Virus record (IMG/VR): IMGVR_UViG_3300032236_000718
Span: 64,001 to 128,000 of that record
DNA length: 64,000 bases
From: a virus
Reading direction: 5' to 3' (one strand)
Part shown: positions 1 through 64,000 of the stretch, piece after piece
How positions within the stretch are numbered: position 1 is the stretch's first letter
Layout of the letters: each line of letters opens with the position of its first letter
Position numbers and translations under genes: made by a program
The notes under the pieces: generated by a model
What the model was told of the DNA's origin: nothing
The model's input: only the letters and a program-made list of their open reading frames with translations
Database searches by the model: none

Positions 1-1622
1 TCACCACTAAAGTCTGGTAAAAAGCTTCTAATGTCTTCTAGTAGACGCTGACCAGAAGTTTTATTTAAACGTTCTTTTAGTTGTGCAGCTCTCTCTTTGT
101 TTATCTTATCATCTAGCGCGTTATTGTATATAAAGTCACGCATGTCGTTATAGTAGACATTTGTTTGACCTTTACTTGCTGCGCTAGCTCGTCTAAGCTT
201 CTTAGCCTCGTCTGACTTTTCCCATTCCTCGACGGCCTTATAACCTTTATTTGCTTTATCAAATGATTGTCTAGCCAGAGTCTTAAACTCTTCAAACTCT
301 TTTAAGAAATATTCCTTGAATATCTCTATCTTTGTATCATAGTCGGGATCTGTTAAAGGATCTGTTCCTCCGAACATATCCATATAGATCTCTCTAGCAG
401 CTTCTCCAGCATCGATCGCTAGTGAGGCAAGTGTTCCTATGTAAGGCAACACTGCTGCACCTCCACTAATAACGTTAGCAAAAAATCCAGTAAAATCCCA
501 TTTATTAAGTCGCTCTAGACCAAAAGCTACTCCAAATAATGCACCAATTCCAATAGGCATAGCAAGACTGGCTGCTTTAGCAACTTGTTTTTTAACTAAA
601 ATAGTTAAAAGTGTCTTATCTAGTTTGGCCATGACTTCTTGTCTGGATTTTGCCTGTAATACTCTCTCTACAGTTTGTCTAGATAAGAATGCACCTTTTT
701 TAGTGCTAGTCACACCAATATCTTTTAGTGCAGCTTCTTGCTCAGCAGTAATTCCACCCTTAACAACCCAACCACCACCAGTAGTATGCTCGATTGCACC
801 AGATGCTATAAGCTCGGATGTAACTACTGGCTTACCTATAATCTTCTCTGCATCAGCTAGTGTCTGCTTAGCTCCATTTAACTTACGAGAAAGTCTTAGC
901 GCCTCTGCCTTTGAAGCAGTCTCTTCTGCTACAGTGTCGAGTGCTCTCTGCTCTGATCTTGCTATGCGGGCTTCTCTTTTTGCTTCCTCAGCGCGTGCTC
1001 TCTCCTCGACAGCTTTAGTGATTCTAGTCTGAGCTTGTCTCTCTTCTTTTGCAGCTTGTCGAGATTCTTTGCCTGCAGCTTCTGCTTCAGCTCTTGACTT
1101 TTGTGCATCAGCGATCGCCTTCTCTGCATCAATCTCTGCCTTAGCTGCTTTAGCCTCTGCCTTTGAAGCATCACGCTCTGCCTTGAGAGCCTTTGACTCG
1201 GCTTCACTCTTGATAGATTTAGCCTCTGCCTCTATTCTTCTCTCTGTCTCTTTTAAAATCTTCTTAGCAGCATTCTCTTCTGCTCTCTGCTCTGCCATCT
1301 TAGCTAATTTATCACGTAACTTCTTCCCAAGCAAGTTTAGTAATGAGTCATCTCCACCTGCTTCCTCTCTTACACCATTTTGAAGTATGTTAACAGCCAT
1401 AGACTGCTTACTAACTATAACACGAAGAGTCTCATTCATGATTCTAAATGCAGCACCGTATTCTTGAGCACGGTTGTCCGCTCTAGCTATAGTTCTTCTG
1501 CTTTCTTGGAATGCTTGGTTATACTTCTCATTAACAGTATTCAGAGCTGCATCTAGTGAGCTTAGTGCGGTGCTCACGTCACTTAATGACTCATTCTCTG
1601 ACTGTGTTTTTAAATTATCCAT
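1..1622 (-). CDS. Partial (3' end outside window) tape-measure-like / baseplate-hub (gp29-like) protein
   Basis: Not in the ORF track because it runs off the edge. ATG at 1622 overlaps the upstream stop (TAATG). Manual translation: MDNLKTQSENESLSDVSTALSSLDAALN..., a long Ala/Glu/Lys/Arg coiled coil (AEAKAAKAEIDAEKAIADAQKSRAEAE), then hydrophobic segments (SLAMPIGIGALFGVAFG, GGAAVLPYIGTLASLAIDAG). Lies downstream of gp26/gp51. Confidence 0.7.
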   Translation of the reverse strand, partial: MDNLKTQSENESLSDVSTALSSLDAALNTVNEKYNQAFQESRRTIARADNRAQEYGAAFRIMNETLRVIVSKQSMAVNILQNGVREEAGGDDSLLNLLGKKLRDKLAKMAEQRAEENAAKKILKETERRIEAEAKSIKSEAESKALKAERDASKAEAKAAKAEIDAEKAIADAQKSRAEAEAAGKESRQAAKEERQAQTRITKAVEERARAEEAKREARIARSEQRALDTVAEETASKAEALRLSRKLNGAKQTLADAEKIIGKPVVTSELIASGAIEHTTGGGWVVKGGITAEQEAALKDIGVTSTKKGAFLSRQTVERVLQAKSRQEVMAKLDKTLLTILVKKQVAKAASLAMPIGIGALFGVAFGLERLNKWDFTGFFANVISGGAAVLPYIGTLASLAIDAGEAAREIYMDMFGGTDPLTDPDYDTKIEIFKEYFLKEFEEFKTLARQSFDKANKGYKAVEEWEKSDEAKKLRRASAASKGQTNVYYNDMRDFIYNNALDDKINKERAAQLKERLNKTSGQRLLEDIRSFLPDFSG

Positions 1623-3616
1623 TATCTTACTTCATCATGATTAGAATATGAGAGATTTATTGCAGGTCCAAATAATTCTTTGTATAATATGTGGGCATCG
1701 TCGGGCTCAACATTTCCTGCTATGTTAGGATTCTTTAACTTTGCAGGAATAGCTGCCTGATAGTTTGGATCTGGAGGAGAAGAAGTAGCAGATACTATAG
1801 TAGGAACAGGAGCAGAACTAGGAGCGCTGACACTCATACTTGATGAAGACACTGTCGACAGAGTAGATCCTTTTGTCGGGGCACTCATGACAAAACTACC
1901 AGAAGAGGTAGATGGAGCTTCTGCAGGAGGTGACATACTAGATCCCGATGGGATAAACATGTCCCCAGATCCACCCTCTCTAGGCATAGCAGAGAAGTGC
2001 ATAGGATCTTTATTGCTATTCCATAACATTCCCCAACCAAGGCCAAAAGATCGTGCTACCATTCCTATTGTACTAGGAAGTGTAGTCTTTGTAGATCCGT
2101 TTGGATTCTCTGATGGATTAATATCGAGAGCTGCCCCGTACGCGTGGGCACTTACTTTAGTACCATCATTTACATTCATTCTGGCTTCGTAGCCACCTAG
2201 TGCCTTGATATAACCAGGGTTATATTGATCTAGATAGTCTACAAGTCCTTGGAATCTGTCTTTGTACTGAGCTGCTACCTTTGCAGATGCTCCAGTCTTT
2301 GACTTTACAGTCGCTAATTCTGGCGGAGGGGGCATAAAGTTGCCTAGTCCACCGCCTCCATTGTTACCACCAGTACTAGAACCGGGTAGTGTTTTATTAC
2401 CGCCATAACCTTGATTATCACTCTCAGTTACGCCAGTCTGCTTAAACAGCATTCCATCAGCATTAAAAGTTATTCTATCCGCGTTGATATCGACATTTTT
2501 ATCACCGGCAGTATCTTCACGCTTACCGAGTTTTTTAAGTTCTGGATTTATAACATTAGCATCATTATCACTTTTAATCTGGAACTTAGGAGTTAGTTCT
2601 CCCTCTTGAGCTACATAGTCGGCTGACCTTACTGCAAAGTCCTTCACACCATACTTTTGTGCTACACTAGTCTTATAAGTGTTTAGATTCTCTCCAAGAT
2701 CACCGGCTTTTGCCTGCTGCTCGGATGTCATATTGTTATATGCACTTATCATATTAGCAGAGCCAGCCTCGAACTCACGAGTGGCTGCCATAGTTCTCTC
2801 AGATAAATTACTTCCTGTGTCTGATACTGTTTGTATAGATGGATTTACCTTAGTAGCATCAGCAGTCTGTATAGGTAAAACAATTTCAGGAGTTATCGAG
2901 TCATTCGCACTAATATTTTCTTCTGGAGCAGGAGGAGCTGGTGTTAAATTCTCTGATACTGGAATCGGCTTCTCTTTAGTGTCTCCTGATAACCACTTTA
3001 GTGCATATGGAATTGCCTCGGCTGCACCTACACCTAGTATTCCACCAAGTAGACCTCCGACTAAACTCTTACCTAATCCTCCACCCTGACTACCTACACC
3101 TCCCTTTGAGATGATTTGCCCGAGAAGACCAAGCATCTTGGTCATCTCTAGGTTTAGCTGCATTAGTAAATTATTAGTCTCGTTTAGCTGCTCAGACACA
3201 TACTGCATGTTTGTGTCTAAGTTTTGGCTAGTCTTTCTATTCTCGTCTTCTTCGTCCTTTAATTCCTGTAAAAATACAGATAGTTTTGGAAACATCGCGG
3301 CAAAAAGATTACGACCAAACTTTCTAGCAGCTCTACCGAATATACCTCTTTTCTTTGGCGTTTTTGGCTCATCGCCTCCAGAAGTATCAGATACTTTCTC
3401 GGCGTCTACTGCATCTTCAACTTCAGGTGGCTTCGGAAGCTTCTTATTAGCCTTAGTCTCTTGAGCCTCGGCTTGTTGCATAGACAGTTGCTCCCTGATA
3501 GTATCGGCCATCTTGCCGCCTATCTTGGTATTCAACTCGTCTATTACGTCACCTTCTTCATTTAAGGTGTATTTACGTCCTAGCCAGTTAACAACATTTT
3601 GATTTTTACTGGCCAT
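1622..3616 (-). CDS. Tail-associated protein with Zn peptidase M15 (L-Ala-D-Glu / D-Ala-D-Ala carboxypeptidase-like) domain; putative virion-associated peptidoglycan hydrolase
   Basis: SAHAYGAALDINP (SxHxxGxAxD) plus WGMLW..KDPMHF near 1985-2155. N-terminal half has coiled coil and a Gly-rich hydrophobic helix; C-tail is Ser/Pro-rich. Confidence 0.75.
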   Translation of the reverse strand: MASKNQNVVNWLGRKYTLNEEGDVIDELNTKIGGKMADTIREQLSMQQAEAQETKANKKLPKPPEVEDAVDAEKVSDTSGGDEPKTPKKRGIFGRAARKFGRNLFAAMFPKLSVFLQELKDEEDENRKTSQNLDTNMQYVSEQLNETNNLLMQLNLEMTKMLGLLGQIISKGGVGSQGGGLGKSLVGGLLGGILGVGAAEAIPYALKWLSGDTKEKPIPVSENLTPAPPAPEENISANDSITPEIVLPIQTADATKVNPSIQTVSDTGSNLSERTMAATREFEAGSANMISAYNNMTSEQQAKAGDLGENLNTYKTSVAQKYGVKDFAVRSADYVAQEGELTPKFQIKSDNDANVINPELKKLGKREDTAGDKNVDINADRITFNADGMLFKQTGVTESDNQGYGGNKTLPGSSTGGNNGGGGLGNFMPPPPELATVKSKTGASAKVAAQYKDRFQGLVDYLDQYNPGYIKALGGYEARMNVNDGTKVSAHAYGAALDINPSENPNGSTKTTLPSTIGMVARSFGLGWGMLWNSNKDPMHFSAMPREGGSGDMFIPSGSSMSPPAEAPSTSSGSFVMSAPTKGSTLSTVSSSSMSVSAPSSAPVPTIVSATSSPPDPNYQAAIPAKLKNPNIAGNVEPDDAHILYKELFGPAINLSYSNHDEVR

Positions 3617-4112
3617 TTATCTTAGCTAACTTTTCCTGTCCACGCATGAAGCTTGTGACACCAAGAATTGCGCCGAACGCCAAGTGTATTAAACCACCGT
3701 TAGATAAGGTTAAGCTCTGCCATGGAGTATAGGTAAATTGTACACCTAGTCCCTTAAATATTACTGGCAAGAACATGGTGATTAATGGGAATCCTATAAA
3801 GTCCATAAAGCATATTCCCATATAGAGCCATCCCATTGCTGGACGCCAGTATGCTTTTACCCAATGCTCTTCTTCTTTCTCTAGTTGCTGCTCGACAATC
3901 TCTTTGTCGATAGATGTCTGTGCTAGACCCACTGACGCTTGCGCCTGTGCAGTAGCTTGAACAGAAGCCATCTGGACTGTCTGCTGAGCCATATTAGAAG
4001 AATTCTGGTTATTATTGTTATTCACATCAATTACTGTAACTGCTGGAGCAGGTGCGGGTGCAACTGGTGCAGGATCAGTATTTTGATCATCTGGTTTTGC
4101 AAATTTAGCCAT
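3606..4112 (-). CDS. Membrane protein, 3-TM holin-like (GTA holin family-like)
   Basis: WRPAMGWLYMGIC motif, hydrophobic helices, HLAFGAILGVTSFMRGQEK C-terminus. Confidence 0.6.
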   Translation of the reverse strand: MAKFAKPDDQNTDPAPVAPAPAPAVTVIDVNNNNNQNSSNMAQQTVQMASVQATAQAQASVGLAQTSIDKEIVEQQLEKEEEHWVKAYWRPAMGWLYMGICFMDFIGFPLITMFLPVIFKGLGVQFTYTPWQSLTLSNGGLIHLAFGAILGVTSFMRGQEKLAKINGQ

Positions 4113-4296
4113 TCGCGTGTTTCCTCTGTTCTTCGACCTCTTTCAGGTGTCGCATTATCATCTCTACGTAGAGGTCACGCTCAAATGGTATAAGATTCTC
4201 TACTTCAGTCATTGTGTATTTATGGTGCTGAGCCAACGAGAATACAGTGGTATAGTAGTTCTCTAAGTTGTTGTGGTTCAGCGCAGCGTAAAAAAA
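4105..4296 (-). CDS. gp51: gp51-like baseplate hub assembly protein, probably expressed as a -1 frameshift extension of gp26
   Basis: Manual translation: FFYAALNHNNLENYYTTVFSLAQHHKYTMTEVENLIPFERDLYVEMIMRHLKEVEEQRKHANG*, matching the T4-like gp51 pattern (LENYY...QHHKYS..E.E...P.ERD.Y). The frame opens exactly at the T7 run and has no ATG ahead of the conserved N-terminal part. Confidence 0.8.
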   Translation of the reverse strand, partial: FFYAALNHNNLENYYTTVFSLAQHHKYTMTEVENLIPFERDLYVEMIMRHLKEVEEQRKHANG

Positions 4297-4994
4297 TCAG
4301 ATAACGTTGTCAGTTCAATCTCTCGGTCATTTCCAAGGGAGTTCTTATATTTAATTACGTATGATAATTTTGGCTGATTTGCCATAAATTCTCTGACCTG
4401 CTCAAAGGTCTTGATGTCAAGATCCTCTAGATAATCTGCAATTTCTTGTAGAGTATATTGTGAGCAGTCATAGATCTCGTCACCGTCATAGATCTTGTCG
4501 ACACATCTAACAATTAATTGGAAGAATGCCTCATTTCCTGAATTTAGGAATTCCTTGTCATCATATAGAGTGACCTTAGGATACTTTAATTGTATACCGG
4601 CAGTCTTAGTGATTTTAATGACATTCTTAACATTCTCTGGAAATATCACCTCGACCTTCTTTAGGTCTATATCAAAGTCATAAATCTTATCGTCTTCTTT
4701 ATCCTTATAGGATACGCTTACAGTATCATTGACTGAGTTTGCTCTAATCTGAATAAAAAGATACTCCAAGTCAAACAGTGATAGAGAGTTTACGTCAAAC
4801 TCGTCCATGCAGCAGTTATTAACGATTTGCTTTATTGCTTGTAAGATATCACCCTCGTCTTCACTATCCTTGGCCATAAGGAGTAGCTTCTCTTCTTTAA
4901 CAAGGAATGGTCTAAACGTCAATTTCTGCTTTGAGCTTGGTACAACAAGTTGAAATTGGGGGTGCATAGTCTTAGGTAACATAGTATACTCCAA
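4278..4994 (-). CDS. gp26: Baseplate hub subunit / assembly chaperone gp26
   Basis: LPK...PSS.....FRPFLVKEEKLLLMA, FDLEYLFIQIRANSV, C-terminal SDFF. Confidence 0.9.
   Translation of the reverse strand: MEYTMLPKTMHPQFQLVVPSSKQKLTFRPFLVKEEKLLLMAKDSEDEGDILQAIKQIVNNCCMDEFDVNSLSLFDLEYLFIQIRANSVNDTVSVSYKDKEDDKIYDFDIDLKKVEVIFPENVKNVIKITKTAGIQLKYPKVTLYDDKEFLNSGNEAFFQLIVRCVDKIYDGDEIYDCSQYTLQEIADYLEDLDIKTFEQVREFMANQPKLSYVIKYKNSLGNDREIELTTLSDFFTLR
4290..4296 (-). other. Putative -1 ribosomal slippery site T TTT TTT
   Basis: gp26 ends GAT TTT TTT ACG CTG CGC TGA; the -1 frame reads TGA TTT TTT TAC GCT GCG CTG AAC... Confidence 0.65.
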
Positions 4995-5008
4995 TATCTA
5001 AAATTCAG

Positions 5009-5728
5009 TTATCTTAATATCCAATTCTGTATAGCATCGCCGACAACATATGCGGCACTAGTAGGATTCTGAGCTACTCTCAGTAGAGTATCTAGTGTTA
5101 TCATACCACCTCCACCGGTGATATTAGCAGAATCAACTTTCCAATTCTTAAATGTAAACCCAACTGTAATTTTCATTAGTGAGTTTTGATTGCCCCAATC
5201 GAGACTTATATCATTCAGCGCATTAGGATAAGCATCATATAGTGTGACTTGTTTTGATAGAAAACCCTCTTGGTCAAAGACAAAAATATCTATGTCTGTC
5301 ACATAATTATCTTTATACTCTGCAGTGAAAACTGGATTTCTGAGATTTGTAGTAGTTCCTGCAAAGTCTATGATAGATGTCATCCATATATACATGTAGC
5401 GATATATAGAACTATTCTTATCAGCTATAAATGTTATGCTAGTGTCATTAAACTGTGCATTGTGAGGCATTTTCTCATTTACGCCAAGACCATATCTTCT
5501 CACATCATTTGTTTGTAAAACTAGACCTGGTATTCTTACCTGCTCTGCTCTAAACTGCATGAGTCTGCTTAAGCCAGTAGTGTCGATACCATCGCCGTTA
5601 AGTTCTGCTGTGTTTTGTAGAGTTCCCATCAGTACTCCAGAAGGTGGCATCATAACATAGAACTTACTATTAGGAAGTACTCCGTAGGCTCCTATATTAG
5701 AGCTAAAAGATGATATGTTAAATGCCAT
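5009..5728 (-). CDS. gp54: Baseplate tail-tube initiator (gp54-like, tail-tube fold)
   Basis: Tube-like motifs (IPG, LYDAYP..L.DISLDW, ITVGFTFKNW); position between gp2 and gp26. Confidence 0.65.
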   Translation of the reverse strand: MAFNISSFSSNIGAYGVLPNSKFYVMMPPSGVLMGTLQNTAELNGDGIDTTGLSRLMQFRAEQVRIPGLVLQTNDVRRYGLGVNEKMPHNAQFNDTSITFIADKNSSIYRYMYIWMTSIIDFAGTTTNLRNPVFTAEYKDNYVTDIDIFVFDQEGFLSKQVTLYDAYPNALNDISLDWGNQNSLMKITVGFTFKNWKVDSANITGGGGMITLDTLLRVAQNPTSAAYVVGDAIQNWILR

Positions 5729-6333
5729 TATCTTACCTTACTGAGTGAATCTTTATAAACTGTAGCTGCAGTAGCTTTTTTAAATCTCTGCAGTGGTAAC
5801 ATCAATGCAGTATCCCAATTCTTAGGCTGCACATAAAGGTATTTATTGCCTTGTACTTGATCCCACAAATAGTGCTTCAGACATGGGGCAAAATGCTTAA
5901 ACTTAGATGAACTCTGTAAAATCTCATAGGATATTCTTAACTTTGTAGTATCATCATACTTCTTGTTGTTTGCAGTCTGGTATAATGCATCCATTAACTT
6001 AGCCCTTAGCATTGGGGGAAGATAGTGAAGATTAATTCCAAGGAATCCATCGGACTTAAATCCAATTGGGAACACTAATGGAAATGTATCATAGAATGGA
6101 AGACTATCTTTATGCTTAGGATCATAGAAGAACATATACATTTTACCGATAGACTTAATGTCAATCTTATCAACTACATTTTCTTTATCAGTAAAAGCTC
6201 TATTTGGATTTACATTCTGTGAAGAAAGTTTACTAGCAGAGTCCCTATACCAGTCACGAGCATCTTGTGTCTGGTTTGGTGTTATACCAGCATCAGATCC
6301 TGTAGTTGCAATTTGTGTAAAATAACTTGACAT
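5728..6333 (-). CDS. gp2: DNA end protector protein gp2
   Basis: GKMYMFFYDPKHKDSLPFYDTFPLV, GFLGINLHYLPP, CLKHYL. Confidence 0.93.
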   Translation of the reverse strand: MSSYFTQIATTGSDAGITPNQTQDARDWYRDSASKLSSQNVNPNRAFTDKENVVDKIDIKSIGKMYMFFYDPKHKDSLPFYDTFPLVFPIGFKSDGFLGINLHYLPPMLRAKLMDALYQTANNKKYDDTTKLRISYEILQSSSKFKHFAPCLKHYLWDQVQGNKYLYVQPKNWDTALMLPLQRFKKATAATVYKDSLSKVR

Positions 6334-6776
6334 TAGAAGTTTATGTTCAACTCTCTTTCAGTGAATATATGGAAGCTCCAGTTTCTGTCTTCACAGAATG
6401 CCTTTGCAGCCTCCCACTTAGCATTATTTATTCCCCAAGTATAGACCTCATTTATGTACCTCTTAGTAGCTTTCTTTTGCACTACTGGCGGAACGGTCTG
6501 GGATGATGGCTTGACTTCAATGACTGCAACCTCAATCTTACCATCAGCATTCTTCTTCTTAACATAAAAGTCAGGAAAATATCTATGTATCCTCCCGTCC
6601 ACGGGAGACCTATAGGGTATACAAAATTCCTCAGATGACCATTGAATGATGTCTTTATGACTATCTAAGTACATCATTAGTTTAAGTTCCCAGCTGGATC
6701 TATAGATGATATTAGCTGGATCGCCCTTATACTTTTCTGGGTGTTTAGGCTTAAAGTATCCCTTGTGTGTCTTCAT
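6333..6776 (-). CDS. gp4: Head completion nuclease gp4 (TnsA-like PD-(D/E)xK fold)
   Basis: KYKGDP.NIIYRSSWE, WSSEE..IPY.SP.DG..HRYFPDF, IEVKP, N.AKWEAA. Start moved from 6815 to the ATG at 6776 (MKTHKG), downstream of the late promoter. Confidence 0.93.
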   Translation of the reverse strand: MKTHKGYFKPKHPEKYKGDPANIIYRSSWELKLMMYLDSHKDIIQWSSEEFCIPYRSPVDGRIHRYFPDFYVKKKNADGKIEVAVIEVKPSSQTVPPVVQKKATKRYINEVYTWGINNAKWEAAKAFCEDRNWSFHIFTERELNINF

Positions 6777-6794
6777 AAGATTGACCAATTTGCC

Positions 6795-6802
6795 TATAAA
6801 TA
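6795..6802 (+). promoter_or_regulatory. T4-type late promoter TATAAATA for the rightward baseplate operon
   Basis: Perfect consensus about 35 nt upstream of the gp48 start. Confidence 0.85.
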
Positions 6803-6815
6803 AACTATCAAACAC

Positions 6816-6823
6816 TATTTATA
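6816..6823 (-). promoter_or_regulatory. T4-type late promoter TATAAATA for the leftward gp4-gp2-gp54-gp26 operon
   Basis: TATTTATA on the + strand, 40 nt upstream of the gp4 ATG at 6776. Confidence 0.85.
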
Positions 6824-6835
6824 AGGTAACCTTAA

Positions 6836-7801
6836 ATGGATCCAGGTTCTATCCAACAATTTGCTCAAAGCCTTTTAAGGAATTCTAATGATCCTAATGT
6901 TGTCGCCAATCAAGTAGCTGGCGCCGGTACAAATACTACATTTCCACATGATTTAGTAAATCCAGGGACAGGTAGAAACTATTATATAGACATTCAGTTT
7001 CAAGAATATCAGAGAAGATCTATCTATGATAGGGCTAAATTAGTAGCCACTAGTGGAATACAGCTACCAATTCCTAATAATCTTAGAGATCAAACTGGCG
7101 CAAATTGGCAGACGGTTGATAGTACAAATCCAGCTACTGGAGCTGCAATTGAATCTTTCTTAAATTCAAATAAGAATGCGCAGTATTCTTCTGGTGATAT
7201 TCAGGGTAGTTTATTACAAGCCGGCTCAACAATTGCAAAAACTGTAAACGGTGCAGCGGCTGGGCTAGCATCTTCTGCTTTAGCAAAGGGGGCTAATTTT
7301 ATAGGTCAAGATAAATCTACTGCAGGACAATTAGGTTCATTATTTGGAGTAGCTCAAAATCCATTTATGACTATGCTATATCAGAGTCCAGCATTTAAGT
7401 CACATACATTTGAGTGGACACTTGCTCCAAGAAATAAGTCTGAGACTGAGACACTGAATAATATTATTCAACAGTTTAAGTCAAATATGTTACCAGATAT
7501 AGTACCTAATTTAGGTGGAACACTTCTTACATATCCTAATATGGCTAAAATCACGATATATCCAAGTGGTTATCTATATGACTTCAAGTACTGTGTTGTA
7601 AAGGATCTATCGATAAACTTTGCCCCAAGTGGACCTTCGTTCTTTAATGATTCTGGAGCTCCTACTCAGGTGATACTCAGTGTTAATCTACAAGAGATCG
7701 AGTGGTTCTCAAGAAGTGATATTACAGGAGTAGGTACTTCACCAGTTGGAGGAATTCCTGTAAATCAAGCACAAGACATTAGACCTGGTGGACACGTATA
7801 A
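6836..7801 (+). CDS. gp48: Baseplate tail-tube cap gp48
   Basis: LPIP, NPFMTMLYQSPAFKSHTFEWTLAPRN..E...I...FK..MLP, P.QV.LS..LQEIE. Confidence 0.85.
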   Translation: MDPGSIQQFAQSLLRNSNDPNVVANQVAGAGTNTTFPHDLVNPGTGRNYYIDIQFQEYQRRSIYDRAKLVATSGIQLPIPNNLRDQTGANWQTVDSTNPATGAAIESFLNSNKNAQYSSGDIQGSLLQAGSTIAKTVNGAAAGLASSALAKGANFIGQDKSTAGQLGSLFGVAQNPFMTMLYQSPAFKSHTFEWTLAPRNKSETETLNNIIQQFKSNMLPDIVPNLGGTLLTYPNMAKITIYPSGYLYDFKYCVVKDLSINFAPSGPSFFNDSGAPTQVILSVNLQEIEWFSRSDITGVGTSPVGGIPVNQAQDIRPGGHV

Positions 7802-8676
7802 TGGCCGAGAAGTATTTCGCTAAATTTCCATTAATATCATATGCAAATAACGCCGCAGTTAACATTGTTGAGCGCGCTAAGATAACAGACAATGTTTTTA
7901 ATAATCCGTACGTATGGTACAAATATGACATAAGAAATTTTGAGAGACCTGACCAGATAGCCGACTTTTACTATAACGATGAGTTTATGGATTGGCTATT
8001 ATACCTCTCTAATCAAATAGTTGATCCCTACTATGAGTGGTATATGTCAGATGATGTATTTTTTGCTTACATAGTCAAGAAATACAATCTTGTTACTACA
8101 AATAATATAACACTACTACAAAACAAAGTACATAGCTATATTAATAACTGGTATAATGGTGAAAAGATTAGTATTTCTGACTATAATGCTCTTCCTACTA
8201 GCCAACATAGATATTGGCAGCCTACTTACACACAAAATGATGTAATAAATGGATATATTAGAAATAAAGTCGATTGGCAACTAAAAACTAACGCGATTGT
8301 TAGCTATGCTGTTAATACAGATGCTAAATTTATCGCAAATGAGATAGTTTTTATCAATTTTGACGCAAATAATGTCGGAAAAGCTCAAGTTTTACAGTCA
8401 AATTCATCATATGTGACAGTAAATCATGTTTCTGGACACATTTATAACACACCAAGCGGCTCAAGTTACATTTATGGTACAGAAAGTGCTGCAAATGTCG
8501 TATTTACATCAGTAGTCTCAATAGCAAATAATATTATCTCAGGTGAAGAGAGATATTGGGACGCACTTATGATATATGACATGGAAAGAGCAGCAAATGA
8601 GTCAAAAAAGAGCATTAAAGTACTCGATAGAACATATTCTATGCAAGTTTCTAAGACATTAACGAAGCTATTATGA
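7801..8676 (+). CDS. gp53: Baseplate wedge subunit gp53
   Basis: YFAKFP.I.Y, ERPDQIADFYY....DW.....N.IVDPYYEW, C-terminal E...NESKKSIKVL. Confidence 0.85.
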   Translation: MAEKYFAKFPLISYANNAAVNIVERAKITDNVFNNPYVWYKYDIRNFERPDQIADFYYNDEFMDWLLYLSNQIVDPYYEWYMSDDVFFAYIVKKYNLVTTNNITLLQNKVHSYINNWYNGEKISISDYNALPTSQHRYWQPTYTQNDVINGYIRNKVDWQLKTNAIVSYAVNTDAKFIANEIVFINFDANNVGKAQVLQSNSSYVTVNHVSGHIYNTPSGSSYIYGTESAANVVFTSVVSIANNIISGEERYWDALMIYDMERAANESKKSIKVLDRTYSMQVSKTLTKLL

Positions 8677-9902
8677 GCAATCCTGGTGATCTAGTAGTAA
8701 ATAGTCTGACTATAAAGGCTTCGGGAGGTACTCTAGACCTAACGAGATCTTTTAGCAGTATGCACATATATGAAAGTATATTTACACCTGGTATTGTATG
8801 TTATATTGATGTAGTAGATACTGATGACCAGATTGGAGTTATTAAACTCGTGGGTGGAGAGGCTGTAAACCTATCAATTCAAGTTCCGGGTGGCGATGAA
8901 CAGACATATAACTTCACAGTTATACACAATCACAATACAACTGGTGTGACTGCTTCTATGAAGTCAAAAATCTACACTATAAAGATGGTGTCAGATGAGG
9001 TTATACACGGACACCTTAACTATACTATTAAGTCTGCTGATACTCAGATATCAAACTTAACTAAGCAGATAGTTAAGGATCTACTACACAGTGACAAAGA
9101 GGTGATGGTAGAGGACACTCAGGGAAATCAACACATATACCTACATGGCGGTATGTCCGCTCATGATGCAATAGCTATTATAAGACAGAGAGCAGTATCA
9201 GCAGAAAACAAGTCTTCATTCTTTGTATTCTTTGAGACTAGAAGCGGTGGTAAGATGGCTTACAAGTTGTCTACTATAGAACAGCTATTCAAGGGATCTT
9301 CTGTAAAGACTTTCCAACAATCTGATGCAATTAATAATGATATAACTTCGCAGACTGATAATCAGATACTTGCTCTAGAGATACCAGCACACTTTAGCGC
9401 GCTAGACTTACTAAAAGGCGCAGCATCTGATGTTATAACATATGATTTATCTACACAGCAATACACAAAGAAAAGAATAGAGACAAATACTACAGACTAT
9501 GCAACAGGCGGTACTGGAAAGATGTTAACAGATGATGCTAAAGCTAAGTTTATAAATGCAGCAAAGAATGTTAAGCAGAAAATAGTATTGCAAGATAATC
9601 ATAGTAGAGCAAATACTCATATAGCCGAGACTATACATGATAAATCAGCTTACCTATCTGCTCTTGCACAGAATTCATTAAAGTTTAGAACATATGGTGA
9701 TTTTCAATTAGTTCCTGGTGCGGTAATCACATTAAATATACCTGTAAGATCTAGTACGACAGGTAATAAAGATAATGATAAGCAAATGTCTGGAAAGTTC
9801 TTGATATCTAGGATACATCACGACATCGGTTTAGCAAGTGAGAGTCCTAGATACACATGCGTAGTAGAGTGCATTAAGGGTAACTTGGAGAATGGCGCAT
9901 GA
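8673..9902 (+). CDS. Baseplate hub protein (gp27-like)
   Basis: IYESIF, FVFFET, GD....PG..I.L.IP, SGKFLISRIHH; located between gp53 and gp5. Confidence 0.65.
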   Translation: MSNPGDLVVNSLTIKASGGTLDLTRSFSSMHIYESIFTPGIVCYIDVVDTDDQIGVIKLVGGEAVNLSIQVPGGDEQTYNFTVIHNHNTTGVTASMKSKIYTIKMVSDEVIHGHLNYTIKSADTQISNLTKQIVKDLLHSDKEVMVEDTQGNQHIYLHGGMSAHDAIAIIRQRAVSAENKSSFFVFFETRSGGKMAYKLSTIEQLFKGSSVKTFQQSDAINNDITSQTDNQILALEIPAHFSALDLLKGAASDVITYDLSTQQYTKKRIETNTTDYATGGTGKMLTDDAKAKFINAAKNVKQKIVLQDNHSRANTHIAETIHDKSAYLSALAQNSLKFRTYGDFQLVPGAVITLNIPVRSSTTGNKDNDKQMSGKFLISRIHHDIGLASESPRYTCVVECIKGNLENGA

Positions 9903-11590
9903 GTGAGTTTAGTTTCTTTATAGCTAAAGTAGTTAACGTTATGGACGACCCACACAAGTCCGGGCGCGTTCGTGTAAGAATATTTGGAAGACACGATGAT
10001 ATCGGTAGTTTTCCTGATGATACTTTACCTTGGGCTTTACCAATACAACCTATAACTAGCGCTGCTATTGGTAGAATAGGTACATCACCTCTAGGATTAC
10101 TACCCGGATCAAACGTTATCGGTATGTATGCGGATCCAGCGCAGCAGTATCCTATGCTTCTAGGAAGTCTTGGAAAGAGTGGCGATCCTGATGGGGGTCC
10201 TGTCCAAGATGGTGTTATATCAATTGACCATAATAAGGGTGGTAGTATACCATCATACTCGCAGTCTGGAGCTCCTCTCGATAATATAGCTTATGGGGTA
10301 TTAGCTGCCGGAGGAGTTGCCGCAGCTATTGCCTTAACTAAGAAACTATACGAGACGGGCAAGGGTCCTGATCCATCGACGCCAAATACTAAAGGCGCAA
10401 CTATGACAAATGAGGTGAAGTCGAAGCTTCATAACTCTGATGCCCCTACTACTGCTTCAGTTGATCCAAAAGATAAAGGTGGTGTACTCGATCACATAAC
10501 AAAGGTTGATCCAAGCTCTATATCTGCTACTGTTAAGGGAGCAGTTGCTGGATTAATACCTGTAGCAAAGATGTTATCAGTTAGTAGCCCTGCTGGAATT
10601 AGGTCTTTAATGCATGGATCTTTTCTTGGTGGAATAACATCACTTGCTGCACTAGCTGGAATAGGTCCAGTCACATCGATGCTTAGTAGTGCTCTTGGAT
10701 CTATTGGCATTTTACCAGAAGGAACATTTCCAGACGGAGCTAGATCAATAATAATGGGTGCAATGACTGGTATGTTAGTTGCAGCTGCTGCTAATAATGG
10801 TCGACCTGCTGCTCCACAAAAACCGGCAGCAAGTGTTCCAACTGCAACTTCTCCAAAACCCCCATCACAACAAATAGTATCAACACCGCCAAGTGGATAT
10901 ATAAAGCAATACTATGCAGCAGGAATAGATCCTTGGCCTGGTTATATTGTTTGGAAGAATCCAAAAAACTCTAGTATTGAAGTTTATACACTAAGAAATG
11001 GTGAACCTAACTGGACATCTGCAGAGCAAGAGATAACATTTAAGCACTCTAGTGATGCTCATACCGGTCTTAATAATATATTAGCAGCAGGTCTAACTGG
11101 AGCCGCTGCTGGATTAGCATTAGGTACACTTATGAAGTCTATGGGATCCTCGATACAAGATATGGGTCTCTCGAATATACTTGGTCATGGAATAAATCTC
11201 GGCTCCATACTTGGTTCAGCTCCACAACTTCTTGGATTCTTAGGAACAAGTGTTAATAAGATTGTTTCTGGTAGACTTCCTATCTCCGCACTTAGCGGTG
11301 GTTTTGCGACAGCTATGGCTGGATTTACTGTCAGTCAAGCACTACTAGCTGCTAAGAAGTCGTCAATGGATGGAATGTATAAGAAGTCAGACTTAGATCA
11401 AGATCTCGAGATATTAGAAGCAGCCTTAGCCGTGATAGCTCTTATACAAGCGTTAAATCCTGGTTCATCTTCTAGCATATCAATTCCTCTATCAAACGGT
11501 ACTATACACACAGTTGGTGGAAATACATCTACTACTACAACTACAGTAATAGGATCTAACTTATTCCAAAACTTACAACTTATATCATAG
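9899..11590 (+). CDS. gp5: gp5 N-terminal part (OB-fold) with long hydrophobic Gly/Ala-rich extension; no lysozyme domain seen
   Basis: DDPHKSGRVRVRIFGRH...LPWALP....SA...G.SP......VIG.Y.D...QYP..LG. Confidence 0.8.
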   Translation: MSEFSFFIAKVVNVMDDPHKSGRVRVRIFGRHDDIGSFPDDTLPWALPIQPITSAAIGRIGTSPLGLLPGSNVIGMYADPAQQYPMLLGSLGKSGDPDGGPVQDGVISIDHNKGGSIPSYSQSGAPLDNIAYGVLAAGGVAAAIALTKKLYETGKGPDPSTPNTKGATMTNEVKSKLHNSDAPTTASVDPKDKGGVLDHITKVDPSSISATVKGAVAGLIPVAKMLSVSSPAGIRSLMHGSFLGGITSLAALAGIGPVTSMLSSALGSIGILPEGTFPDGARSIIMGAMTGMLVAAAANNGRPAAPQKPAASVPTATSPKPPSQQIVSTPPSGYIKQYYAAGIDPWPGYIVWKNPKNSSIEVYTLRNGEPNWTSAEQEITFKHSSDAHTGLNNILAAGLTGAAAGLALGTLMKSMGSSIQDMGLSNILGHGINLGSILGSAPQLLGFLGTSVNKIVSGRLPISALSGGFATAMAGFTVSQALLAAKKSSMDGMYKKSDLDQDLEILEAALAVIALIQALNPGSSSSISIPLSNGTIHTVGGNTSTTTTTVIGSNLFQNLQLIS

Positions 11591-11599
11591 AGAATATAA

Positions 11600-12328
11600 A
11601 TGGCAGACGTCAATAATAAAAAGTATCCAGACACACAGGTGACTCCGGAATATCCATTTGCAAAGGCAACTGTAAATCCGGATGGAAGCGGTTATTATGA
11701 GGATCATACTCCTGGATACGAAGCATTTAGAAAGTTTTTCTCTGATGGTAGTCATACTGAAGTCTCAAATAGTCCAGATGGTGGTTTAGGAAGAGAAGTA
11801 AAGGCAGCCTTAGGTAAAGTATTCCATAACTTAGCGGATGGTCATAGTCATGTTGTAGGTGGCCACTCAGATGTAAATGTAGCTGGAAACCACAGACATA
11901 ATGTCGGAGGAGATCATCATGAGGAGCATGCTGGTAATAAGTACTCAGCGACTTCTGGGCATAAAATAGAGTCATCTGGTGGATCAAGTATACAACATAC
12001 ATCCGACGGTGACAAGCATCATATAACATCCGGTAATGTCATAACAGACCATAGCGGAAGTATACACACTAATATTAAGGGTGATATAATTGAGCACGTG
12101 GGTGGGCACGGGGGACTAATAGTTTCTGGTGGTGACTATGGGGTAAATATTCAAGCTGGTAATATTGATATAAGTTCTGACATTGGAAAAATACATCTAT
12201 GGTCACTAGACGAATTAAAGCTTGAGAGCCTGTCTACTATAACACTCAAAGTTGGAACTAATACTATAGTTATTAATCAATCTGGTATTACAATAACTGC
12301 AGCGGCTGTAAGTTTCGTAAAGGCGTAA
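11600..12328 (+). CDS. gp5 C-terminal spike beta-helix protein (His-rich)
   Basis: PEYP, EDHTPGYE, 8-residue VxGN/VGGD repeats, C-terminal ITLKVGTNTIVINQSGITITA; followed by PAAR. Confidence 0.75.
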   Translation: MADVNNKKYPDTQVTPEYPFAKATVNPDGSGYYEDHTPGYEAFRKFFSDGSHTEVSNSPDGGLGREVKAALGKVFHNLADGHSHVVGGHSDVNVAGNHRHNVGGDHHEEHAGNKYSATSGHKIESSGGSSIQHTSDGDKHHITSGNVITDHSGSIHTNIKGDIIEHVGGHGGLIVSGGDYGVNIQAGNIDISSDIGKIHLWSLDELKLESLSTITLKVGTNTIVINQSGITITAAAVSFVKA

Positions 12329-12329
12329 T

Positions 12330-12629
12330 ATGGCATTTGCACACAGAGATGGTGATACTAGAGCATGTGGAGCTACTACAATAGCCCATGGTCAAAATTT
12401 TGTAACAATAGATGGTAAGCTTTGGTCTGTTGATGGTGACAATAATACTGATAGTGGTGGGGCACTACATCATACACAATCATATATAACTATTGGTGGA
12501 ATATATGCTATATTAGTCGGAGACCATGCTAGCCCGGATGGTAAGTCTCCTGATATTATTGATGGTGGTGTTACAGCACACGATGATCCAATAGCTACTG
12601 GATCAGATAACTTTGTCGACGTATCATAG
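12330..12629 (+). CDS. PAAR-like spike tip protein (gp5.4-like)
   Basis: AHRDGD...CGA, V.IDG, VGD, ATGSDNFV. Confidence 0.8.
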   Translation: MAFAHRDGDTRACGATTIAHGQNFVTIDGKLWSVDGDNNTDSGGALHHTQSYITIGGIYAILVGDHASPDGKSPDIIDGGVTAHDDPIATGSDNFVDVS

Positions 12630-12637
12630 GAATTCAG

Positions 12638-13060
12638 ATGTCAACGAGAGCAGATAGTTACACACAGTTAACAGGAAAAGTTGAGCAATTTAGTGACTTC
12701 TTAGTCAATTTTGACTCACATCCTATAACTGGATCATTGGGTAAGATTACAAATGAGGCGTCAGTTAGACGATCTATAATGAATCTTATATCAACAAACC
12801 TTGGTGAAAGACCTTTCCAACCATTTGTTGGATCGACTGTAAACAAAGCATTATTTGAGCCACTTGATCAGATTGCTGCATCTTCTATTAAGGAAAGCAT
12901 AGTTAAGACTATTAGTTATAATGAACCTAGGGCAAATTTACTGGATGTCACGGTATATCCTGCTACTGATAACAATAGCTTTATAGTTAATGTCGTATTT
13001 TCTCTAATAAATACAAATACACCAGTTTCAATAAATGTAGTCCTTAGAAGAGTAAGATAA
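12638..13060 (+). CDS. gp25: Baseplate wedge subunit gp25
   Basis: SV..SI.NLI.T..GERPFQP..G......LFE, I...EPR, C-terminal LRRVR. Confidence 0.93.
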   Translation: MSTRADSYTQLTGKVEQFSDFLVNFDSHPITGSLGKITNEASVRRSIMNLISTNLGERPFQPFVGSTVNKALFEPLDQIAASSIKESIVKTISYNEPRANLLDVTVYPATDNNSFIVNVVFSLINTNTPVSINVVLRRVR

Positions 13061-14887
13061 ATGGCCAACAGCTCAATAAACCTAACATCATTGGATTTTG
13101 ACACTCTTAAGGGCAACCTAAAGACATTTATGAAATCTCAGACTAACTTCAAAGACTATGACTTTGAAGGCTCTAACATGAGCGTTCTTTTAGATGTCTT
13201 GGCTTATAACACATATCTTAATAGTTTTTATCTTAATATGGCTATTAGTGAGTCTTTCCTTGACACTGCGCAGATTAGAGACTCGGTTGTTAGCCATGCC
13301 AAAGAACTTAATTATACTCCAGGTTCTGCAAAGTCTCCTAGAGCTCTAGTAAATGTTACGGTAACATCAAATGATAATCCAACAGGAATTATAGAAATAC
13401 CAGCAGGAACTACATTTTCTGGCTATAATGCTAATGGTACGTACATCTATACAACTGATACTAACTATGTTGTCTCATCCGTCTCTAACACTTTTATATT
13501 CTCAAATGTAGCTATATACGAGGGTACTTACTTTACAGATAGTTTTTATGCTGACTATACAGTAGAAAATCAAAGATTTATGCTATCTAATTTTAATGTC
13601 GACACAGACAGTATATCTGTAAGTGTAGTTAAAGATATAGGAACAAAACCTGTATATTATACAAAAGCCGACAAGATATATGATCTAACACCAACATCTA
13701 ATGTTTACTTTTTACAAGCTGCAGCTAATAGTCTTTATGAGATAGCATTTGGCGATAATGTATTTGGTCATTATCCAGAAAATGCTTCACTTATTAATAT
13801 TACATATAGAGTAACTAAAGGAACAGAGGGAGGAGGTATTAATTCTTTCTATTTAGATAAAGACCTAGGCCCGTTTAATCAGTGTCATACAGTCGCAACA
13901 GTAGAAACAGTATCTAGTTCAACAAACGGATCTAATTTAGAGAGTATTGAGTCTATAAGATTTAGAGCACCTAGATCTTATCAGACACAAGATAGAGCCG
14001 TAACAGTTAATGACTACAAGACGCTGATAATTGATAATTTTCAAGATATAAAAGATGTGCATATTTACGGCGGACAAGATGTTCCCGGAAGCACAAAATA
14101 TGGAACTGTTTTTATATCTCCAACCACATATTCTGGTAGTGTGTTGTCTAGCCAAAGACAACAAGATTTAATAACTTTCTTAAATACAAAAAAGATTATT
14201 AATATCCAAAATGAGATAGTAAATCCTGATTATGTGTATATAGTTCCAACTATTAATACAACTATAGATTATAATAGTACTACTTTATCTCCAGCACAAA
14301 TAAAGACTATTATAAACAATTCAATTACGACATATAACACAAAGTATCTTCAAATATTTAATAATACTTTAAGATATTCTGACTTTTTATCATATATTGA
14401 TGCTTCAGATACTAGTATTGTCGGATCACATGTAGACTTTCAATTATATAAAGAGATTACACCAACACTTATTGGAAATCAAACAATAACAAGCGTTTTT
14501 AATAACGCAATTAAGCCCGGTAGTGTTACTAGTACAAGCTTCTTAACAGAAGATGGAAATACGTATCAATTAACTGACTATAATCCTAATAATGATACAT
14601 TTGTTAGAGATACTACTTCTAAAACTTATAAGACAATTAACAAGAATCCAATAATATATTTGAAGCAAATATCTGTTAATAATAATCAATCATATAAAAA
14701 AGTTGGTACAATAGACTATTCTACTGGATCTATCACAGTACAAAATTTAAATGTTGTTAGTTTCTTAGAAAATCCTGGTATTAAAGTCTTTGTTATACCT
14801 GAGAATGTTGATATTAGTGGAGTCTTTAATAACATTATCGAGATAGATACATCGACTATCAATATTAATCTGGTTCCTAAAATATGA
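13061..14887 (+). CDS. gp6: Baseplate wedge subunit gp6
   Basis: LDFDTLK.NLK, FKDYDFEGS.MSVLLDVLAYNT, ESFLDTAQ.RDSVVSHAKEL.Y, TQDRAVT..DY. Confidence 0.95.
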   Translation: MANSSINLTSLDFDTLKGNLKTFMKSQTNFKDYDFEGSNMSVLLDVLAYNTYLNSFYLNMAISESFLDTAQIRDSVVSHAKELNYTPGSAKSPRALVNVTVTSNDNPTGIIEIPAGTTFSGYNANGTYIYTTDTNYVVSSVSNTFIFSNVAIYEGTYFTDSFYADYTVENQRFMLSNFNVDTDSISVSVVKDIGTKPVYYTKADKIYDLTPTSNVYFLQAAANSLYEIAFGDNVFGHYPENASLINITYRVTKGTEGGGINSFYLDKDLGPFNQCHTVATVETVSSSTNGSNLESIESIRFRAPRSYQTQDRAVTVNDYKTLIIDNFQDIKDVHIYGGQDVPGSTKYGTVFISPTTYSGSVLSSQRQQDLITFLNTKKIINIQNEIVNPDYVYIVPTINTTIDYNSTTLSPAQIKTIINNSITTYNTKYLQIFNNTLRYSDFLSYIDASDTSIVGSHVDFQLYKEITPTLIGNQTITSVFNNAIKPGSVTSTSFLTEDGNTYQLTDYNPNNDTFVRDTTSKTYKTINKNPIIYLKQISVNNNQSYKKVGTIDYSTGSITVQNLNVVSFLENPGIKVFVIPENVDISGVFNNIIEIDTSTININLVPKI

Positions 14888-16959
14888 GTATAGAGAAATT
14901 TATATCTCCGTTTGTAGAGTCTCAGTTCCCGTCTTTTTATAAGACTGAGGGGCTAAACTTTATAGCATTCGTAAAGGCATATTACGAGTGGATGGAGACT
15001 GAAGGACAAGTCATAAACTATTCTCGTCAACTCTTAGATATAGGTGACGTTGATAATAGTCTAGCTCAGTTTATGACTCACTTTAAGAATAAGTACATTA
15101 ATGGCCTTCCTGAAAATATATTAGCTGATAGACGCTTATTAATTAAGCATATAGTCGATTTATATAACTCAAAAGGAACTAAGAATTCTTATAAGTTCCT
15201 GTTTAGAATGATGTTTAATGAGGATATAGACGTTTATATCCCAGCTGATCACTTATTCTCTAGCTCTGCTGGAACATGGGTAAGACCAAAGCATATTGAA
15301 GTAGGTGATCATCCTAACTTAAAGTCTTTAGAAGGAAAAGTCATCAGGAGCTCTTCTGGAGCTACTGCAGTCGTAGACTCTTTTTCTACAAAAAGAGTAA
15401 AGGGTAAACTTATTAATGTCCTTTACCTTTCTGATATACAAGGCGATTTTTATTATGGTGAAAAGATATATTCACCTGGAATTATAGAGTTTGATAATTA
15501 TAGTCCTAAAGTATTTGGATCTTTAACAACTATCAGCATATTAAATGGTGGTGCTGGATATAATGTTGGAGATATATTAGATATTAGAGGAACAGGTTCT
15601 GATGGTCAGGCTACTGTAGCTTCTATTACACAAAACAATGGTAGAGTTGCGTTTGAACTGATTGATGGTGGATTTGGATATACTGTAAATGCTATAGTAT
15701 CAGTAGTTCCATCTAATGGATCAGGCAGTGGAGCTACTTTCTCAATAGGAGCTATTGCGGATAAGCAGATACTAAAGATATATCCAGACTCAATAACACC
15801 ATTACTTTACACTAAATTAGATCAGGACTCGGTTGGATATAACTTAATTATTAATAATGCTTCTGGGTCATTTGCTACAAATGAAAATATAACCGGTACA
15901 GGAAATAGTATTATTCTTGATGTAAGCTATATTAGCGGAGGAATATATACCGGAGAAGCACTAACAAATACGTCTATAGGTATAACCGGAGCAAATAAGC
16001 TTATTGTCTATAGAAGTGATGGTAACTTACTATATGTAACTGGATCAGAATCTGCTTTAAATTCTCCTAATTTATATAGCAGTGACACACATACTGGAGC
16101 TACATTTGTAAGTAATATTACTGGTTCTTCAGTCACTATATTAAATAAACACAATAAGATTACTGTAACAGCAAATGCAGTATTAAACAGCTCTGCTTCT
16201 AATTCAACATCTTTATATGTATATAGCATGAATGCTGACACTACACCAGTTGGATATTTTATGCCAGGAGCAACAATTACTGGTACTACTAGTAATACTA
16301 CTGCAAAGGTTGTCAGTGATACTCGTCTTACTGACTGGAATGTTGGAGGAAGTGTGTTTCCTGCAGCTTTAGGTGTTGTTAATCTTGATACAACGCTTAA
16401 TAATGCTTTACAAATAAGAAATGTTGAAATAGGAAGAATAGCATATCTTACTAATATAAATCCTGGTTCTGGATATGCATTTAACCCAACTGTTACTATA
16501 ACTGAACCTATAATATACTCCCTTGGAATTAAAGACGGTAGAGGTGGATTCTGGGGTTATGATGCAGTAGTTAAGGCTAAAGCTGGTACAGCAAATGGTG
16601 TTGTTACCTCAATAAGAGTAACCGATTCTGGAGCCGGTTATGTTCCCGATGAATATGTTTATCTTGTTAGCAATACAAATGATGTCGCTGTTTCTGGAAT
16701 AGCTATTGTGGACTCTACTGGAACTGATCGTGGATATTATGTAAATAATAAAGGATTCTTGAGCGACACCATGTATCTTCAGGATAGTAATTATTATCAA
16801 GACTTCTCATATGAGATAGCAGTCCCTAGAATGCTCGACACATATAAGAATATTGTTTTAGATCTGGTCCATCCTGTTGGTATGTCACTATTTGGAAAGT
16901 TTGCCGTATCTAGCCGAGTAGTTGGTCAGAAATCTAGACCAGTTTACTTTAATATCTAA
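14884..16959 (+). CDS. gp7: Baseplate wedge initiator gp7-like
   Basis: SQFP.FY....F.AF.KAYYEW.E, Y.SKGT..SY.FLFR..FNE, LQDS.YYQDFSYEI, LVHPVG..LFG. Confidence 0.75.
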   Translation: MSIEKFISPFVESQFPSFYKTEGLNFIAFVKAYYEWMETEGQVINYSRQLLDIGDVDNSLAQFMTHFKNKYINGLPENILADRRLLIKHIVDLYNSKGTKNSYKFLFRMMFNEDIDVYIPADHLFSSSAGTWVRPKHIEVGDHPNLKSLEGKVIRSSSGATAVVDSFSTKRVKGKLINVLYLSDIQGDFYYGEKIYSPGIIEFDNYSPKVFGSLTTISILNGGAGYNVGDILDIRGTGSDGQATVASITQNNGRVAFELIDGGFGYTVNAIVSVVPSNGSGSGATFSIGAIADKQILKIYPDSITPLLYTKLDQDSVGYNLIINNASGSFATNENITGTGNSIILDVSYISGGIYTGEALTNTSIGITGANKLIVYRSDGNLLYVTGSESALNSPNLYSSDTHTGATFVSNITGSSVTILNKHNKITVTANAVLNSSASNSTSLYVYSMNADTTPVGYFMPGATITGTTSNTTAKVVSDTRLTDWNVGGSVFPAALGVVNLDTTLNNALQIRNVEIGRIAYLTNINPGSGYAFNPTVTITEPIIYSLGIKDGRGGFWGYDAVVKAKAGTANGVVTSIRVTDSGAGYVPDEYVYLVSNTNDVAVSGIAIVDSTGTDRGYYVNNKGFLSDTMYLQDSNYYQDFSYEIAVPRMLDTYKNIVLDLVHPVGMSLFGKFAVSSRVVGQKSRPVYFNI

Positions 16960-16966
16960 TTTTTAC

Positions 16967-16974
16967 AATAAATA
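16967..16974 (+). promoter_or_regulatory. Late promoter (AATAAATA) upstream of gp8
   Basis: Intergenic near-consensus, 22 nt before the ATG. Confidence 0.6.
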
Positions 16975-16995
16975 TAAAAAACTATGGATAACTAA

Positions 16996-19900
16996 ATGAC
17001 CGCAGTCCTAACAATCCACCATTATATTGATATCATTAACTCGTTTGTACAGAATGTACTACACTCGAGAAAAGCATATTATATGTATGTTGGTAAGCCT
17101 GATTCTTGGATAGATCAATACGGTGCAAATACAAGTGTTCCATTTCCAACATCTGACTCTGTGACTCAGCACGAGTCACAACTCTATAAAGATATAATTT
17201 TTGGTAAAGAGATAACAGCTAACTCTATATCTTATATGGCTCCAAGACACAACTGGTCAAATGGAACTGTATATTCATTTTATGACCAAGATGATGGTGA
17301 TCTCTACTCTAAAAACTTCTATGTTATGACTGACAATTTTGAAGTCTATAAGTGTATAGACAATGGTGGAGGAGCTCCTTCTACAGTAAAGCCATCATTA
17401 AATTCAGCAAATGGAACATTTCAGACAGCAGATAATTATGTCTGGAAATACATGTATACAGTAGACACTGCAAATAACTCAAAGTTTACAAGTTCTGATT
17501 TTATCCCTGTTATTCCAAATTCGAATGTTGCAGGTCTAGCAGTACCTGGCTCTATTGATGCAATAAGACTAATTAACCAAGGAAGTGGTTATACGACATA
17601 TTATAGTGGTTATATTAATGGTCTAATTAATGACTATAATATATCGCTAGATAGAGGGGCTTCATCTATCAAAGATTTTTATGTTGGGTCTACAATTTAT
17701 TTAAAATCTGGTTTTGGAACTGGCCAGATGAGAAAGATAAAGGCTTACGATGGATTAAATCGTATAGTGAATGTTGATACTCCATTTGATGGCTATACTA
17801 TATTAAACGTAGCTAATGCTGCTGGTAGTTGGGCTCCTGGAGACCAAGTAACACAAAATATAGATTCTATAGCATATCTTTATTCATCCGGATTCTTTGC
17901 GCCAGGTGATCCAGTAATACAGTCAGATACACATGCTAATGGAATAATTGTTACTGCAAATGGTACTTCTCTTAATATAGTTAGAAATAGTGGAGATGTA
18001 TTATTCACGGATCAAGCTCAAGCATATCCTATAATCAATCAAACACAGGCTCCTGTTCTAAAGAACGGAACTGTTTCTGTTATGAATACTACTACACTGT
18101 TTATTAATGCAGTGTCTGGTACATTCCTAACAAATGATTATTCTGTTGGCCAATACATACAGATTGGATCTAACTCAAATAATAACGTAAGACTGATTGA
18201 GTCTGTTAATAGTAGTGTTATACAGGTTGACCTTCCATTTAACTCAGCGCTTATCTCTAATGTTCACTATCTTGTACCATATGCAACTACTCCAGATTCT
18301 ATAGTGCTAACAAGTGCTAATGGTTATATTACTAATACAAATATAAATGGTGCTATTTTACAATATAGTAATGTGTCTATATTAGGCCAGCCATTCATAG
18401 TTGGTGAGAAGGTAGACATGGTAGACATATCTAACACAGGTCAAGCTGTTTATGGAACTGTCTCTTTCTCCAATAATAATACACTAATACTGAGCGATAT
18501 CAATGGTTCTGGATTTATTGGAGAGACTGCAAATACATCTCTTACTCTTGGATTTAATTCAAATACGGGAATATTCAATCCAGGCGATGTTATAGTTGAT
18601 GCTAATGTAGCAGCTGTAGGAACTGTATCATCTGTCACACCTCAAATTGTGATAACAGCATCTGCTCTTTCTGGAAATGTAATATTTACAGTCGGAGAAC
18701 CTGTTTATCAAACAAATGGTACTGCGAATGTAGCCACAGGTATTGTATTCTCTTATGCATCTAATACTATTGTTATAGGTAGTCCCACCGGAATATTCTC
18801 TAACACTTATCAACTATTAGGTAATACATCTAATGCTAATGCTACAGTAGGAACTATAACTTCTAATAATACTATGGTAATTGGTAACGTTACTGGTGAT
18901 TTTATTGTAGGTGATAAGATAATAAATCAGACAAATAACAGTTCAAATGCAACTGTTACTAGCATTTATAGTACAAATCATTACGTAAAAGGTGAATCAT
19001 CTCTACAAAGAGCACACATCGATAAAGTAGTAGGTTATCCTAACATAACGATTAAAAATCAACTTGGTAATTTTACTCTTGGTCAAAAAATATATTCAAG
19101 AGATCCTGTTTCACTTACACAAAAAGCATCAGCTAATATAGTATCTTATTTTAACTCAATCAATGAGTCTACACAGTATTCAATATCACCAACTGTTAAT
19201 ATAGATGGTGATGGACAAGGTGCTATGGCATACTCTGTAGTTAATAATAGTATTGAACTATATTATACAAAAATAACCTCAAATAGTAATTTTTACGTTG
19301 GTGATGATATAACAGATACTACTGGTGGTGCTACTGGTATCATAACATCTATTAATTCGACAGCAATGATAGTAAATCTAACCTTAAATGAGTTTAGAAA
19401 AGATGATATCATTGTTAATAGAAATAGTGTTGGTGCTACTGTATCACAACTAGGAAAGATAATAAACGGTGTTAGTGCAGAGCTTTACTTTACAAGTTCA
19501 AATGGTACATTTAATGTCGGAGATATAATTAAAGACACAAATACTGGAGCTCAAGGTACAGTACAAGTTGCAAATAATAATTATGTCCTATTATCCTACA
19601 ATAATGGATTCTTTAATCCAGGTAATTATTTTATTAGCTCTAGAAATGTAGAGGGACAGATTAGTAGAGCTGTTGTATCTCCTTATAATATTGAAAAAAT
19701 AGTTATTACTAATACTGGTACCGGTTATACATTTGCTAATATAAGTGTTCAGGCTAATACACTCTATGGCAACGGTGCATCAGCTAAGGGTGTAATATCT
19801 CCAATTAAAGGACATGGATCTGATACTCTAGCTGAGTTAGGTGCAAGATATGTTGGAATATCGATGACATTTGATACTGGCTATAATGAAGGTTGGAAGT

Positions 19901-21015
19901 TTCCTATATCAGGAAACTTTGGTAAAGTCGGTATTATTCAAGATCCTAAGTTTGATGATGTTACAGTAAATCTAGATGCAAATAGCTTTAGTCGTGTTCA
20001 ACTAGGTTTAACTGCGCAGACTGGTGTCTTTACTGTTGGTGAGATTGTATATCAACCTAATACTTCTGCCGCCGGAATTGTTGTCTATAGTAACACGTCT
20101 TATCTTGAACTCCAGAATGTAAAGAACCAATTTAGTAATGGTGGTTACTATTCTAATGGTACAGCCTCTAATGATAATATTGTAGGCCTATATTCTGGAA
20201 TCACGGCAAACGTTAAGACTGCAAATGTCTCAGTATTCAGTGTGCAGACAAATACAGAGATTGTTACGGAGTTATCGTCTGGTGCAACTGGACTGCTCCA
20301 AATTGTATACAGTAACACTGAGCTTAAGTTATCTAATGTTTCTGGTAAATTTACAACAAGCGATACTATCTATGATCCTATAACAAATGCAGTTGCAAAT
20401 GTTGTAAGTATATACACATCAAATGGTCTGATTGACTCGAGCTCTAATTTTGCTACTAAATTTAATCAGACAGTAAGAATACCTTTAACATCCAATAACT
20501 ATGCATATATCCCATTTGAGCAGGTCATACAAGACTCTACACTTGCCAGTGGATATGTAATAGATGGAAATACTAATTTTGATGTCGTAATTAGTGGGAA
20601 TACTACAACATTTATTGTTGGTGATACATTTACTAATAATATAAACACAGTCTCTGGATACATAACTGGAATAGCAAACAGTACATATCTAAGACTATCT
20701 GGTGTATCAGGAAAACCATCAATTAATGACGTTATTACATCTGGATCCGGTGCAAATGCTACCTTAACTCATGTATATGACGTTATAATACTAGATAATG
20801 TGTCCGGAAATAAGTTCCAGAGTGGCCCTCTGACGTCTGCAACATATATTGTTGGAAAAACATCTAATGCATATGGCCAGAGTCTGCTAAATAATACAAT
20901 TATATATCCAGATCTTGTAAGGGGTACTGGGGACGTGATATATCTTAATAATATTACCCCTTTCACAGTAAATGCTACTTCGAAAGAAGACGTTAAGATC
21001 GTTATTAGTTTTTAA
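16996..21015 (+). CDS. gp8: Baseplate wedge subunit gp8, greatly enlarged by repeated small beta modules
   Basis: PRHNWSNGTVYSFYD, FYVMTD.F.VYKCIDN, DNYVWKYMYT, GHGSD...ELGA, C-terminal GDVIYLNN.......SKEDVKIVISF. Confidence 0.85.
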   Translation: MTAVLTIHHYIDIINSFVQNVLHSRKAYYMYVGKPDSWIDQYGANTSVPFPTSDSVTQHESQLYKDIIFGKEITANSISYMAPRHNWSNGTVYSFYDQDDGDLYSKNFYVMTDNFEVYKCIDNGGGAPSTVKPSLNSANGTFQTADNYVWKYMYTVDTANNSKFTSSDFIPVIPNSNVAGLAVPGSIDAIRLINQGSGYTTYYSGYINGLINDYNISLDRGASSIKDFYVGSTIYLKSGFGTGQMRKIKAYDGLNRIVNVDTPFDGYTILNVANAAGSWAPGDQVTQNIDSIAYLYSSGFFAPGDPVIQSDTHANGIIVTANGTSLNIVRNSGDVLFTDQAQAYPIINQTQAPVLKNGTVSVMNTTTLFINAVSGTFLTNDYSVGQYIQIGSNSNNNVRLIESVNSSVIQVDLPFNSALISNVHYLVPYATTPDSIVLTSANGYITNTNINGAILQYSNVSILGQPFIVGEKVDMVDISNTGQAVYGTVSFSNNNTLILSDINGSGFIGETANTSLTLGFNSNTGIFNPGDVIVDANVAAVGTVSSVTPQIVITASALSGNVIFTVGEPVYQTNGTANVATGIVFSYASNTIVIGSPTGIFSNTYQLLGNTSNANATVGTITSNNTMVIGNVTGDFIVGDKIINQTNNSSNATVTSIYSTNHYVKGESSLQRAHIDKVVGYPNITIKNQLGNFTLGQKIYSRDPVSLTQKASANIVSYFNSINESTQYSISPTVNIDGDGQGAMAYSVVNNSIELYYTKITSNSNFYVGDDITDTTGGATGIITSINSTAMIVNLTLNEFRKDDIIVNRNSVGATVSQLGKIINGVSAELYFTSSNGTFNVGDIIKDTNTGAQGTVQVANNNYVLLSYNNGFFNPGNYFISSRNVEGQISRAVVSPYNIEKIVITNTGTGYTFANISVQANTLYGNGASAKGVISPIKGHGSDTLAELGARYVGISMTFDTGYNEGWKFPISGNFGKVGIIQDPKFDDVTVNLDANSFSRVQLGLTAQTGVFTVGEIVYQPNTSAAGIVVYSNTSYLELQNVKNQFSNGGYYSNGTASNDNIVGLYSGITANVKTANVSVFSVQTNTEIVTELSSGATGLLQIVYSNTELKLSNVSGKFTTSDTIYDPITNAVANVVSIYTSNGLIDSSSNFATKFNQTVRIPLTSNNYAYIPFEQVIQDSTLASGYVIDGNTNFDVVISGNTTTFIVGDTFTNNINTVSGYITGIANSTYLRLSGVSGKPSINDVITSGSGANATLTHVYDVIILDNVSGNKFQSGPLTSATYIVGKTSNAYGQSLLNNTIIYPDLVRGTGDVIYLNNITPFTVNATSKEDVKIVISF

Positions 21016-21030
21016 GTTTAGAGGAAGAAT

Positions 21031-24000
21031 ATGACACTTCAAACCGATCTATCCCGCTCGCCATACTTTGACGATTTTAATCCAAAGTCAAGCTATTATA
21101 GAGTTCTCTGGAAGCCAGGTAGTTCTGTACAGACACGCGAGCTTAACCAGATCCAATCCATGCTACAGGAACAGATAGCTAAGTTTGGTAAGAGCATCTA
21201 CCAAGAGGGATCGGTCATTGAGGGATGCACATTTAGTTTTGACAATAAGAAAGATTATGTCAAGATTAGCGACAACTACGCTAATAACTTTGCATTTACT
21301 ATCTCGGACTTTAAAAATCAATATGTTTATAACAATAACGGTCTAAAGGCATTTATTGTAGACACTATTAGTGGTCACCTATCAGACTATGCTACCGGAA
21401 ATACTAATACACTTTATATTAAGTATCTTAATAGTGTAACATATGCTAATGGTAATGTACAACAAAAATTTGATGCTAATGATACTCTTGTCATAACAAG
21501 TTCAGCTAATATTGCAATAGGTAATGTAATAGTAGCAAACAGTCTAACAAATCCTACTGGATATGGTTATTCTATGACTACTACAGAGGGTGTTATCTTC
21601 AAAAAAGGTACATTCCTATATGTCACACCGCAAACAATTATTGTGACACCATATACAAATGTACCAGACCAATTGTCTGTTGGTTTTGACGCTATTGAGT
21701 CGATCGACAATGCAGTTGCTAATAATTCTCTATATGATAATGCTGCTGGCTCGCCAAACTATCTTGCCCCTGGAGCCGACCGTCTCAAGATATATCCAAC
21801 TCTAGTTACTAGAGCTACACCGGATATTGCAAACAATAATTCATTCTTCTCAATTGCAGACTTTAAAAACGGTGCGGTAGTTACATTAAGACAAAATGCT
21901 CAATATGCTGCCATAGGCGCCGAGATGGCTCGTAGAACATATGAGACAAATGGTGACTTTGTTATTAATCCATTTATATTGAATACTTCAAATAAAGCTA
22001 ATACTTCTGATCCACTATATTCTAATAATGTAAATCTTATTGTTAGCCAGGGTCTTGGTTATGTAGAAGGCTATAGAGTACAGTATCTTAATAACAATAT
22101 TGTGAACTTAAGAAAGGCTACAGATTATAAGTCTGTATCTCAACAAAAAGTATCACTTAACTTTGGTTACTATGTTCTTGTAAACAATGTTGCAGGTGAA
22201 TTTGGAAGTTCTGGTGCTATTATACAAGTTGACTTATATAATACTGCATTAAACGCAGTTTCAACAGGTCATTTACTTGGAACAGCTCCTTCTGCTAGTA
22301 ATAAAATAGGAACTGCTTATGTTAAGGGATTTGCATATAGTGGAATAGGAACACCAGGAACTGGTGATGCCCAGTATGAATTATACATCTTCAATATTGT
22401 AATGAATGGTGGTTTTAGATTTGAAGATGTTAGAAATATAGTATACAATAGCTCGTCTCCTGTTGGTATAGCTGATGTGGTATTACAGTATAATGCTACT
22501 ACGGCTTCAAACACTGCAGTAATACAGTCACCACAAAATAACGGTCTTATCTATCCATTTGGCCAAAAAGCTATTGTCACTAACTCATTTGTAAATCAAT
22601 CTTTCTTATATAGAAGAAAGACAACAACTACATTTTCTACATCAGGAATAGCCACGGCAAATGTCAGCTCTTCTGGCGCAGGCGCGGGTGTGGAGTCATT
22701 CCCATATCTTGGTTTACTATCACCTGCACAGGAAAATGACTTTCATATTGTAGCTACACAGACAGCTAAAACTGCAAACTTGACAGGTAACGTTGCAGTG
22801 ACAGCATCTAATAATATTGTTACTGGTGTTAGCGGTCCTACTTCGTTCTTAACAACATTCCAACCCGGTGATTATATAACTATTAATCACTCGACTCCAC
22901 AGACAGTACAGATCGTAGCTATTGCAAATAATATATCGATGACTGTCACACCTACTATAGCAGCGACAAATGCAGGAACTACATTTACAAAAACTATTCC
23001 AGCAGGATCAGTCATTCCATTCTCTAATCGTTCAGGCAGAACAATTAATGTGTCAAGCCAACAGGCTATATTAACGATAGGTGATATGACACCGACTGGA
23101 TCTTTCTCGGCTGATGTATTCTTTAGTGTTAATAGATCAACAGCAAGTAATACAAGTCCAACTATCTCTATTAAGAAAGTAATTAATAGAGATGTCTATG
23201 TAAAGATAGACTGTTCGAATAATGTTGGAGGTGTATCTGGTCCTTGGTCACTTGGTGTTCCAGACGTTGTTAGTGTTGACGGTATCTATATTGGAACTAA
23301 TCATACGTATTCTAATACTGGAACAGACTATTCAAGTTATTTTACACTTGATAATGGCCAGAGAGATGCTCACTATGATCTAGCTAAGATCTCTATAAAC
23401 ACATCAACTGCCGGCGGTATTTTATCAAATACATCTACTATATTAGTTAAGATGACTGCATATACATACAATACCTCGCAGGGTGTTGGCTTCTTTACAG
23501 GTGATTCTTATCCTATAGATGATGTGCATGGATCTGCAAATACTAATGCAATAGTCACAGCACAGATTCCTGTTTATACAAATAGTAAGGGTAATGTGTT
23601 TGATTTAAGAGACTCCATTGACTTCCGTCCATACGCTACAAATACTGCAGTAGCAAATGCGACAACAGTTGCTGCAGCTACCATTAATCCTTCATCTACA
23701 CTAACATTTAGTAGCACACCGTATCTTCCTACTCCAGACTCTTTATTCCAGACAGATCTCTCATACTATATGAAGAGAATTGATAGAGTAATGATGAATA
23801 CTGCAGGAAGTGTTGTTGTCACAGAAGGAATTCCAGATTCAGTAAATCCAGTTGCACCTCTCGAGAGAGCTGGAATGATGACTCTTGGTTTTGTAACAAT
23901 ACCACCATATCCATCATTAGCAACAACTGATGCAAAAACATATAATAGATATGACTACGCTATAACATCTACTCTCTTACAAAATAAGAGATATACGATG

Positions 24001-25863
24001 CAGGATATCAAAAAGATTGAGAAGAGAATCGATAATATCGAGTACTATACTTCTCTATCATTATTAGAGCAGTCTGCTGCTAGCCTTCAGACAAGAAGTG
24101 CTACTACTGGTCAAAATAGATTCCAGAATGGAATCTATGTAGAGTCATTTAAGGACTTTAGCAGATCAAATACACTTGATCCAAAATACTATATTGGTCT
24201 TGATACTGCTTCCGGTGAAGCAAGACCTGCTCACTCACAATTTAAGAGTAATTTTAAATTTAATAGTCAATTGAGTACTGGTGTTGTACAACACGGCGAG
24301 CTTGTGATGCTAAACCACACAAGTAATAATATATACATATCTCAAGGATATGCTTCAAGATATAGACCATGTGTTGAGGGTAACATCTACACATATAAAG
24401 GTAATATTACTCTTACTCCATCTGGTACAGATTCACCTGATACTACAGTTGCTCCAGATATTGTTAATAATCTTGACTTAGCACAAAACTTCTTGAACTT
24501 ACAAAATGCTTGGGGTACACAGTGGGGTAACTGGGTTGTTGCTTCGTCTACAAGTAGTAATACGCTTCTTAACGCTTCAAGCACAACTACACAAACAAAT
24601 CCAGACGGTAGTAAAGATAGTACAACAAATACACAAACACTAGTTACTACACAAACAAATGTTACAAGAGTTGGAACAACACTTACAAATACAGTAAGTG
24701 ACTCCAACTTAAATCTTGGTACATTTGTCAATAATATCAGCATACTTCCATACCTAAAGGCTGCTACTATAAGATTTAAAGTTAGTGGTATGAAGCCAAA
24801 TACTAAGTTATATGCCTACTTCTCTAATGTACCAATGTCTACACACTGCTCACAGTACATATATGATACTAATGTACCTAATTCTCCAGGAGTTGGTGAT
24901 GCAAGAATACTAGCATATTTTGGTGAGTCAGCAGGATATAAGTATGGAGAATGGCGTCGTACTGGTACTGGACCTACAGTTTATGGATATATGGTTGATG
25001 CGCCGAAAGATGTCAATAATATCAATTATGCATGTACTACTGATAGTAATGGTACAGCTACTGGTATATTCTATATTCCACCTAATACATTTAAGGCAGA
25101 AGAGAATATATTTTTATTAACAGATATATCAAGCCTTGAACAAGGTGAGAATGCAGTAACAACAACTGCATCAACAACATTTTATGGATCTAAGCTAGCA
25201 TTTAGTACACAAACTTCAATATTAAGTACAAGACAGACGGTCCTTAATTCTACAGAAGTTAATGAAAGTGCTACTGTTTCCGGACTAGCTGTTGTGAACT
25301 CAACAACACTATCTCATACGGTACCACCTGCTGTTCATAATGGAGACAGTTGTGGTTGTCATTGTATTATTTGCACCAAGCTATATCAGATGGGTCTAAT
25401 GGATGAAGATACATTTATTGCTGACCAGATGTTTGGTGAGGCATTAAGAGCTTCAGACCCTGAAGTTTATTGGGGCTATATTCGTTGGGCAAAGCATGTT
25501 GTTAACTGGTTGTCTGGTGATACCCCTAATGTTATGATCTGGATCAGAGACCCAGAGAAGCGTAGAAAGAGAGAGCTCGAGCTTACAACAAAGATCACTC
25601 ATAGAATTGCTACTCCGTGGGCACAGCACATGCAGTATCTGATGGGAATGAGAGAGAAAGATAATCTAGCTGGTAGAATTATAATGGGTATTGGAAAGCC
25701 TATAAGTAAGCTTATATCGAAGCTTCCAAGATCCAAGCCGTTAGAGGAAGAGAACATAAGCAGATTCACCTCGTGTGCAATGATCGGCTTATTCTTCATT
25801 CTATATTCTATAAGTAAGGTATTTGGCGGAAGATTCGGCTTTCCAAAGACAATAAATATTTAA
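21031..25863 (+). CDS. Large virion structural protein, DUF4815/VrlC-like, N-terminal part, with Cys-led C-terminal domain and TM helix
   Basis: SPYFDDF.....YYRVL.KPG..VQTRELNQIQS.LQ.QI, APGADRLKI, ARRTYETNGDF, RYTMQDI...EKRI.N.EYYTSLSLLE, RFQNG..V..F. Confidence 0.8.
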   Translation: MTLQTDLSRSPYFDDFNPKSSYYRVLWKPGSSVQTRELNQIQSMLQEQIAKFGKSIYQEGSVIEGCTFSFDNKKDYVKISDNYANNFAFTISDFKNQYVYNNNGLKAFIVDTISGHLSDYATGNTNTLYIKYLNSVTYANGNVQQKFDANDTLVITSSANIAIGNVIVANSLTNPTGYGYSMTTTEGVIFKKGTFLYVTPQTIIVTPYTNVPDQLSVGFDAIESIDNAVANNSLYDNAAGSPNYLAPGADRLKIYPTLVTRATPDIANNNSFFSIADFKNGAVVTLRQNAQYAAIGAEMARRTYETNGDFVINPFILNTSNKANTSDPLYSNNVNLIVSQGLGYVEGYRVQYLNNNIVNLRKATDYKSVSQQKVSLNFGYYVLVNNVAGEFGSSGAIIQVDLYNTALNAVSTGHLLGTAPSASNKIGTAYVKGFAYSGIGTPGTGDAQYELYIFNIVMNGGFRFEDVRNIVYNSSSPVGIADVVLQYNATTASNTAVIQSPQNNGLIYPFGQKAIVTNSFVNQSFLYRRKTTTTFSTSGIATANVSSSGAGAGVESFPYLGLLSPAQENDFHIVATQTAKTANLTGNVAVTASNNIVTGVSGPTSFLTTFQPGDYITINHSTPQTVQIVAIANNISMTVTPTIAATNAGTTFTKTIPAGSVIPFSNRSGRTINVSSQQAILTIGDMTPTGSFSADVFFSVNRSTASNTSPTISIKKVINRDVYVKIDCSNNVGGVSGPWSLGVPDVVSVDGIYIGTNHTYSNTGTDYSSYFTLDNGQRDAHYDLAKISINTSTAGGILSNTSTILVKMTAYTYNTSQGVGFFTGDSYPIDDVHGSANTNAIVTAQIPVYTNSKGNVFDLRDSIDFRPYATNTAVANATTVAAATINPSSTLTFSSTPYLPTPDSLFQTDLSYYMKRIDRVMMNTAGSVVVTEGIPDSVNPVAPLERAGMMTLGFVTIPPYPSLATTDAKTYNRYDYAITSTLLQNKRYTMQDIKKIEKRIDNIEYYTSLSLLEQSAASLQTRSATTGQNRFQNGIYVESFKDFSRSNTLDPKYYIGLDTASGEARPAHSQFKSNFKFNSQLSTGVVQHGELVMLNHTSNNIYISQGYASRYRPCVEGNIYTYKGNITLTPSGTDSPDTTVAPDIVNNLDLAQNFLNLQNAWGTQWGNWVVASSTSSNTLLNASSTTTQTNPDGSKDSTTNTQTLVTTQTNVTRVGTTLTNTVSDSNLNLGTFVNNISILPYLKAATIRFKVSGMKPNTKLYAYFSNVPMSTHCSQYIYDTNVPNSPGVGDARILAYFGESAGYKYGEWRRTGTGPTVYGYMVDAPKDVNNINYACTTDSNGTATGIFYIPPNTFKAEENIFLLTDISSLEQGENAVTTTASTTFYGSKLAFSTQTSILSTRQTVLNSTEVNESATVSGLAVVNSTTLSHTVPPAVHNGDSCGCHCIICTKLYQMGLMDEDTFIADQMFGEALRASDPEVYWGYIRWAKHVVNWLSGDTPNVMIWIRDPEKRRKRELELTTKITHRIATPWAQHMQYLMGMREKDNLAGRIIMGIGKPISKLISKLPRSKPLEEENISRFTSCAMIGLFFILYSISKVFGGRFGFPKTINI
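25851..25858 (+). promoter_or_regulatory. Late promoter (AATAAATA) within the last codons of the upstream gene
   Basis: Near-consensus, followed by GAGGA Shine-Dalgarno and ATG at 25885. Confidence 0.6.
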
Positions 25864-25884
25864 AATCTAGAGGACACATAAAAT

Positions 25885-28350
25885 ATGAAGCCTATTGGAC
25901 AGACATTTTTCGTCAATGAGCCACCATCACCTACTGGTGTGGCAGGAGTATACATCACTAAAATAGCAGTATATTTCCAATCCGTTAGTGCTACTAATGG
26001 TGTTGAGATGCAAATCAGAACAACTGAAAATGGTTCTCCTACATCAGAGAGTCTTCCGTTTGCTAGTAAAAAACTATATATCGGTGATACTTACGATGGA
26101 AATCCTGCAATTCGTGCTTCTATAGATGCCTCTGTTCCAACAATATTTGAGTTTGATACTCCTGTATTTGTTCAATCTAATAAGTCATATGCATTTGTTG
26201 TAGCTCCTATGGGCGGAGACCCTTCATATAATATCTGGACTGCAGTTGTTGGTGACCAAGATGCAACTACACAGACACCTATCTATACCAATAATGATTC
26301 TGGAGACTTATTCTTATCATCAAATGATAGAGATTGGACTCCTATTATAACCGAAGATATAAAATACCAGATATACATTGCTAACTTTACTTCTTCATCT
26401 GGATCTGCATATTTTACTACCCCTGACGAAGAGTGGATTATATTTAATAATCCAACTGCTCCATTCTATTTAAGAGAACAGATTGTATTTAGTAACGGTT
26501 ATTATAACATAGCAGTACTGACAGTTACAGGAAATACTGGAACTATTAGTATCGGAGATACAGTTTCTCAGGGCACTGCAAATGGTATTATCTATAATGT
26601 TGCAAGTGGTACAATAAGTATTAAATCTGCTACTGGAGCATTTGGTAATGGTCTCTTGCAAGATATAACTACAGGTGCAAATACTACAGTATTAACATAT
26701 TCACAGAATGTTGTAACATCTACTGGATCGAATACTATAACTGTTCCTGACTCAAGTATATTTGCTTATGGACAAGCAATACATATTTCTCCGGCTGACT
26801 TATCAACTACACAAGTTGTTAGTATAACCGCTATACCTACTGGAACAACAATACAGGTTAATAATGCTATAACATTCACATCGTCATCAGCTCGTTATGG
26901 AAGACTTATTAATGATGGTCTATTAACTGGATTTTATTCTGGTAGTAAGATTTATCCAAACACAGATAATAATTATTATGGCATTCTTGACTCTAGTAGC
27001 TCAAATAGCTCTGTTAATTTTAGTGGTATCTCTAATGTTGCTATGATAGGATTATCATCGGGATCTAGTGCTAACTTCTATAAAGTATTTGATCCAGTTT
27101 ATAATAGCATTACTCCGCAGTTGTCGTCTATAGCTCCTGCAAATACAGATCTCGTATTCTCTTTCCAAGGTCTTGCAAATAACTCTTCAAGAGATGCAGA
27201 TCCATCATTTATCCCTCTTCATAATGAAACTATTTTGGAATTAACTGACATAGAAAGAATAGCTATGTCTAGAAGTAACGAGTATTCACTTTTACCTGGT
27301 GGTAGATCTGGAACACACTCTGTTACTGTTAAAGTTGATATGGACAGCGCAAATAATAAGATATCACCTGTTGTTGATACTATTAGAACAAACGTAGTTT
27401 ATACACAAAACTTTGTACCACAAGATTATCAACTAAGTGGTTATTACCTAACTATTAATGCTACAAGTTCTGTAATCTCTAAGGGTAATATTATAACACA
27501 GACAAGTTATGGTAATACTGCTTATGGAACAGTTGAGTATGCCAATAATACATTTATTAGACTTGTAAATGTAAACGGAGCATTCTCACCTAATGCTGCA
27601 TTTACAGATAGTACTACTGCAAATACTGGTTATGTTTTTAATGCAGAAGCATTTAATGAAGCTAATAATAATGGATATTATCTTGCATCTAGATATATCT
27701 CAAAGAACATTATTCTTGCAGCAAATCAAGATTCTGAGGATATACAAGTCTATATTGGAGCATATCGTCCAGCAAATACAAATGTACACATGTATGCTAG
27801 AGTACAGCACTCTGCAGATAATGACTCATTTAGTAGTAAAGCATGGACGAGACTTGCCGAGACTAGTGATAATACTCTATTAAGTAGTAGAATAAACAGC
27901 CATGATCTTGTTGAGATAACTTATGGTTTTAACAAGAGTAAGATGCTCTATGGTGCAAATAGTATTACAAATACTTCTATTACTACTGTTACATGTCCAT
28001 CTACAATAGGTCTAACAAATAACTCATTCATATATCTACTATCAGATGCTTCAACAAAGAACTTTAATGTTAGACAAGTACTATACGTGACAAACTCCAC
28101 ATCCTTTGTCATCGATCGTGCCCCATCATTTAACTCAACAAATGCAGCAATTGGTGTAATCCCTGGGATAGAGTCTACAACCTCTGCATTCTTATATGAC
28201 CAGAACTACAATATCGTTAGATACTGCACAATAAATGATGCTGTGTATGATAGCTACATACAATATGCAATGAAGTTTATCCCAGTTGCTGATAGCACAT
28301 CACTAGTTCCTAGAGTCAGTGATCTAAGAGTTATTAACCTACAGGCATAA
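25885..28350 (+). CDS. Virion structural protein resembling the C-terminal part of DUF4815/VrlC-like proteins
   Basis: PIGQTFFV, F.FDTPV, GDLF.SSN...WT....EDIKY.IY.A.F, SRYISK.I.L, C-terminal PRVSDLRVI. Confidence 0.7.
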   Translation: MKPIGQTFFVNEPPSPTGVAGVYITKIAVYFQSVSATNGVEMQIRTTENGSPTSESLPFASKKLYIGDTYDGNPAIRASIDASVPTIFEFDTPVFVQSNKSYAFVVAPMGGDPSYNIWTAVVGDQDATTQTPIYTNNDSGDLFLSSNDRDWTPIITEDIKYQIYIANFTSSSGSAYFTTPDEEWIIFNNPTAPFYLREQIVFSNGYYNIAVLTVTGNTGTISIGDTVSQGTANGIIYNVASGTISIKSATGAFGNGLLQDITTGANTTVLTYSQNVVTSTGSNTITVPDSSIFAYGQAIHISPADLSTTQVVSITAIPTGTTIQVNNAITFTSSSARYGRLINDGLLTGFYSGSKIYPNTDNNYYGILDSSSSNSSVNFSGISNVAMIGLSSGSSANFYKVFDPVYNSITPQLSSIAPANTDLVFSFQGLANNSSRDADPSFIPLHNETILELTDIERIAMSRSNEYSLLPGGRSGTHSVTVKVDMDSANNKISPVVDTIRTNVVYTQNFVPQDYQLSGYYLTINATSSVISKGNIITQTSYGNTAYGTVEYANNTFIRLVNVNGAFSPNAAFTDSTTANTGYVFNAEAFNEANNNGYYLASRYISKNIILAANQDSEDIQVYIGAYRPANTNVHMYARVQHSADNDSFSSKAWTRLAETSDNTLLSSRINSHDLVEITYGFNKSKMLYGANSITNTSITTVTCPSTIGLTNNSFIYLLSDASTKNFNVRQVLYVTNSTSFVIDRAPSFNSTNAAIGVIPGIESTTSAFLYDQNYNIVRYCTINDAVYDSYIQYAMKFIPVADSTSLVPRVSDLRVINLQA

Positions 28351-28351
28351 T

Positions 28352-28570
28352 ATGAGTGAGTATCTTAAGGTAAAAGATAGACCTGATCTTGTTAGGGATA
28401 TGCATAGTAAAGCTATCCTTAATAAAGATGTAAATGCTTTGAATAAATATAGAGAAGAGAGAGATTTTAAGTTAAGATTAGCTAATGTTGTTGAAGAACA
28501 CAATAATCTTAAAAAAGATGTCTCAGAGATAAAAGATCTGCTCACTAAAATACTAGAAAGAATCCAATAA
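28352..28570 (+). CDS. Small conserved T4-like coiled-coil protein
   Basis: KV.....LVRD..SKAILN, C-terminal LK.DVSEIK.LL. Confidence 0.65.
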   Translation: MSEYLKVKDRPDLVRDMHSKAILNKDVNALNKYREERDFKLRLANVVEEHNNLKKDVSEIKDLLTKILERIQ

Positions 28571-31569
28571 TGAGTATACCTGTTTCACAGATTACCACTA
28601 GTCAGACGTTCGGCGCGTGGCTACAGGTAACTAACTATATAACTCAAATCATATCGACAAATACGGTAACTGCCGACTCTAGTCTTGGTGGTTCTCCGAC
28701 TACTGGAAACTCATTTGTCAATGGTCATTTTGGATCAAATAATATACATGTTAGTACTGTATCAGGTGGAAACTTAACCACAACTGGTGTTTTAACAATA
28801 ACTACAAATGCTACTATTAACTCTGTAGCATCTATAGGAAATACTCTAGTAAACACCACAATTGGTTGGACTGGCGATGGTAATAATGCAATTATATCAT
28901 CATTTACTAATAACAACTCACAGTCTAAAATATCTCATACTAACTCAAGTAATGGTGTTAATGCATCGACAGACTTAGTTCTATATGATACAAATGGAGT
29001 ATTGTCTAATAATTTTATCGATATTGGTATACGTGGATCATACTATACCAATACAGCATGGACAATAAGTGGCGCATCTGATGCTTATGTTTATGTCGGA
29101 AACACAAATCTTTCTATCGGTACGGGTGGAGCAAAGTATATAAACTTCTTTGCAAACGGAATACATGCAAATAATGAGGCTATGCGTATTACAGCCGGTG
29201 CTAATGTCGGCATAGGTAATACTAATCCAGACGCAACTCTTGCTGTTACTGGAACTGCTAATGTATCTGGAAATACTACGATCGTAGGTTCTATAACCGG
29301 TGGAAATACAATATCAATTCTTGGTGCAGCAACACTATCTAATACTTTATCTGTAACAAATTCCGTTACTATGTCAAACACTCTGTTTGTAAATGGAGCT
29401 GTATCATTTGGAAATACCCTCACTGTAACTAATACATCGTCATTCTCTAATAATGTATTGGTCACAGGTAATACAGTATTATCAAATACCCTTCAAGTAA
29501 TAGGTAATACTACTTTATCTAATACTTTATATGTTGTTGGGGATACTTCACTTAACAATACACTTGAAGTCGCCGGTGCAGTTACATTATCAAATACACT
29601 CTCAGTAACTAACAGTGCAGTATTTTCTAATACTATAACAGTAACAGGTAATACAACACTATCAAATACATTACTTGTTGTTGGTGCAACTACTCTATCA
29701 AATACTCTTGGTGTTACAAACTCAGCAACATTCTCAAATACAGTTTATGTTACTGGAGCTACATATCTACTAAGTCAATTAACAGTAACAGGTAATACTA
29801 CTTTATCTAATACTCTAAATGTTGTTGGCGCAACTACTCTATCAAATACATTAAATGTAACTAATACTGCAACATTATCAAATACACTAGTAGTTGTAGG
29901 TAATGTTACATTATCAAATACAATATTAGTTACTGGAAATGCTACATTCTCTAATGATGTTCTAGTCATTGGAAATACGACACTTAGTGGTGCTTTAAGT
30001 GTTACTGGTCCGGTTGCTCTTGCAAATACTCTTTCTGTGACTGGAGCAACAACACTATCAAATACACTAAATGTAACTAATGCTACGACACTGTCTAATA
30101 CTCTTATTGTTTCTGGTGCTACAACACTATCTAATACATTAAGTGTAACTAATGCTACAAGTCTCTCAAATACTCTTAGTGTTACTGGTGCTACTACTTT
30201 AGCAAATACTTTGACTGTTAGCAATGCAGCAGTGTTCTCAAACACTATGTTAGTTACTAATACTGCAAATTTCTCAAATACGGTTAATATTACCGGTAAT
30301 ACAACCCTATCAAATAATATGTCGGTTGTCGGTTGGGTTGGAGTAGGTAATAATAGCCCTGCGGCAGTAGATAAGTTAAGAGTTGAAGGCCAGATTGGAG
30401 CTTATGGAAACGTTTGGAGTAATTCCGGTTATGTATTTGCTAACAACTTAGCTATAGTAGGTGACGGAACTAATGGATATATTACTCCAAATAATACAAA
30501 TGGTACATTAAGTTTAGGTGCCAATAATACTTCGTGGTTAGTAATAAGCGCTGTAAATTCAACTAATGCTCTTATTAATGGAGTAAACGCAAATATAAAT
30601 GCCGCATCATTTACGGTAGCTACAAACCTAATAGCTAATACTATAGGTGTGTATCATACAGGAACTGTGAATGCTGCTACCATATCGATTGGAACAGTAC
30701 TTTTTGCAAACGCAACAAGTATGACATATACAAATGCTGTTAACTTCTCTAATACATTAACCGTTGTTGGTAATACTGTATTATCAAATAATATCACTGT
30801 TGCTGGATTTGCTAGTATAGCTAATACGCTTAGTGTTACTAATGCAGTTACATTCTCAAATACTTTAACTGTTGCTGGTAAATCACAATTTAATGGAAAC
30901 GCAAATGTTGCCGGTAGCTTTGGTGTTGCTAGCTATGCTAACGTAGCAGGTAATCTAACAGTTGATGGAAACCTAGTAGTTGCCGGTACTATGGCATATA
31001 ATGGTCTAGTACAAGGAAGTCTAAACCCAACAAGTAATGCTTATACACTTGGAAATACAACAAATAGATGGGCACTGTCTGCACTATCTGGTGACTTCTC
31101 AAATACGCTTTCAGTCACTAATAGCGTAACATTCTCAAATACATTAACTGTTGTCGGAACATCAACATTTAATAAAAATGTATTAGCTAATAACTTTATA
31201 TCAAATAATTATGTTATAACAAATGGAATTGGATATACCGTATCTAATACAGTTTCTGGATTTAGTGCTATTGGTGATAACTTAATTGAGTCTATACCTG
31301 TTGCATCTTACAGATCTGCAGACTATGTTATACAGGTAACTGAGCCTTCTACAACAAATAACTATCAGATCTCAAAATTATTGTTAGTCCATAATAATAC
31401 ACAGGCATTTACAACCGAGTATGGTATATTCTATACAAATACTGCAGCTGGTCCAATTGCTACATTTAGTGCAAATGTTGACAGTGGAAATGTAAGACTA
31501 TATGCTAATGTTATATCACAGACATCTGCGGTTATTAAGTTTACAAAGACAGCTATAGTACACGAATAA
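28570..31569 (+). CDS. Tail fibre-like structural protein with 12-aa repeats
   Basis: N-terminal TF..W...TN anchor, tandem SNTLxVTGATTL repeats, C-terminal YRSADYVIQ...EYG domain. Confidence 0.7.
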   Translation: MSIPVSQITTSQTFGAWLQVTNYITQIISTNTVTADSSLGGSPTTGNSFVNGHFGSNNIHVSTVSGGNLTTTGVLTITTNATINSVASIGNTLVNTTIGWTGDGNNAIISSFTNNNSQSKISHTNSSNGVNASTDLVLYDTNGVLSNNFIDIGIRGSYYTNTAWTISGASDAYVYVGNTNLSIGTGGAKYINFFANGIHANNEAMRITAGANVGIGNTNPDATLAVTGTANVSGNTTIVGSITGGNTISILGAATLSNTLSVTNSVTMSNTLFVNGAVSFGNTLTVTNTSSFSNNVLVTGNTVLSNTLQVIGNTTLSNTLYVVGDTSLNNTLEVAGAVTLSNTLSVTNSAVFSNTITVTGNTTLSNTLLVVGATTLSNTLGVTNSATFSNTVYVTGATYLLSQLTVTGNTTLSNTLNVVGATTLSNTLNVTNTATLSNTLVVVGNVTLSNTILVTGNATFSNDVLVIGNTTLSGALSVTGPVALANTLSVTGATTLSNTLNVTNATTLSNTLIVSGATTLSNTLSVTNATSLSNTLSVTGATTLANTLTVSNAAVFSNTMLVTNTANFSNTVNITGNTTLSNNMSVVGWVGVGNNSPAAVDKLRVEGQIGAYGNVWSNSGYVFANNLAIVGDGTNGYITPNNTNGTLSLGANNTSWLVISAVNSTNALINGVNANINAASFTVATNLIANTIGVYHTGTVNAATISIGTVLFANATSMTYTNAVNFSNTLTVVGNTVLSNNITVAGFASIANTLSVTNAVTFSNTLTVAGKSQFNGNANVAGSFGVASYANVAGNLTVDGNLVVAGTMAYNGLVQGSLNPTSNAYTLGNTTNRWALSALSGDFSNTLSVTNSVTFSNTLTVVGTSTFNKNVLANNFISNNYVITNGIGYTVSNTVSGFSAIGDNLIESIPVASYRSADYVIQVTEPSTTNNYQISKLLLVHNNTQAFTTEYGIFYTNTAAGPIATFSANVDSGNVRLYANVISQTSAVIKFTKTAIVHE
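29320..30330 (+). repeat. Degenerate 36-nt coding tandem repeat (SNTLxVxxxxTL)
   Basis: Recurrent TCAAATAC/TCTAATAC at 36-nt spacing. Confidence 0.85.
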
Positions 31570-31581
31570 GGATAGACAGCC

Positions 31582-31929
31582 ATGGCATTAAAAGCCAATA
31601 TAACCATTGACCAAGGAACTACTTTCAGTACGTCAATAGCTATGTCTGACGCGGCAAATAACCCGTTAGATCTATCAGCATACACTGGATATGCTCAAAT
31701 CAGAAAATGGTATAGCTCTGTCGCCCACACTAATTTTCATGTTACACTAGCACTTGGAGCAGTGACTTTGGCATTGACACCTGAACAGACCAACCTATTA
31801 GCTCCTGGTAGATACGTATATGACTTAGCACTAGTTGATCATGCTAATGCTGTCACTCGCGTTATTGAAGGTGTCATAACAGTCACACCAAAGGTAACAT
31901 CACTATCCGATTATGCAAATACACCATAA
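31582..31929 (+). CDS. Small virion adaptor protein (Ig/BppU-like)
   Basis: N.TIDQG.TF, LDL..YT..AQIRK, L.L..EQT..L.PGRYVYD, RVIEG..TV.P. Confidence 0.65.
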   Translation: MALKANITIDQGTTFSTSIAMSDAANNPLDLSAYTGYAQIRKWYSSVAHTNFHVTLALGAVTLALTPEQTNLLAPGRYVYDLALVDHANAVTRVIEGVITVTPKVTSLSDYANTP

Positions 31930-31939
31930 AGATTAAGAT

Positions 31940-32206
31940 ATGGCAGTACAGGTAAGACTAGCTACAAGTGCACCGGCAATTAGGGCCAACACTGCTGCTT
32001 TGACGGCCACTGCAGCAGGTGCATCTCAGCAAGCTACTTCATTGAAGACAACTCCGGTTGTACAGGACTATATAAAAAACCTAATGGATGTCGTGGAGAC
32101 CGACCTAGTAGCCGGGGCTACACTTGTTTATAATGCTAATACACATAAATACGAGATAAAACCAATTGAAATATCTAACCAAATATTGGATGGCGGTACT
32201 TTTTAG
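31940..32206 (+). CDS. Small structural protein ending in LDGGTF
   Basis: L.DV......GATLVYN..T.KYE, terminal DGGTF; paralog of the next ORF. Confidence 0.6.
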   Translation: MAVQVRLATSAPAIRANTAALTATAAGASQQATSLKTTPVVQDYIKNLMDVVETDLVAGATLVYNANTHKYEIKPIEISNQILDGGTF

Positions 32207-32215
32207 GGGAAACTC

Positions 32216-32413
32216 ATGGCAGAGATCGACGGACAACCTGCAAAAGTAAAGACATCCAATGAAGTAAAACATAAATTTGTACACGAGCTTCTCGATGTAT
32301 CAGAACACAATCCTCCCAATGGCGGGGTCTTAGTTTGGAATGATCAAACGAATAAATACGAGGTGAAAATTATAGACCTGAAAGTTATTGTGCTGGATGG
32401 CGGGCTTTTTTAA
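32216..32413 (+). CDS. Small structural protein ending in LDGGLF
   Basis: LLDV......GGVLVWN..TNKYE, terminal DGGLF. Confidence 0.6.
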   Translation: MAEIDGQPAKVKTSNEVKHKFVHELLDVSEHNPPNGGVLVWNDQTNKYEVKIIDLKVIVLDGGLF

Positions 32414-32429
32414 AAAAGGGACAAACTAG

Positions 32430-35400
32430 ATGGCCAATTATATCCAGATTAGAAGAAGTAATACCAGCGTATCACCAGCAAATACATTGGTCAGTGGTGA
32501 GTTAGCATACTCATATGCAGCAAATGTGCTATATGTCGGTGCACAAACTGGTATCTCTGGTACTGGTTTTAGAATCGGTGGTGCCCAATATATTTACCTA
32601 GATAGAGCAGCAGTAGGTAATCTAACAGCAAATGCTGCAGTTATTGTTGACGGTAACTCATTTATCTCCAATACCTATACTTCTGGCCTAGTTATTAGCC
32701 CATCTACCAGCAGCCCAACATTAGTAATTAACTCGGTATCTGACTATAACTACTCAAATACGGTACTCGGTGCACTTCAGGGAAATAATGAGCTCGTAAC
32801 GGCCAATGCAATCGCTCACTATGTTCAGACACAAGTTCTTTCTGGTGGTGTCTACGCTAACGGCGCTCCAGCATCCGGATCTAATGGAGCACTACAATAT
32901 AACGATCAGTCCTCTGGTTTTAATACCATCGCAGGTGCTGATAATCTCCATTATGATAAAACAACTGGTACTCTTACTGTAGGTAATACCTCTTCCCATG
33001 TTCACATGGGATATATTACCGATCTACAAGCTACCCAAGAGAATCAGGGTAACCAAAATAATTATATTCAGGCGATGATTCAAAACTCAAACAATGGTAT
33101 TGAGGCATCAGCTGACTGGGTTGCATATAATGATGATACATCATATAGTACCTTTATCGATATGGGTATTACCAGTTCTACATATGCAAATGCAAGTTCT
33201 ACAATAACACCTGCTGGAACTGGTTATATCTATACCGGAAACGCGGCCCTTGCTATTGGTACAAATGCTACTAGCAGTAATGTTGTTATCTTTACTGGCG
33301 GTCTGATGGCTGCTAATGAGCGCATGCGCTTTGATTCTACTGGTAATGTTGCTATCGCTACAACAGACACAAGTCTAGCTACATTTACTGTTAATGGAAC
33401 CGCGACATTTACTGCTGGTATATACGCAAATGGTGGTCTAGGTTCAAATGGATATACACTTCATAGTAATGGTTCTGCTCTTTACTGGGATAATCCTACT
33501 GCTGGTGCAGCTGGTGCAAACACTGAGATCACATTTAATGAGAATGGATATGCTAATGGCAATCCTAACTTTACATTTGATGTTACAAGCAATACACTAA
33601 CTGTTAACGGCACAATCAACGTTGCATCAATCTCCGCTAACGGTTCATTAGGTACTGCAGGTCAAGCGCTTCACTCTGATGGTGCTAACCTTTACTGGGC
33701 AAACAGCTCAGCAGTTGCTGGATCTGATACATGGGTGCAGTATAATTTCGGTGGTACAACTACCGGAGCAGATGCAAATCTAGCATTTGACTATACTACT
33801 GGCACTTTAACAGTATCAAACACTGTTAGAACAGCTATATTCAATTTATCTGGTTCAAATACAACATTTACTGATGCCGGAAATAGTGTTGTTATCGGCA
33901 CTGGCATGGACCTTGAGAACACTAATTCCGATAGAGTAGCAATTGGATCATCTGCTGGATATTCTAGTCAAAATACTGCTGCAATAGCCATTGGCTTAAA
34001 TGCTGGTAACTATAGACAACATGTTGATGCAATTGCTATCGGCGAGGGAGCAGGCTATTCTAATCAGCATATCAATGGTATTGGTATTGGTTATGAGGCT
34101 GCTTCTAATAGTCAACTATGGGATGCTATCGCAATCGGTGCTCAAGCTGGTTATGAGTCTCAGAGTTACTATAGTATTGCTATTGGTAAGGGTGCAGGCT
34201 CAAATACTCAGCAAGCGTACTCGGTAGCTGTTGGTAGATTTGCTGGTTCAAATAGTCAACAAAGTTCAGCGGTAGCTATCGGACAATATGCTGGTTATGA
34301 TACACAAGGCGAATATTCTATAGCAATCGGTGACCGTGCTGGTTATACAAATCAGTCAACAAATGCCATTGCTATCGGTGTTGAAGCTGGTTATTCTGGA
34401 CAAGCTGACTCTTCTGTAGCTATCGGTAACTATGCTGGTAATGACAGTCAGAATACAAATGCTGTAGCTGTAGGTTCACAGGCTGGTGAGCAAAGCCAGC
34501 AAGAACAAGCTGTAGCTATTGGTTATCAAGCAGGTAACTACGATCAAGGCGAGCGCGGTGTTGCAGTTGGTACTTATGCCGGTGCTAATAATCAGGGCAG
34601 CGAGACTGTAGCAATTGGTTATGAAGCTGGACAAGCAAATCAGACATCTGATGCTGTTGCAATTGGATCTCGCTCGGCTTCAGTATCACAGGGTGATAGC
34701 GCTGTTGCGATTGGCTATAAAGCTGGACAGATATACCAGGGTAACTCTGCTATCTCTGTTGGTCAAAATGCTGGTCAATATAATCAACAAGATAGCGCGA
34801 TTGCGATTGGTCGTTATGCTGGTGACCAAGGACAAAGCGCAGGTGCTATTGCAATCGGTCTATATTCTTCTACAGGAACTGATGATGTATACTATACTCC
34901 AACATTTAACAACGGCGACACGACATGGTTGATTGACGTATCTGGAGACGGTGGAGAGTTAGATTACTTTGTAGCACAATATCTAGCAGACACTGATCGT
35001 AAAGTATATGTAACAGGCCCTGGAGTACAACCGGGTACGTTTATTACTTCAGGATCAGCAGGTACTTACACAGTAAACCTTGCTGCTGTTGATAATTCGA
35101 GCGGAACGGTACTGATTACATATGGTGGTCAAGGCGAAAATGCTGTAGCTATTGGTTCTGGAGCGGGTGATAATTTCCAGGGAGCTAACACTGTTGCTAT
35201 AGGTTATTATGCAGCTTCAGCTAATCAGAAGTTTGGAGCTGTTGCTATCGGCTTAAACTCGGGTGCAGCTGATCAAGGCTATCAAGCTATCGCTATCGGT
35301 GAGTCTGCTGGTGCAGCTAATCAGGCATATCAAAGTATTTCATTAGGTTACTATGCAGGTTCTAATGGACAGCACGAGCGTGCTGTTGCTATGGGTTACT

Positions 35401-36647
35401 ATGCTGGTGCAAACGGTCAGGGTATTAAGGCTGTTGCTATCGGTCGTTCTGCCGGTCAAGACTCTCAAGGTCAAGACTCGATAGCTATCGGTCATCGTGC
35501 CGGTCAGACAACTCAAGCAGTTGGAGCTATTGCCCTTGGACGTTATGCTGGTCAGACAAATCAGGGTAATAATTCAATAGCTATCGGTTATATGGCTGGT
35601 GTAACAAATCAGGGTAACAACTCTATTATCCTGAATGCGAACGGAACAACACTTGATACTACAACAAGTGGTTTCTTTGTTGATCCTATCCGCAATCTTG
35701 TTGCTAGTAGCAATAATTCAAGTAACTTCTTGTTCTATGATACTACTTCAAGAGAACTAAGTTATTCTTCACTAGTAGATGCTCTAGCAAGTAACACATT
35801 AAGCATTGGTAATACCACAGTTAATACATTCATCAATTCTTCATCGATGAATGTTAACTCAATTACAGTTGCCAATATCTACTCAAATGCTACTATTAAT
35901 GCTGCATCATTTACAATTAATGGTAATCTAACAGCTAATAGCCTTGGTATCTATCTTGGTACCGGTACATATGTAAATGCAGCAGCAGTTAATGCAACAT
36001 CACTTGGTGTTAACGGTGATGCTATAATAACAGGTAACCTGACAGTTCAGGGTACTCTAACGACTATCGATACCACGCAGGTAGCGATCGCTGATATTAA
36101 CTTAAAGCTAGCATCTAATAATGCCTCTGATGTTGTTGACTTTGGTTTCTATGGACAGTATAATGTAGCTAATACAACATACTACTCTGGTCTCTTCCGT
36201 GATCATACTATGGGTGATGCTACTCATGCTGTCTATCACCTATATTCGACTTCTACAGAACCAGGTATGACAGCACCATATGTTGTAGACGGTACTGATC
36301 CTAGCTATCATCTATCAACTCTTATGTCTTACCTTGATACCGGTAAGGGATTTGTTGCTAATGCTACTAACATAAGTATCACAGGCAATAGTACTGTCAA
36401 CGTAGCTATATCAGCTAATACTCTTCACCTTGACTCTGCTCTACCTGCAAATTCTGGTGGTACAGGTCTTAATACATATCTTGCTGGTGATATTATATTT
36501 GCTTCTGGTTCATACTCGGGCGGTGGAGAATCATCTACAACTCTTACAACTCTATCTGTTCCGATTGCCGCAGCTAACGATCAGATTCTTATGATTAAAA
36601 ACAACTTGCCAGCGTACTCTGATACGATTGATGGCGGAACATTCTAA
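32430..36647 (+). CDS. Tail fibre/adhesin with YadA-head-like 14-aa repeats
   Basis: N-terminal IQIRRS...GELAYS anchor; many (A/S)(V/I)AIGxxAGxxxQ repeats; terminal IDGGTF. Confidence 0.75.
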   Translation: MANYIQIRRSNTSVSPANTLVSGELAYSYAANVLYVGAQTGISGTGFRIGGAQYIYLDRAAVGNLTANAAVIVDGNSFISNTYTSGLVISPSTSSPTLVINSVSDYNYSNTVLGALQGNNELVTANAIAHYVQTQVLSGGVYANGAPASGSNGALQYNDQSSGFNTIAGADNLHYDKTTGTLTVGNTSSHVHMGYITDLQATQENQGNQNNYIQAMIQNSNNGIEASADWVAYNDDTSYSTFIDMGITSSTYANASSTITPAGTGYIYTGNAALAIGTNATSSNVVIFTGGLMAANERMRFDSTGNVAIATTDTSLATFTVNGTATFTAGIYANGGLGSNGYTLHSNGSALYWDNPTAGAAGANTEITFNENGYANGNPNFTFDVTSNTLTVNGTINVASISANGSLGTAGQALHSDGANLYWANSSAVAGSDTWVQYNFGGTTTGADANLAFDYTTGTLTVSNTVRTAIFNLSGSNTTFTDAGNSVVIGTGMDLENTNSDRVAIGSSAGYSSQNTAAIAIGLNAGNYRQHVDAIAIGEGAGYSNQHINGIGIGYEAASNSQLWDAIAIGAQAGYESQSYYSIAIGKGAGSNTQQAYSVAVGRFAGSNSQQSSAVAIGQYAGYDTQGEYSIAIGDRAGYTNQSTNAIAIGVEAGYSGQADSSVAIGNYAGNDSQNTNAVAVGSQAGEQSQQEQAVAIGYQAGNYDQGERGVAVGTYAGANNQGSETVAIGYEAGQANQTSDAVAIGSRSASVSQGDSAVAIGYKAGQIYQGNSAISVGQNAGQYNQQDSAIAIGRYAGDQGQSAGAIAIGLYSSTGTDDVYYTPTFNNGDTTWLIDVSGDGGELDYFVAQYLADTDRKVYVTGPGVQPGTFITSGSAGTYTVNLAAVDNSSGTVLITYGGQGENAVAIGSGAGDNFQGANTVAIGYYAASANQKFGAVAIGLNSGAADQGYQAIAIGESAGAANQAYQSISLGYYAGSNGQHERAVAMGYYAGANGQGIKAVAIGRSAGQDSQGQDSIAIGHRAGQTTQAVGAIALGRYAGQTNQGNNSIAIGYMAGVTNQGNNSIILNANGTTLDTTTSGFFVDPIRNLVASSNNSSNFLFYDTTSRELSYSSLVDALASNTLSIGNTTVNTFINSSSMNVNSITVANIYSNATINAASFTINGNLTANSLGIYLGTGTYVNAAAVNATSLGVNGDAIITGNLTVQGTLTTIDTTQVAIADINLKLASNNASDVVDFGFYGQYNVANTTYYSGLFRDHTMGDATHAVYHLYSTSTEPGMTAPYVVDGTDPSYHLSTLMSYLDTGKGFVANATNISITGNSTVNVAISANTLHLDSALPANSGGTGLNTYLAGDIIFASGSYSGGGESSTTLTTLSVPIAAANDQILMIKNNLPAYSDTIDGGTF
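33880..35640 (+). repeat. Degenerate 42-nt coding repeat (YadA-like beta-roll)
   Basis: GC(T/A)AT(C/T)GG...GCTGGT period of 14 codons. Confidence 0.8.
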
Positions 36648-36659
36648 TAGGAGAAGAAA

Positions 36660-36911
36660 ATGGCAACAATCGCCGATCAAGTAACTGCCAATACAACTGT
36701 ACAGACATCAGTAACGTCGACAGGTTATATGGTAACAGAGATACACGAGGATGTAAGAAACAAGTCTGTACACGCTACAGTCGAGTTTGCACCATTTACT
36801 CGTGGATCTAGAAAAAAGACAATTGCTGTCTGGGAAGGAACTGCATATGAAGCAGTTAGAGATACCTGGACCAATGCTGACCTACTAGCAAAGGTTGCTA
36901 CCTTAGTTTAA
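36660..36911 (+). CDS. Hypothetical protein, possible fibre chaperone
   Basis: AGGAG Shine-Dalgarno; follows the fibre gene. Confidence 0.55.
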   Translation: MATIADQVTANTTVQTSVTSTGYMVTEIHEDVRNKSVHATVEFAPFTRGSRKKTIAVWEGTAYEAVRDTWTNADLLAKVATLV

Positions 36912-36933
36912 CAGTGAATAGGACTATTATATC

Positions 36934-37149
36934 ATGGATTCAGATTTTGTAAACCTTTATATTGAAAAACTTTCGGCTAGAGTCGAGTTAATGACAAAGA
37001 ACGAGATCATATATCAAGTTCAACTCGACCTAGCCAAGAAAGCCGCAGCAGCCTTATCAGCAGATAATGAGGAGCTGAAGCAACAGATATATAAGCTTGA
37101 AGCCTCCTTAAATAAGAAAGCTTCAAAGACAACTAAGGAAGACTTTTAA
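36934..37149 (+). CDS. Small coiled-coil hypothetical protein
   Basis: AGGA Shine-Dalgarno; heptad pattern. Confidence 0.6.
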   Translation: MDSDFVNLYIEKLSARVELMTKNEIIYQVQLDLAKKAAAALSADNEELKQQIYKLEASLNKKASKTTKEDF

Positions 37150-37182
37150 CCCTCGGTTTCTACCGATTGATAGGGATGCCAG

Positions 37183-40100
37183 ATGGCTAGTAAGATTATT
37201 ATCAGAAGGACTACGGTATCAGGAAGAACTCCTAATACAGTAGATCCTACCAACACACAGTTTATTAATACTGGAGAGTTGGCCCTCAACCTGACAGACA
37301 AGAAGCTATTCTCGTCTAACGGCACTTTGTCGTTTGAGATCGGGTCTAATCTTACCAGCCTTGTAGTATCAAATACTATATTCCTAGGAAACAGTACAGT
37401 CAACACGACTGTAAATTCAAGCTCCATCTACATAGCTAACTCTACAGCTAATACCTTAATCAAGCCAGGTAATGCTGCACTATTTGGTTCGGTTATTCAG
37501 GTTGGTAACTCTACAGTAAACAGTGTCATAACAAGTTCTGCTATTGCAGTCAATGGTGACTATGTAGCTACAAATAACTATGTACAGAACACATTTATTA
37601 CAAATGTTACAGCCTATAGTGTATTTGCTCTGGCCGCAAACGTTACTAACTCTGTCGACGCAGTTATATCTAACACACTTAATGTAGCTAATAGTCTTTT
37701 TGTTAATACTACAGCTATAAGCATATCTAATAATATAGCTTTATACGCTAATGGCGAGTTTGGTGGATCAGGCACATTCTTATCATCAAATGGATCAGGT
37801 GTTTATTGGGCAGCAGCTGTAACACCATCAGATCTATCAGTAAACTCAATAAGCATAACTGGTGGAAGATTAGCAGTAGGTAACTCACTAGTTAATGTAG
37901 AAATATCTAATAACTCTATTAAGATAGGTAACTCCACATCAAACATAGTTATTAACTCAACTATGATTATAGCTAATGGTTCTGCTGGTGGTAATGGAAA
38001 CTATCTTACATCTAATGGAACATCCATATATTGGACTTCATCTGTTACTCCAACAAATCTAACAGTAGACAATGTAGAAGTTAGTAATGGCCATGTATCT
38101 GTTGGAAACTCAACAGTAAACACAATAGTATCTAATACCGGTCTTATTGTAGGAAATAGTACAGTAAATTCTACTGTTAATTCAACATCATTTTCCGGTA
38201 CTTCAAATAATGCATTGTATCTCGGTGGAAATAGTGTATCTACTATTCTTACGTATGCAAATAATAAAGCAGCAAATGCATATTCAAACGCAACAAGCTA
38301 TGCTGATTATGCTGCTGAAAATGCCTATTCAAATGCTGTCTCATATACTGATATTGTTGTGTCATCTAATGCTACAACAACTTACTCTAATTCAGTAGCA
38401 TATACAGATATAGCTGTGGCAAATGCTTACAGTAATGCTGTGACTTATACTAATAATAAGGCAGGAAATGCATATTCCAACGCGGTAACATATGCAGGAA
38501 ATGCTGCTGCAAATGCCTACTCTAATGCAGTAAGCTATGCAGACCTAGCTGCAACAAATGCATATTCCAACGCGGTAAGTTATGCTAGTAATGTTGCTGG
38601 AAATGCCTATAGCAACTCAGTCACATATACAAATAATAGAGCTGCTAATGCATACTCTAATGCAGTCACATATGCCAGTTTAGCAGCTGCAAATGCATAT
38701 ACAAATGCAGTATCATATGCTGACTCAGCAGCAGCGACTGCTTACTCTAATGCAGTCACATATTCATCCAGCTATGCCGACTCTCACTCTGCAACTGCAT
38801 ACGCTAATGCTGTTTATAATGCTGGACTGTATGCAGCAAATGCATACAGTAATGCAATTGCATATGCAGGTTTAGCAGCGGCTAATGCTTACTCTAATGC
38901 TATATCTTATGCAGGAAGTGCAGCTACTAGTAATGCTGCTGCTGCATATGCTAATGCAGTCACTTATACAAATACTTACTTTGCACATCTTTCTGGGGCA
39001 ACATTTACTGGTAATGTCGTAATATCAAATACAGGACTTATAGCTAACGGCTCTATTGGCACCAACAAGCAGGTTCTACTAAGCAATGGATCATCCCCAT
39101 ACTGGGCAGCACTAGCTCCTGTCAGACAGAACTATACTGCTAACGGAACAGGAACTACCTATACAGTCTCTGGTGGATATACACCATATAATCTAGATGT
39201 GTATGTGAATGGTGTCAAGTTACTTAATGGTATTGATGTAGACGTGTCTAACGGATCTATATTTACAACGACTTCAACATATCCTAGTGGAACTACAATC
39301 GACGTGTTAGGTCAGGTCCCGTACACGGGGGCACCCGGTTCTTATGTGTCTAAAGCTGGCGATACTATGTCAGGTACACTCACTGTTGGAACTACACAGA
39401 TTGGTAGTAGTTTTATAAATGTGAACTCAGTCGCTTCAGGCTTAATACCTTCAACTAACCTAGCGTTTAGTTTGGGAAATACAACAAACCGCTGGAATGA
39501 CTTATATGTGGGTTCTAACTCTATTATATTCACAGACTCTTCTGGTGGTCCTGACCAATACTTAAAACTAGCTAACCAGGTTTTTAGTATAATTCAGGCT
39601 GGTACATCTAACTCGTATAATGCAAATGCCGGCTTTAATGCTGGTGGAATACTATTACAGAACTTTACTATAACACTATCAAACACTGCACACGACTTCC
39701 AGATAGGTGTCGATGCTGACACTGCAAATGTTGTTATACATAGACCATTATTAATAGGTAACTCGACTGTCAATACTTCTATTAATGGTATATCTGTCTC
39801 TACAAATACTGCTAAAGTAAATTATATCTCTGCAAATGGAACTACGGGTGTTGTAGGTCAAGTCCTTTTATCTGGTGATGGTTCTTCTAATGTCTATTGG
39901 GGTGGAGTTAAGTCGAACACGGTTATTATAGCAAACACGACCTATACTGCTACGGCTAATGATAAGTGGATGGGATTTACAGCTAACGTGTCGACATTGA
40001 CTCTGCCTAATACACTTAATGGTGCTACAGATGGTAAAGAATATCAAGTAGCCTGTATGGGCGGAGGCAGCAAATCAAACGTGATTATACAAGTCGAAAC

Positions 40101-40200
40101 AGGAAGTACTTTATATGCCAACGGTGCGCAGTCTGTTCCTAATATTACTCTAGGAAGATTCATTTACATCAGTGGTGTCTGGTATGGTACAATAGGCTAA
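37183..40200 (+). CDS. Tail fibre with gp37-like N-terminus and 15-aa coiled-coil stalk
   Basis: IIIRRT.VSGRTP...GELALNLTDKKLF resembles the T4 gp37 N-terminus; NAYSNAVxY repeats; VSKAGDTMSG fibre motif. Confidence 0.75.
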   Translation: MASKIIIRRTTVSGRTPNTVDPTNTQFINTGELALNLTDKKLFSSNGTLSFEIGSNLTSLVVSNTIFLGNSTVNTTVNSSSIYIANSTANTLIKPGNAALFGSVIQVGNSTVNSVITSSAIAVNGDYVATNNYVQNTFITNVTAYSVFALAANVTNSVDAVISNTLNVANSLFVNTTAISISNNIALYANGEFGGSGTFLSSNGSGVYWAAAVTPSDLSVNSISITGGRLAVGNSLVNVEISNNSIKIGNSTSNIVINSTMIIANGSAGGNGNYLTSNGTSIYWTSSVTPTNLTVDNVEVSNGHVSVGNSTVNTIVSNTGLIVGNSTVNSTVNSTSFSGTSNNALYLGGNSVSTILTYANNKAANAYSNATSYADYAAENAYSNAVSYTDIVVSSNATTTYSNSVAYTDIAVANAYSNAVTYTNNKAGNAYSNAVTYAGNAAANAYSNAVSYADLAATNAYSNAVSYASNVAGNAYSNSVTYTNNRAANAYSNAVTYASLAAANAYTNAVSYADSAAATAYSNAVTYSSSYADSHSATAYANAVYNAGLYAANAYSNAIAYAGLAAANAYSNAISYAGSAATSNAAAAYANAVTYTNTYFAHLSGATFTGNVVISNTGLIANGSIGTNKQVLLSNGSSPYWAALAPVRQNYTANGTGTTYTVSGGYTPYNLDVYVNGVKLLNGIDVDVSNGSIFTTTSTYPSGTTIDVLGQVPYTGAPGSYVSKAGDTMSGTLTVGTTQIGSSFINVNSVASGLIPSTNLAFSLGNTTNRWNDLYVGSNSIIFTDSSGGPDQYLKLANQVFSIIQAGTSNSYNANAGFNAGGILLQNFTITLSNTAHDFQIGVDADTANVVIHRPLLIGNSTVNTSINGISVSTNTAKVNYISANGTTGVVGQVLLSGDGSSNVYWGGVKSNTVIIANTTYTATANDKWMGFTANVSTLTLPNTLNGATDGKEYQVACMGGGSKSNVIIQVETGSTLYANGAQSVPNITLGRFIYISGVWYGTIG
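38260..38975 (+). repeat. Approximately 45-nt coding repeat (NAYSNAVxYxxxAAA)
   Basis: Recurrent AATGC(A/T/C)TA(T/C)(TC/AG)NAATGC. Confidence 0.85.
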
Positions 40201-40206
40201 TAAATA
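40199..40206 (+). promoter_or_regulatory. Late promoter (AATAAATA)
   Basis: Near-consensus overlapping the stop codon, about 30 nt before the next ATG. Confidence 0.6.
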
Positions 40207-40234
40207 TGACAATAATAACGAGAGAGTTTAATTA

Positions 40235-43200
40235 ATGAGTCAGAACCAAAATTTAGGTACGTTTGCTGACTTCCTTTCGGTCAATACCAGCCCGAACACC
40301 ATCTCGGTATCGGCACCGCTGACTATCGCAAACAATCTGACTGTTACTGGAACACTGACTCTCTCGGGTAACACAGTCATATCTGGTGCTAATAACCTTG
40401 TACTTCAATCTTCAGTATTGAGTCTTCATACTCAAGCTAATCTCGCGCCTCTGACTTCAGATGATGGTCAGAATATTGGTATCGCATTCCACTACTATGA
40501 CGGTTCAGATAGACAAGCTTTCCTTGCGAGAGTCGACACTACAGGCTATCTTGCATATTACAACACATCTACTGACGTATCACTAGGACCAGTATCTGGT
40601 ACTGACCTTGGTACTATTCAGGCTGCAAGTTTTGTAGCCGGTAATTCAACGGTCTACACAATAACTAATGCAACAATTTTCAGCGGTACTGCTAATAATG
40701 CTAGCTACTTGAGCGGAAATACAGTATCAGATCTTCACACCTATTCTGATAATAAAGCTGCAAACGCATATAGTAATGCCGTAACATATGCTTCTCTTGC
40801 TGCTGCTAATGCCTACTCTAATGCTATAGCTTATGCAGGCACTGCTGCAACAAGTAATGCTGCACAGGCATACTCAAATGCTGTTGCTTATACAGACTTA
40901 GCAGCCGCTAATGCTTATAGTAATGCAGTAAGTTATGCCGCAAACGTTGCCGCTAATGCTTATAGTAATGCAGTAAGTTATGCTGGAAATGCAGCTGCGA
41001 ATGCTTATAGTAATGCAGTAAGCTATGCTGGAAACGCGGCTGCAAATGCTTATAGTAATGCTATTGCTTATTCTGGTAATGCTGCTTTAGCATATGCTAA
41101 TGCTGTTACATATGTAAATAATAAAGCTGCTAATGCTTATGCTAACGCGATAGCTTATTCTGGAAATGCTGCACAAGCATACTCAAATGCAACTACTTAT
41201 GCAGATAATAAAGCTGCAAATGCTTATAGTAATGCTGTCACATATGCTGGTAATAAGGCGGATAATGCATATAGTAATGCAGTCACATACTCAAGTCTAG
41301 CTGCTGCTAATGCATATTCTAATGCAATAAGTTATGCAGCTTTAGTTGCAGCAAATGCCTACTCAAATGCAATAAGTTATGCTGGAACTGCCGCAACTAG
41401 TAATGCCGCACAAGCATATTCTAATGCTGTTACGTATGCAGATAATAAAGCTGCAAATGCCTATAGTAATGCTGTTACATATGCTGGTTTGGCTGCCTCA
41501 AATGCATATACTAATGCTGTTTCCTATACAGATAATAAAGCAGCTAATGCATATTCAAATGCTATAGCTTATTCAGGAAACGCAGTACAAGCATATACTA
41601 ACGCAATATCTTATGCAGCAAATGCGTATTCAAATGCTACAAGTTATGCAGACTTAGCCGCTGCAAATGCATATTCAAATGCTACAAGTTATGCAGCAAA
41701 TGCTGCAGCAAATGCGTATTCAAATGCTACAAGTTATGCATCTTTAGCTGCTTCAAATGCATATGCTAATGCAACTTCATATGCTAGTTTAGCCGCTGCA
41801 AATGCCTATTCAAATGCAATAGCTTATTCTGGTAATGCTGCTCAAGCATATGCTAATGCAATAGCTTATACCAACACAAATATAGCTCTTACTACTGGTA
41901 CCACATTTACCGGTAACGTTATATTTAATGCTAATATAGTTGCAAATACTCTAGTAGCTAATGGCTCGCTTGGCAATGTTGGTCAAGTATTAACTGCAAA
42001 TAGCACTGGTGGGTTGTATTGGGCATCAGATCAATTTGTTGGGAATGTTGTAGCAAATATAGTAACATCTAATACTCTTACATCAAATCATGTTGTAGTT
42101 AATAATGATATATCGATTGTTAACGGATCTTATAGCAATACAGCAATGTATAGTGATAGGATTTTTATAGGAAATGGTGATATTCAAACTACTGTTAATA
42201 GTACAACTTTTTGGGCTACTTTCAGTAATACATCATCTCATGATGTTTATATCTCGTCTATTACATCATCAGGTGGTTATATAAATTCAACTGCTATTGG
42301 AATAAATCTTGAGCCTTTAATCTCATTAGGTATGAGCTGGAGTGATCGTAATGGTGGAGGTGGTGCACCAAGGTTCTTCCCACAAGGGTCGCCATATGCA
42401 TTATCACAGAACTTATTTAATGTTAATGCCTCATTTATCCAATTAGGTAATAGCACGAACTATGTAAACTTTACAGTTGGAAATAATGCGCCAACTATCC
42501 AGTTTATTAGTCCTAGTGCAACAGGCGGTGGAATCACCATCAATCAATCTGGAATAAGTACTGGAAATAGTGTCTCTGGCACTGCTGCTAACACACAGGG
42601 TTTCTATATAAATGGAACTGAAGTTTATGCAAGAAAGTCAGGCACTACATTTACAGGAAATGTTGGTTTCAACGCTAATATAGTTGCAACCAGACTTGTG
42701 GCAAATGGTGCTCTTGGCGGTAATAACCAAGTGTTAACATCAAACTCTACTGGTGGTCTTTTCTGGTCAGCTGGAGTTACAATCAATAATTTAGCAGCCG
42801 ACTATATTAATATCGCGGTAGGTAATTTAACTGTAGGTAATACTACTGTTAATACGAGTGTATCAAACAATGGTGTACTTGTACAAAATGCTACTTCATC
42901 TTCTACATTAAATCTCTCTGGCCTGAATATAGGAAATGCTACTGTTAACGCTGTAATGAATAGTAGCACACTTTCAATAGCATCTGCTACTATTAATAAT
43001 ACCACGATAACTGGCAATCTAACTGTTAATAATACACTTACGGTAACAGGTAATCTGGTACTTGCTGGATCAACCACATATATTAACTCCACTGTTATTA
43101 CTACAAAAGATCTTAATATTATATTTGCAAACGGTGCAGCAAATAGTTTCTTAACAGATGGTGCTGGTATAGTAGCTGGAATATATGCTAATTTAGTATT

Positions 43201-44566
43201 TGATGATCCTACTACTTCTTGGCAGTCAAATGTAGGTATTACACCTTATAGTAATAATTTAAGTCTTGGTGCTGCAACTAAACTCTGGAATCTATATGCT
43301 AATCAGATTACATTAAATCAGATCATAGCAAATGGTTCTATGGGTAATGTAGGTCAAGTTCTTACATCAAATGGTACTAGCCTATATTGGGCATCTGACC
43401 AACTGGTTGGAAATGTTACAGCAAATCTAGTAACATCTAATACGCTGTCGGCAAATCATATTTTAGTTAATAATGATATAGCAATTGTTAATGGATCTTA
43501 TAGTAACGTAGTAATTCGTAGCGATAGTGTCTTTGTTGGTAATTCAACTGTCAACTCTTCTATCAACTCTACTTCATTTACAGGTACATCATTTAATGCA
43601 AACAATGCAACCTATCTAAATGGAAATACGGCAGCTACATTAATTAACTATGCAGCGAATGCATATAGTAATGCAATAGCATACTCTAATGCTGCACAAG
43701 CATATGCTAATGCTATTGCTTACACTAATACAAATATTGTTCTTAAGACTGGAACTACATTTACTGGTGCTGTAACATTTAATGCTAATATAGTAGCTAA
43801 CACGTTTGTTGCAAATGGTCTTCTTGGAAGTGTTGGTCAGGTATTAACTGCAAATAGTACAGGCGGACTATATTGGGCAACAGACACTAACGTAGCAAAT
43901 GTCACGGCAAATGTTGTGACAACAAATACTCTTTCTGCCAATCATGTTGTTGTAAATAATGACTTGTCAGTTGTTAATGGATCATATAGCAACTCTGCTA
44001 TGTACAGTGATAGGATCTTTATTGGTAATTCTACTGTTAACGCAACAGTTAATTCTACTGTATTTAGTGGAACATCGCTTAATGCAAACAATGCAACCTA
44101 TCTAAATGGAAATACGGCAGCTACATTAATTAACTATGCAGCAAATGCTTACTCTAATGCTATATCTTATACTAATACAAATATAGCTCTATTATCTGGA
44201 GCAACATTTACCGGTGTAGTGACTACTGTAGCTAATCTGGTTGTTAACTCTGCTATAATTGCAGGTGGTAGTAATGGAACTTTTGGACAAGTTCTTACAT
44301 CAAACGGATCTAGCGGAGTTTATTGGTCTACAGTATCTGGCGGAGGTGGTGGAGGTAGTGTTAATACTGCTGCTACTTACGCGTTTACAAATACTACTAC
44401 ATCTGGTAATGCAACTTCAGGAGCTATCACAACAGCCGGTGGTCTTGGCGTTGCAAATAACCTATATGTTGGAGGCAGAATGGGATTCTCTAATGCATCT
44501 AATATATCTGTAGTATATCAATTCTATAATGCAAATACAAACTCACTTGATACGGCATTTGGATAA
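40235..44566 (+). CDS. Long tail fibre with 15-aa coiled-coil stalk and internal duplications
   Basis: NAYSNA repeats, repeated ANG.LG..GQVLT.N....LYW modules, C-terminus YNANTNSLDTAFG. Confidence 0.75.
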   Translation: MSQNQNLGTFADFLSVNTSPNTISVSAPLTIANNLTVTGTLTLSGNTVISGANNLVLQSSVLSLHTQANLAPLTSDDGQNIGIAFHYYDGSDRQAFLARVDTTGYLAYYNTSTDVSLGPVSGTDLGTIQAASFVAGNSTVYTITNATIFSGTANNASYLSGNTVSDLHTYSDNKAANAYSNAVTYASLAAANAYSNAIAYAGTAATSNAAQAYSNAVAYTDLAAANAYSNAVSYAANVAANAYSNAVSYAGNAAANAYSNAVSYAGNAAANAYSNAIAYSGNAALAYANAVTYVNNKAANAYANAIAYSGNAAQAYSNATTYADNKAANAYSNAVTYAGNKADNAYSNAVTYSSLAAANAYSNAISYAALVAANAYSNAISYAGTAATSNAAQAYSNAVTYADNKAANAYSNAVTYAGLAASNAYTNAVSYTDNKAANAYSNAIAYSGNAVQAYTNAISYAANAYSNATSYADLAAANAYSNATSYAANAAANAYSNATSYASLAASNAYANATSYASLAAANAYSNAIAYSGNAAQAYANAIAYTNTNIALTTGTTFTGNVIFNANIVANTLVANGSLGNVGQVLTANSTGGLYWASDQFVGNVVANIVTSNTLTSNHVVVNNDISIVNGSYSNTAMYSDRIFIGNGDIQTTVNSTTFWATFSNTSSHDVYISSITSSGGYINSTAIGINLEPLISLGMSWSDRNGGGGAPRFFPQGSPYALSQNLFNVNASFIQLGNSTNYVNFTVGNNAPTIQFISPSATGGGITINQSGISTGNSVSGTAANTQGFYINGTEVYARKSGTTFTGNVGFNANIVATRLVANGALGGNNQVLTSNSTGGLFWSAGVTINNLAADYINIAVGNLTVGNTTVNTSVSNNGVLVQNATSSSTLNLSGLNIGNATVNAVMNSSTLSIASATINNTTITGNLTVNNTLTVTGNLVLAGSTTYINSTVITTKDLNIIFANGAANSFLTDGAGIVAGIYANLVFDDPTTSWQSNVGITPYSNNLSLGAATKLWNLYANQITLNQIIANGSMGNVGQVLTSNGTSLYWASDQLVGNVTANLVTSNTLSANHILVNNDIAIVNGSYSNVVIRSDSVFVGNSTVNSSINSTSFTGTSFNANNATYLNGNTAATLINYAANAYSNAIAYSNAAQAYANAIAYTNTNIVLKTGTTFTGAVTFNANIVANTFVANGLLGSVGQVLTANSTGGLYWATDTNVANVTANVVTTNTLSANHVVVNNDLSVVNGSYSNSAMYSDRIFIGNSTVNATVNSTVFSGTSLNANNATYLNGNTAATLINYAANAYSNAISYTNTNIALLSGATFTGVVTTVANLVVNSAIIAGGSNGTFGQVLTSNGSSGVYWSTVSGGGGGGSVNTAATYAFTNTTTSGNATSGAITTAGGLGVANNLYVGGRMGFSNASNISVVYQFYNANTNSLDTAFG
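40750..41875 (+). repeat. Approximately 45-nt coding repeat, same family as 38260-38975
   Basis: GCTAATGCTTATAGTAATGCAGTAAG-type units. Confidence 0.85.
43593..44142 (+). repeat. Exact 64-nt direct repeat (43593-43656 and 44079-44142) marking a 486-nt module duplication
   Basis: TTAATGCAAACAATGCAACCTATCTAAATGGAAATACGGCAGCTACATTAATTAACTATGCAGC occurs twice. Confidence 0.9.
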
Positions 44567-46191
44567 TGGCAGTTATTCCTGTTTCTAAATTATACTCAAA
44601 TGGTACATTAGCTATAGCTAGTAATTTTGACGAGACTATATCTATCACACCATCAACTACAAAGACATATTCAAACGGAACTTTAGTATCAAGTTTCTTT
44701 GATGAGACTATGTCTATATCTCCATCAGTCTCGAAGCTATACTCTAATGGTGCTATAAGTGTTTCAGGTAAATTTGATGAGGTAACTAATAATCCTACCG
44801 TATTTGGAAGTTTAAATACTTTTTATAATGATACTAATACTTGTATAATTTTACCAAATAGTAATAATTATAATTTTAGTACTGGTGATTTTACCTTTGA
44901 GACTTGGGTTTATCTTCATAATCCAATATCAGCTAGTAGCCCCTATGGTGGTGGTATAGCTTCATTATCTTATCAATATGGTGCTTCAGGTCGTACATCA
45001 TGGATCGCATCGCTTACTTATAATTCAGGTGATGCAAATTCTTCTTTCTTTACATTTGTTACAACGACAGATGGTAATTCAAATACATTAAATTCTAATG
45101 CATATTATTCTACACATACTACTCCAATAAAAAGATCAAATTGGACGCATCTTGCTGCATCTAGATCCGGTTCAAATCTTTATCTATCTGTCGATGGAAA
45201 TGTACAGTCTTTTACAATTAGTTCTGCTGCGTTATATAACAATAGTACTGACCCTTTTATTATTGGATCATATTCATATACATCTAGAAATTCTTCTCTT
45301 TTTATGTTTTTAGGTAAATTATCAAACTTAAAAATAGTTAAAGGAGCTGCACTATATACAAGTAATTTTACACCACAGCTTGTTCCTTCAACTGCAGACT
45401 CTAATACTGTGCTTTTACTAAATACATTATATGTCGATCCGTTTAAAGACTCAAGCCAATATAATGTTACGTATACTAGTATTGGAAATACAACACCAGA
45501 ATCCTTTACACCTTTTAATCCACCAGGATATAATAGCATATATTGTAATTCAACTTCTGGTGCATTTAGTGTTATAACAAATGCTACACCATCTTTTCAA
45601 TTAAATAATAGTGATTTTACTATTGAAACTTATATATATCCAACATCTCTATCAAAAACAATTCTTGATACAAGAACTTCAAATACATCAATAAATGGAA
45701 TAGTCTTACAGACAAGAGCTGGTGCAAATATACAACTTACGGCAAATGGAACTAATTATTTTGGTTCAGGAGCAAATGTTATAACTAATACATGGAATCA
45801 TGTGGCTGTAACAAGATCAAGTAATGTGTTTAGTGTATGGGTAAATGGTGTTAAAGCAATAACACAAAATCTAGGGGTTACTTTATCTGATCAGGCAAAT
45901 TGGTTAATTGGTGCTGGGCAACCGGGTACTTCTAATGGATATATTGGTGCTTATTTTAGTAATTTTAGGGTAGTTACAGGCCAGGCATTATATTCTAATA
46001 CTTTTACACCTTCAACAAAACCACTATTACCTATAGCTAATACAATCTTATTAACAGCACAGTCCAATAAGTATATAGATAATTCAACCAGTAATATAAA
46101 TGTTATTGCAGTAAGCAATTCAATATACAGCGATTTAGTCTCTAATAATCAACCCTTCAAGTTTGATTTTTCTAACACCGGTCTAAGCTGA
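44566..46191 (+). CDS. Concanavalin A-like (LamG) lectin-domain protein, 2 domains, with three N-terminal YSNG...FDE repeats
   Basis: DFTFETWVY...WTHLAASR...LSNLKIVKG and DFTIETYIY...WNHVAVTR...SNFRVVTG. Confidence 0.8.
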   Translation: MAVIPVSKLYSNGTLAIASNFDETISITPSTTKTYSNGTLVSSFFDETMSISPSVSKLYSNGAISVSGKFDEVTNNPTVFGSLNTFYNDTNTCIILPNSNNYNFSTGDFTFETWVYLHNPISASSPYGGGIASLSYQYGASGRTSWIASLTYNSGDANSSFFTFVTTTDGNSNTLNSNAYYSTHTTPIKRSNWTHLAASRSGSNLYLSVDGNVQSFTISSAALYNNSTDPFIIGSYSYTSRNSSLFMFLGKLSNLKIVKGAALYTSNFTPQLVPSTADSNTVLLLNTLYVDPFKDSSQYNVTYTSIGNTTPESFTPFNPPGYNSIYCNSTSGAFSVITNATPSFQLNNSDFTIETYIYPTSLSKTILDTRTSNTSINGIVLQTRAGANIQLTANGTNYFGSGANVITNTWNHVAVTRSSNVFSVWVNGVKAITQNLGVTLSDQANWLIGAGQPGTSNGYIGAYFSNFRVVTGQALYSNTFTPSTKPLLPIANTILLTAQSNKYIDNSTSNINVIAVSNSIYSDLVSNNQPFKFDFSNTGLS

Positions 46192-46197
46192 TAAATA
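46190..46197 (+). promoter_or_regulatory. Late promoter (GATAAATA)
   Basis: Near-consensus 22 nt before the ATG at 46219. Confidence 0.55.
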
Positions 46198-46218
46198 TGG
46201 TGATCAAAGGATAAACAT

Positions 46219-49200
46219 ATGGCAAATCTACTAAGTGGCACTAGAATTTTTGGTACAGCAAACGTTGACACCCAGATCAACGTCAACACTTCTGTATTGA
46301 ATGCTACCAGCCTGTTCATCGGTAACTCGACAGCAAATGCTACCGTCAACACGGTAGGTGTCTATATCGGTGGCGTGTTTCAGGGTGTTAATACATCTGC
46401 CCAGTATGCTTTCAGTAATACTATCACGTTTGGTAATGCCACAGTCAATGCTGCTATAAGCTCTAACTCTACAGTCACATCATTTAGTGGAACTGCAAAC
46501 AATGCGTTAAACTTTGGTGGATATGGATTATCAACATTTGTCACTAACTCACAGTTATCGACTACCCTGACAAACTATGTCAATACGACTGCAAACTTTA
46601 CATATACCGGAACACAGACATTTAGTAACTTAGCAACACATAATGCTAACGTTACTATCAATGCTGCAATTATTGCCGGTGGTAACTCCGGTCAAGCTGG
46701 TCAAGTATTAACATCAAATGGATCAGGTAACGTATATTGGTCGACTGTAACAGGAGGTGGCGGCGGTGGATCTGTAAACACTTCCGCACAGTATACCTGG
46801 ACAAATACTCAGACATTTACTACTAACGTATTCTTCAGCAACCTTTCTATGGGTGCTACATCTAATAGTATTCTGTCATTAATTACCAAAGGATCCTTTA
46901 GTAATACATGGACTACTAATACTCCTACTGGTTTTGCGGTAAAGCAAGGCCTAGTTGCTTATGCACCAACTAGTGGTAATACTGGTATCTTCTTAGCTAA
47001 GCCTGTTAATACTAATACATCTTACTACTCAACTGATGGTGTTACTTGGTCGGCTGGTCCCACTATTGCAAATGCGGCAGGAACAACACTGGCAAATGCT
47101 AACATATTAGTATATGTTCCTAACCCAGTTTTAGGAGCTGCTACCGGTGAACCTCAGGGTAAATTTGTTTTAGGTGTAGGTAATACTACTCTTTATTATA
47201 TCAACGTAACAAATGCTACTACTTCTGCAATAAATTGGAAAACATCTTCTGCTCCTGCAAACGTAACTTATATGGCATATGGTGCAGGAAGATTAGTAGC
47301 TTTAGTAAGTAATACTACAGTTTCTTCATATACATCATCTGTAGATGCTAATACATGGAGTCCACAAACAAGCGCAGTCAATGGTCTTGGTAAATTTATA
47401 GCATACTATCCAGATTTATATGGTGGTAGATTTGTTGCGATGTTTGGTGGATATAGAATGGAAACATCTACTGATGGATACGCTATACCATCTGTTGGTT
47501 GGGATTATCTATCATTTAACGCTACAACTCTAAGTACAAATGGTACAATTAATGCAACATCTCTTAATAGTCCAATAAGTTATAATCCTGTAACAGGAAC
47601 ATATCTAGGTGTTTCAAATAACTATATTTTTAGTTCTACTGATTTTGTTAATTGGACAATTGCAAACAATGGAGTAGCACAATGGTATTCACTTGGTTCA
47701 TATGGTGGTTATAATCTCTTTACTGCAAATAATACTGGTACCATATATGGTATAACAAATACAGTAAACACAGTAACTACAATTTATAGTTCACCTGGAA
47801 TTAATGCTACATCTGGTCCTGCATTTATATCTACTCCTTATAGTCATACCATATTTGATAACTCTACTACTGGTAATAATATAAGCACATTTTCCTATGG
47901 AACAACCGTTATAAATCCACAGCAACGTGGATATATGGATAATATAATAATAGGTGAGTCTATCCCAACTAGAGGTCGTTTTAATGAACTCACTGCAGCT
48001 ATATTAACTATTAATCCGGCTAGTTCCAATACTTCTGTAGGTGGCTATACTCAAACAACTATTGGTGATGGTTTAACAATACAAGGTGGTGGTAGTACTT
48101 CTCTTACTGGTATTAGATTTGGTACATTTTATACTGGAGTTCCTGGAGGAGCCAACAGTAATATGACTGGTACTGGCTTTTTTGTCGGTAGCTCTACGAC
48201 AAATGCATATCTATATAATACAGGATTATATTTTAACCAGAATAATGCCACTGGAACAAACGGTCTCTTTAATACTTCTCAGATTTATATTAATCCGACA
48301 GCAGCAGCTAATAGTTCCGGAACAGGTGGCTTCTGGCTTAACCCGACAAGTGGATTATATTTAGGAAATACAGGTAGTAGCTTTGGCATTACACTATCAA
48401 CTAGTGCTGGAGCTTATCTATATCTTGGATCTACTACCCAGTCTACAACTGGTACTGGTGGTGCAATAGCAAATAACTCTACATATTTCTTTGGTAATAA
48501 TACTATCAATGCATATATGACTGCTAACTATTCAGGTGGTAACTTAGCACTAGTAATGCAAAACACAACTACTAATGCATATTTAACACCTAATACATTA
48601 TTCATTGGTAATGCGAGTATTAATACTACAGTTAATACGGTAGGAATTTATCTCAATCCTACTTCTGGTGCTAACACTACTGGTAATGGAGGTCTTTCAC
48701 TAGATCCAATTAACGGTATGTTCTTTGGAAATAACACAATTAATGCTACACATAATACAAGTACTATAATACTTAATCCTACTTCTGGTGCTAACACTAT
48801 TGGTACTGGTGGTTTATATATCAATACTGTTGGGCTGTTTATTGGTAACTCTACAGTTAATACTATTCAAAATACATCATCATTATCAATAAATCCTACT
48901 GCTTCTGCTAATACTACCGGTACAGGTGGTTTATATATCAACCCAACTACTGGAATCTTTATAGGAAATACTGGTGGAAATATAACATTTAACGTAGCTA
49001 CTTCCGGCTCTCCAGTAGTTAACGTTGGAAATGGTGGTACTATAACTGTTGGAGGTGCTACTGTTACAACTACTGGTAATGGTGGGTTCTTAGCAAATAA
49101 TACTACCTTACTTATTGGTAATAATATAATTAATGCTCAGTTTACTGTATCTGCACTTTATATAAATCCAACATCAGCAGCTAATACGACAGGCAATGGT

Positions 49201-49527
49201 TCTCTATATGCTACAGCAACGTCTATAAATCTTGGTAATAGTACGTCAAATGCTGTTATAAATACTACTGGTGTATATGTTAATGGTACTGCACTTATTA
49301 ATAGTATTAATACCGCTGCACAGTATACATGGACAAACACTACTATATTCTCTAATACTACTGCATCTACAAATAACGTGTCAGGTGCAGTACAGGTTTA
49401 TGGTGGTGTAGGTGTAAATGGTAATATATATACTGCAGGTAGAATTGGTTACGCATCAGCCAACGTAAGTACCGCATATACTTTTTATAATGCTACAACT
49501 GGAACATTGGATACGGTATTTGGATAA
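46219..49527 (+). CDS. Tail fibre with Asp-box (BNR)-like propeller region and NPT..ANTTG.GG repeats
   Basis: YSTDGVTWS, SSVDANTWS, SSTDFVNWT; C-terminus YNATTGTLDTVFG. Confidence 0.7.
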   Translation: MANLLSGTRIFGTANVDTQINVNTSVLNATSLFIGNSTANATVNTVGVYIGGVFQGVNTSAQYAFSNTITFGNATVNAAISSNSTVTSFSGTANNALNFGGYGLSTFVTNSQLSTTLTNYVNTTANFTYTGTQTFSNLATHNANVTINAAIIAGGNSGQAGQVLTSNGSGNVYWSTVTGGGGGGSVNTSAQYTWTNTQTFTTNVFFSNLSMGATSNSILSLITKGSFSNTWTTNTPTGFAVKQGLVAYAPTSGNTGIFLAKPVNTNTSYYSTDGVTWSAGPTIANAAGTTLANANILVYVPNPVLGAATGEPQGKFVLGVGNTTLYYINVTNATTSAINWKTSSAPANVTYMAYGAGRLVALVSNTTVSSYTSSVDANTWSPQTSAVNGLGKFIAYYPDLYGGRFVAMFGGYRMETSTDGYAIPSVGWDYLSFNATTLSTNGTINATSLNSPISYNPVTGTYLGVSNNYIFSSTDFVNWTIANNGVAQWYSLGSYGGYNLFTANNTGTIYGITNTVNTVTTIYSSPGINATSGPAFISTPYSHTIFDNSTTGNNISTFSYGTTVINPQQRGYMDNIIIGESIPTRGRFNELTAAILTINPASSNTSVGGYTQTTIGDGLTIQGGGSTSLTGIRFGTFYTGVPGGANSNMTGTGFFVGSSTTNAYLYNTGLYFNQNNATGTNGLFNTSQIYINPTAAANSSGTGGFWLNPTSGLYLGNTGSSFGITLSTSAGAYLYLGSTTQSTTGTGGAIANNSTYFFGNNTINAYMTANYSGGNLALVMQNTTTNAYLTPNTLFIGNASINTTVNTVGIYLNPTSGANTTGNGGLSLDPINGMFFGNNTINATHNTSTIILNPTSGANTIGTGGLYINTVGLFIGNSTVNTIQNTSSLSINPTASANTTGTGGLYINPTTGIFIGNTGGNITFNVATSGSPVVNVGNGGTITVGGATVTTTGNGGFLANNTTLLIGNNIINAQFTVSALYINPTSAANTTGNGSLYATATSINLGNSTSNAVINTTGVYVNGTALINSINTAAQYTWTNTTIFSNTTASTNNVSGAVQVYGGVGVNGNIYTAGRIGYASANVSTAYTFYNATTGTLDTVFG

Positions 49528-52500
49528 TGACAATAACACCATATACACAATACATATACAAATATGATACAGCAAACTCTGCTATTTGGGACGCTTGGAA
49601 CTTTTCAAATACAAACCCAACTAGTGTCGGCTCAAGTTATTGCTTAGAGTTTTTTGTTAACTTTCCAAATGGTATAGGTAATTTAGCTAGTGCCTCAGCT
49701 TTAGTAATTAATCCTGGCGTATATCCTATATTACAAATAGCTATAGGAAATAATGGAATTGTATTTGCAGAAGCTGGATATGTTGGTGAATTTTGTAAGC
49801 ATAATACACCAGTATTAGCAAATACGTGGTATCATTTTGCTTATATAGGAACAAATTCTGTTACGTATGCTTTTCAAAATGGTGTACCGCTTTTATGGTA
49901 TACTGATGCGACCTTGACTACTCAGACAGCAACACCGACCCATGGTGGACCCGGCGGTGGCGGTGGATATAGCCAAAATGGAACACTAGCTCTTAATACC
50001 ATGGGTGTTGGACCCAGTTCACCTAATAGCACAGTTTCTGCTGCAAATCTTGTTTTTAATATTAGTAATCTTAGGTTTACTAGGGGTCTAGCTAATCAAT
50101 CATTATATCCTCTTACAGGATTTATTACTCCAGTTTCAACTCTAACCGCAAGCAATACGGCAAATAACTGGACAGAAACACTATTATTTACAGATAGTGC
50201 TAATAATCTTTTAAATCAAGGTAGAGGTTCTGTAGTCAATTATAGTACTGGGTCGCCTACTATTGCTGTTGCTCCTGGACCTTTTAATAATACACTTCCA
50301 GTTTATAATTCACCATATCCTAATAATACATTATTAAGTGCAAGTCTTTCATCAAACGGTGTTTACTATACTCCTTCATATTTTGATGAGGTTTCTGTAA
50401 GTACACCCGGATCAATAACATTTAACGGAAACAATCAGTTTCTATTTGTTGATTATAGTAATTCGCCAACCTTATTTAATTTTGGAACTGGAACTGTTGC
50501 TCCATATGTACCATTTTGTTTTGAGGCTTGGGTATATCCTACATCTTATACGAATAAATTTACAATAATAAACAGATATCTTATTCCTGGCGGTGCTAAT
50601 CCTCCAGTATTTGCTTTTTATATCAATAGCGCAAATAATATAGTTTGGCAGTCATATGCATCAGGAACATTTACACTAAATCCAACTACACTAGCTCCAC
50701 CATATTCTATACCATTAAACAGTTGGACACATGTCGCTTTAACTAGAGACAGTTCTGCAAACTATAAGATGTTTGTTAATGGTTATGTTGTGGCTACTAC
50801 TACAAACACAGCAGCTACACTAGCAAATACAAATACTGAGAGCTTCATATATATAGGAAGAGCTCAGAACGCAAATCTTTCTTTTCATGCAACAGGATCA
50901 CTAACAGGTCTAAGAGTAAGTTCTGGAATACCAACTCCATATCAGACTACAAATACTACCATTGGGACTCGTATATTTACGCCATCAACGACACCCCCCA
51001 ATACAATGGCAAATACAGTACTATTAATTAATCCATATAGCCAGTTTCCAACAGATTCTAGTGGCACATATAGTAGACCAACTACTAATACATTTGGTTA
51101 TAATACTAGAGTATTTAACTCTGTTAATACTATCTCTTCTGCTACTAATGTTAACGGTCCCGCTGCATTTTCCACTAATAGCCCATATGTAAAACCATCT
51201 TATGCTACATCAGTTTCTCCTAATAGTGCAGTATTTAAAGTAAAAGATACTATAGATGAAGTGTCTTTATCAACAGGAAGTATAGCTTTTAATAGAACCG
51301 GATATTTAAATGTCACTGATAGTCCAGTATTAAGTCTTGCTAATCTTACTTTTACAATTGAGGGTTGGTTTAATACTACTGATACCACTACCGTAGCTCC
51401 ACAAGTTATCATGGCTAGAGGACAGGCCAATGCTATAGTTAATAATACAGGAGGTGGATGGGCTATTATATATCATCCTTATTACGGTATTTTTATGTAC
51501 TTTAATCAGTCGGGTCCTCAAAATCCAATTAGAGTATATAATAGTGGTAATACGGGTTATGTTACAAGTAATACATGGTTTCATTATGCTGCAGTTGGAA
51601 ATGGTACATCTATTTCTATGTACATAAATGGAAATCAAATGATATCATTGCCTGGTTATTCTAATACTTCTTTACTAGGTATAGATCCTGGAGTTCCATT
51701 ATATATAGGATATGATAGTGGAAATTCATATCAAGCTAATAGTAATGGTATGATACAAGGATCTATATCAAACTTAAGAATATCAAATAATGTGGTATAT
51801 ACTGCAAACTTTGTTCCAAGCAAATTACCATTTTATTCTAACTCCACAACACAATTTTTATTAAATTGTATTAATGCTAATACTATATACTATAGAGATG
51901 ACTTAAATATTGTTACACCTGTTGGGACAATATCATATAGTAATTCATCTCCATTTAATATAACACCAAACACTGCTTTAAGACTAACAAATACTGGAAT
52001 GATACAAGTCAAGGGTGGAGTAGATGAGACAACTATAAGTACTGGAAGTTTATATTTTAATAATACGGCTTTTAGATATGTGATGGTTCCCCCAAGTACA
52101 TCGTATAATCTTGGTTCAAACAACTTTACAATAGAAGGATTTGTATATTTTTCATCTTTTGATATAACTTCATCTAATCAAATTATAATTGAACAAAGGT
52201 CAAATAACAGTTATGCTACTGGTGACTGGCTTGTATATGCAACTAATAATAGTATAGTTTTTACCGGATATGATTATTCTAATTCATATGCGTCTGTAGT
52301 GGCTAGTACTGGCTTAGTTTCAAATAATTGGTATCATTTTGCTGTCATGAGAAATGGCGCTACTATCGGTATGTATATAAATGGTATTCAAACACAGACA
52401 AATACTGCAGTAAATCTAGGTACTAATAATAATAGAATAACTATAGGAGCAGATCAAGGAAGTACCGCTGCTAGATGGTTCTTAAATGGATATTTGAGTA

Positions 52501-53486
52501 ATCTACGAATAATTAATGGCAGTTTAGCATATAGTACACCTTCATTTACTGCTCCAGCATCTCCGCTTACTGCTATACCAAATACATCATTTTTAATGAC
52601 TACACCATATAATTCAAATGAACTACTAAATGTTAGTAACAGTACCGTATATTATAGCTCAAATGGTTTTGCCAATTCATATATTGCATTTCCTATGTCT
52701 AGCCCTAATAATTATAATCTTTCTCCAGCTCCATTTAGTAATAATAATCCATTTGGAATAGCTCAAAAAGATATTCCAGGTTCAATATATGTTTCTACTA
52801 ATAGCATGTTTTATGCACCAATTGTCGGTAAACCTGTAATAGGAACTGGTGACTTTACTATGGAGTGTTTTTGGCACCCGACATTATTAAATTATGCTGC
52901 TAATAATAGTTTTGTTACAAATATAATGGGAGTAACCGCTAGAATAGAATTAAACTGGGACGGTGGAACTAATACAATAGTTGTTGCTGTATCTACTACT
53001 GCAAACGTTCCAATATTGCAGGGTGGTGTCCCGGGACAAACTTCAAATGTTATAATAGGAACACCACCTAGTTCAAACTCTCTACTAAATACATGGAACC
53101 ATGTAGCAATAAGTAGAACGAGTAATACACTTAGACTTTTTCTCAATGGAACTATGTTAGGTTCAACTACTGATAATAATAATTATATTAATGATTCTTA
53201 TTATTGTTTTAATCAGGTTCTTACAAATTATTCTGCATATATATCTAATTTTAGACATGTTATCGGAAGATCACTATATAATGCAGATACCAGTTTTACT
53301 CCACCCACAGCTCCATTAATAGCAGTAGCAAATACAGCTACATTGTATAACATGAATTATGGTGCAGGTTATTATAATGACACAATTAGTGGATTACCAC
53401 TTATTAATATATATTCAAATGGTCAACCTATACAGGTATTTGGTAATAACTATTCATCTTTCTCACCAGTCGGTTCAACTATTTAA
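49527..53486 (+). CDS. Multi-LamG (five ConA-like domains) adhesin
   Basis: Five F(T/C)xExW/F...WxHxA...SNLR-type units. Confidence 0.8.
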   Translation: MTITPYTQYIYKYDTANSAIWDAWNFSNTNPTSVGSSYCLEFFVNFPNGIGNLASASALVINPGVYPILQIAIGNNGIVFAEAGYVGEFCKHNTPVLANTWYHFAYIGTNSVTYAFQNGVPLLWYTDATLTTQTATPTHGGPGGGGGYSQNGTLALNTMGVGPSSPNSTVSAANLVFNISNLRFTRGLANQSLYPLTGFITPVSTLTASNTANNWTETLLFTDSANNLLNQGRGSVVNYSTGSPTIAVAPGPFNNTLPVYNSPYPNNTLLSASLSSNGVYYTPSYFDEVSVSTPGSITFNGNNQFLFVDYSNSPTLFNFGTGTVAPYVPFCFEAWVYPTSYTNKFTIINRYLIPGGANPPVFAFYINSANNIVWQSYASGTFTLNPTTLAPPYSIPLNSWTHVALTRDSSANYKMFVNGYVVATTTNTAATLANTNTESFIYIGRAQNANLSFHATGSLTGLRVSSGIPTPYQTTNTTIGTRIFTPSTTPPNTMANTVLLINPYSQFPTDSSGTYSRPTTNTFGYNTRVFNSVNTISSATNVNGPAAFSTNSPYVKPSYATSVSPNSAVFKVKDTIDEVSLSTGSIAFNRTGYLNVTDSPVLSLANLTFTIEGWFNTTDTTTVAPQVIMARGQANAIVNNTGGGWAIIYHPYYGIFMYFNQSGPQNPIRVYNSGNTGYVTSNTWFHYAAVGNGTSISMYINGNQMISLPGYSNTSLLGIDPGVPLYIGYDSGNSYQANSNGMIQGSISNLRISNNVVYTANFVPSKLPFYSNSTTQFLLNCINANTIYYRDDLNIVTPVGTISYSNSSPFNITPNTALRLTNTGMIQVKGGVDETTISTGSLYFNNTAFRYVMVPPSTSYNLGSNNFTIEGFVYFSSFDITSSNQIIIEQRSNNSYATGDWLVYATNNSIVFTGYDYSNSYASVVASTGLVSNNWYHFAVMRNGATIGMYINGIQTQTNTAVNLGTNNNRITIGADQGSTAARWFLNGYLSNLRIINGSLAYSTPSFTAPASPLTAIPNTSFLMTTPYNSNELLNVSNSTVYYSSNGFANSYIAFPMSSPNNYNLSPAPFSNNNPFGIAQKDIPGSIYVSTNSMFYAPIVGKPVIGTGDFTMECFWHPTLLNYAANNSFVTNIMGVTARIELNWDGGTNTIVVAVSTTANVPILQGGVPGQTSNVIIGTPPSSNSLLNTWNHVAISRTSNTLRLFLNGTMLGSTTDNNNYINDSYYCFNQVLTNYSAYISNFRHVIGRSLYNADTSFTPPTAPLIAVANTATLYNMNYGAGYYNDTISGLPLINIYSNGQPIQVFGNNYSSFSPVGSTI

Positions 53487-53499
53487 CTAGGATTTTAAA

Positions 53500-54279
53500 A
53501 TGGGAAGACTTTTAGATGGCTCAAGAGTTTTTGGTGGTTTATCAGTAGACTATCAGATTAACGTCGGGTCTATTGGATCCACTAGTAATTCTTTTATTAG
53601 TATATCAAATAATACAGGAGCTGCACTTTATATATCAAATACTACTGCTAACGTGTATGTAGTCAACACTTCAGGAATATATGGTGTTTTATCTTCTCTC
53701 GGAAACATCACGGTAAATGCTACTACTTTATTTGTTGGTAATACTACAATTAATGCGACTGTTAATACAAGTTCATTGTCTTTAAATCCTATATCGGCAG
53801 CTAATACTACCGGTACAGGTGGTGCTGCAATGAGTTTAACAACGTTGTTTTTTGGTAATAGCACGATTAATACTACTCATAATACAAGCTCTTTAGTACT
53901 TAATCCAACTGCGTCTGCTAATACAACCGGTACTGGTGGTGCAACATTAGCAGCAACATCTATGTTTATAGGAAATAATACTGCAAATGCTATAATAAAC
54001 ACTGCAGGTGTCTATATTGGTGGTAAGTCTACTGCAGCAGCTACTGGTTACACAGTGCTTCCAAACGGTATTAAGATGAACTGGGGATCAATATCTGCAA
54101 ATAGCTTGGGTGTGTCTGGTACATTTGCTAGTGCATTTACTACACTTTATAACGTAACAGTTAGTGGAACTGTTGGTACCGCATTTGTGTGGCTTAGCGG
54201 CGCAAATAATACTACGGCTACTGTCACTACCAACAGCGCGACATCAAGTACAGTATACTATCACGCAATAGGAGTCTAA
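53500..54279 (+). CDS. Short tail fibre with GYxxLPNG..MNWG C-terminal domain
   Basis: N-terminus and repeats shared with 46219-49527; typical fibre tip motif. Confidence 0.7.
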   Translation: MGRLLDGSRVFGGLSVDYQINVGSIGSTSNSFISISNNTGAALYISNTTANVYVVNTSGIYGVLSSLGNITVNATTLFVGNTTINATVNTSSLSLNPISAANTTGTGGAAMSLTTLFFGNSTINTTHNTSSLVLNPTASANTTGTGGATLAATSMFIGNNTANAIINTAGVYIGGKSTAAATGYTVLPNGIKMNWGSISANSLGVSGTFASAFTTLYNVTVSGTVGTAFVWLSGANNTTATVTTNSATSSTVYYHAIGV

Positions 54280-54280
54280 T

Positions 54281-54598
54281 ATGGCCATAACATATACGAG
54301 AACATATAGTAGCCCGATGGTCACTAAAGTTGGTGACTTATCAGACGTAGTTATATCATACCAGTGCTTAATTACTGGAGATGATGGTGAAGGAAATATT
54401 GTGTCTATAAACAACCGTGTTGATTTACCGACAGTTAATCCAGAAGACTTTATTGTATACTCCAGTTTAACAAGGGAGATCTTTGATAACTGGACAGACG
54501 AGTATCTGAATGTCTCTACTATAGAAGATGATATATCCAGGGCAATAGAATCGATTATAAATACTAGAGCAATTGAGCAGAAGGATCTTCCCTTCTAA
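54281..54598 (+). CDS. Small acidic protein, probable fibre assembly chaperone
   Basis: MAITY, FI.YSSLT.E....W, terminal LPF; follows the fibre gene. Confidence 0.55.
   Translation: MAITYTRTYSSPMVTKVGDLSDVVISYQCLITGDDGEGNIVSINNRVDLPTVNPEDFIVYSSLTREIFDNWTDEYLNVSTIEDDISRAIESIINTRAIEQKDLPF
54556..54563 (+). promoter_or_regulatory. Late promoter TATAAATA upstream of the 2OG-Fe(II) oxygenase
   Basis: Perfect consensus 54 nt upstream of the ATG at 54617, inside the upstream CDS. Confidence 0.6.
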
Positions 54599-54616
54599 TA
54601 TATTATGGAGTAACTA

Positions 54617-55255
54617 ATGAGTGACCTTATACAGTCCTTTCTACACTTCCCATCTCCAATCTATACTATAGAGAAACTTGAGTATCTAGATCAGACTAGA
54701 GATGTTTGTTATGAACATCTTCATGAGGCTAGAGAGAGGGATGACTTTAATGAGGTTTACCCACTTTATAATACAGGGAATATTAGTGATGATGAAAGAC
54801 TAAGGTCACTCGCTGAGTTTATTCTAGATAGCGCATGGAATATACTAGACAATCAGGGATATAATATGTCCCAGTTTGTGACAACTCTAAATGACTTTTG
54901 GTGTCAAGAACACCTTAAAGGTTCAGGTCACGAGAGACACATGCACGACTCTATAATAACTGGATTCTATTTTTTGGACTGTCCAGAGAATAGTTGTAGA
55001 CTAAACATACATGACCCTAGATCAATTAAAGAATACTTAAGCCTTCCTGAAAAAGATAAGACACAGGGAACATATGCTAGTAATATACTTAATATAGATG
55101 CTGGTCCTGGTACTATAGTCTTTACTAATTCTTGGCTACCACACTCATTTACTCGTAATGAGTCTAATGATCCTTTTAGAATGATTCACTTTAACATTGG
55201 TATACAATATGTCGGTGATAAACAAAAAGACCCTAATGCACCAGAAATAATATGA
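54617..55255 (+). CDS. 2OG-Fe(II) oxygenase (TIGR02466-like)
   Basis: FPSPIY, W, HxH (HMH), GFYFL, DPR, F.SWLPH, R..IHFN. Confidence 0.8.
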   Translation: MSDLIQSFLHFPSPIYTIEKLEYLDQTRDVCYEHLHEARERDDFNEVYPLYNTGNISDDERLRSLAEFILDSAWNILDNQGYNMSQFVTTLNDFWCQEHLKGSGHERHMHDSIITGFYFLDCPENSCRLNIHDPRSIKEYLSLPEKDKTQGTYASNILNIDAGPGTIVFTNSWLPHSFTRNESNDPFRMIHFNIGIQYVGDKQKDPNAPEII

Positions 55256-55494
55256 AAAAGTATCTTATAAGGTTTAATAAGAGCCGAGGTAAATCTGGTA
55301 GGGGTACTAAAGACCATGTATGGAGAGTATTTGAGGATGGAAAAGAATACATCTTTAAACATGTCCGAATAAATGTTCCAGTACACGATGAGGTTTCCGG
55401 AGACGGTCTGGGGAATGATGACTGGAACTTTTGTTGTCATGGGATTATGACTATAGACAGGGAAACATCTACGGCCATCATTAACGCAGAATAA
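55252..55494 (+). CDS. Hypothetical basic protein
   Basis: ATGA overlap with the oxygenase; IRFNKSRG..GRGT.DHVWRVFE. Confidence 0.6.
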   Translation: MKKYLIRFNKSRGKSGRGTKDHVWRVFEDGKEYIFKHVRINVPVHDEVSGDGLGNDDWNFCCHGIMTIDRETSTAIINAE

Positions 55495-55495
55495 T

Positions 55496-55503
55496 TATAA
55501 ATA
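55496..55503 (+). promoter_or_regulatory. Late promoter TATAAATA
   Basis: Perfect intergenic consensus before the 1344-aa fibre. Confidence 0.8.
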
Positions 55504-55534
55504 GTCAAAATAATTCTGCGGGAAAGGGAACCAG

Positions 55535-58500
55535 ATGTCAGATAAAGATTTTGTCGTTAAGAATGGCCTAGTAGTAAACACAACCTTTACGGCCAACTCT
55601 ACAGAGGTTCATATCGGTAATGCCACTGTTAACGCAGTCTTTACGTCACCTAACACAAACGTCCTAACATTAACTTTATCTAACTCGTCTGTTACGGGAA
55701 CACTGACATCCGCTAACTATAGTGGTACAGCTGCCAACTCGCAGCTTCTAAATAATCAACCCGGTTCTTATTACACTAATGCCACAAATATCAATGCCGG
55801 CACACTAGCCTGGGCATACCAAGCAGCTAACACTGTAAACACTACCGGTAACTTCACAATGACCGGTAATCTTAACTTTACTGCTACAAATAATTATTTT
55901 GGCAACTCATCAGTTAGCCCAACCATTTATGTTAATACTATTAACTCTACGGCAAATGGAGTTACCGTTAATAATAGTCTCATTACTATTGGTAACTCAT
56001 CTGTTAATGTACAGATTAATTCTACAACTATTAGTGCGACTGCAAATAATGCATTGAATCTTGGCGGTCAACCACCAAGTTATTATACAAACGCGTCTAA
56101 TATAAATGCTGGAACATTGCCATGGGCTTATCAAGCACTTAATACAGTCAATACGACTGGCGTCTTTACTATGGCAAATCTAACAGTGAATTCAACCTTT
56201 ACTGTTACTAATGGTAGTGTGGCTACAGTATCTAACTCATCTGGTCTATATGCTCTATCAGGAAATGTTAAAACATCTTATCTAGAGACTACAGCTCTAG
56301 CTAACTTAGCCTGGGCTAATATCTCTGGTAATGTTTATATAGGTGGAAATGTTTACGTTTCAGGTAACTTTACTGCTACTGGTTCTGCGACTATTGTTAA
56401 TACAGTTAGTATATCTACTAAAGATCACACAATTATATTGGCAGACGGATCAACAAGTGCTACTGCAGCAGATGCGTCTGGTATAGTCGTTGCTAATACC
56501 GATGCAACTACTGGTGCACTTGGTACAACGTATGCTAACTTCTTATATAACGCTGCTAATAATGCATGGATGCCTAGTATCAACGTTGTTCCACAAACTA
56601 CTGATGTTCAAAGTCTTGGTAGCGCCACACAGCTATGGCATAATCTGTACGGTAATAATATATACGGAACTTTACAGACAAACTCACAACCTAATATAGT
56701 AGCCGGTGATTCTCTTAAACTTGGTGGTGTACTAGCTGCTTTTTATGTACAGAATACAGATAGTCGTGTATTGTCTGGTAATCTTAACTTTACTGGATCA
56801 AATGTATTCTTTGGCAATGCTACACTTCAGGGTGCAGTATATTTTGGTAACTCGTCAGTAACTAATACGATTGTTAATGCTTCTGCTATCACACTTGGTG
56901 GAACTGGAACTTCTTTAGGTAACGTATCTGTCTCGTACTCTGGATTTATTGCTGGTAATACAACTGTTGCATCAAATGCTGTATTACTAATATCAAATAC
57001 TTCTGGTGTTACAAGAGTTGGAGCTAATGGTGCTTCTATTGGTGGTAACACATTACAAGTAGGTACTACACTATATGTAACACTTGCAGGTAATACAGGC
57101 TATGGTACATCTACACCTGCTGCGTTTGTCGAGATAGATAGTCCATTTGGAACAACTACTTCCAATAATTTATTCTTATATCAAAATTCTGCAACTGTTA
57201 CTTCGGCCACATGGAACTCGTATCGCTATATAACAACTGGATCTGCAAATACTACAGCATACCAGTTTAGACAGTTTAATGTCGGTCCTGGTGGTATCGG
57301 TATAGGATATGCTCCACCAACATCTGCTAGAGCTGCAACAGATGCTCTATATGTTGCTGGTAATACAGGATTTAATACTCAGACTCCTGGAGCTCTAGTA
57401 GATATTAACGGTACACTAAACGTGTCTGGTATGTCTAATATTGGCGGTCCAATCAGTGTTAATGGTGACGTGTCAGTCGGCTGGAGCAATGGTGTTATCA
57501 ACTCGATATTTACATCGACTGGCGCTACTACTCCATATTGGTCAAGCAATGCGTTTCTTAATGTCGTAAATGCAGTATCGATCGGATCAAATACCGTAAC
57601 AACAGTTACACCTCCTGCAACCTTTACATTCTCCGGTAATGCTACAGCTCTTACTGGAAACGTGAGCATATACTCTGCCACAGCATGGACAGGTTCTGTC
57701 ACCGCTGGTGCTGGAACTATAACTATTCCTAGCGGCACTGCGTCTGTCACAGGATCCGGAACACAATTTACTAACTATATTCCTGGTACAGTTATTAGCT
57801 TAACTAATAATGCTAATACTGCATTAAACACATACTATGCTATTAAGTCAATAACTAATAACACATTTATGACATTAAATAGCATAGTTCCCGCTCCTGG
57901 TGCTACTAGCGTGTCGTTCTGGACCGGCGGTCTAGATTTAAGAAACAGATTATTTGTTCCAGGAATTGCCAATCTCTTACAGACAGGTGATAAAGTCGTC
58001 TATAACGTAGGTGTCAATAATACAGCTATAACCGGTCTGACAAACGCGACTACTTATTCGGTTCTGTGGGGTAACGCTACATCTATTGCTCTAGCTAATC
58101 CAACAATTGATGCACTATCACCTGTAAGTCTTCTTGCTGTAACTGCCACACCTCAACCTGGGCATAGTCTCACAATAAATTATCAGTCATCGGTGTCAAT
58201 TAGTAATAATGGTGCTGGAGCTGCGGTGATCGTTGTTGGTAATTCTACAGTTAATACAGTTGTTAACTCGAGTGCCTTTAGCGGTAACGCGTATAATATT
58301 ACTCAGTTCCCTCTGAATCAGAGTGTTAATACTTCCGGATCACCTACATTTGCCAATATAACATCTAGCACATCGATGAGAATTGGTGGATCATCTTCTG
58401 GATCTACACTTTATTTTGGTACTACTGCTGCAACAACTGCTAATCTATCATGGTCAACTGGCGGAGGTGTAGATACTCTTAACTTTGGTTCTAGCCAAGG

Positions 58501-59569
58501 TGCCGTCATGACAATTAATGGTACAGCTACGGTTTTAACAAGCTGTAACTATGGTACATTTATAAGTCTAGCTTGGACAAATATAACCGGTAAGCCAACT
58601 AATGTTAGCTACTGGACAAATGATAGTTCATATGCAAATAGCACTAATGGATTTGGTATTAATGGTACAGCAGCTGCTGCTCCATGGTCTGGAATAACTG
58701 GTAAGCCTACAGCAGTAAGCTACTGGACAAATGATAATTCCTATGCAAATAGTACTAATGGTGCTGCTATTAATGGTAATGCTTCAACTGCGACACTAGC
58801 AGCCAAGGCATCCACATTAGCTGCTAATGGTGGTAATGGAACCGGTATGACTTTTAATTGGTCAGGACAAGCTGGTCAGCCAACATGGTTATGGGGAGGT
58901 GGTGATGGCGTAAATATGTATGTTTATAATCCATCAAACTTTAACGTTAATAGTGCAGTATATTCAACACAGTTAACTGGATCACAACAAACAAATCCTA
59001 TTTTAGGTTCTTCTTCACCATTAGCTATGTCTGGAGATACTGCCTCGAGAGGAAGCTTCATAGCAAGATCTGGTGGTGCAGGTGACAATAACTTAGCTGG
59101 TATGACTTTCTGGAATGATTCTTATGCTATTAAGTTAGGTGTTCGTAATGACGGTGTTTTTGGTCTAGGCGGTTGGTCAAGACCGGCATACTCGTGGTAC
59201 TCTGATGCATCTGGTAATATGGTTGCTGCAGGTAACGTTATTGCATACTCTGATCCAAAACTTAAAGAGAATATTACACAAATTACCGACGCTGTAGGTA
59301 TGATACAAAAGCTTGACGGAGTAAACTTTACTTGGAAAGAAGGGTATATACACACCGAATATAAAGCTGGTAAGAAAGATATCGGCGTTTTAGCTGATCA
59401 AGTAGAAGCTATTCTTCCAGAGATAATATCAGACTCCGTAGTAGTCGACGGAGTATCATTTAAGATGGTTGCTTATGACAAGTTAATACCGGTTCTTATA
59501 GAGGCGATCAAGGAACTTAAGGCTGAGATAGACGACCTAAAGAGTGATAAGAATAAAAGGAAGAAGTAA
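55535..59569 (+). CDS. Distal long tail fibre with C-terminal peptidase S74 intramolecular chaperone
   Basis: YSDPKLKENI...GV.F.W...G.LA.QVE...PE...V.YDKLIP.LIEAIKEL from 59249; N-terminus KDFVVKNGL. Confidence 0.85.
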   Translation: MSDKDFVVKNGLVVNTTFTANSTEVHIGNATVNAVFTSPNTNVLTLTLSNSSVTGTLTSANYSGTAANSQLLNNQPGSYYTNATNINAGTLAWAYQAANTVNTTGNFTMTGNLNFTATNNYFGNSSVSPTIYVNTINSTANGVTVNNSLITIGNSSVNVQINSTTISATANNALNLGGQPPSYYTNASNINAGTLPWAYQALNTVNTTGVFTMANLTVNSTFTVTNGSVATVSNSSGLYALSGNVKTSYLETTALANLAWANISGNVYIGGNVYVSGNFTATGSATIVNTVSISTKDHTIILADGSTSATAADASGIVVANTDATTGALGTTYANFLYNAANNAWMPSINVVPQTTDVQSLGSATQLWHNLYGNNIYGTLQTNSQPNIVAGDSLKLGGVLAAFYVQNTDSRVLSGNLNFTGSNVFFGNATLQGAVYFGNSSVTNTIVNASAITLGGTGTSLGNVSVSYSGFIAGNTTVASNAVLLISNTSGVTRVGANGASIGGNTLQVGTTLYVTLAGNTGYGTSTPAAFVEIDSPFGTTTSNNLFLYQNSATVTSATWNSYRYITTGSANTTAYQFRQFNVGPGGIGIGYAPPTSARAATDALYVAGNTGFNTQTPGALVDINGTLNVSGMSNIGGPISVNGDVSVGWSNGVINSIFTSTGATTPYWSSNAFLNVVNAVSIGSNTVTTVTPPATFTFSGNATALTGNVSIYSATAWTGSVTAGAGTITIPSGTASVTGSGTQFTNYIPGTVISLTNNANTALNTYYAIKSITNNTFMTLNSIVPAPGATSVSFWTGGLDLRNRLFVPGIANLLQTGDKVVYNVGVNNTAITGLTNATTYSVLWGNATSIALANPTIDALSPVSLLAVTATPQPGHSLTINYQSSVSISNNGAGAAVIVVGNSTVNTVVNSSAFSGNAYNITQFPLNQSVNTSGSPTFANITSSTSMRIGGSSSGSTLYFGTTAATTANLSWSTGGGVDTLNFGSSQGAVMTINGTATVLTSCNYGTFISLAWTNITGKPTNVSYWTNDSSYANSTNGFGINGTAAAAPWSGITGKPTAVSYWTNDNSYANSTNGAAINGNASTATLAAKASTLAANGGNGTGMTFNWSGQAGQPTWLWGGGDGVNMYVYNPSNFNVNSAVYSTQLTGSQQTNPILGSSSPLAMSGDTASRGSFIARSGGAGDNNLAGMTFWNDSYAIKLGVRNDGVFGLGGWSRPAYSWYSDASGNMVAAGNVIAYSDPKLKENITQITDAVGMIQKLDGVNFTWKEGYIHTEYKAGKKDIGVLADQVEAILPEIISDSVVVDGVSFKMVAYDKLIPVLIEAIKELKAEIDDLKSDKNKRKK

Positions 59570-60438
59570 TGGCAACCTTACAAACTTCTGGTACAATATC
59601 TATAAGTGATATTAAGTCTGTATTTTCTTCTATTAATGCAAATGACTTAAATTCATATAGAGGAAAGCCATGGTATAGACCATCCGATGGTGCTACAGGG
59701 AACTTTCCTGTTGCTCCAGCATCTATAGGTATGTCCTGCTTTTATGGAAAGACACAGTTAAATGCAACAGTCACTATATCAACAAGTCAAAACAACGTAA
59801 AGATAAAGTGCTTAATACCGGGGTATGTTGCTGGCCAGACTACTGCTATTGTCACTGTTAATTCTGGTGTCTTTATAGGAAGTAGTAGTTCTGCTAATCC
59901 ATCCATGTATCTCTGCTTCCAAGGATCTGATAATATCATTATTATTAATAATGGTAATATATTTGGTGCAGGTGGAGGTGGCGGATCTGGTGGTTACGGT
60001 GATGCGTCACCTCCTGGAGGGACTGGTGGAACTGGAGGAACTGCAATCTGCGCTACAAATGCTAGAGGCGGTGTTTCAATCATAAATAATGGGTATATCT
60101 CCGGAGGCGGAGGCGGCGGAGGCGGCGGAAGCGGTTATAAACTATTTAATGGTGGTTATTGTCAAAGTTATACATCGCATCAAGGATCTAGTGGATCAGG
60201 CGGTGCTGGAGTTGTTCCAGGCGGAGGTTCAAACGCAGGATTTACATATACAGGTGGAGGTAGAACAGGTGGTTGTGAATATGGTGGAGCAGGTGGTAAC
60301 TTAGGTTTAGCGGGATCTCCTGGTGGTGGTACTTATCCTGGTGCTGGTGGCTGTGCAGGATATTATATAAAAGGAATAGCTAATCTGAAAGGCGGAGCAC
60401 TTCAGGGAAGCGGAACAAAAGGCGGTAGAGTAGCATGA
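59569..60438 (+). CDS. Gly-rich receptor-binding adhesin, gp38 (T2/S16-type)-like
   Basis: IINNGNIFGAGGGGG, GG.AI, IINNGYISGGGGGGGG polyglycine motifs; directly follows the S74 fibre. Confidence 0.75.
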   Translation: MATLQTSGTISISDIKSVFSSINANDLNSYRGKPWYRPSDGATGNFPVAPASIGMSCFYGKTQLNATVTISTSQNNVKIKCLIPGYVAGQTTAIVTVNSGVFIGSSSSANPSMYLCFQGSDNIIIINNGNIFGAGGGGGSGGYGDASPPGGTGGTGGTAICATNARGGVSIINNGYISGGGGGGGGGSGYKLFNGGYCQSYTSHQGSSGSGGAGVVPGGGSNAGFTYTGGGRTGGCEYGGAGGNLGLAGSPGGGTYPGAGGCAGYYIKGIANLKGGALQGSGTKGGRVA

Positions 60439-60833
60439 AGACTTTAACATTTAAGATACTAGAGTATCTTGCAGAAACAAATTCTGTACTAGTTTCATAT
60501 GCGTCAGACGAAACTGAGAAGACAGTCGATGACTATCCTCCTGTTCATATAGAGCTATGCCATTTAAATGCTAGTACTGCTGAAGAATATTTAAAAGAAA
60601 TAGCACGCGCCGGAAAAGGGCATGTTGAAAATATATTAATAAAAGAAAACTTTGCAAGAATAGCTGATACTAAGCTATCTTCTTTAATAGAATATGTAGG
60701 AAAACCGGTTACATTTAATACATCGGATTTTATTATTACTCCTACAACTGTAGCACAACTAGTTAATAACAAAGTTGATGATAGCTTATTAATTGAAGAT
60801 ATATCAAATTCAAATACGGTGATTACACTATGA
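60435..60833 (+). CDS. Hypothetical protein
   Basis: ATGA-coupled ORF in the operon. Confidence 0.6.
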   Translation: MKTLTFKILEYLAETNSVLVSYASDETEKTVDDYPPVHIELCHLNASTAEEYLKEIARAGKGHVENILIKENFARIADTKLSSLIEYVGKPVTFNTSDFIITPTTVAQLVNNKVDDSLLIEDISNSNTVITL

Positions 60834-61405
60834 CTTTAGAGATAAGCAAATGCGTTATATTTAAAAAGTGTCAGATTTATTATGTTTATACGACAGTTCC
60901 ACCCGGTGAAGAAGCAAAACTAGATCTAGATGATAAAGTAGATAAAACTAGATATCATAAAAGACATATTTTAGTATCTGGTAATTTAAAAAACGTTCAT
61001 CCTGATTATAAATGGAATCATTGGGAAACATCTGATGATAAAACATTATTAGTTTTTCCTGATGACACTATCAATATGTCAGGAACACATTATATTAATG
61101 ATGGTAATATACCAGCTAAAGTATTATGCATACAGGCAATATCTGATAGTGTTAAAATAGACGATCAAATTGATAATCTGGAAAAATCAGTTGACTATGA
61201 GTTACTTAAGGGTAATGTATATTATATAGGTGTACCATTTATATTAAATGGTAAAACTATTTGTGAAAAGAATACAATAATAGGTTGTGAAAATTTAGGT
61301 GGTACTATAACACCAATGGATAATGGCCAGATAGTCAGATTTTTTGTTATTAATTCATCAAAAAGTGTATTTAAATACGACGAAGAAACAGGAATGATGG
61401 TGTAA
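60830..61405 (+). CDS. Hypothetical protein
   Basis: ATGA-coupled ORF in the operon; AT-rich. Confidence 0.6.
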   Translation: MTLEISKCVIFKKCQIYYVYTTVPPGEEAKLDLDDKVDKTRYHKRHILVSGNLKNVHPDYKWNHWETSDDKTLLVFPDDTINMSGTHYINDGNIPAKVLCIQAISDSVKIDDQIDNLEKSVDYELLKGNVYYIGVPFILNGKTICEKNTIIGCENLGGTITPMDNGQIVRFFVINSSKSVFKYDEETGMMV

Positions 61406-61406
61406 G

Positions 61407-62147
61407 ATGACAGTCCCAACCTCCAGAGCAGCATTTGCTGAGTTTTGCCTACGTAAACTAGGCAAGCCAGTCATTGAGATCAACATAGATCCAGATCAAG
61501 TCGATGATCGTATCGACGAGGCTCTTCGCTATTATTGGGACTACCACTTTGATGGATCAGACAAAACATACTATAAGAAAATAGTCACACAAGATGATAA
61601 AGACAATAGATACATTACGTTACCAGATAATATCATTGGTGCCGTAAATATCTTCCCTGTTGGACAGGCTCTTAATACTAATAACCTCTTCAATATACGA
61701 TATCAGATCGCATTAAACGATCTATATACACTCACTTCTGTCTCTATGGTCCCATACTATATGGCACTTACGCACATTCAATTCCTTGAACAGATGCTAG
61801 TTGGTCAGCAACCAGTCAGATATAATCGTCACATTAATAGACTCTATATAGATATGGACTGGAGTATTATAAATGTAGGAGATTATATTGTTGTTGAGGC
61901 TTATCAGATTGTAGATCCTGAGGTATACTCAAGTGTATGGTCAGATCGTTGGCTGCAAAGATATGCGTCGTGCCTAATTAAGCAGCAGTGGGGAAACAAT
62001 ATCAAGAAATATAATGGCATGCAACTTCCTGGTGGTGTTAGCTTTAATGGTCAAGCTATATTTGACGAAGCTACTGAGGAGCGTAAGGAACTAGAGCAAG
62101 AGATGATCTTTACTTACAGCTTGCCTGTAGCCGATATGATCGGATAA
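61407..62147 (+). CDS. gp13: Neck protein gp13
   Basis: CLRKLGKPVIEIN.D.DQV.DRIDEAL....DYHFDG, KQQWG.N..KY.G.QLPGGV. Confidence 0.95.
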   Translation: MTVPTSRAAFAEFCLRKLGKPVIEINIDPDQVDDRIDEALRYYWDYHFDGSDKTYYKKIVTQDDKDNRYITLPDNIIGAVNIFPVGQALNTNNLFNIRYQIALNDLYTLTSVSMVPYYMALTHIQFLEQMLVGQQPVRYNRHINRLYIDMDWSIINVGDYIVVEAYQIVDPEVYSSVWSDRWLQRYASCLIKQQWGNNIKKYNGMQLPGGVSFNGQAIFDEATEERKELEQEMIFTYSLPVADMIG

Positions 62148-62150
62148 TTT

Positions 62151-62894
62151 ATGGGTACTAATTTCTACTTTAATAATTTTGCTACGAGTGAAGAGCAGCT
62201 TCTCATCGAAGATCTCATCATTGAGTCTATACGTATCTATGGCCAAGATATGTTATATATTCCGCGTAATCTTGGAAACTATGATGGTCTTTATACATCT
62301 GACGATCAGTCATATTATAACCAATCGTTCTCAGTCGAGATGTATATTAAGTCTGTTGATGGATTTGGTGGTGATGGTAGTTTCATGTCTAAGTTTGGCT
62401 TAGAGGTCAGAGACCAAGTCGTGTTCTCAATGGCTCAAAAAGTATTTAATGATGAGATTGGTGCATTTACTAACAAAGTGCGTCCCCAAGAAGGCGACCT
62501 TATATTCTTCCCGCTAAATGGAAGAATATTCCAGATCAAGTATGTCAATAAGTTTGAGATGTTCTATCAATTAAATGCTCTACAAACTTGGGAGATGACA
62601 TGCGAGCTGTTTGAGTACTCGGATGAGTTCTTTGATACAGGTATCGATGCTATTGACTCCATACAACAAAACTATAGCACTAACGTACTCAACTGGGGTA
62701 TTCTTACAGAGGATGGTTATTATCTCATCGATGAAGGAAATAATAACTATCTAGTACAAGAGAGTTATGCTGACTTTAATCTTCCTGGTCAGATTAACCA
62801 GGAACTTAAAGATGGATCGAATAATTACCCAACAGGATCTAGCTCATTTATTGACTTCTCAGCAATGGATCCATTTAGTGATGGTACAGTATAA
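62151..62894 (+). CDS. gp14: Neck protein gp14
   Basis: EQ.L.EDL..ESI.IYG.D..Y.PR, SKFGLEVRD, RP.EGDLI.FP, CELFEYSDE.FDTG. Confidence 0.95.
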   Translation: MGTNFYFNNFATSEEQLLIEDLIIESIRIYGQDMLYIPRNLGNYDGLYTSDDQSYYNQSFSVEMYIKSVDGFGGDGSFMSKFGLEVRDQVVFSMAQKVFNDEIGAFTNKVRPQEGDLIFFPLNGRIFQIKYVNKFEMFYQLNALQTWEMTCELFEYSDEFFDTGIDAIDSIQQNYSTNVLNWGILTEDGYYLIDEGNNNYLVQESYADFNLPGQINQELKDGSNNYPTGSSSFIDFSAMDPFSDGTV

Positions 62895-63724
62895 TGTTTA
62901 GACAAACTTTTTACTTCTCACTTATAAGAAAATATGTTACCTTGTTTGGCACACTGTTTGATGATGTTGCCATATCAAGAACAGATGGAAGCGGAACCAT
63001 TAAACAGTTTATTAAAGTTCCTATTACTTATGCACAAAAAGATAAGATGCTAGCTAGGGTCTTACAAGATCCAAATATTCAAAAGCAGTCTGCTATGATC
63101 ACCATGCCTGTCATGTCATTTGAGATGACAGGACTATCATATGACTCAAATAGAAAGCTTCCGACTGTAAAGAGAGTTGCTGTAACAGATCCAACTAACG
63201 CTAATAACTTTAAGTATCAGTATAGTCCTGTCCCATATAATTTTAATTTTAGACTTTATATAGCAGTAAAGAATGTGGAAGACGGTACAAAGATAGTCGA
63301 GCAGATACTTCCATTCTTTACTCCTGACTGGACAACTACAGTCCATCTTATTCCAGAGATGGATATAACTATGGATATACCAGTCATACTAAATTCTATA
63401 AGTCATGAGGATACATTTGATGGATCTTTTAGTGAGAGACAGCATATGACTTGGACTTTAGACTTTACTCTTAGAGGGTATCTCTATGGTCCAGTTAAGT
63501 CTGGAGCAATTATTAAGTTTGCTAATACCAGCATATATGCTCCTGATGCAGCAATACCATCATCTATAGGTAATGTTACTCCTGCTACAACAACTATAAT
63601 CCAACCTGGTCTTACAGCTAATGGCCAACCGACATCTAATGCAGCAAATACTATAGATCCTAACTTGATAACTGCGACTACTAACTTTGGATTTATAACA
63701 ACAACGACAGATCTTACAACATGA
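62894..63724 (+). CDS. gp15: Tail sheath stabilizer/terminator gp15
   Basis: RKYV..FGTLF, KVPI.Y..K.K, PVPYN, EQILPFF.P, WTLDFT..GYLYGP. Confidence 0.95.
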   Translation: MFRQTFYFSLIRKYVTLFGTLFDDVAISRTDGSGTIKQFIKVPITYAQKDKMLARVLQDPNIQKQSAMITMPVMSFEMTGLSYDSNRKLPTVKRVAVTDPTNANNFKYQYSPVPYNFNFRLYIAVKNVEDGTKIVEQILPFFTPDWTTTVHLIPEMDITMDIPVILNSISHEDTFDGSFSERQHMTWTLDFTLRGYLYGPVKSGAIIKFANTSIYAPDAAIPSSIGNVTPATTTIIQPGLTANGQPTSNAANTIDPNLITATTNFGFITTTTDLTT

Positions 63725-64000
63725 CAGACTCAAGTAATAATGATTCAATTGGCAAAGCATTAAATCTAGCACCAATGAATGACCAAGTGAGACAAATAGT
63801 GGCTAAGGCACAAGATGACAGTGCATTAGCTGACTTTAACATTGCTAGAACAAATATTCACGAGATTATGCAGAATGGAACTTATGCTATTGAGAAGCTA
63901 TCCCAGATAGCCGATCAGAGTCAGCATCCCAGAGCTTTTGAAGTCCTAGGTGGTCTTTTTAAGACCATGCTAGATGCTAATAAAGATCTTATAGAGCTTC
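63721..64000 (+). CDS. gp16: Terminase small subunit gp16 (partial, runs off window)
   Basis: Manual translation MTDSSNNDSIGKAL...DFNIARTNIHEI...QSQHPRAFEVLGGLFKTMLDANKDL; ATGA overlap with gp15. Confidence 0.85.
   Translation, partial: MTDSSNNDSIGKALNLAPMNDQVRQIVAKAQDDSALADFNIARTNIHEIMQNGTYAIEKLSQIADQSQHPRAFEVLGGLFKTMLDANKDLIEL

Follow-up and report, generated by a model that had tools for sequence, protein, structure and literature searches.

A conserved U UUU UUY heptamer at the end of gp26 as a probable site of programmed -1 frameshifting into gp51 in T4-like phages

Slippery heptamers of characterised -1 frameshifts include G GGA AAG in phage lambda and the T-rich T TTT TTG in phage P2, and in Escherichia coli dnaX the heptamer is accompanied by a downstream stem-loop and by an SD-like element about 10 nt upstream. 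The lambda G/GT system and the conserved -1 frameshift of chaperone genes were described by Levin (1993) and by Xu, Hendrix and Duda (2004), and the E/E+E' chaperone of myovirus P2, a contractile-tail phage, was found to be made through a -1 slip by Christie et al. (2002), all as cited in PMC12859696. For phage T4, gp26 and gp51 are both listed as hub assembly chaperones in a review of the T4 tail (Leiman et al. 2010, PMC3004832). Short and long forms of tail assembly chaperones (TACs) in T4-like phages were reported by Vladimirov, Gautam and Davidson (Virology 2022), according to the account given in the PRFect paper (PMC10885494), by which certain T4-like phages dispense with the frameshift and have a longer fused gene beside the short TAC gene. 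In the phage Adele paper (PMC12846349), the 2022 work is cited as describing TAC-N genes of T4-like phages with poly-T slippery sequences for a -1 shift. As far as these citing papers convey it, the frameshift idea for T4-like chaperones appears to have been published in 2022, and the novelty of the concept is therefore low. A search of the literature for gp26/gp51 together with frameshifting returned only unrelated phages sharing those gene numbers, and no protein, ribosome-profiling or reporter demonstration of the fusion was found for any T4-like phage.

The locus studied here lies in a stretch of 64,000 nucleotides (hereafter the window) from the genome of an uncultured phage in IMG/VR, which comprises 164,428 bp and is rated 99% complete. 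The features of the locus are as follows.

5009-5728, minus strand: upstream tube-fold gene, gp54-like (phrog_45 tail tube, E 2e-32; PF23849 Phage_TTP_2)
4278-4982, minus strand: gp26 ORF, the short form (TAC-N), 234 aa, from ATG 4982-4980 to TGA 4280-4278
4297-4299, minus strand: TGA of the -1 frame, adjoining the 5' side of the heptamer
4290-4296, minus strand: slippery heptamer U UUU UUU in X XXY YYZ phase, GA[T TTT TTT] ACG, by direct sequence reading
4105-4296, minus strand: gp51-like segment of the -1 frame (TAC-C), 63 codons from the heptamer to TAA 4107-4105
4227-4282, minus strand: candidate stimulatory stem-loop, starting 7 nt 3' of the heptamer
3606-4112, minus strand: 168-aa protein with three predicted TM segments (PF11351 GTA_holin_3TM, E 4e-7; phrog_3427)
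1622-3616, minus strand: 664-aa protein with an M15 peptidase domain (PF13539 at residues 485-542)

The gp26 protein matches PF12322 (T4_baseplate) with 184.6 bits against a cut-off of 24.5, and in a profile search it covers positions 7-234 of the 282 positions of phrog_150. Its gene ends on the minus strand with TTA TCT GAT TTT TTT ACG CTG CGC TGA. In the -1 frame, a peptide is read from the heptamer to the TAA at 4107-4105 (FFYAALNHNNLENYY...HHKY...IPFERDLY...ANG), which matches phrog_634, 'baseplate hub assembly catalyst' (E 7e-23), as well as positions 235-282 of phrog_150, continuing the profile where gp26 leaves it at position 234. A fusion of gp26 with this peptide is predicted to be 292 aa long and to carry the junction ...LSDFF-YAALNHNNLENYY. 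Because the TGA of the -1 frame at 4299-4297 lies directly 5' of the heptamer, the gp51 frame cannot be entered from farther upstream, and a stop at the same position is found in 50 of 169 unique relatives. In the gp51 frame of the window, no ATG, GTG or TTG is present earlier than codon +20; the first TTG is codon +20 and the first ATG is codon +28, just past HHKY, so that both lie beyond NLENYY. An earlier inspection of the window by letters and open reading frames (the sequence-only reading) had reported a T TTT TTT heptamer at the end of gp26, a -1-frame TGA immediately 5' of the T run, a gp51-like peptide in the -1 frame and ATGs of that frame only past LENYY/HHKY, and all four hold at the positions given above, with the gp51-like frame opening exactly at the heptamer.

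The sequence-only reading had also pointed to the gp26-gp51 junctions of T4-like relatives, and in these the heptamer, the -1 phase and the missing early gp51 start all proved to be conserved. The comparison covered 221 scorable loci, namely the window, S-PM2, S-CAM4, Melnitz-3, phiN3 and IMG/VR contigs from three gp26 queries, with gp26 identities to the window down to about 30%. The heptamer is in phase in 221/221 of these related loci and is therefore not a chance feature, and gp51 lies in the -1 frame relative to gp26 in 220/220 loci scorable for phase, the remaining locus ending before gp51. Among the 220 loci, the in-phase heptamer reads T TTT TTC in 143 and T TTT TTT in 77, in each case at the C-terminal Phe-Phe of gp26, and the same slippery site is present in Caulobacter phage Cr30. 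The heptamer is preceded, over the 169 unique contexts, by GAT, AGT, TCT, AAT, GCT, ACT or CAT; as seven different codons are used, the amino acid varies and the wobble base is always T, compared with T in 71-81% of cases at those wobble positions gene-wide. Likewise, the first Phe codon of the heptamer is always TTT, versus 70% gene-wide, and a 0-frame stop follows 0-3 codons past the heptamer in 163/169 contexts. An ATG in the gp51 frame before codon +10 is absent in 121/169 contexts.

Conservation of the -1 frame also extends to its coding pattern. The peptide is conserved from the heptamer on (FFY.aLsHNtLeNYY), and a -1-frame stop within the first 27 codons was found in 0/110 sequences. 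In the first nine codons past the heptamer, nucleotide variability (entropy) is highest at the third position of -1-frame codons, with 0.61, 0.46 and 0.91 bits at the three codon positions in the window's clade and 1.15, 0.65 and 1.44 bits in the cyanophage-type clade. Judged from these sequence patterns, the -1 frame is under selection from the heptamer onwards, i.e. translation would enter the frame from upstream.

To look for stimulators of a slip, the 65 nt beginning 3 nt past the heptamer were compared with shuffled sequence, with windows inside the same gp26 genes as controls. The downstream segments are markedly more structured (mean z -2.81, n = 168) than the controls (mean z -0.55, n = 672; Mann-Whitney p 9e-42), with z below -2 in 68% of the downstream segments versus 13% of the controls, and the downstream structure is strongest in the window's own clade (mean z -3.83). 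In the window, the candidate stem-loop (MFE -14.6 kcal/mol, z -2.4) is formed by an outer stem pairing 4282-4274 with 4235-4227 and an inner stem pairing 4263-4259 with 4242-4238. Across 37 clade members, 88% of the cells of the stem are paired, versus 35-49% with a slid partner, and exchanges at synonymous sites are seen between CG and UA (21/9) and between AU and GC (11/11). With RNAalifold, no consensus structure emerged for the window's own clade, and both stem arms encode conserved residues, so that part of the pairing could reflect coding constraint; for these two reasons the stem is graded as a candidate. Other clades show different local hairpins at 5-9 nt spacing. A further element, an SD-like GGAG/GAGG 12-15 nt upstream of the heptamer, is present in 79/90 and 25/31 contexts of other clades and nearly absent in the window's clade (2/46), and this absence counts against a frameshift in the window's clade. 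Where it occurs, in most cyanophage-type and Melnitz-type relatives, the SD-like element is encoded by a conserved Glu-Gly.

The relation of the two frames to the T4 proteins was revealed by profile searches. Of the 249 aa of T4 gp51, residues 1-201 match PF12322. The protein spans positions 13-280 of the 282 in phrog_150, and its C-terminal part matches phrog_634 and falls on the phrog_150 positions that the -1 peptide fills in the window. T4 gp26 (208 aa) ends at phrog_150 position 235, without a gp51-type extension. By BLASTP (E 2e-6), gp26 and gp51 of T4 are paralogs of each other. From this profile coverage, T4 gp51 consists of a gp26-like domain plus the extension that the present phage encodes in the -1 frame, and a gp26-gp51 fusion would, on these domain matches, reproduce the architecture of T4 gp51. 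T4 and this phage thus draw on the same families, the common domain belonging to PF12322 and phrog_150 and the C-terminal extension to phrog_634; in T4 the two forms come from divergently transcribed paralogous genes, whereas in this phage there is one gene with an extension in the -1 frame. Two separate paralogous genes as in T4 are not present in the window's genome, which is 99% complete and in which a PF12322 gene and a phrog_634 region occur once each, leaving a frameshift fusion as the one possible source of a gp51-type protein. The link to T4 gp51 comes from profile searches only, since T4 gp51 found no significant counterpart among the window's proteins by pairwise BLASTP.

The fold of gp26 was examined with an AlphaFold2 model built on 87 sequences (mean pLDDT 92). 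A Foldseek search with the model gave no match at E 1e-3 or better. When residues 1-90 were compared with 48,161 PDB representative chains by VIA-align, the top three matches were 3FGX (Z 7.8, 85 residues aligned), 2OB9 (Z 7.3) and 3KLU (Z 6.9), with 83-85 residues aligned overall, at Z values below 8, which by the tool's own note can arise from common arrangements. These three were the only chains with Z of at least 5, the next match having Z 4.8; a further VIA-align run gave a concordant result. All three are phage tail assembly chaperones, namely Rbstp2171 (3FGX), HK97 gp13 (2OB9) and YqbN (3KLU) (PMC9603447). Going by the top three matches of the model, all at Z below 8, the N-terminal domain of gp26 is predicted to have the tail-assembly-chaperone fold. 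Residues 90-234 had no clear structural match in the same search. In Pfam, gp26 is assigned only to PF12322 and to no TAC family, and neither NCBIfam nor a profile search of PDB sequences gave a match; since TACs are highly diverged, a match to a curated family was taken as a supporting and not a defining feature. The sequence-only reading had regarded gp26 and gp51 as the T4-like equivalents of G and GT, with which the short and long T4 paralogs and the predicted chaperone fold agree.

Compared with lambda G/GT, the locus would likewise produce short and long forms with a common N-terminus through ribosomes slipping into the -1 frame at an X XXY YYZ heptamer close to where the short ORF stops, and in both the chaperone gene stands just past a tube-fold gene. 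The heptamer itself differs, being U UUU UUU here, and gp26 is about twice as long as a classical TAC-N, with an extra C-terminal domain at residues ~90-234. The likeness to P2 is that of a contractile-tail phage whose chaperone is made through a -1 slip. As for dnaX, the cyanophage-type relatives show both of its stimulators and the window's clade only the downstream element, and the dnaX slip shortens the product whereas a slip here would lengthen it.

The gene order around the locus was read earlier as tube-like gene, gp26, gp51 and then tape-measure-like genes. The upstream part of this order stands, with a tube-like gene identified by phrog_45 and PF23849, and for neither gene downstream could a tape-measure identity be shown. 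BLASTP of the 664-aa protein with T4 gp29 and with the Cr30 tape measure gave nothing significant. This protein has a Gly-rich hydrophobic stretch near residues 172-202, and the Atlas clusters closest to it consist of long viral proteins bearing VanY, GH19 or lysozyme (wall-hydrolase) domains; it is possibly a tape measure with a lytic domain, or a tail lysin. Between it and gp51, the gene for the 168-aa protein has its ATG at 4112-4110, overlapping the last codons of the gp51 frame (AATGGCTAA), and the product may be a tail or tape-measure accessory rather than a holin. A small ORF at the same position is also found in phiN3, Melnitz-3 and Cr30; that of Cr30 stands between the chaperone gene and the annotated tape measure gene. 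Farther upstream of the tube-like gene, a gp4-like head completion protein is encoded at 6333-6815 on the minus strand (phrog_218, E 3e-59), which also matches the N-terminal domain of a TnsA-like endonuclease (PF08722, E 3e-23).

From the anatomy and conservation of the locus, the way its domains correspond to those of T4, and the fold, we infer a programmed -1 ribosomal frameshift that yields a gp26-gp51 fusion, to which we give a probability of about 0.82; it is the slip itself, its efficiency and the roles of the products that are reached in this way. According to this model, most ribosomes would read gp26 to its stop and produce the 234-aa short chaperone (TAC-N), and a minority would pause with two tRNA-Phe on UUU UUU, slip one base back on U UUU UUU (4296-4290) and go on in the -1 frame. 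Both the stem-loop, 7 nt away on the 3' side, and the 0-frame stop, three codons on, probably aid the slip. The slipped ribosomes would make the 292-aa long form (TAC-NC), the last 61 residues of which are the 'gp51' peptide. Both forms would share the N-terminal chaperone domain and may act together in hub and tail assembly, as G and GT do in lambda.

The same gp26-gp51 fusion would arise by normal translation if the polymerase stuttered on the T run and added one U to the transcript, and the site, a homopolymer of 6-8 T, is of the kind at which such slippage might be sought. Characterised bacterial transcriptional slippage takes place on runs of about 8-9 or more and acts independently of codon phase. 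The run at this locus has six T in 112 of the 169 contexts, seven in 52, among them the window, and eight in five, and it starts at one fixed codon position in 169/169 unique contexts, which polymerase slippage would not need; it is thus not a long, phase-free homopolymer. Moreover, the structured segment 3-9 nt downstream and the upstream SD-like element are stimulators of ribosomal events. The words 'other mechanism' in the title of Vladimirov et al. (2022) could be taken to favour transcriptional slippage, but the PRFect paper (PMC10885494), in its account of that work, renders them as separate short and long genes. Transcriptional slippage is therefore considered improbable. Another way to obtain the -1 arrangement is an error in the data or a pseudogene, i.e. 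a one-base miscount that breaks a single gp26-51 gene. Homopolymers are error-prone, and rare in-frame fusions of a gp26 C-terminus with gp51 (...EFF-RISMAHEDL...) occur in public data, in P0042 (192 aa) and P0070 (99 aa), which are either natural fusions or homopolymer miscounts. However, the arrangement recurs in 220/220 independent loci, which come from isolates and metagenomes and many sequencing methods, and sequencing error is therefore rejected as having next to no chance of being correct.

If gp26 and gp51 were instead two independent proteins, gp51 would be a free peptide of ~45-60 aa, made by termination-reinitiation or from a non-AUG start past the gp26 stop. This would be in line with the seven GenBank isolate records inspected, which give separate genes or no gp51 and in 0/7 cases a joined CDS, and with the ATG at codon +5 in 41/169 contexts, where start and stop are close; with the gp26 stop 0-3 codons away, such lineages could use coupled re-initiation. 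When longer proteins carrying the gp51 peptide were sought by words, none was found, which is weak evidence; an exhaustive search for the peptide gave 653 matches, nearly all of them gene calls of 40-90 aa, and among them the in-frame fusions P0042 and P0070, which count in favour of a gp26-gp51 fusion. A free gp51 would nevertheless leave unexplained the invariant in-phase T TTT TTY and the T-ending prior codon across seven codons, as well as the selection that is seen in the -1 frame already from the heptamer, and T4 gp51 has this segment fused to a gp26-like domain. In the window, which lacks ATG, GTG or TTG before codon +20, an independent start would omit the conserved NHNNLENYY. An independently translated gp51 is thus quite improbable, and the frameshift fusion is preferred.

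If the 2022 paper covers only the two-gene arrangement of T4 and the identity of the chaperones, three points of the present analysis might be new, which we regard as doubtful: the occurrence of an in-phase U UUU UUY in every non-T4 lineage; clade-specific stimulators, which could be a long-range stem here and an SD-like element with local hairpins in cyanophage-type clades; and the three solved chaperone structures as the top fold matches. For annotation, since 7/7 of the inspected GenBank records either leave gp51 out or list it as a small gene of its own, pipelines should join the two ORFs, and the junction peptide ...LSDFFYAALNHNNLENYY offers a direct target for mass spectrometry.

In summary, T4 has long been seen as an exception to the rule that long-tailed phages make short and long chaperones by a -1 frameshift. 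With the frameshift proposed here, a large and ecologically dominant group of T4-like phages, including those of cyanobacteria, Pelagibacter, Methylophilales, rhizobia and Caulobacter as well as uncultured clades, would follow this rule, and genes 26 and 51 of T4 would be the two-gene version of the same device.

What the first reader, a model, noticed from the sequence alone, without database searches (positions are those of the whole stretch)
40235..53486. Two cognate fibre/lectin pairs with a three-copy docking motif
Seen: two different fibres end in nearly the same peptide (GG.GV..N.Y..GR.G......S..Y.FYNA.T..LDT.FG; DNA GATACGG(C/T)ATTTGGATAATG). Each is translationally coupled (TAATG) to a LamG lectin protein. 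Each lectin has three copies of a short (S/T)NG...(F/I/V)DE motif. They are clustered at the N-terminus of the 541-aa protein (44566-44790) and dispersed between LamG domains of the 1319-aa protein (near 50385, 51255, 52025, more degenerate). Inference: a monomeric lectin uses three pseudo-symmetric peptides to cap a trimeric fibre. This would be a swappable receptor-binding tip system analogous to, but distinct from, gp37-gp38.
Basis: partly seen in the sequence, partly recalled or inferred. Interest (0 to 1): 0.8.

Follow-up and report, generated by a model that had tools for sequence, protein, structure and literature searches.

The report
Three-hairpin kneecap joints in phage fibres
An uncultured T4-like phage builds a long fibre from three separate pieces, and each junction is probably held by a connector protein with three short hairpin repeats plus sugar-binding domains, doing the job of phage T4's "kneecap" protein with an unrelated, undescribed and widespread sequence.

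Summary
Both fibres end in the same ~45-residue module (...YxFYNAxTxxLDT[AV]FG). Each overlaps (TAATG) a LamG protein that carries three ~23-residue hairpin units.

The pairing holds in both directions in other viral contigs. The unit occurs almost nowhere else. Copy number is three in 121 of 148 representative proteins and never higher, whether the units lie at the N-terminus, at the C-terminus or dispersed. About twenty representatives are 69-104-residue proteins made of the three units alone.

The gene after the connector nearly always (51 of 53) begins MAKLLSGTRIYGxAxVDTQ. In this window those genes are fibre B and the 259-residue ORF at 53500.

So this is most likely a three-part knee joint: fibre end, then a probably monomeric pseudo-threefold connector, then the next fibre's start. 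It is not a distal tip adhesin. The nearest known analogue is T4 (gp34)3-gp35-(gp36)3, not gp37-gp38, and I found no sequence similarity to T4.

Binding and stoichiometry are untested. AlphaFold2 monomer models leave the units at low confidence.

This window has two joints in series. No Pfam or PHROG family and no GenBank phage matches the module. This scan reached the same knee-joint reading on three other genomes (e1-5782882, e1-5782876, e1-5737652).

The parts
40235..44566 (+). Fibre segment A (1443 aa). It is rich in AYSNA repeats and repeated GxxGQVLTSN..YW motifs. Its N-terminus is not of the MAKLLSGTRIYG type.
   Evidence: ORF list, translation; no Pfam or PHROG family
44429..44563 (+). 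Conserved C-terminal end module of fibre A (...GGLGVANNLYVGGRMGF...VVYQFYNANTNSLDTAFG)
   Evidence: 52% identity to the end of fibre B. The last 45 aa average 59% pairwise identity across 50 unique related fibres, against 24% further upstream.
44566..46191 (+). Connector A (541 aa): three contiguous N-terminal hairpin units followed by two LamG domains. Its start codon overlaps the stop codon of fibre A (TAATG).
44566..44799 (+). Three-unit docking module of connector A (residues 1-78; the units end in FDE at residues 21-23, 45-47 and 70-72)
   Evidence: Sliding-window unit HMM scores of 24, 10 and 28 bits. Aligns with 35 other modules, including stand-alone 69-104-aa proteins. AlphaFold2 gives six short strands, i.e. 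three hairpins, at pLDDT 58.
46219..49527 (+). Fibre segment B (1102 aa). It carries both the N-terminal joint motif and the C-terminal end module.
46219..46284 (+). N-terminal joint motif of fibre B (MANLLSGTRIFGTANVDTQINV)
   Evidence: One of only two such ORFs in the genome; both directly follow a connector. The first 20 aa average 65% identity across 51 unique proteins, against 23-28% beyond.
49390..49524 (+). Conserved C-terminal end module of fibre B (...GGVGVNGNIYTAGRIGY...AYTFYNATTGTLDTVFG)
49527..53486 (+). Connector B (1319 aa): LamG domains with three dispersed hairpin units, all internal. Its start codon overlaps the stop codon of fibre B (TAATG).
50328..50408 (+). Connector B unit 1 (residues 268-294, ...SLSSNGVYYTPSYFDEVS)
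   Evidence: 24 bits
51201..51281 (+). Connector B unit 2, degenerate (residues 559-585, ...SVSPNSAVFKVKDTIDEVS)
   Evidence: Only 6 bits by HMM, but aligns in register with the other units in front of a LamG domain
51960..52040 (+). Connector B unit 3 (residues 812-838, ...RLTNTGMIQVKGGVDETT)
   Evidence: 19 bits
53500..54279 (+). Fibre segment C (259 aa), probably the distal end piece. It starts with the joint motif MGRLLDGSRVFGGLSVDYQINV and has no LDTxFG end.

Best explanation
The region encodes one long virion fibre made of three trimeric segments: A (1443 aa), B (1102 aa) and C (259 aa). The segments are joined end to end by two connector proteins, A' (541 aa) and B' (1319 aa). Each joint has three conserved parts. 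The first is the last ~45 residues of the upstream segment (...YxFYNAxTxxLDTxFG). The second is a connector that supplies exactly three ~23-residue beta-hairpin units (consensus xxRLxSxGxLxVxGxFDEVT) in a fixed 1-2-3 order. The third is the first ~20 residues of the next segment (MAxLLSGTRIYGxAxVDTQ). I infer that one connector chain gives one hairpin to each of the three fibre chains. This would form a pseudo-threefold link, as the monomeric kneecap gp35 does between (gp34)3 and (gp36)3 in the T4 long tail fibre. The domains fused to or inserted between the hairpins, LamG domains here, would then project sideways from the knee, where they could bind glycans on the host or another part of the virion. 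Shown here: the three conserved parts, their strict gene order and co-occurrence, the copy number of three, and the LamG fold. Inferred: physical binding, 3:1:3 stoichiometry, presence in the virion, and what the LamG domains bind.
For: Fibre end to connector: 77 viral loci were found with the fibre end alone. 60 of them have the 1-base TAATG-type overlap, and almost all carry the unit in the next ORF. Connector to fibre end: 22 of 23 loci found with a 73-aa connector have an upstream ORF ending LD[TV][VI]F[GAE]. Specificity: 73 connector ORFs against 2 others among 3230 ORFs, and 110 of 119 LamG homologues of connector A lack the unit, so it is not a LamG linker. Copy number: a profile search of 1.84 billion representatives gave 611 clusters at E<=1e-3. 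Of the top 148 real hits, 121 have three units, 27 have two and none has more, in arrangements NNN, NNC, NCC, CCC, NNm, Nmm and NmC (N = within the first 90 residues, C = within the last 90, m = internal). Unit order 1-2-3 is kept in 52 of 71 split forms, against 1 in 27 expected by chance. Third partner: 51 of 53 unique connectors are followed by an ORF with the N-terminal motif. 65 of 71 such ORFs directly follow a unit-bearing ORF, and the other six follow degenerate connectors. The conserved stretches are confined to the two fibre termini. T4 precedent: gp35 is a monomer encoded between genes 34 and 36 (PMC3004832). Its docking 'tower-like' domain is built from residues 1-21 plus 324-372, with an ILEI/PANDER-like and a CBM-like domain inserted between them (bioRxiv 10.64898/2026.03.06.709160). 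That layout matches the one-N-terminal, two-C-terminal arrangement here (units at 4-26, 256-278 and 281-302 of a 304-aa connector). AlphaFold2 predicts three hairpins with no confident tertiary fold for the module on its own, which fits folding on a partner.
Against: There is no direct evidence of binding or stoichiometry, and no multimer prediction could be run. No part of the triad is detectably similar to T4 gp34, gp35 or gp36. The low AlphaFold2 confidence for the units could simply reflect shallow alignments. The middle unit of connector B is not significant by HMM. 27 of 148 representatives show only two units. Two of 53 connectors have no following fibre carrying the N-terminal motif, so some may act as end caps. 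Gene adjacency and shared ancestry alone would also produce co-occurrence. No cultured phage carries the system, so no virion data exist.
Confidence: 0.58

Rival explanations
1. Terminal cap or adhesin. The connector sits on the distal tip of each fibre as a monomeric lectin, like gp38 on gp37 in T2 and S16. The fibres carrying the N-terminal motif attach independently elsewhere, for example to the baseplate.
For: The connector gene overlaps the fibre's stop codon. The attached domains are mostly glycan-binding or glycan-cleaving. Two of 53 connectors have no following fibre with the N-terminal motif. A monomer on a trimer tip has precedent in S16 gp38 (PMC9608196).
Against: The N-terminal motif occurs only directly after connectors and never on the first fibre of a cluster. 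Connectors of 69-104 aa with no attached domain could not be adhesins. The predicted beta-hairpins differ from gp38's helical attachment domain (PMC9608196).
Confidence: 0.12
2. Assembly chaperone. The three-hairpin protein templates trimerisation of the upstream fibre's C-terminus (as T4 gp38/gp57A, Mu Tfa or Pam3 gp25 do) and is released or dispensable in the mature virion.
For: It lies immediately downstream of, and is translationally coupled to, the fibre gene, as many fibre chaperones are. The minimal 73-aa forms have no other domain. The units look unfolded on their own.
Against: Large lectin, propeller and glycanase domains fused to the module make little sense on a protein that is discarded. 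No similarity to Tfa-type families in Pfam or PHROGs. The strict link to the next fibre's N-terminal motif is not expected for a chaperone of the upstream fibre.
Confidence: 0.15
3. Same joint role but different stoichiometry. The connector is itself a trimer (3:3, as in Pam3 gp24-gp25), and its three units per chain serve some other purpose, such as stacking three layers of hairpins along the axis.
For: Pam3 gp24-gp25 is 3:3 (PMC9608196). The three units are non-equivalent and ordered, which would also fit three axial layers.
Against: The attached domains are inserted at any of the inter-unit linkers and can exceed 1000 aa. Three copies of such chains around one thin fibre would be crowded. 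T4 gp35 is a monomer (PMC3004832).
Confidence: 0.1

Closest known systems
Phage T4 long tail fibre knee: (gp34)3 - gp35 kneecap (monomer) - (gp36)3 (PMC3004832; bioRxiv 10.64898/2026.03.06.709160)
   Same: The gene order is the same: proximal fibre, connector, distal fibre. The connector lies between two trimeric rods. gp35's docking domain is assembled from its N-terminal 21 and C-terminal 49 residues, with globular domains inserted between them, including a lectin-like CBM fold. This matches the split (one N-terminal, two C-terminal unit) connectors here in layout and segment lengths.
   Different: No sequence or profile similarity to gp34, gp35 or gp36. The docking part here is three recognisable repeats that can also be contiguous, can lie wholly at the C-terminus, or can stand alone as a ~73-aa protein. 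The attached domains are highly variable. This window chains two joints in series.
gp37-gp38 tip adhesin of T2/S16-type phages (PMC9608196; PMC12032242)
   Same: A monomeric protein encoded just after a trimeric fibre gene and attached to the fibre's C-terminal end, carrying the variable binding surface.
   Different: gp38 attaches through three short alpha-helices and carries a polyglycine sandwich at the very tip, with no further fibre following it. Here the docking units are beta-hairpins, a further fibre segment follows, and there is no sequence similarity.
Tail fibre assembly proteins (Mu/P2/lambda Tfa; Pam3 gp25, 3:3 complex, PMC9608196)
   Same: Small proteins encoded downstream of the fibre gene that bind its distal part; some remain on the virion.
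   Different: These have a different fold (beta-sandwich plus a helical trimerisation domain) and a trimeric stoichiometry in Pam3. There is no family match here, and they are not followed by a conserved next-fibre N-terminus.

Membership tests
T4 gp35 kneecap (long tail fibre proximal connector) | Encoded between the proximal and the distal fibre genes | tested here: met
   The order fibre end, connector, fibre with the N-terminal motif holds in 51 of 53 unique loci and twice in this window. T4 gene order is 34-35-36.
T4 gp35 kneecap (long tail fibre proximal connector) | Sequence or profile similarity to gp35 (and of the partner fibres to gp34 and gp36) | tested here: not met
   The unit, N-terminal-motif and fibre-end HMMs all score below 3 bits on T4 gp34-gp38. 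hhalign of the module profile against gp35 gives probability 0.1%. No gp35-type PHROG hit.
T4 gp35 kneecap (long tail fibre proximal connector) | Docking domain built from N- and C-terminal segments with globular domains inserted between them | tested here: inconclusive
   Family members with one N-terminal and two C-terminal units have this layout. Connector A has all three units at the N-terminus and connector B has all three internal. AlphaFold2 did not pack the units confidently. No gp35 structure is in the local PDB copy.
T4 gp35 kneecap (long tail fibre proximal connector) | One copy (monomer) per trimeric fibre in the virion | not testable with these tools
   Only single-chain prediction was available, and no cultured phage carries the system.
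gp38 adhesin of T2/S16-type phages | Helical N-terminal attachment domain plus a glycine-rich (PGII) sandwich, at the distal tip with no further fibre | tested here: not met
   No family match. The units are predicted as beta-hairpins. A further fibre gene follows in 51 of 53 cases.
Tail fibre assembly protein (Tfa / Caudovirales tail fibre assembly family) | Match to the Tfa-type family models | tested here: not met
   No such hit in Pfam or PHROGs for connector A, connector B or the stand-alone modules.
Concanavalin A-like lectin/glucanase superfamily (LamG) | Pfam Laminin_G_3 above the gathering score, and a LamG/pentraxin fold | tested here: met
   PF13385 scores 85.6 bits (connector A, 2 stretches) and 176.3 bits (connector B, 4 stretches) against a cut-off of 27.6. 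The model of a related 304-aa connector matches pentraxin and LamG structures at Foldseek E about 1e-7.

The most novel reading that the evidence does not exclude
The three-hairpin module is a general, self-contained 'snap joint'. One chain mimics a turn of a trimeric fibre and so converts a threefold rod into an asymmetric platform. The platform both couples the next rod and displays any inserted domain sideways. Different joint variants, such as the two in this window that differ in all three parts, would act as orthogonal plug-and-socket pairs that fix the order of segments in multi-jointed fibres. This would be a natural, programmable assembly standard for phage fibres, evolved independently of, or diverged beyond recognition from, T4 gp35.
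Probability: 0.35. Interest if true: 0.75.

Novelty: new variant of a known kind. Interest (0 to 1): 0.6.

Why it matters
How a single-copy protein attaches to a threefold fibre, and how multi-segment fibres assemble in the right order, has so far been seen essentially only in T4, and only at about 7 A resolution. This family offers a much simpler and sequence-readable version: three short repeats, two short terminal motifs, and a minimal 73-residue form that should be easy to express.

It is widespread in aquatic T4-like phages (611 clusters at 50% identity). It carries a varied set of glycan-binding and glycan-cleaving domains, so it probably contributes to host recognition in abundant uncultured phages. 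It also lets these genes be annotated: they are currently 'hypothetical protein', or are mislabelled 'baseplate wedge' because of their LamG domains.

Tried and rejected
- AlphaFold2 of the three-unit module alone gave pLDDT 58 and pTM 0.32. It shows three hairpins but no confident fold, so it does not settle whether the module is an autonomous domain.
- AlphaFold2 of a 304-aa connector with one N-terminal and two C-terminal units, run to see whether the separated units pack together, gave a confident LamG core only. The units scored 50-70 pLDDT, so the result is uninformative.
- Homology to the T4 knee found nothing (HMMs; hhalign).
- T4 gp35 has no entry in the local PDB copy, so no fold comparison was possible.
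- Cultured phages: tblastn of the fibre end and of a 73-aa connector against 50,697 GenBank phage records found no match. BLAST's low-complexity filter may have hidden weak hits.
- Pfam and PHROGs have no family for the module or for the fibre end. The ESM Atlas gave only sub-threshold look-alikes.
- The idea that the unit is merely a LamG inter-domain linker is rejected: 110 of 119 LamG homologues lack it, and it also occurs with non-LamG domains and on its own.
- The search for related loci with the diverse 16-sequence module alignment failed because no stretch was conserved enough. It was repeated with a closer set.
- Single-linkage clustering of the attached domains lumped everything together and was dropped.
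- P0129, the top-scoring 20-repeat hit of the profile search, is an unrelated tandem-repeat artefact.
- I considered residue-level covariation between the fibre end and the units but did not run it. The adjacent genes share ancestry, so it could not separate physical contact from descent.
Full report
**What is in the window**

The window is bases 64001-128000 of a 164,428-bp, 99%-complete viral record from IMG/VR. Its baseplate wedge protein is only 33-37% identical to those of Caulobacter phage Cr30, Pelagibacter phage HTVC008M, the Methylophilales Melnitz phages and rhizobiophages. It is therefore a T4-like myovirus with no close cultured relative.

The finding's region holds four ORFs on the + strand:
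- fibre A, 40235-44566, 1443 aa
- connector A, 44566-46191, 541 aa
- fibre B, 46219-49527, 1102 aa
- connector B, 49527-53486, 1319 aa

A 259-aa ORF follows at 53500-54279.

**Checking the observation**

- The last 79 residues of the two fibres are 52% identical.
- They are the only two such stretches in the genome.
- Both junctions read GATACGG[C/T]ATTTGGATAATG, so stop and start codons overlap by one base.
- Both downstream proteins are LamG proteins: Pfam PF13385 at E 5e-24 and 6e-52.
- Connector A has three contiguous units in its first 78 residues.
- Connector B has two clear units, at residues 268-294 and 812-838. A weak third at 559-585 is not significant by HMM but aligns in register with the others, each just before a LamG domain.
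- A loose regular expression for the motif hits no other ORF in the 164-kb genome.

**Is the pairing real elsewhere?**

I used only the fibre-end peptide to fetch 77 viral loci.
- In 60 of them the next ORF starts with the same one-base overlap.
- A unit HMM built from these proteins finds the unit in almost all of the next ORFs.
- In the two apparent exceptions, L021 and L047, a small unrelated ORF is inserted after the fibre. In L047 the next gene is a connector with three units. In L021 I did not test the next gene for units.
- Among 3230 six-frame ORFs (525,000 residues) from all loci plus the whole genome, hits of at least 12 bits fall in 73 connector ORFs and 2 others, both beside a fibre of this kind.

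In the reverse direction, 23 loci were fetched with a 73-aa connector alone. In 22 of them the upstream ORF ends LD[TV][VI]F[GAE].

**What the unit is not**

The unit is not a LamG linker. Of 119 LamG homologues of connector A, 110 lack it.

**Copy number and arrangement**

A profile of the module searched against 1.84 billion representative proteins found 611 clusters at E<=1e-3. Among the top 148 real hits, 121 have exactly three units, 27 have two and none has more.

The arrangements, where N means within the first 90 residues, C within the last 90 and m internal, are:

| Arrangement | Proteins |
|---|---|
| NNN | 70 |
| NNC | 17 |
| CCC | 11 |
| NNm | 9 |
| NCC | 7 |
| Nmm | 5 |
| NmC | 2 |

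- About twenty representatives are 69-104-residue proteins made of nothing but the three units.
- The three units are not equivalent. Type-specific HMMs trained on the contiguous (NNN) forms recover the order 1-2-3 in 52 of 71 split forms, against 1 in 27 expected by chance.
- The extra domains are therefore insertions into the linkers of one conserved three-part module. An alignment of ~300-aa members shows the same LamG domain placed after unit 1, unit 2 or unit 3.
- The attached domains are mostly glycan-related: LamG_3 in 61 of 127, Gly_rich_2 in 16, then SBBP propellers, sialidase N-terminal domain, GLEYA, PA14, an alpha-1,3-glucanase, a pectate-lyase-like helix and CBM_4_9.

**The missing third partner**

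The gene after the connector begins MA[KNQ]LLSGTRIYGxAxVDTQ in 51 of 53 unique complete cases.
- Of 71 ORFs with this N-terminal motif, 65 directly follow a unit-bearing ORF. The other six follow connectors with degenerate units.
- The first fibre of a cluster never has the motif. Those fibres start with other motifs, for example the IxIKR...GELA type.
- In this genome only two ORFs have the motif: fibre B and the 259-aa ORF. Each directly follows a connector.
- Conservation is confined to the termini. The last 45 residues of the upstream fibres average 59% identity against 24% further in. The first 20 residues of the downstream fibres average 65% against 23-28% beyond.

The conserved unit of organisation is thus a triad: fibre end, three-hairpin connector, next fibre start.

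**Interpretation**

This is the layout of the T4 long-tail-fibre knee. There gene 35 lies between genes 34 and 36, and gp35 is a monomer joining trimeric gp34 to trimeric gp36 (PMC3004832).

A 2026 preprint describes gp35 as follows (bioRxiv 10.64898/2026.03.06.709160):
- a 'tower-like' docking domain made of residues 1-21 plus 324-372, which resembles the fold of the end of the proximal rod;
- an ILEI/PANDER-like domain and a CBM-like domain inserted between those two segments.

One short N-terminal segment and a roughly 50-residue C-terminal segment is the NCC arrangement seen here. An example is the 304-aa connector of L027, with units at 4-26, 256-278 and 281-302.

I therefore read the connectors as kneecap-type joints, and the three hairpins as a single-chain imitation of a threefold fibre layer. 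Binding, stoichiometry and virion location are inferences.

There is no detectable sequence relationship to T4 gp34, gp35 or gp36. The claim is 'works like', not 'is a member of'.

**Structure predictions**

- The module alone gave three hairpins at pLDDT 58 and pTM 0.32.
- The 304-aa NCC connector gave a confident LamG core (pLDDT above 90; pentraxin and LamG matches at Foldseek E about 1e-7) with low-confidence units.
- This is compatible with folding on a partner, but it is weak evidence either way.

**What is special in this window**

Only 1 of 41 complete downstream fibres ends again in LDTxFG, and that one is fibre B of this window. This phage therefore chains two joints, A-A'-B-B'-C.

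The two joints differ in all three parts:
- fibre ends: VYQFYN...LDTAFG against AYTFYN...LDTVFG
- unit arrangement: contiguous against dispersed
- next-fibre starts: MANLLSGTRIFG against MGRLLDGSRVFG

Such differences would be needed to fix the order of segments, though this is an inference. Connector B's arrangement, with all three units internal and LamG domains on both sides, is rare in the family.

**Rivals**

- A released chaperone is disfavoured by the large fused lectin and enzyme domains.
- A trimeric connector cannot be excluded.

**Novelty**

- Neither Pfam nor PHROGs has a family for the module or the fibre end.
- No GenBank phage record matches.
- My literature searches found no description of this system.
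- The scan's own notebook shows the same knee-joint reading reached on three other genomes. I looked this up after reaching the reading independently.

Noticed in passing
window 54281-54598 (+): A 105-aa ORF directly after fibre segment C has a sub-threshold match to Pfam DUF7936 (E 2e-5, 25.6 bits against a cut-off of 27). A look-alike follows the short end piece in locus L011 (7617-7946). It may be a partner or chaperone of the distal piece.
   Followed up: partly
window 46411-46794 (fibre B residues 65-192) versus 44003-44380 (fibre A residues 1257-1382): The N-proximal part of fibre B is 51% identical to the C-proximal part of fibre A, including GQVLTSNG..VYWSTV(S/T)GGGGGGSVNT(A/S)A.Y. The two segments therefore share a module just outside the joint elements, a sign of duplication or module shuffling.
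   Followed up: no
window 40235-44566, about residues 170-560 of fibre A: Dozens of AANAYSNA[VI][ST]YA-type repeats, plus four or more repeats of the motif G..GQVLT[AS]N..G..YW along the shaft. No Pfam or PHROG family matches.
   Followed up: no
window 32430-40200 (+): Two further fibre genes (1405 and 1005 aa) start with the IxIRR...GELA-type N-terminus. The first ends in DGGTF and is followed by an 83-aa ORF, which may be a different kind of joint upstream of fibre A (also raised in note e1-5644537). How fibre A's own N-terminus (MSQNQNLGTFADFLSV...) is attached is unknown.
   Followed up: no
loci L021 (about 6196-6426) and L047 (about 6200-6517): In these two relatives a small ORF (76 and 105 aa; the 105-aa one carries a repeated PEDHGLxDSEIEAxKQQ motif) is inserted directly after the fibre end. 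In L047 a three-unit connector follows it; the gene that follows it in L021 was not tested.
   Followed up: partly
window 55535-60438 (+): A 1344-aa protein whose last ~110 residues match PHROG tail-fibre and 'baseplate wedge initiator' families, followed by a 289-aa glycine-rich protein matching a PHROG 'tail fiber protein; host specificity' family. This looks like another, separate fibre system.
   Followed up: no
protein P0129 (profile search): The 1195-aa hit with 20 matched stretches is an unrelated perfect tandem repeat that scores by composition. It is not a member of the family.
   Followed up: yes
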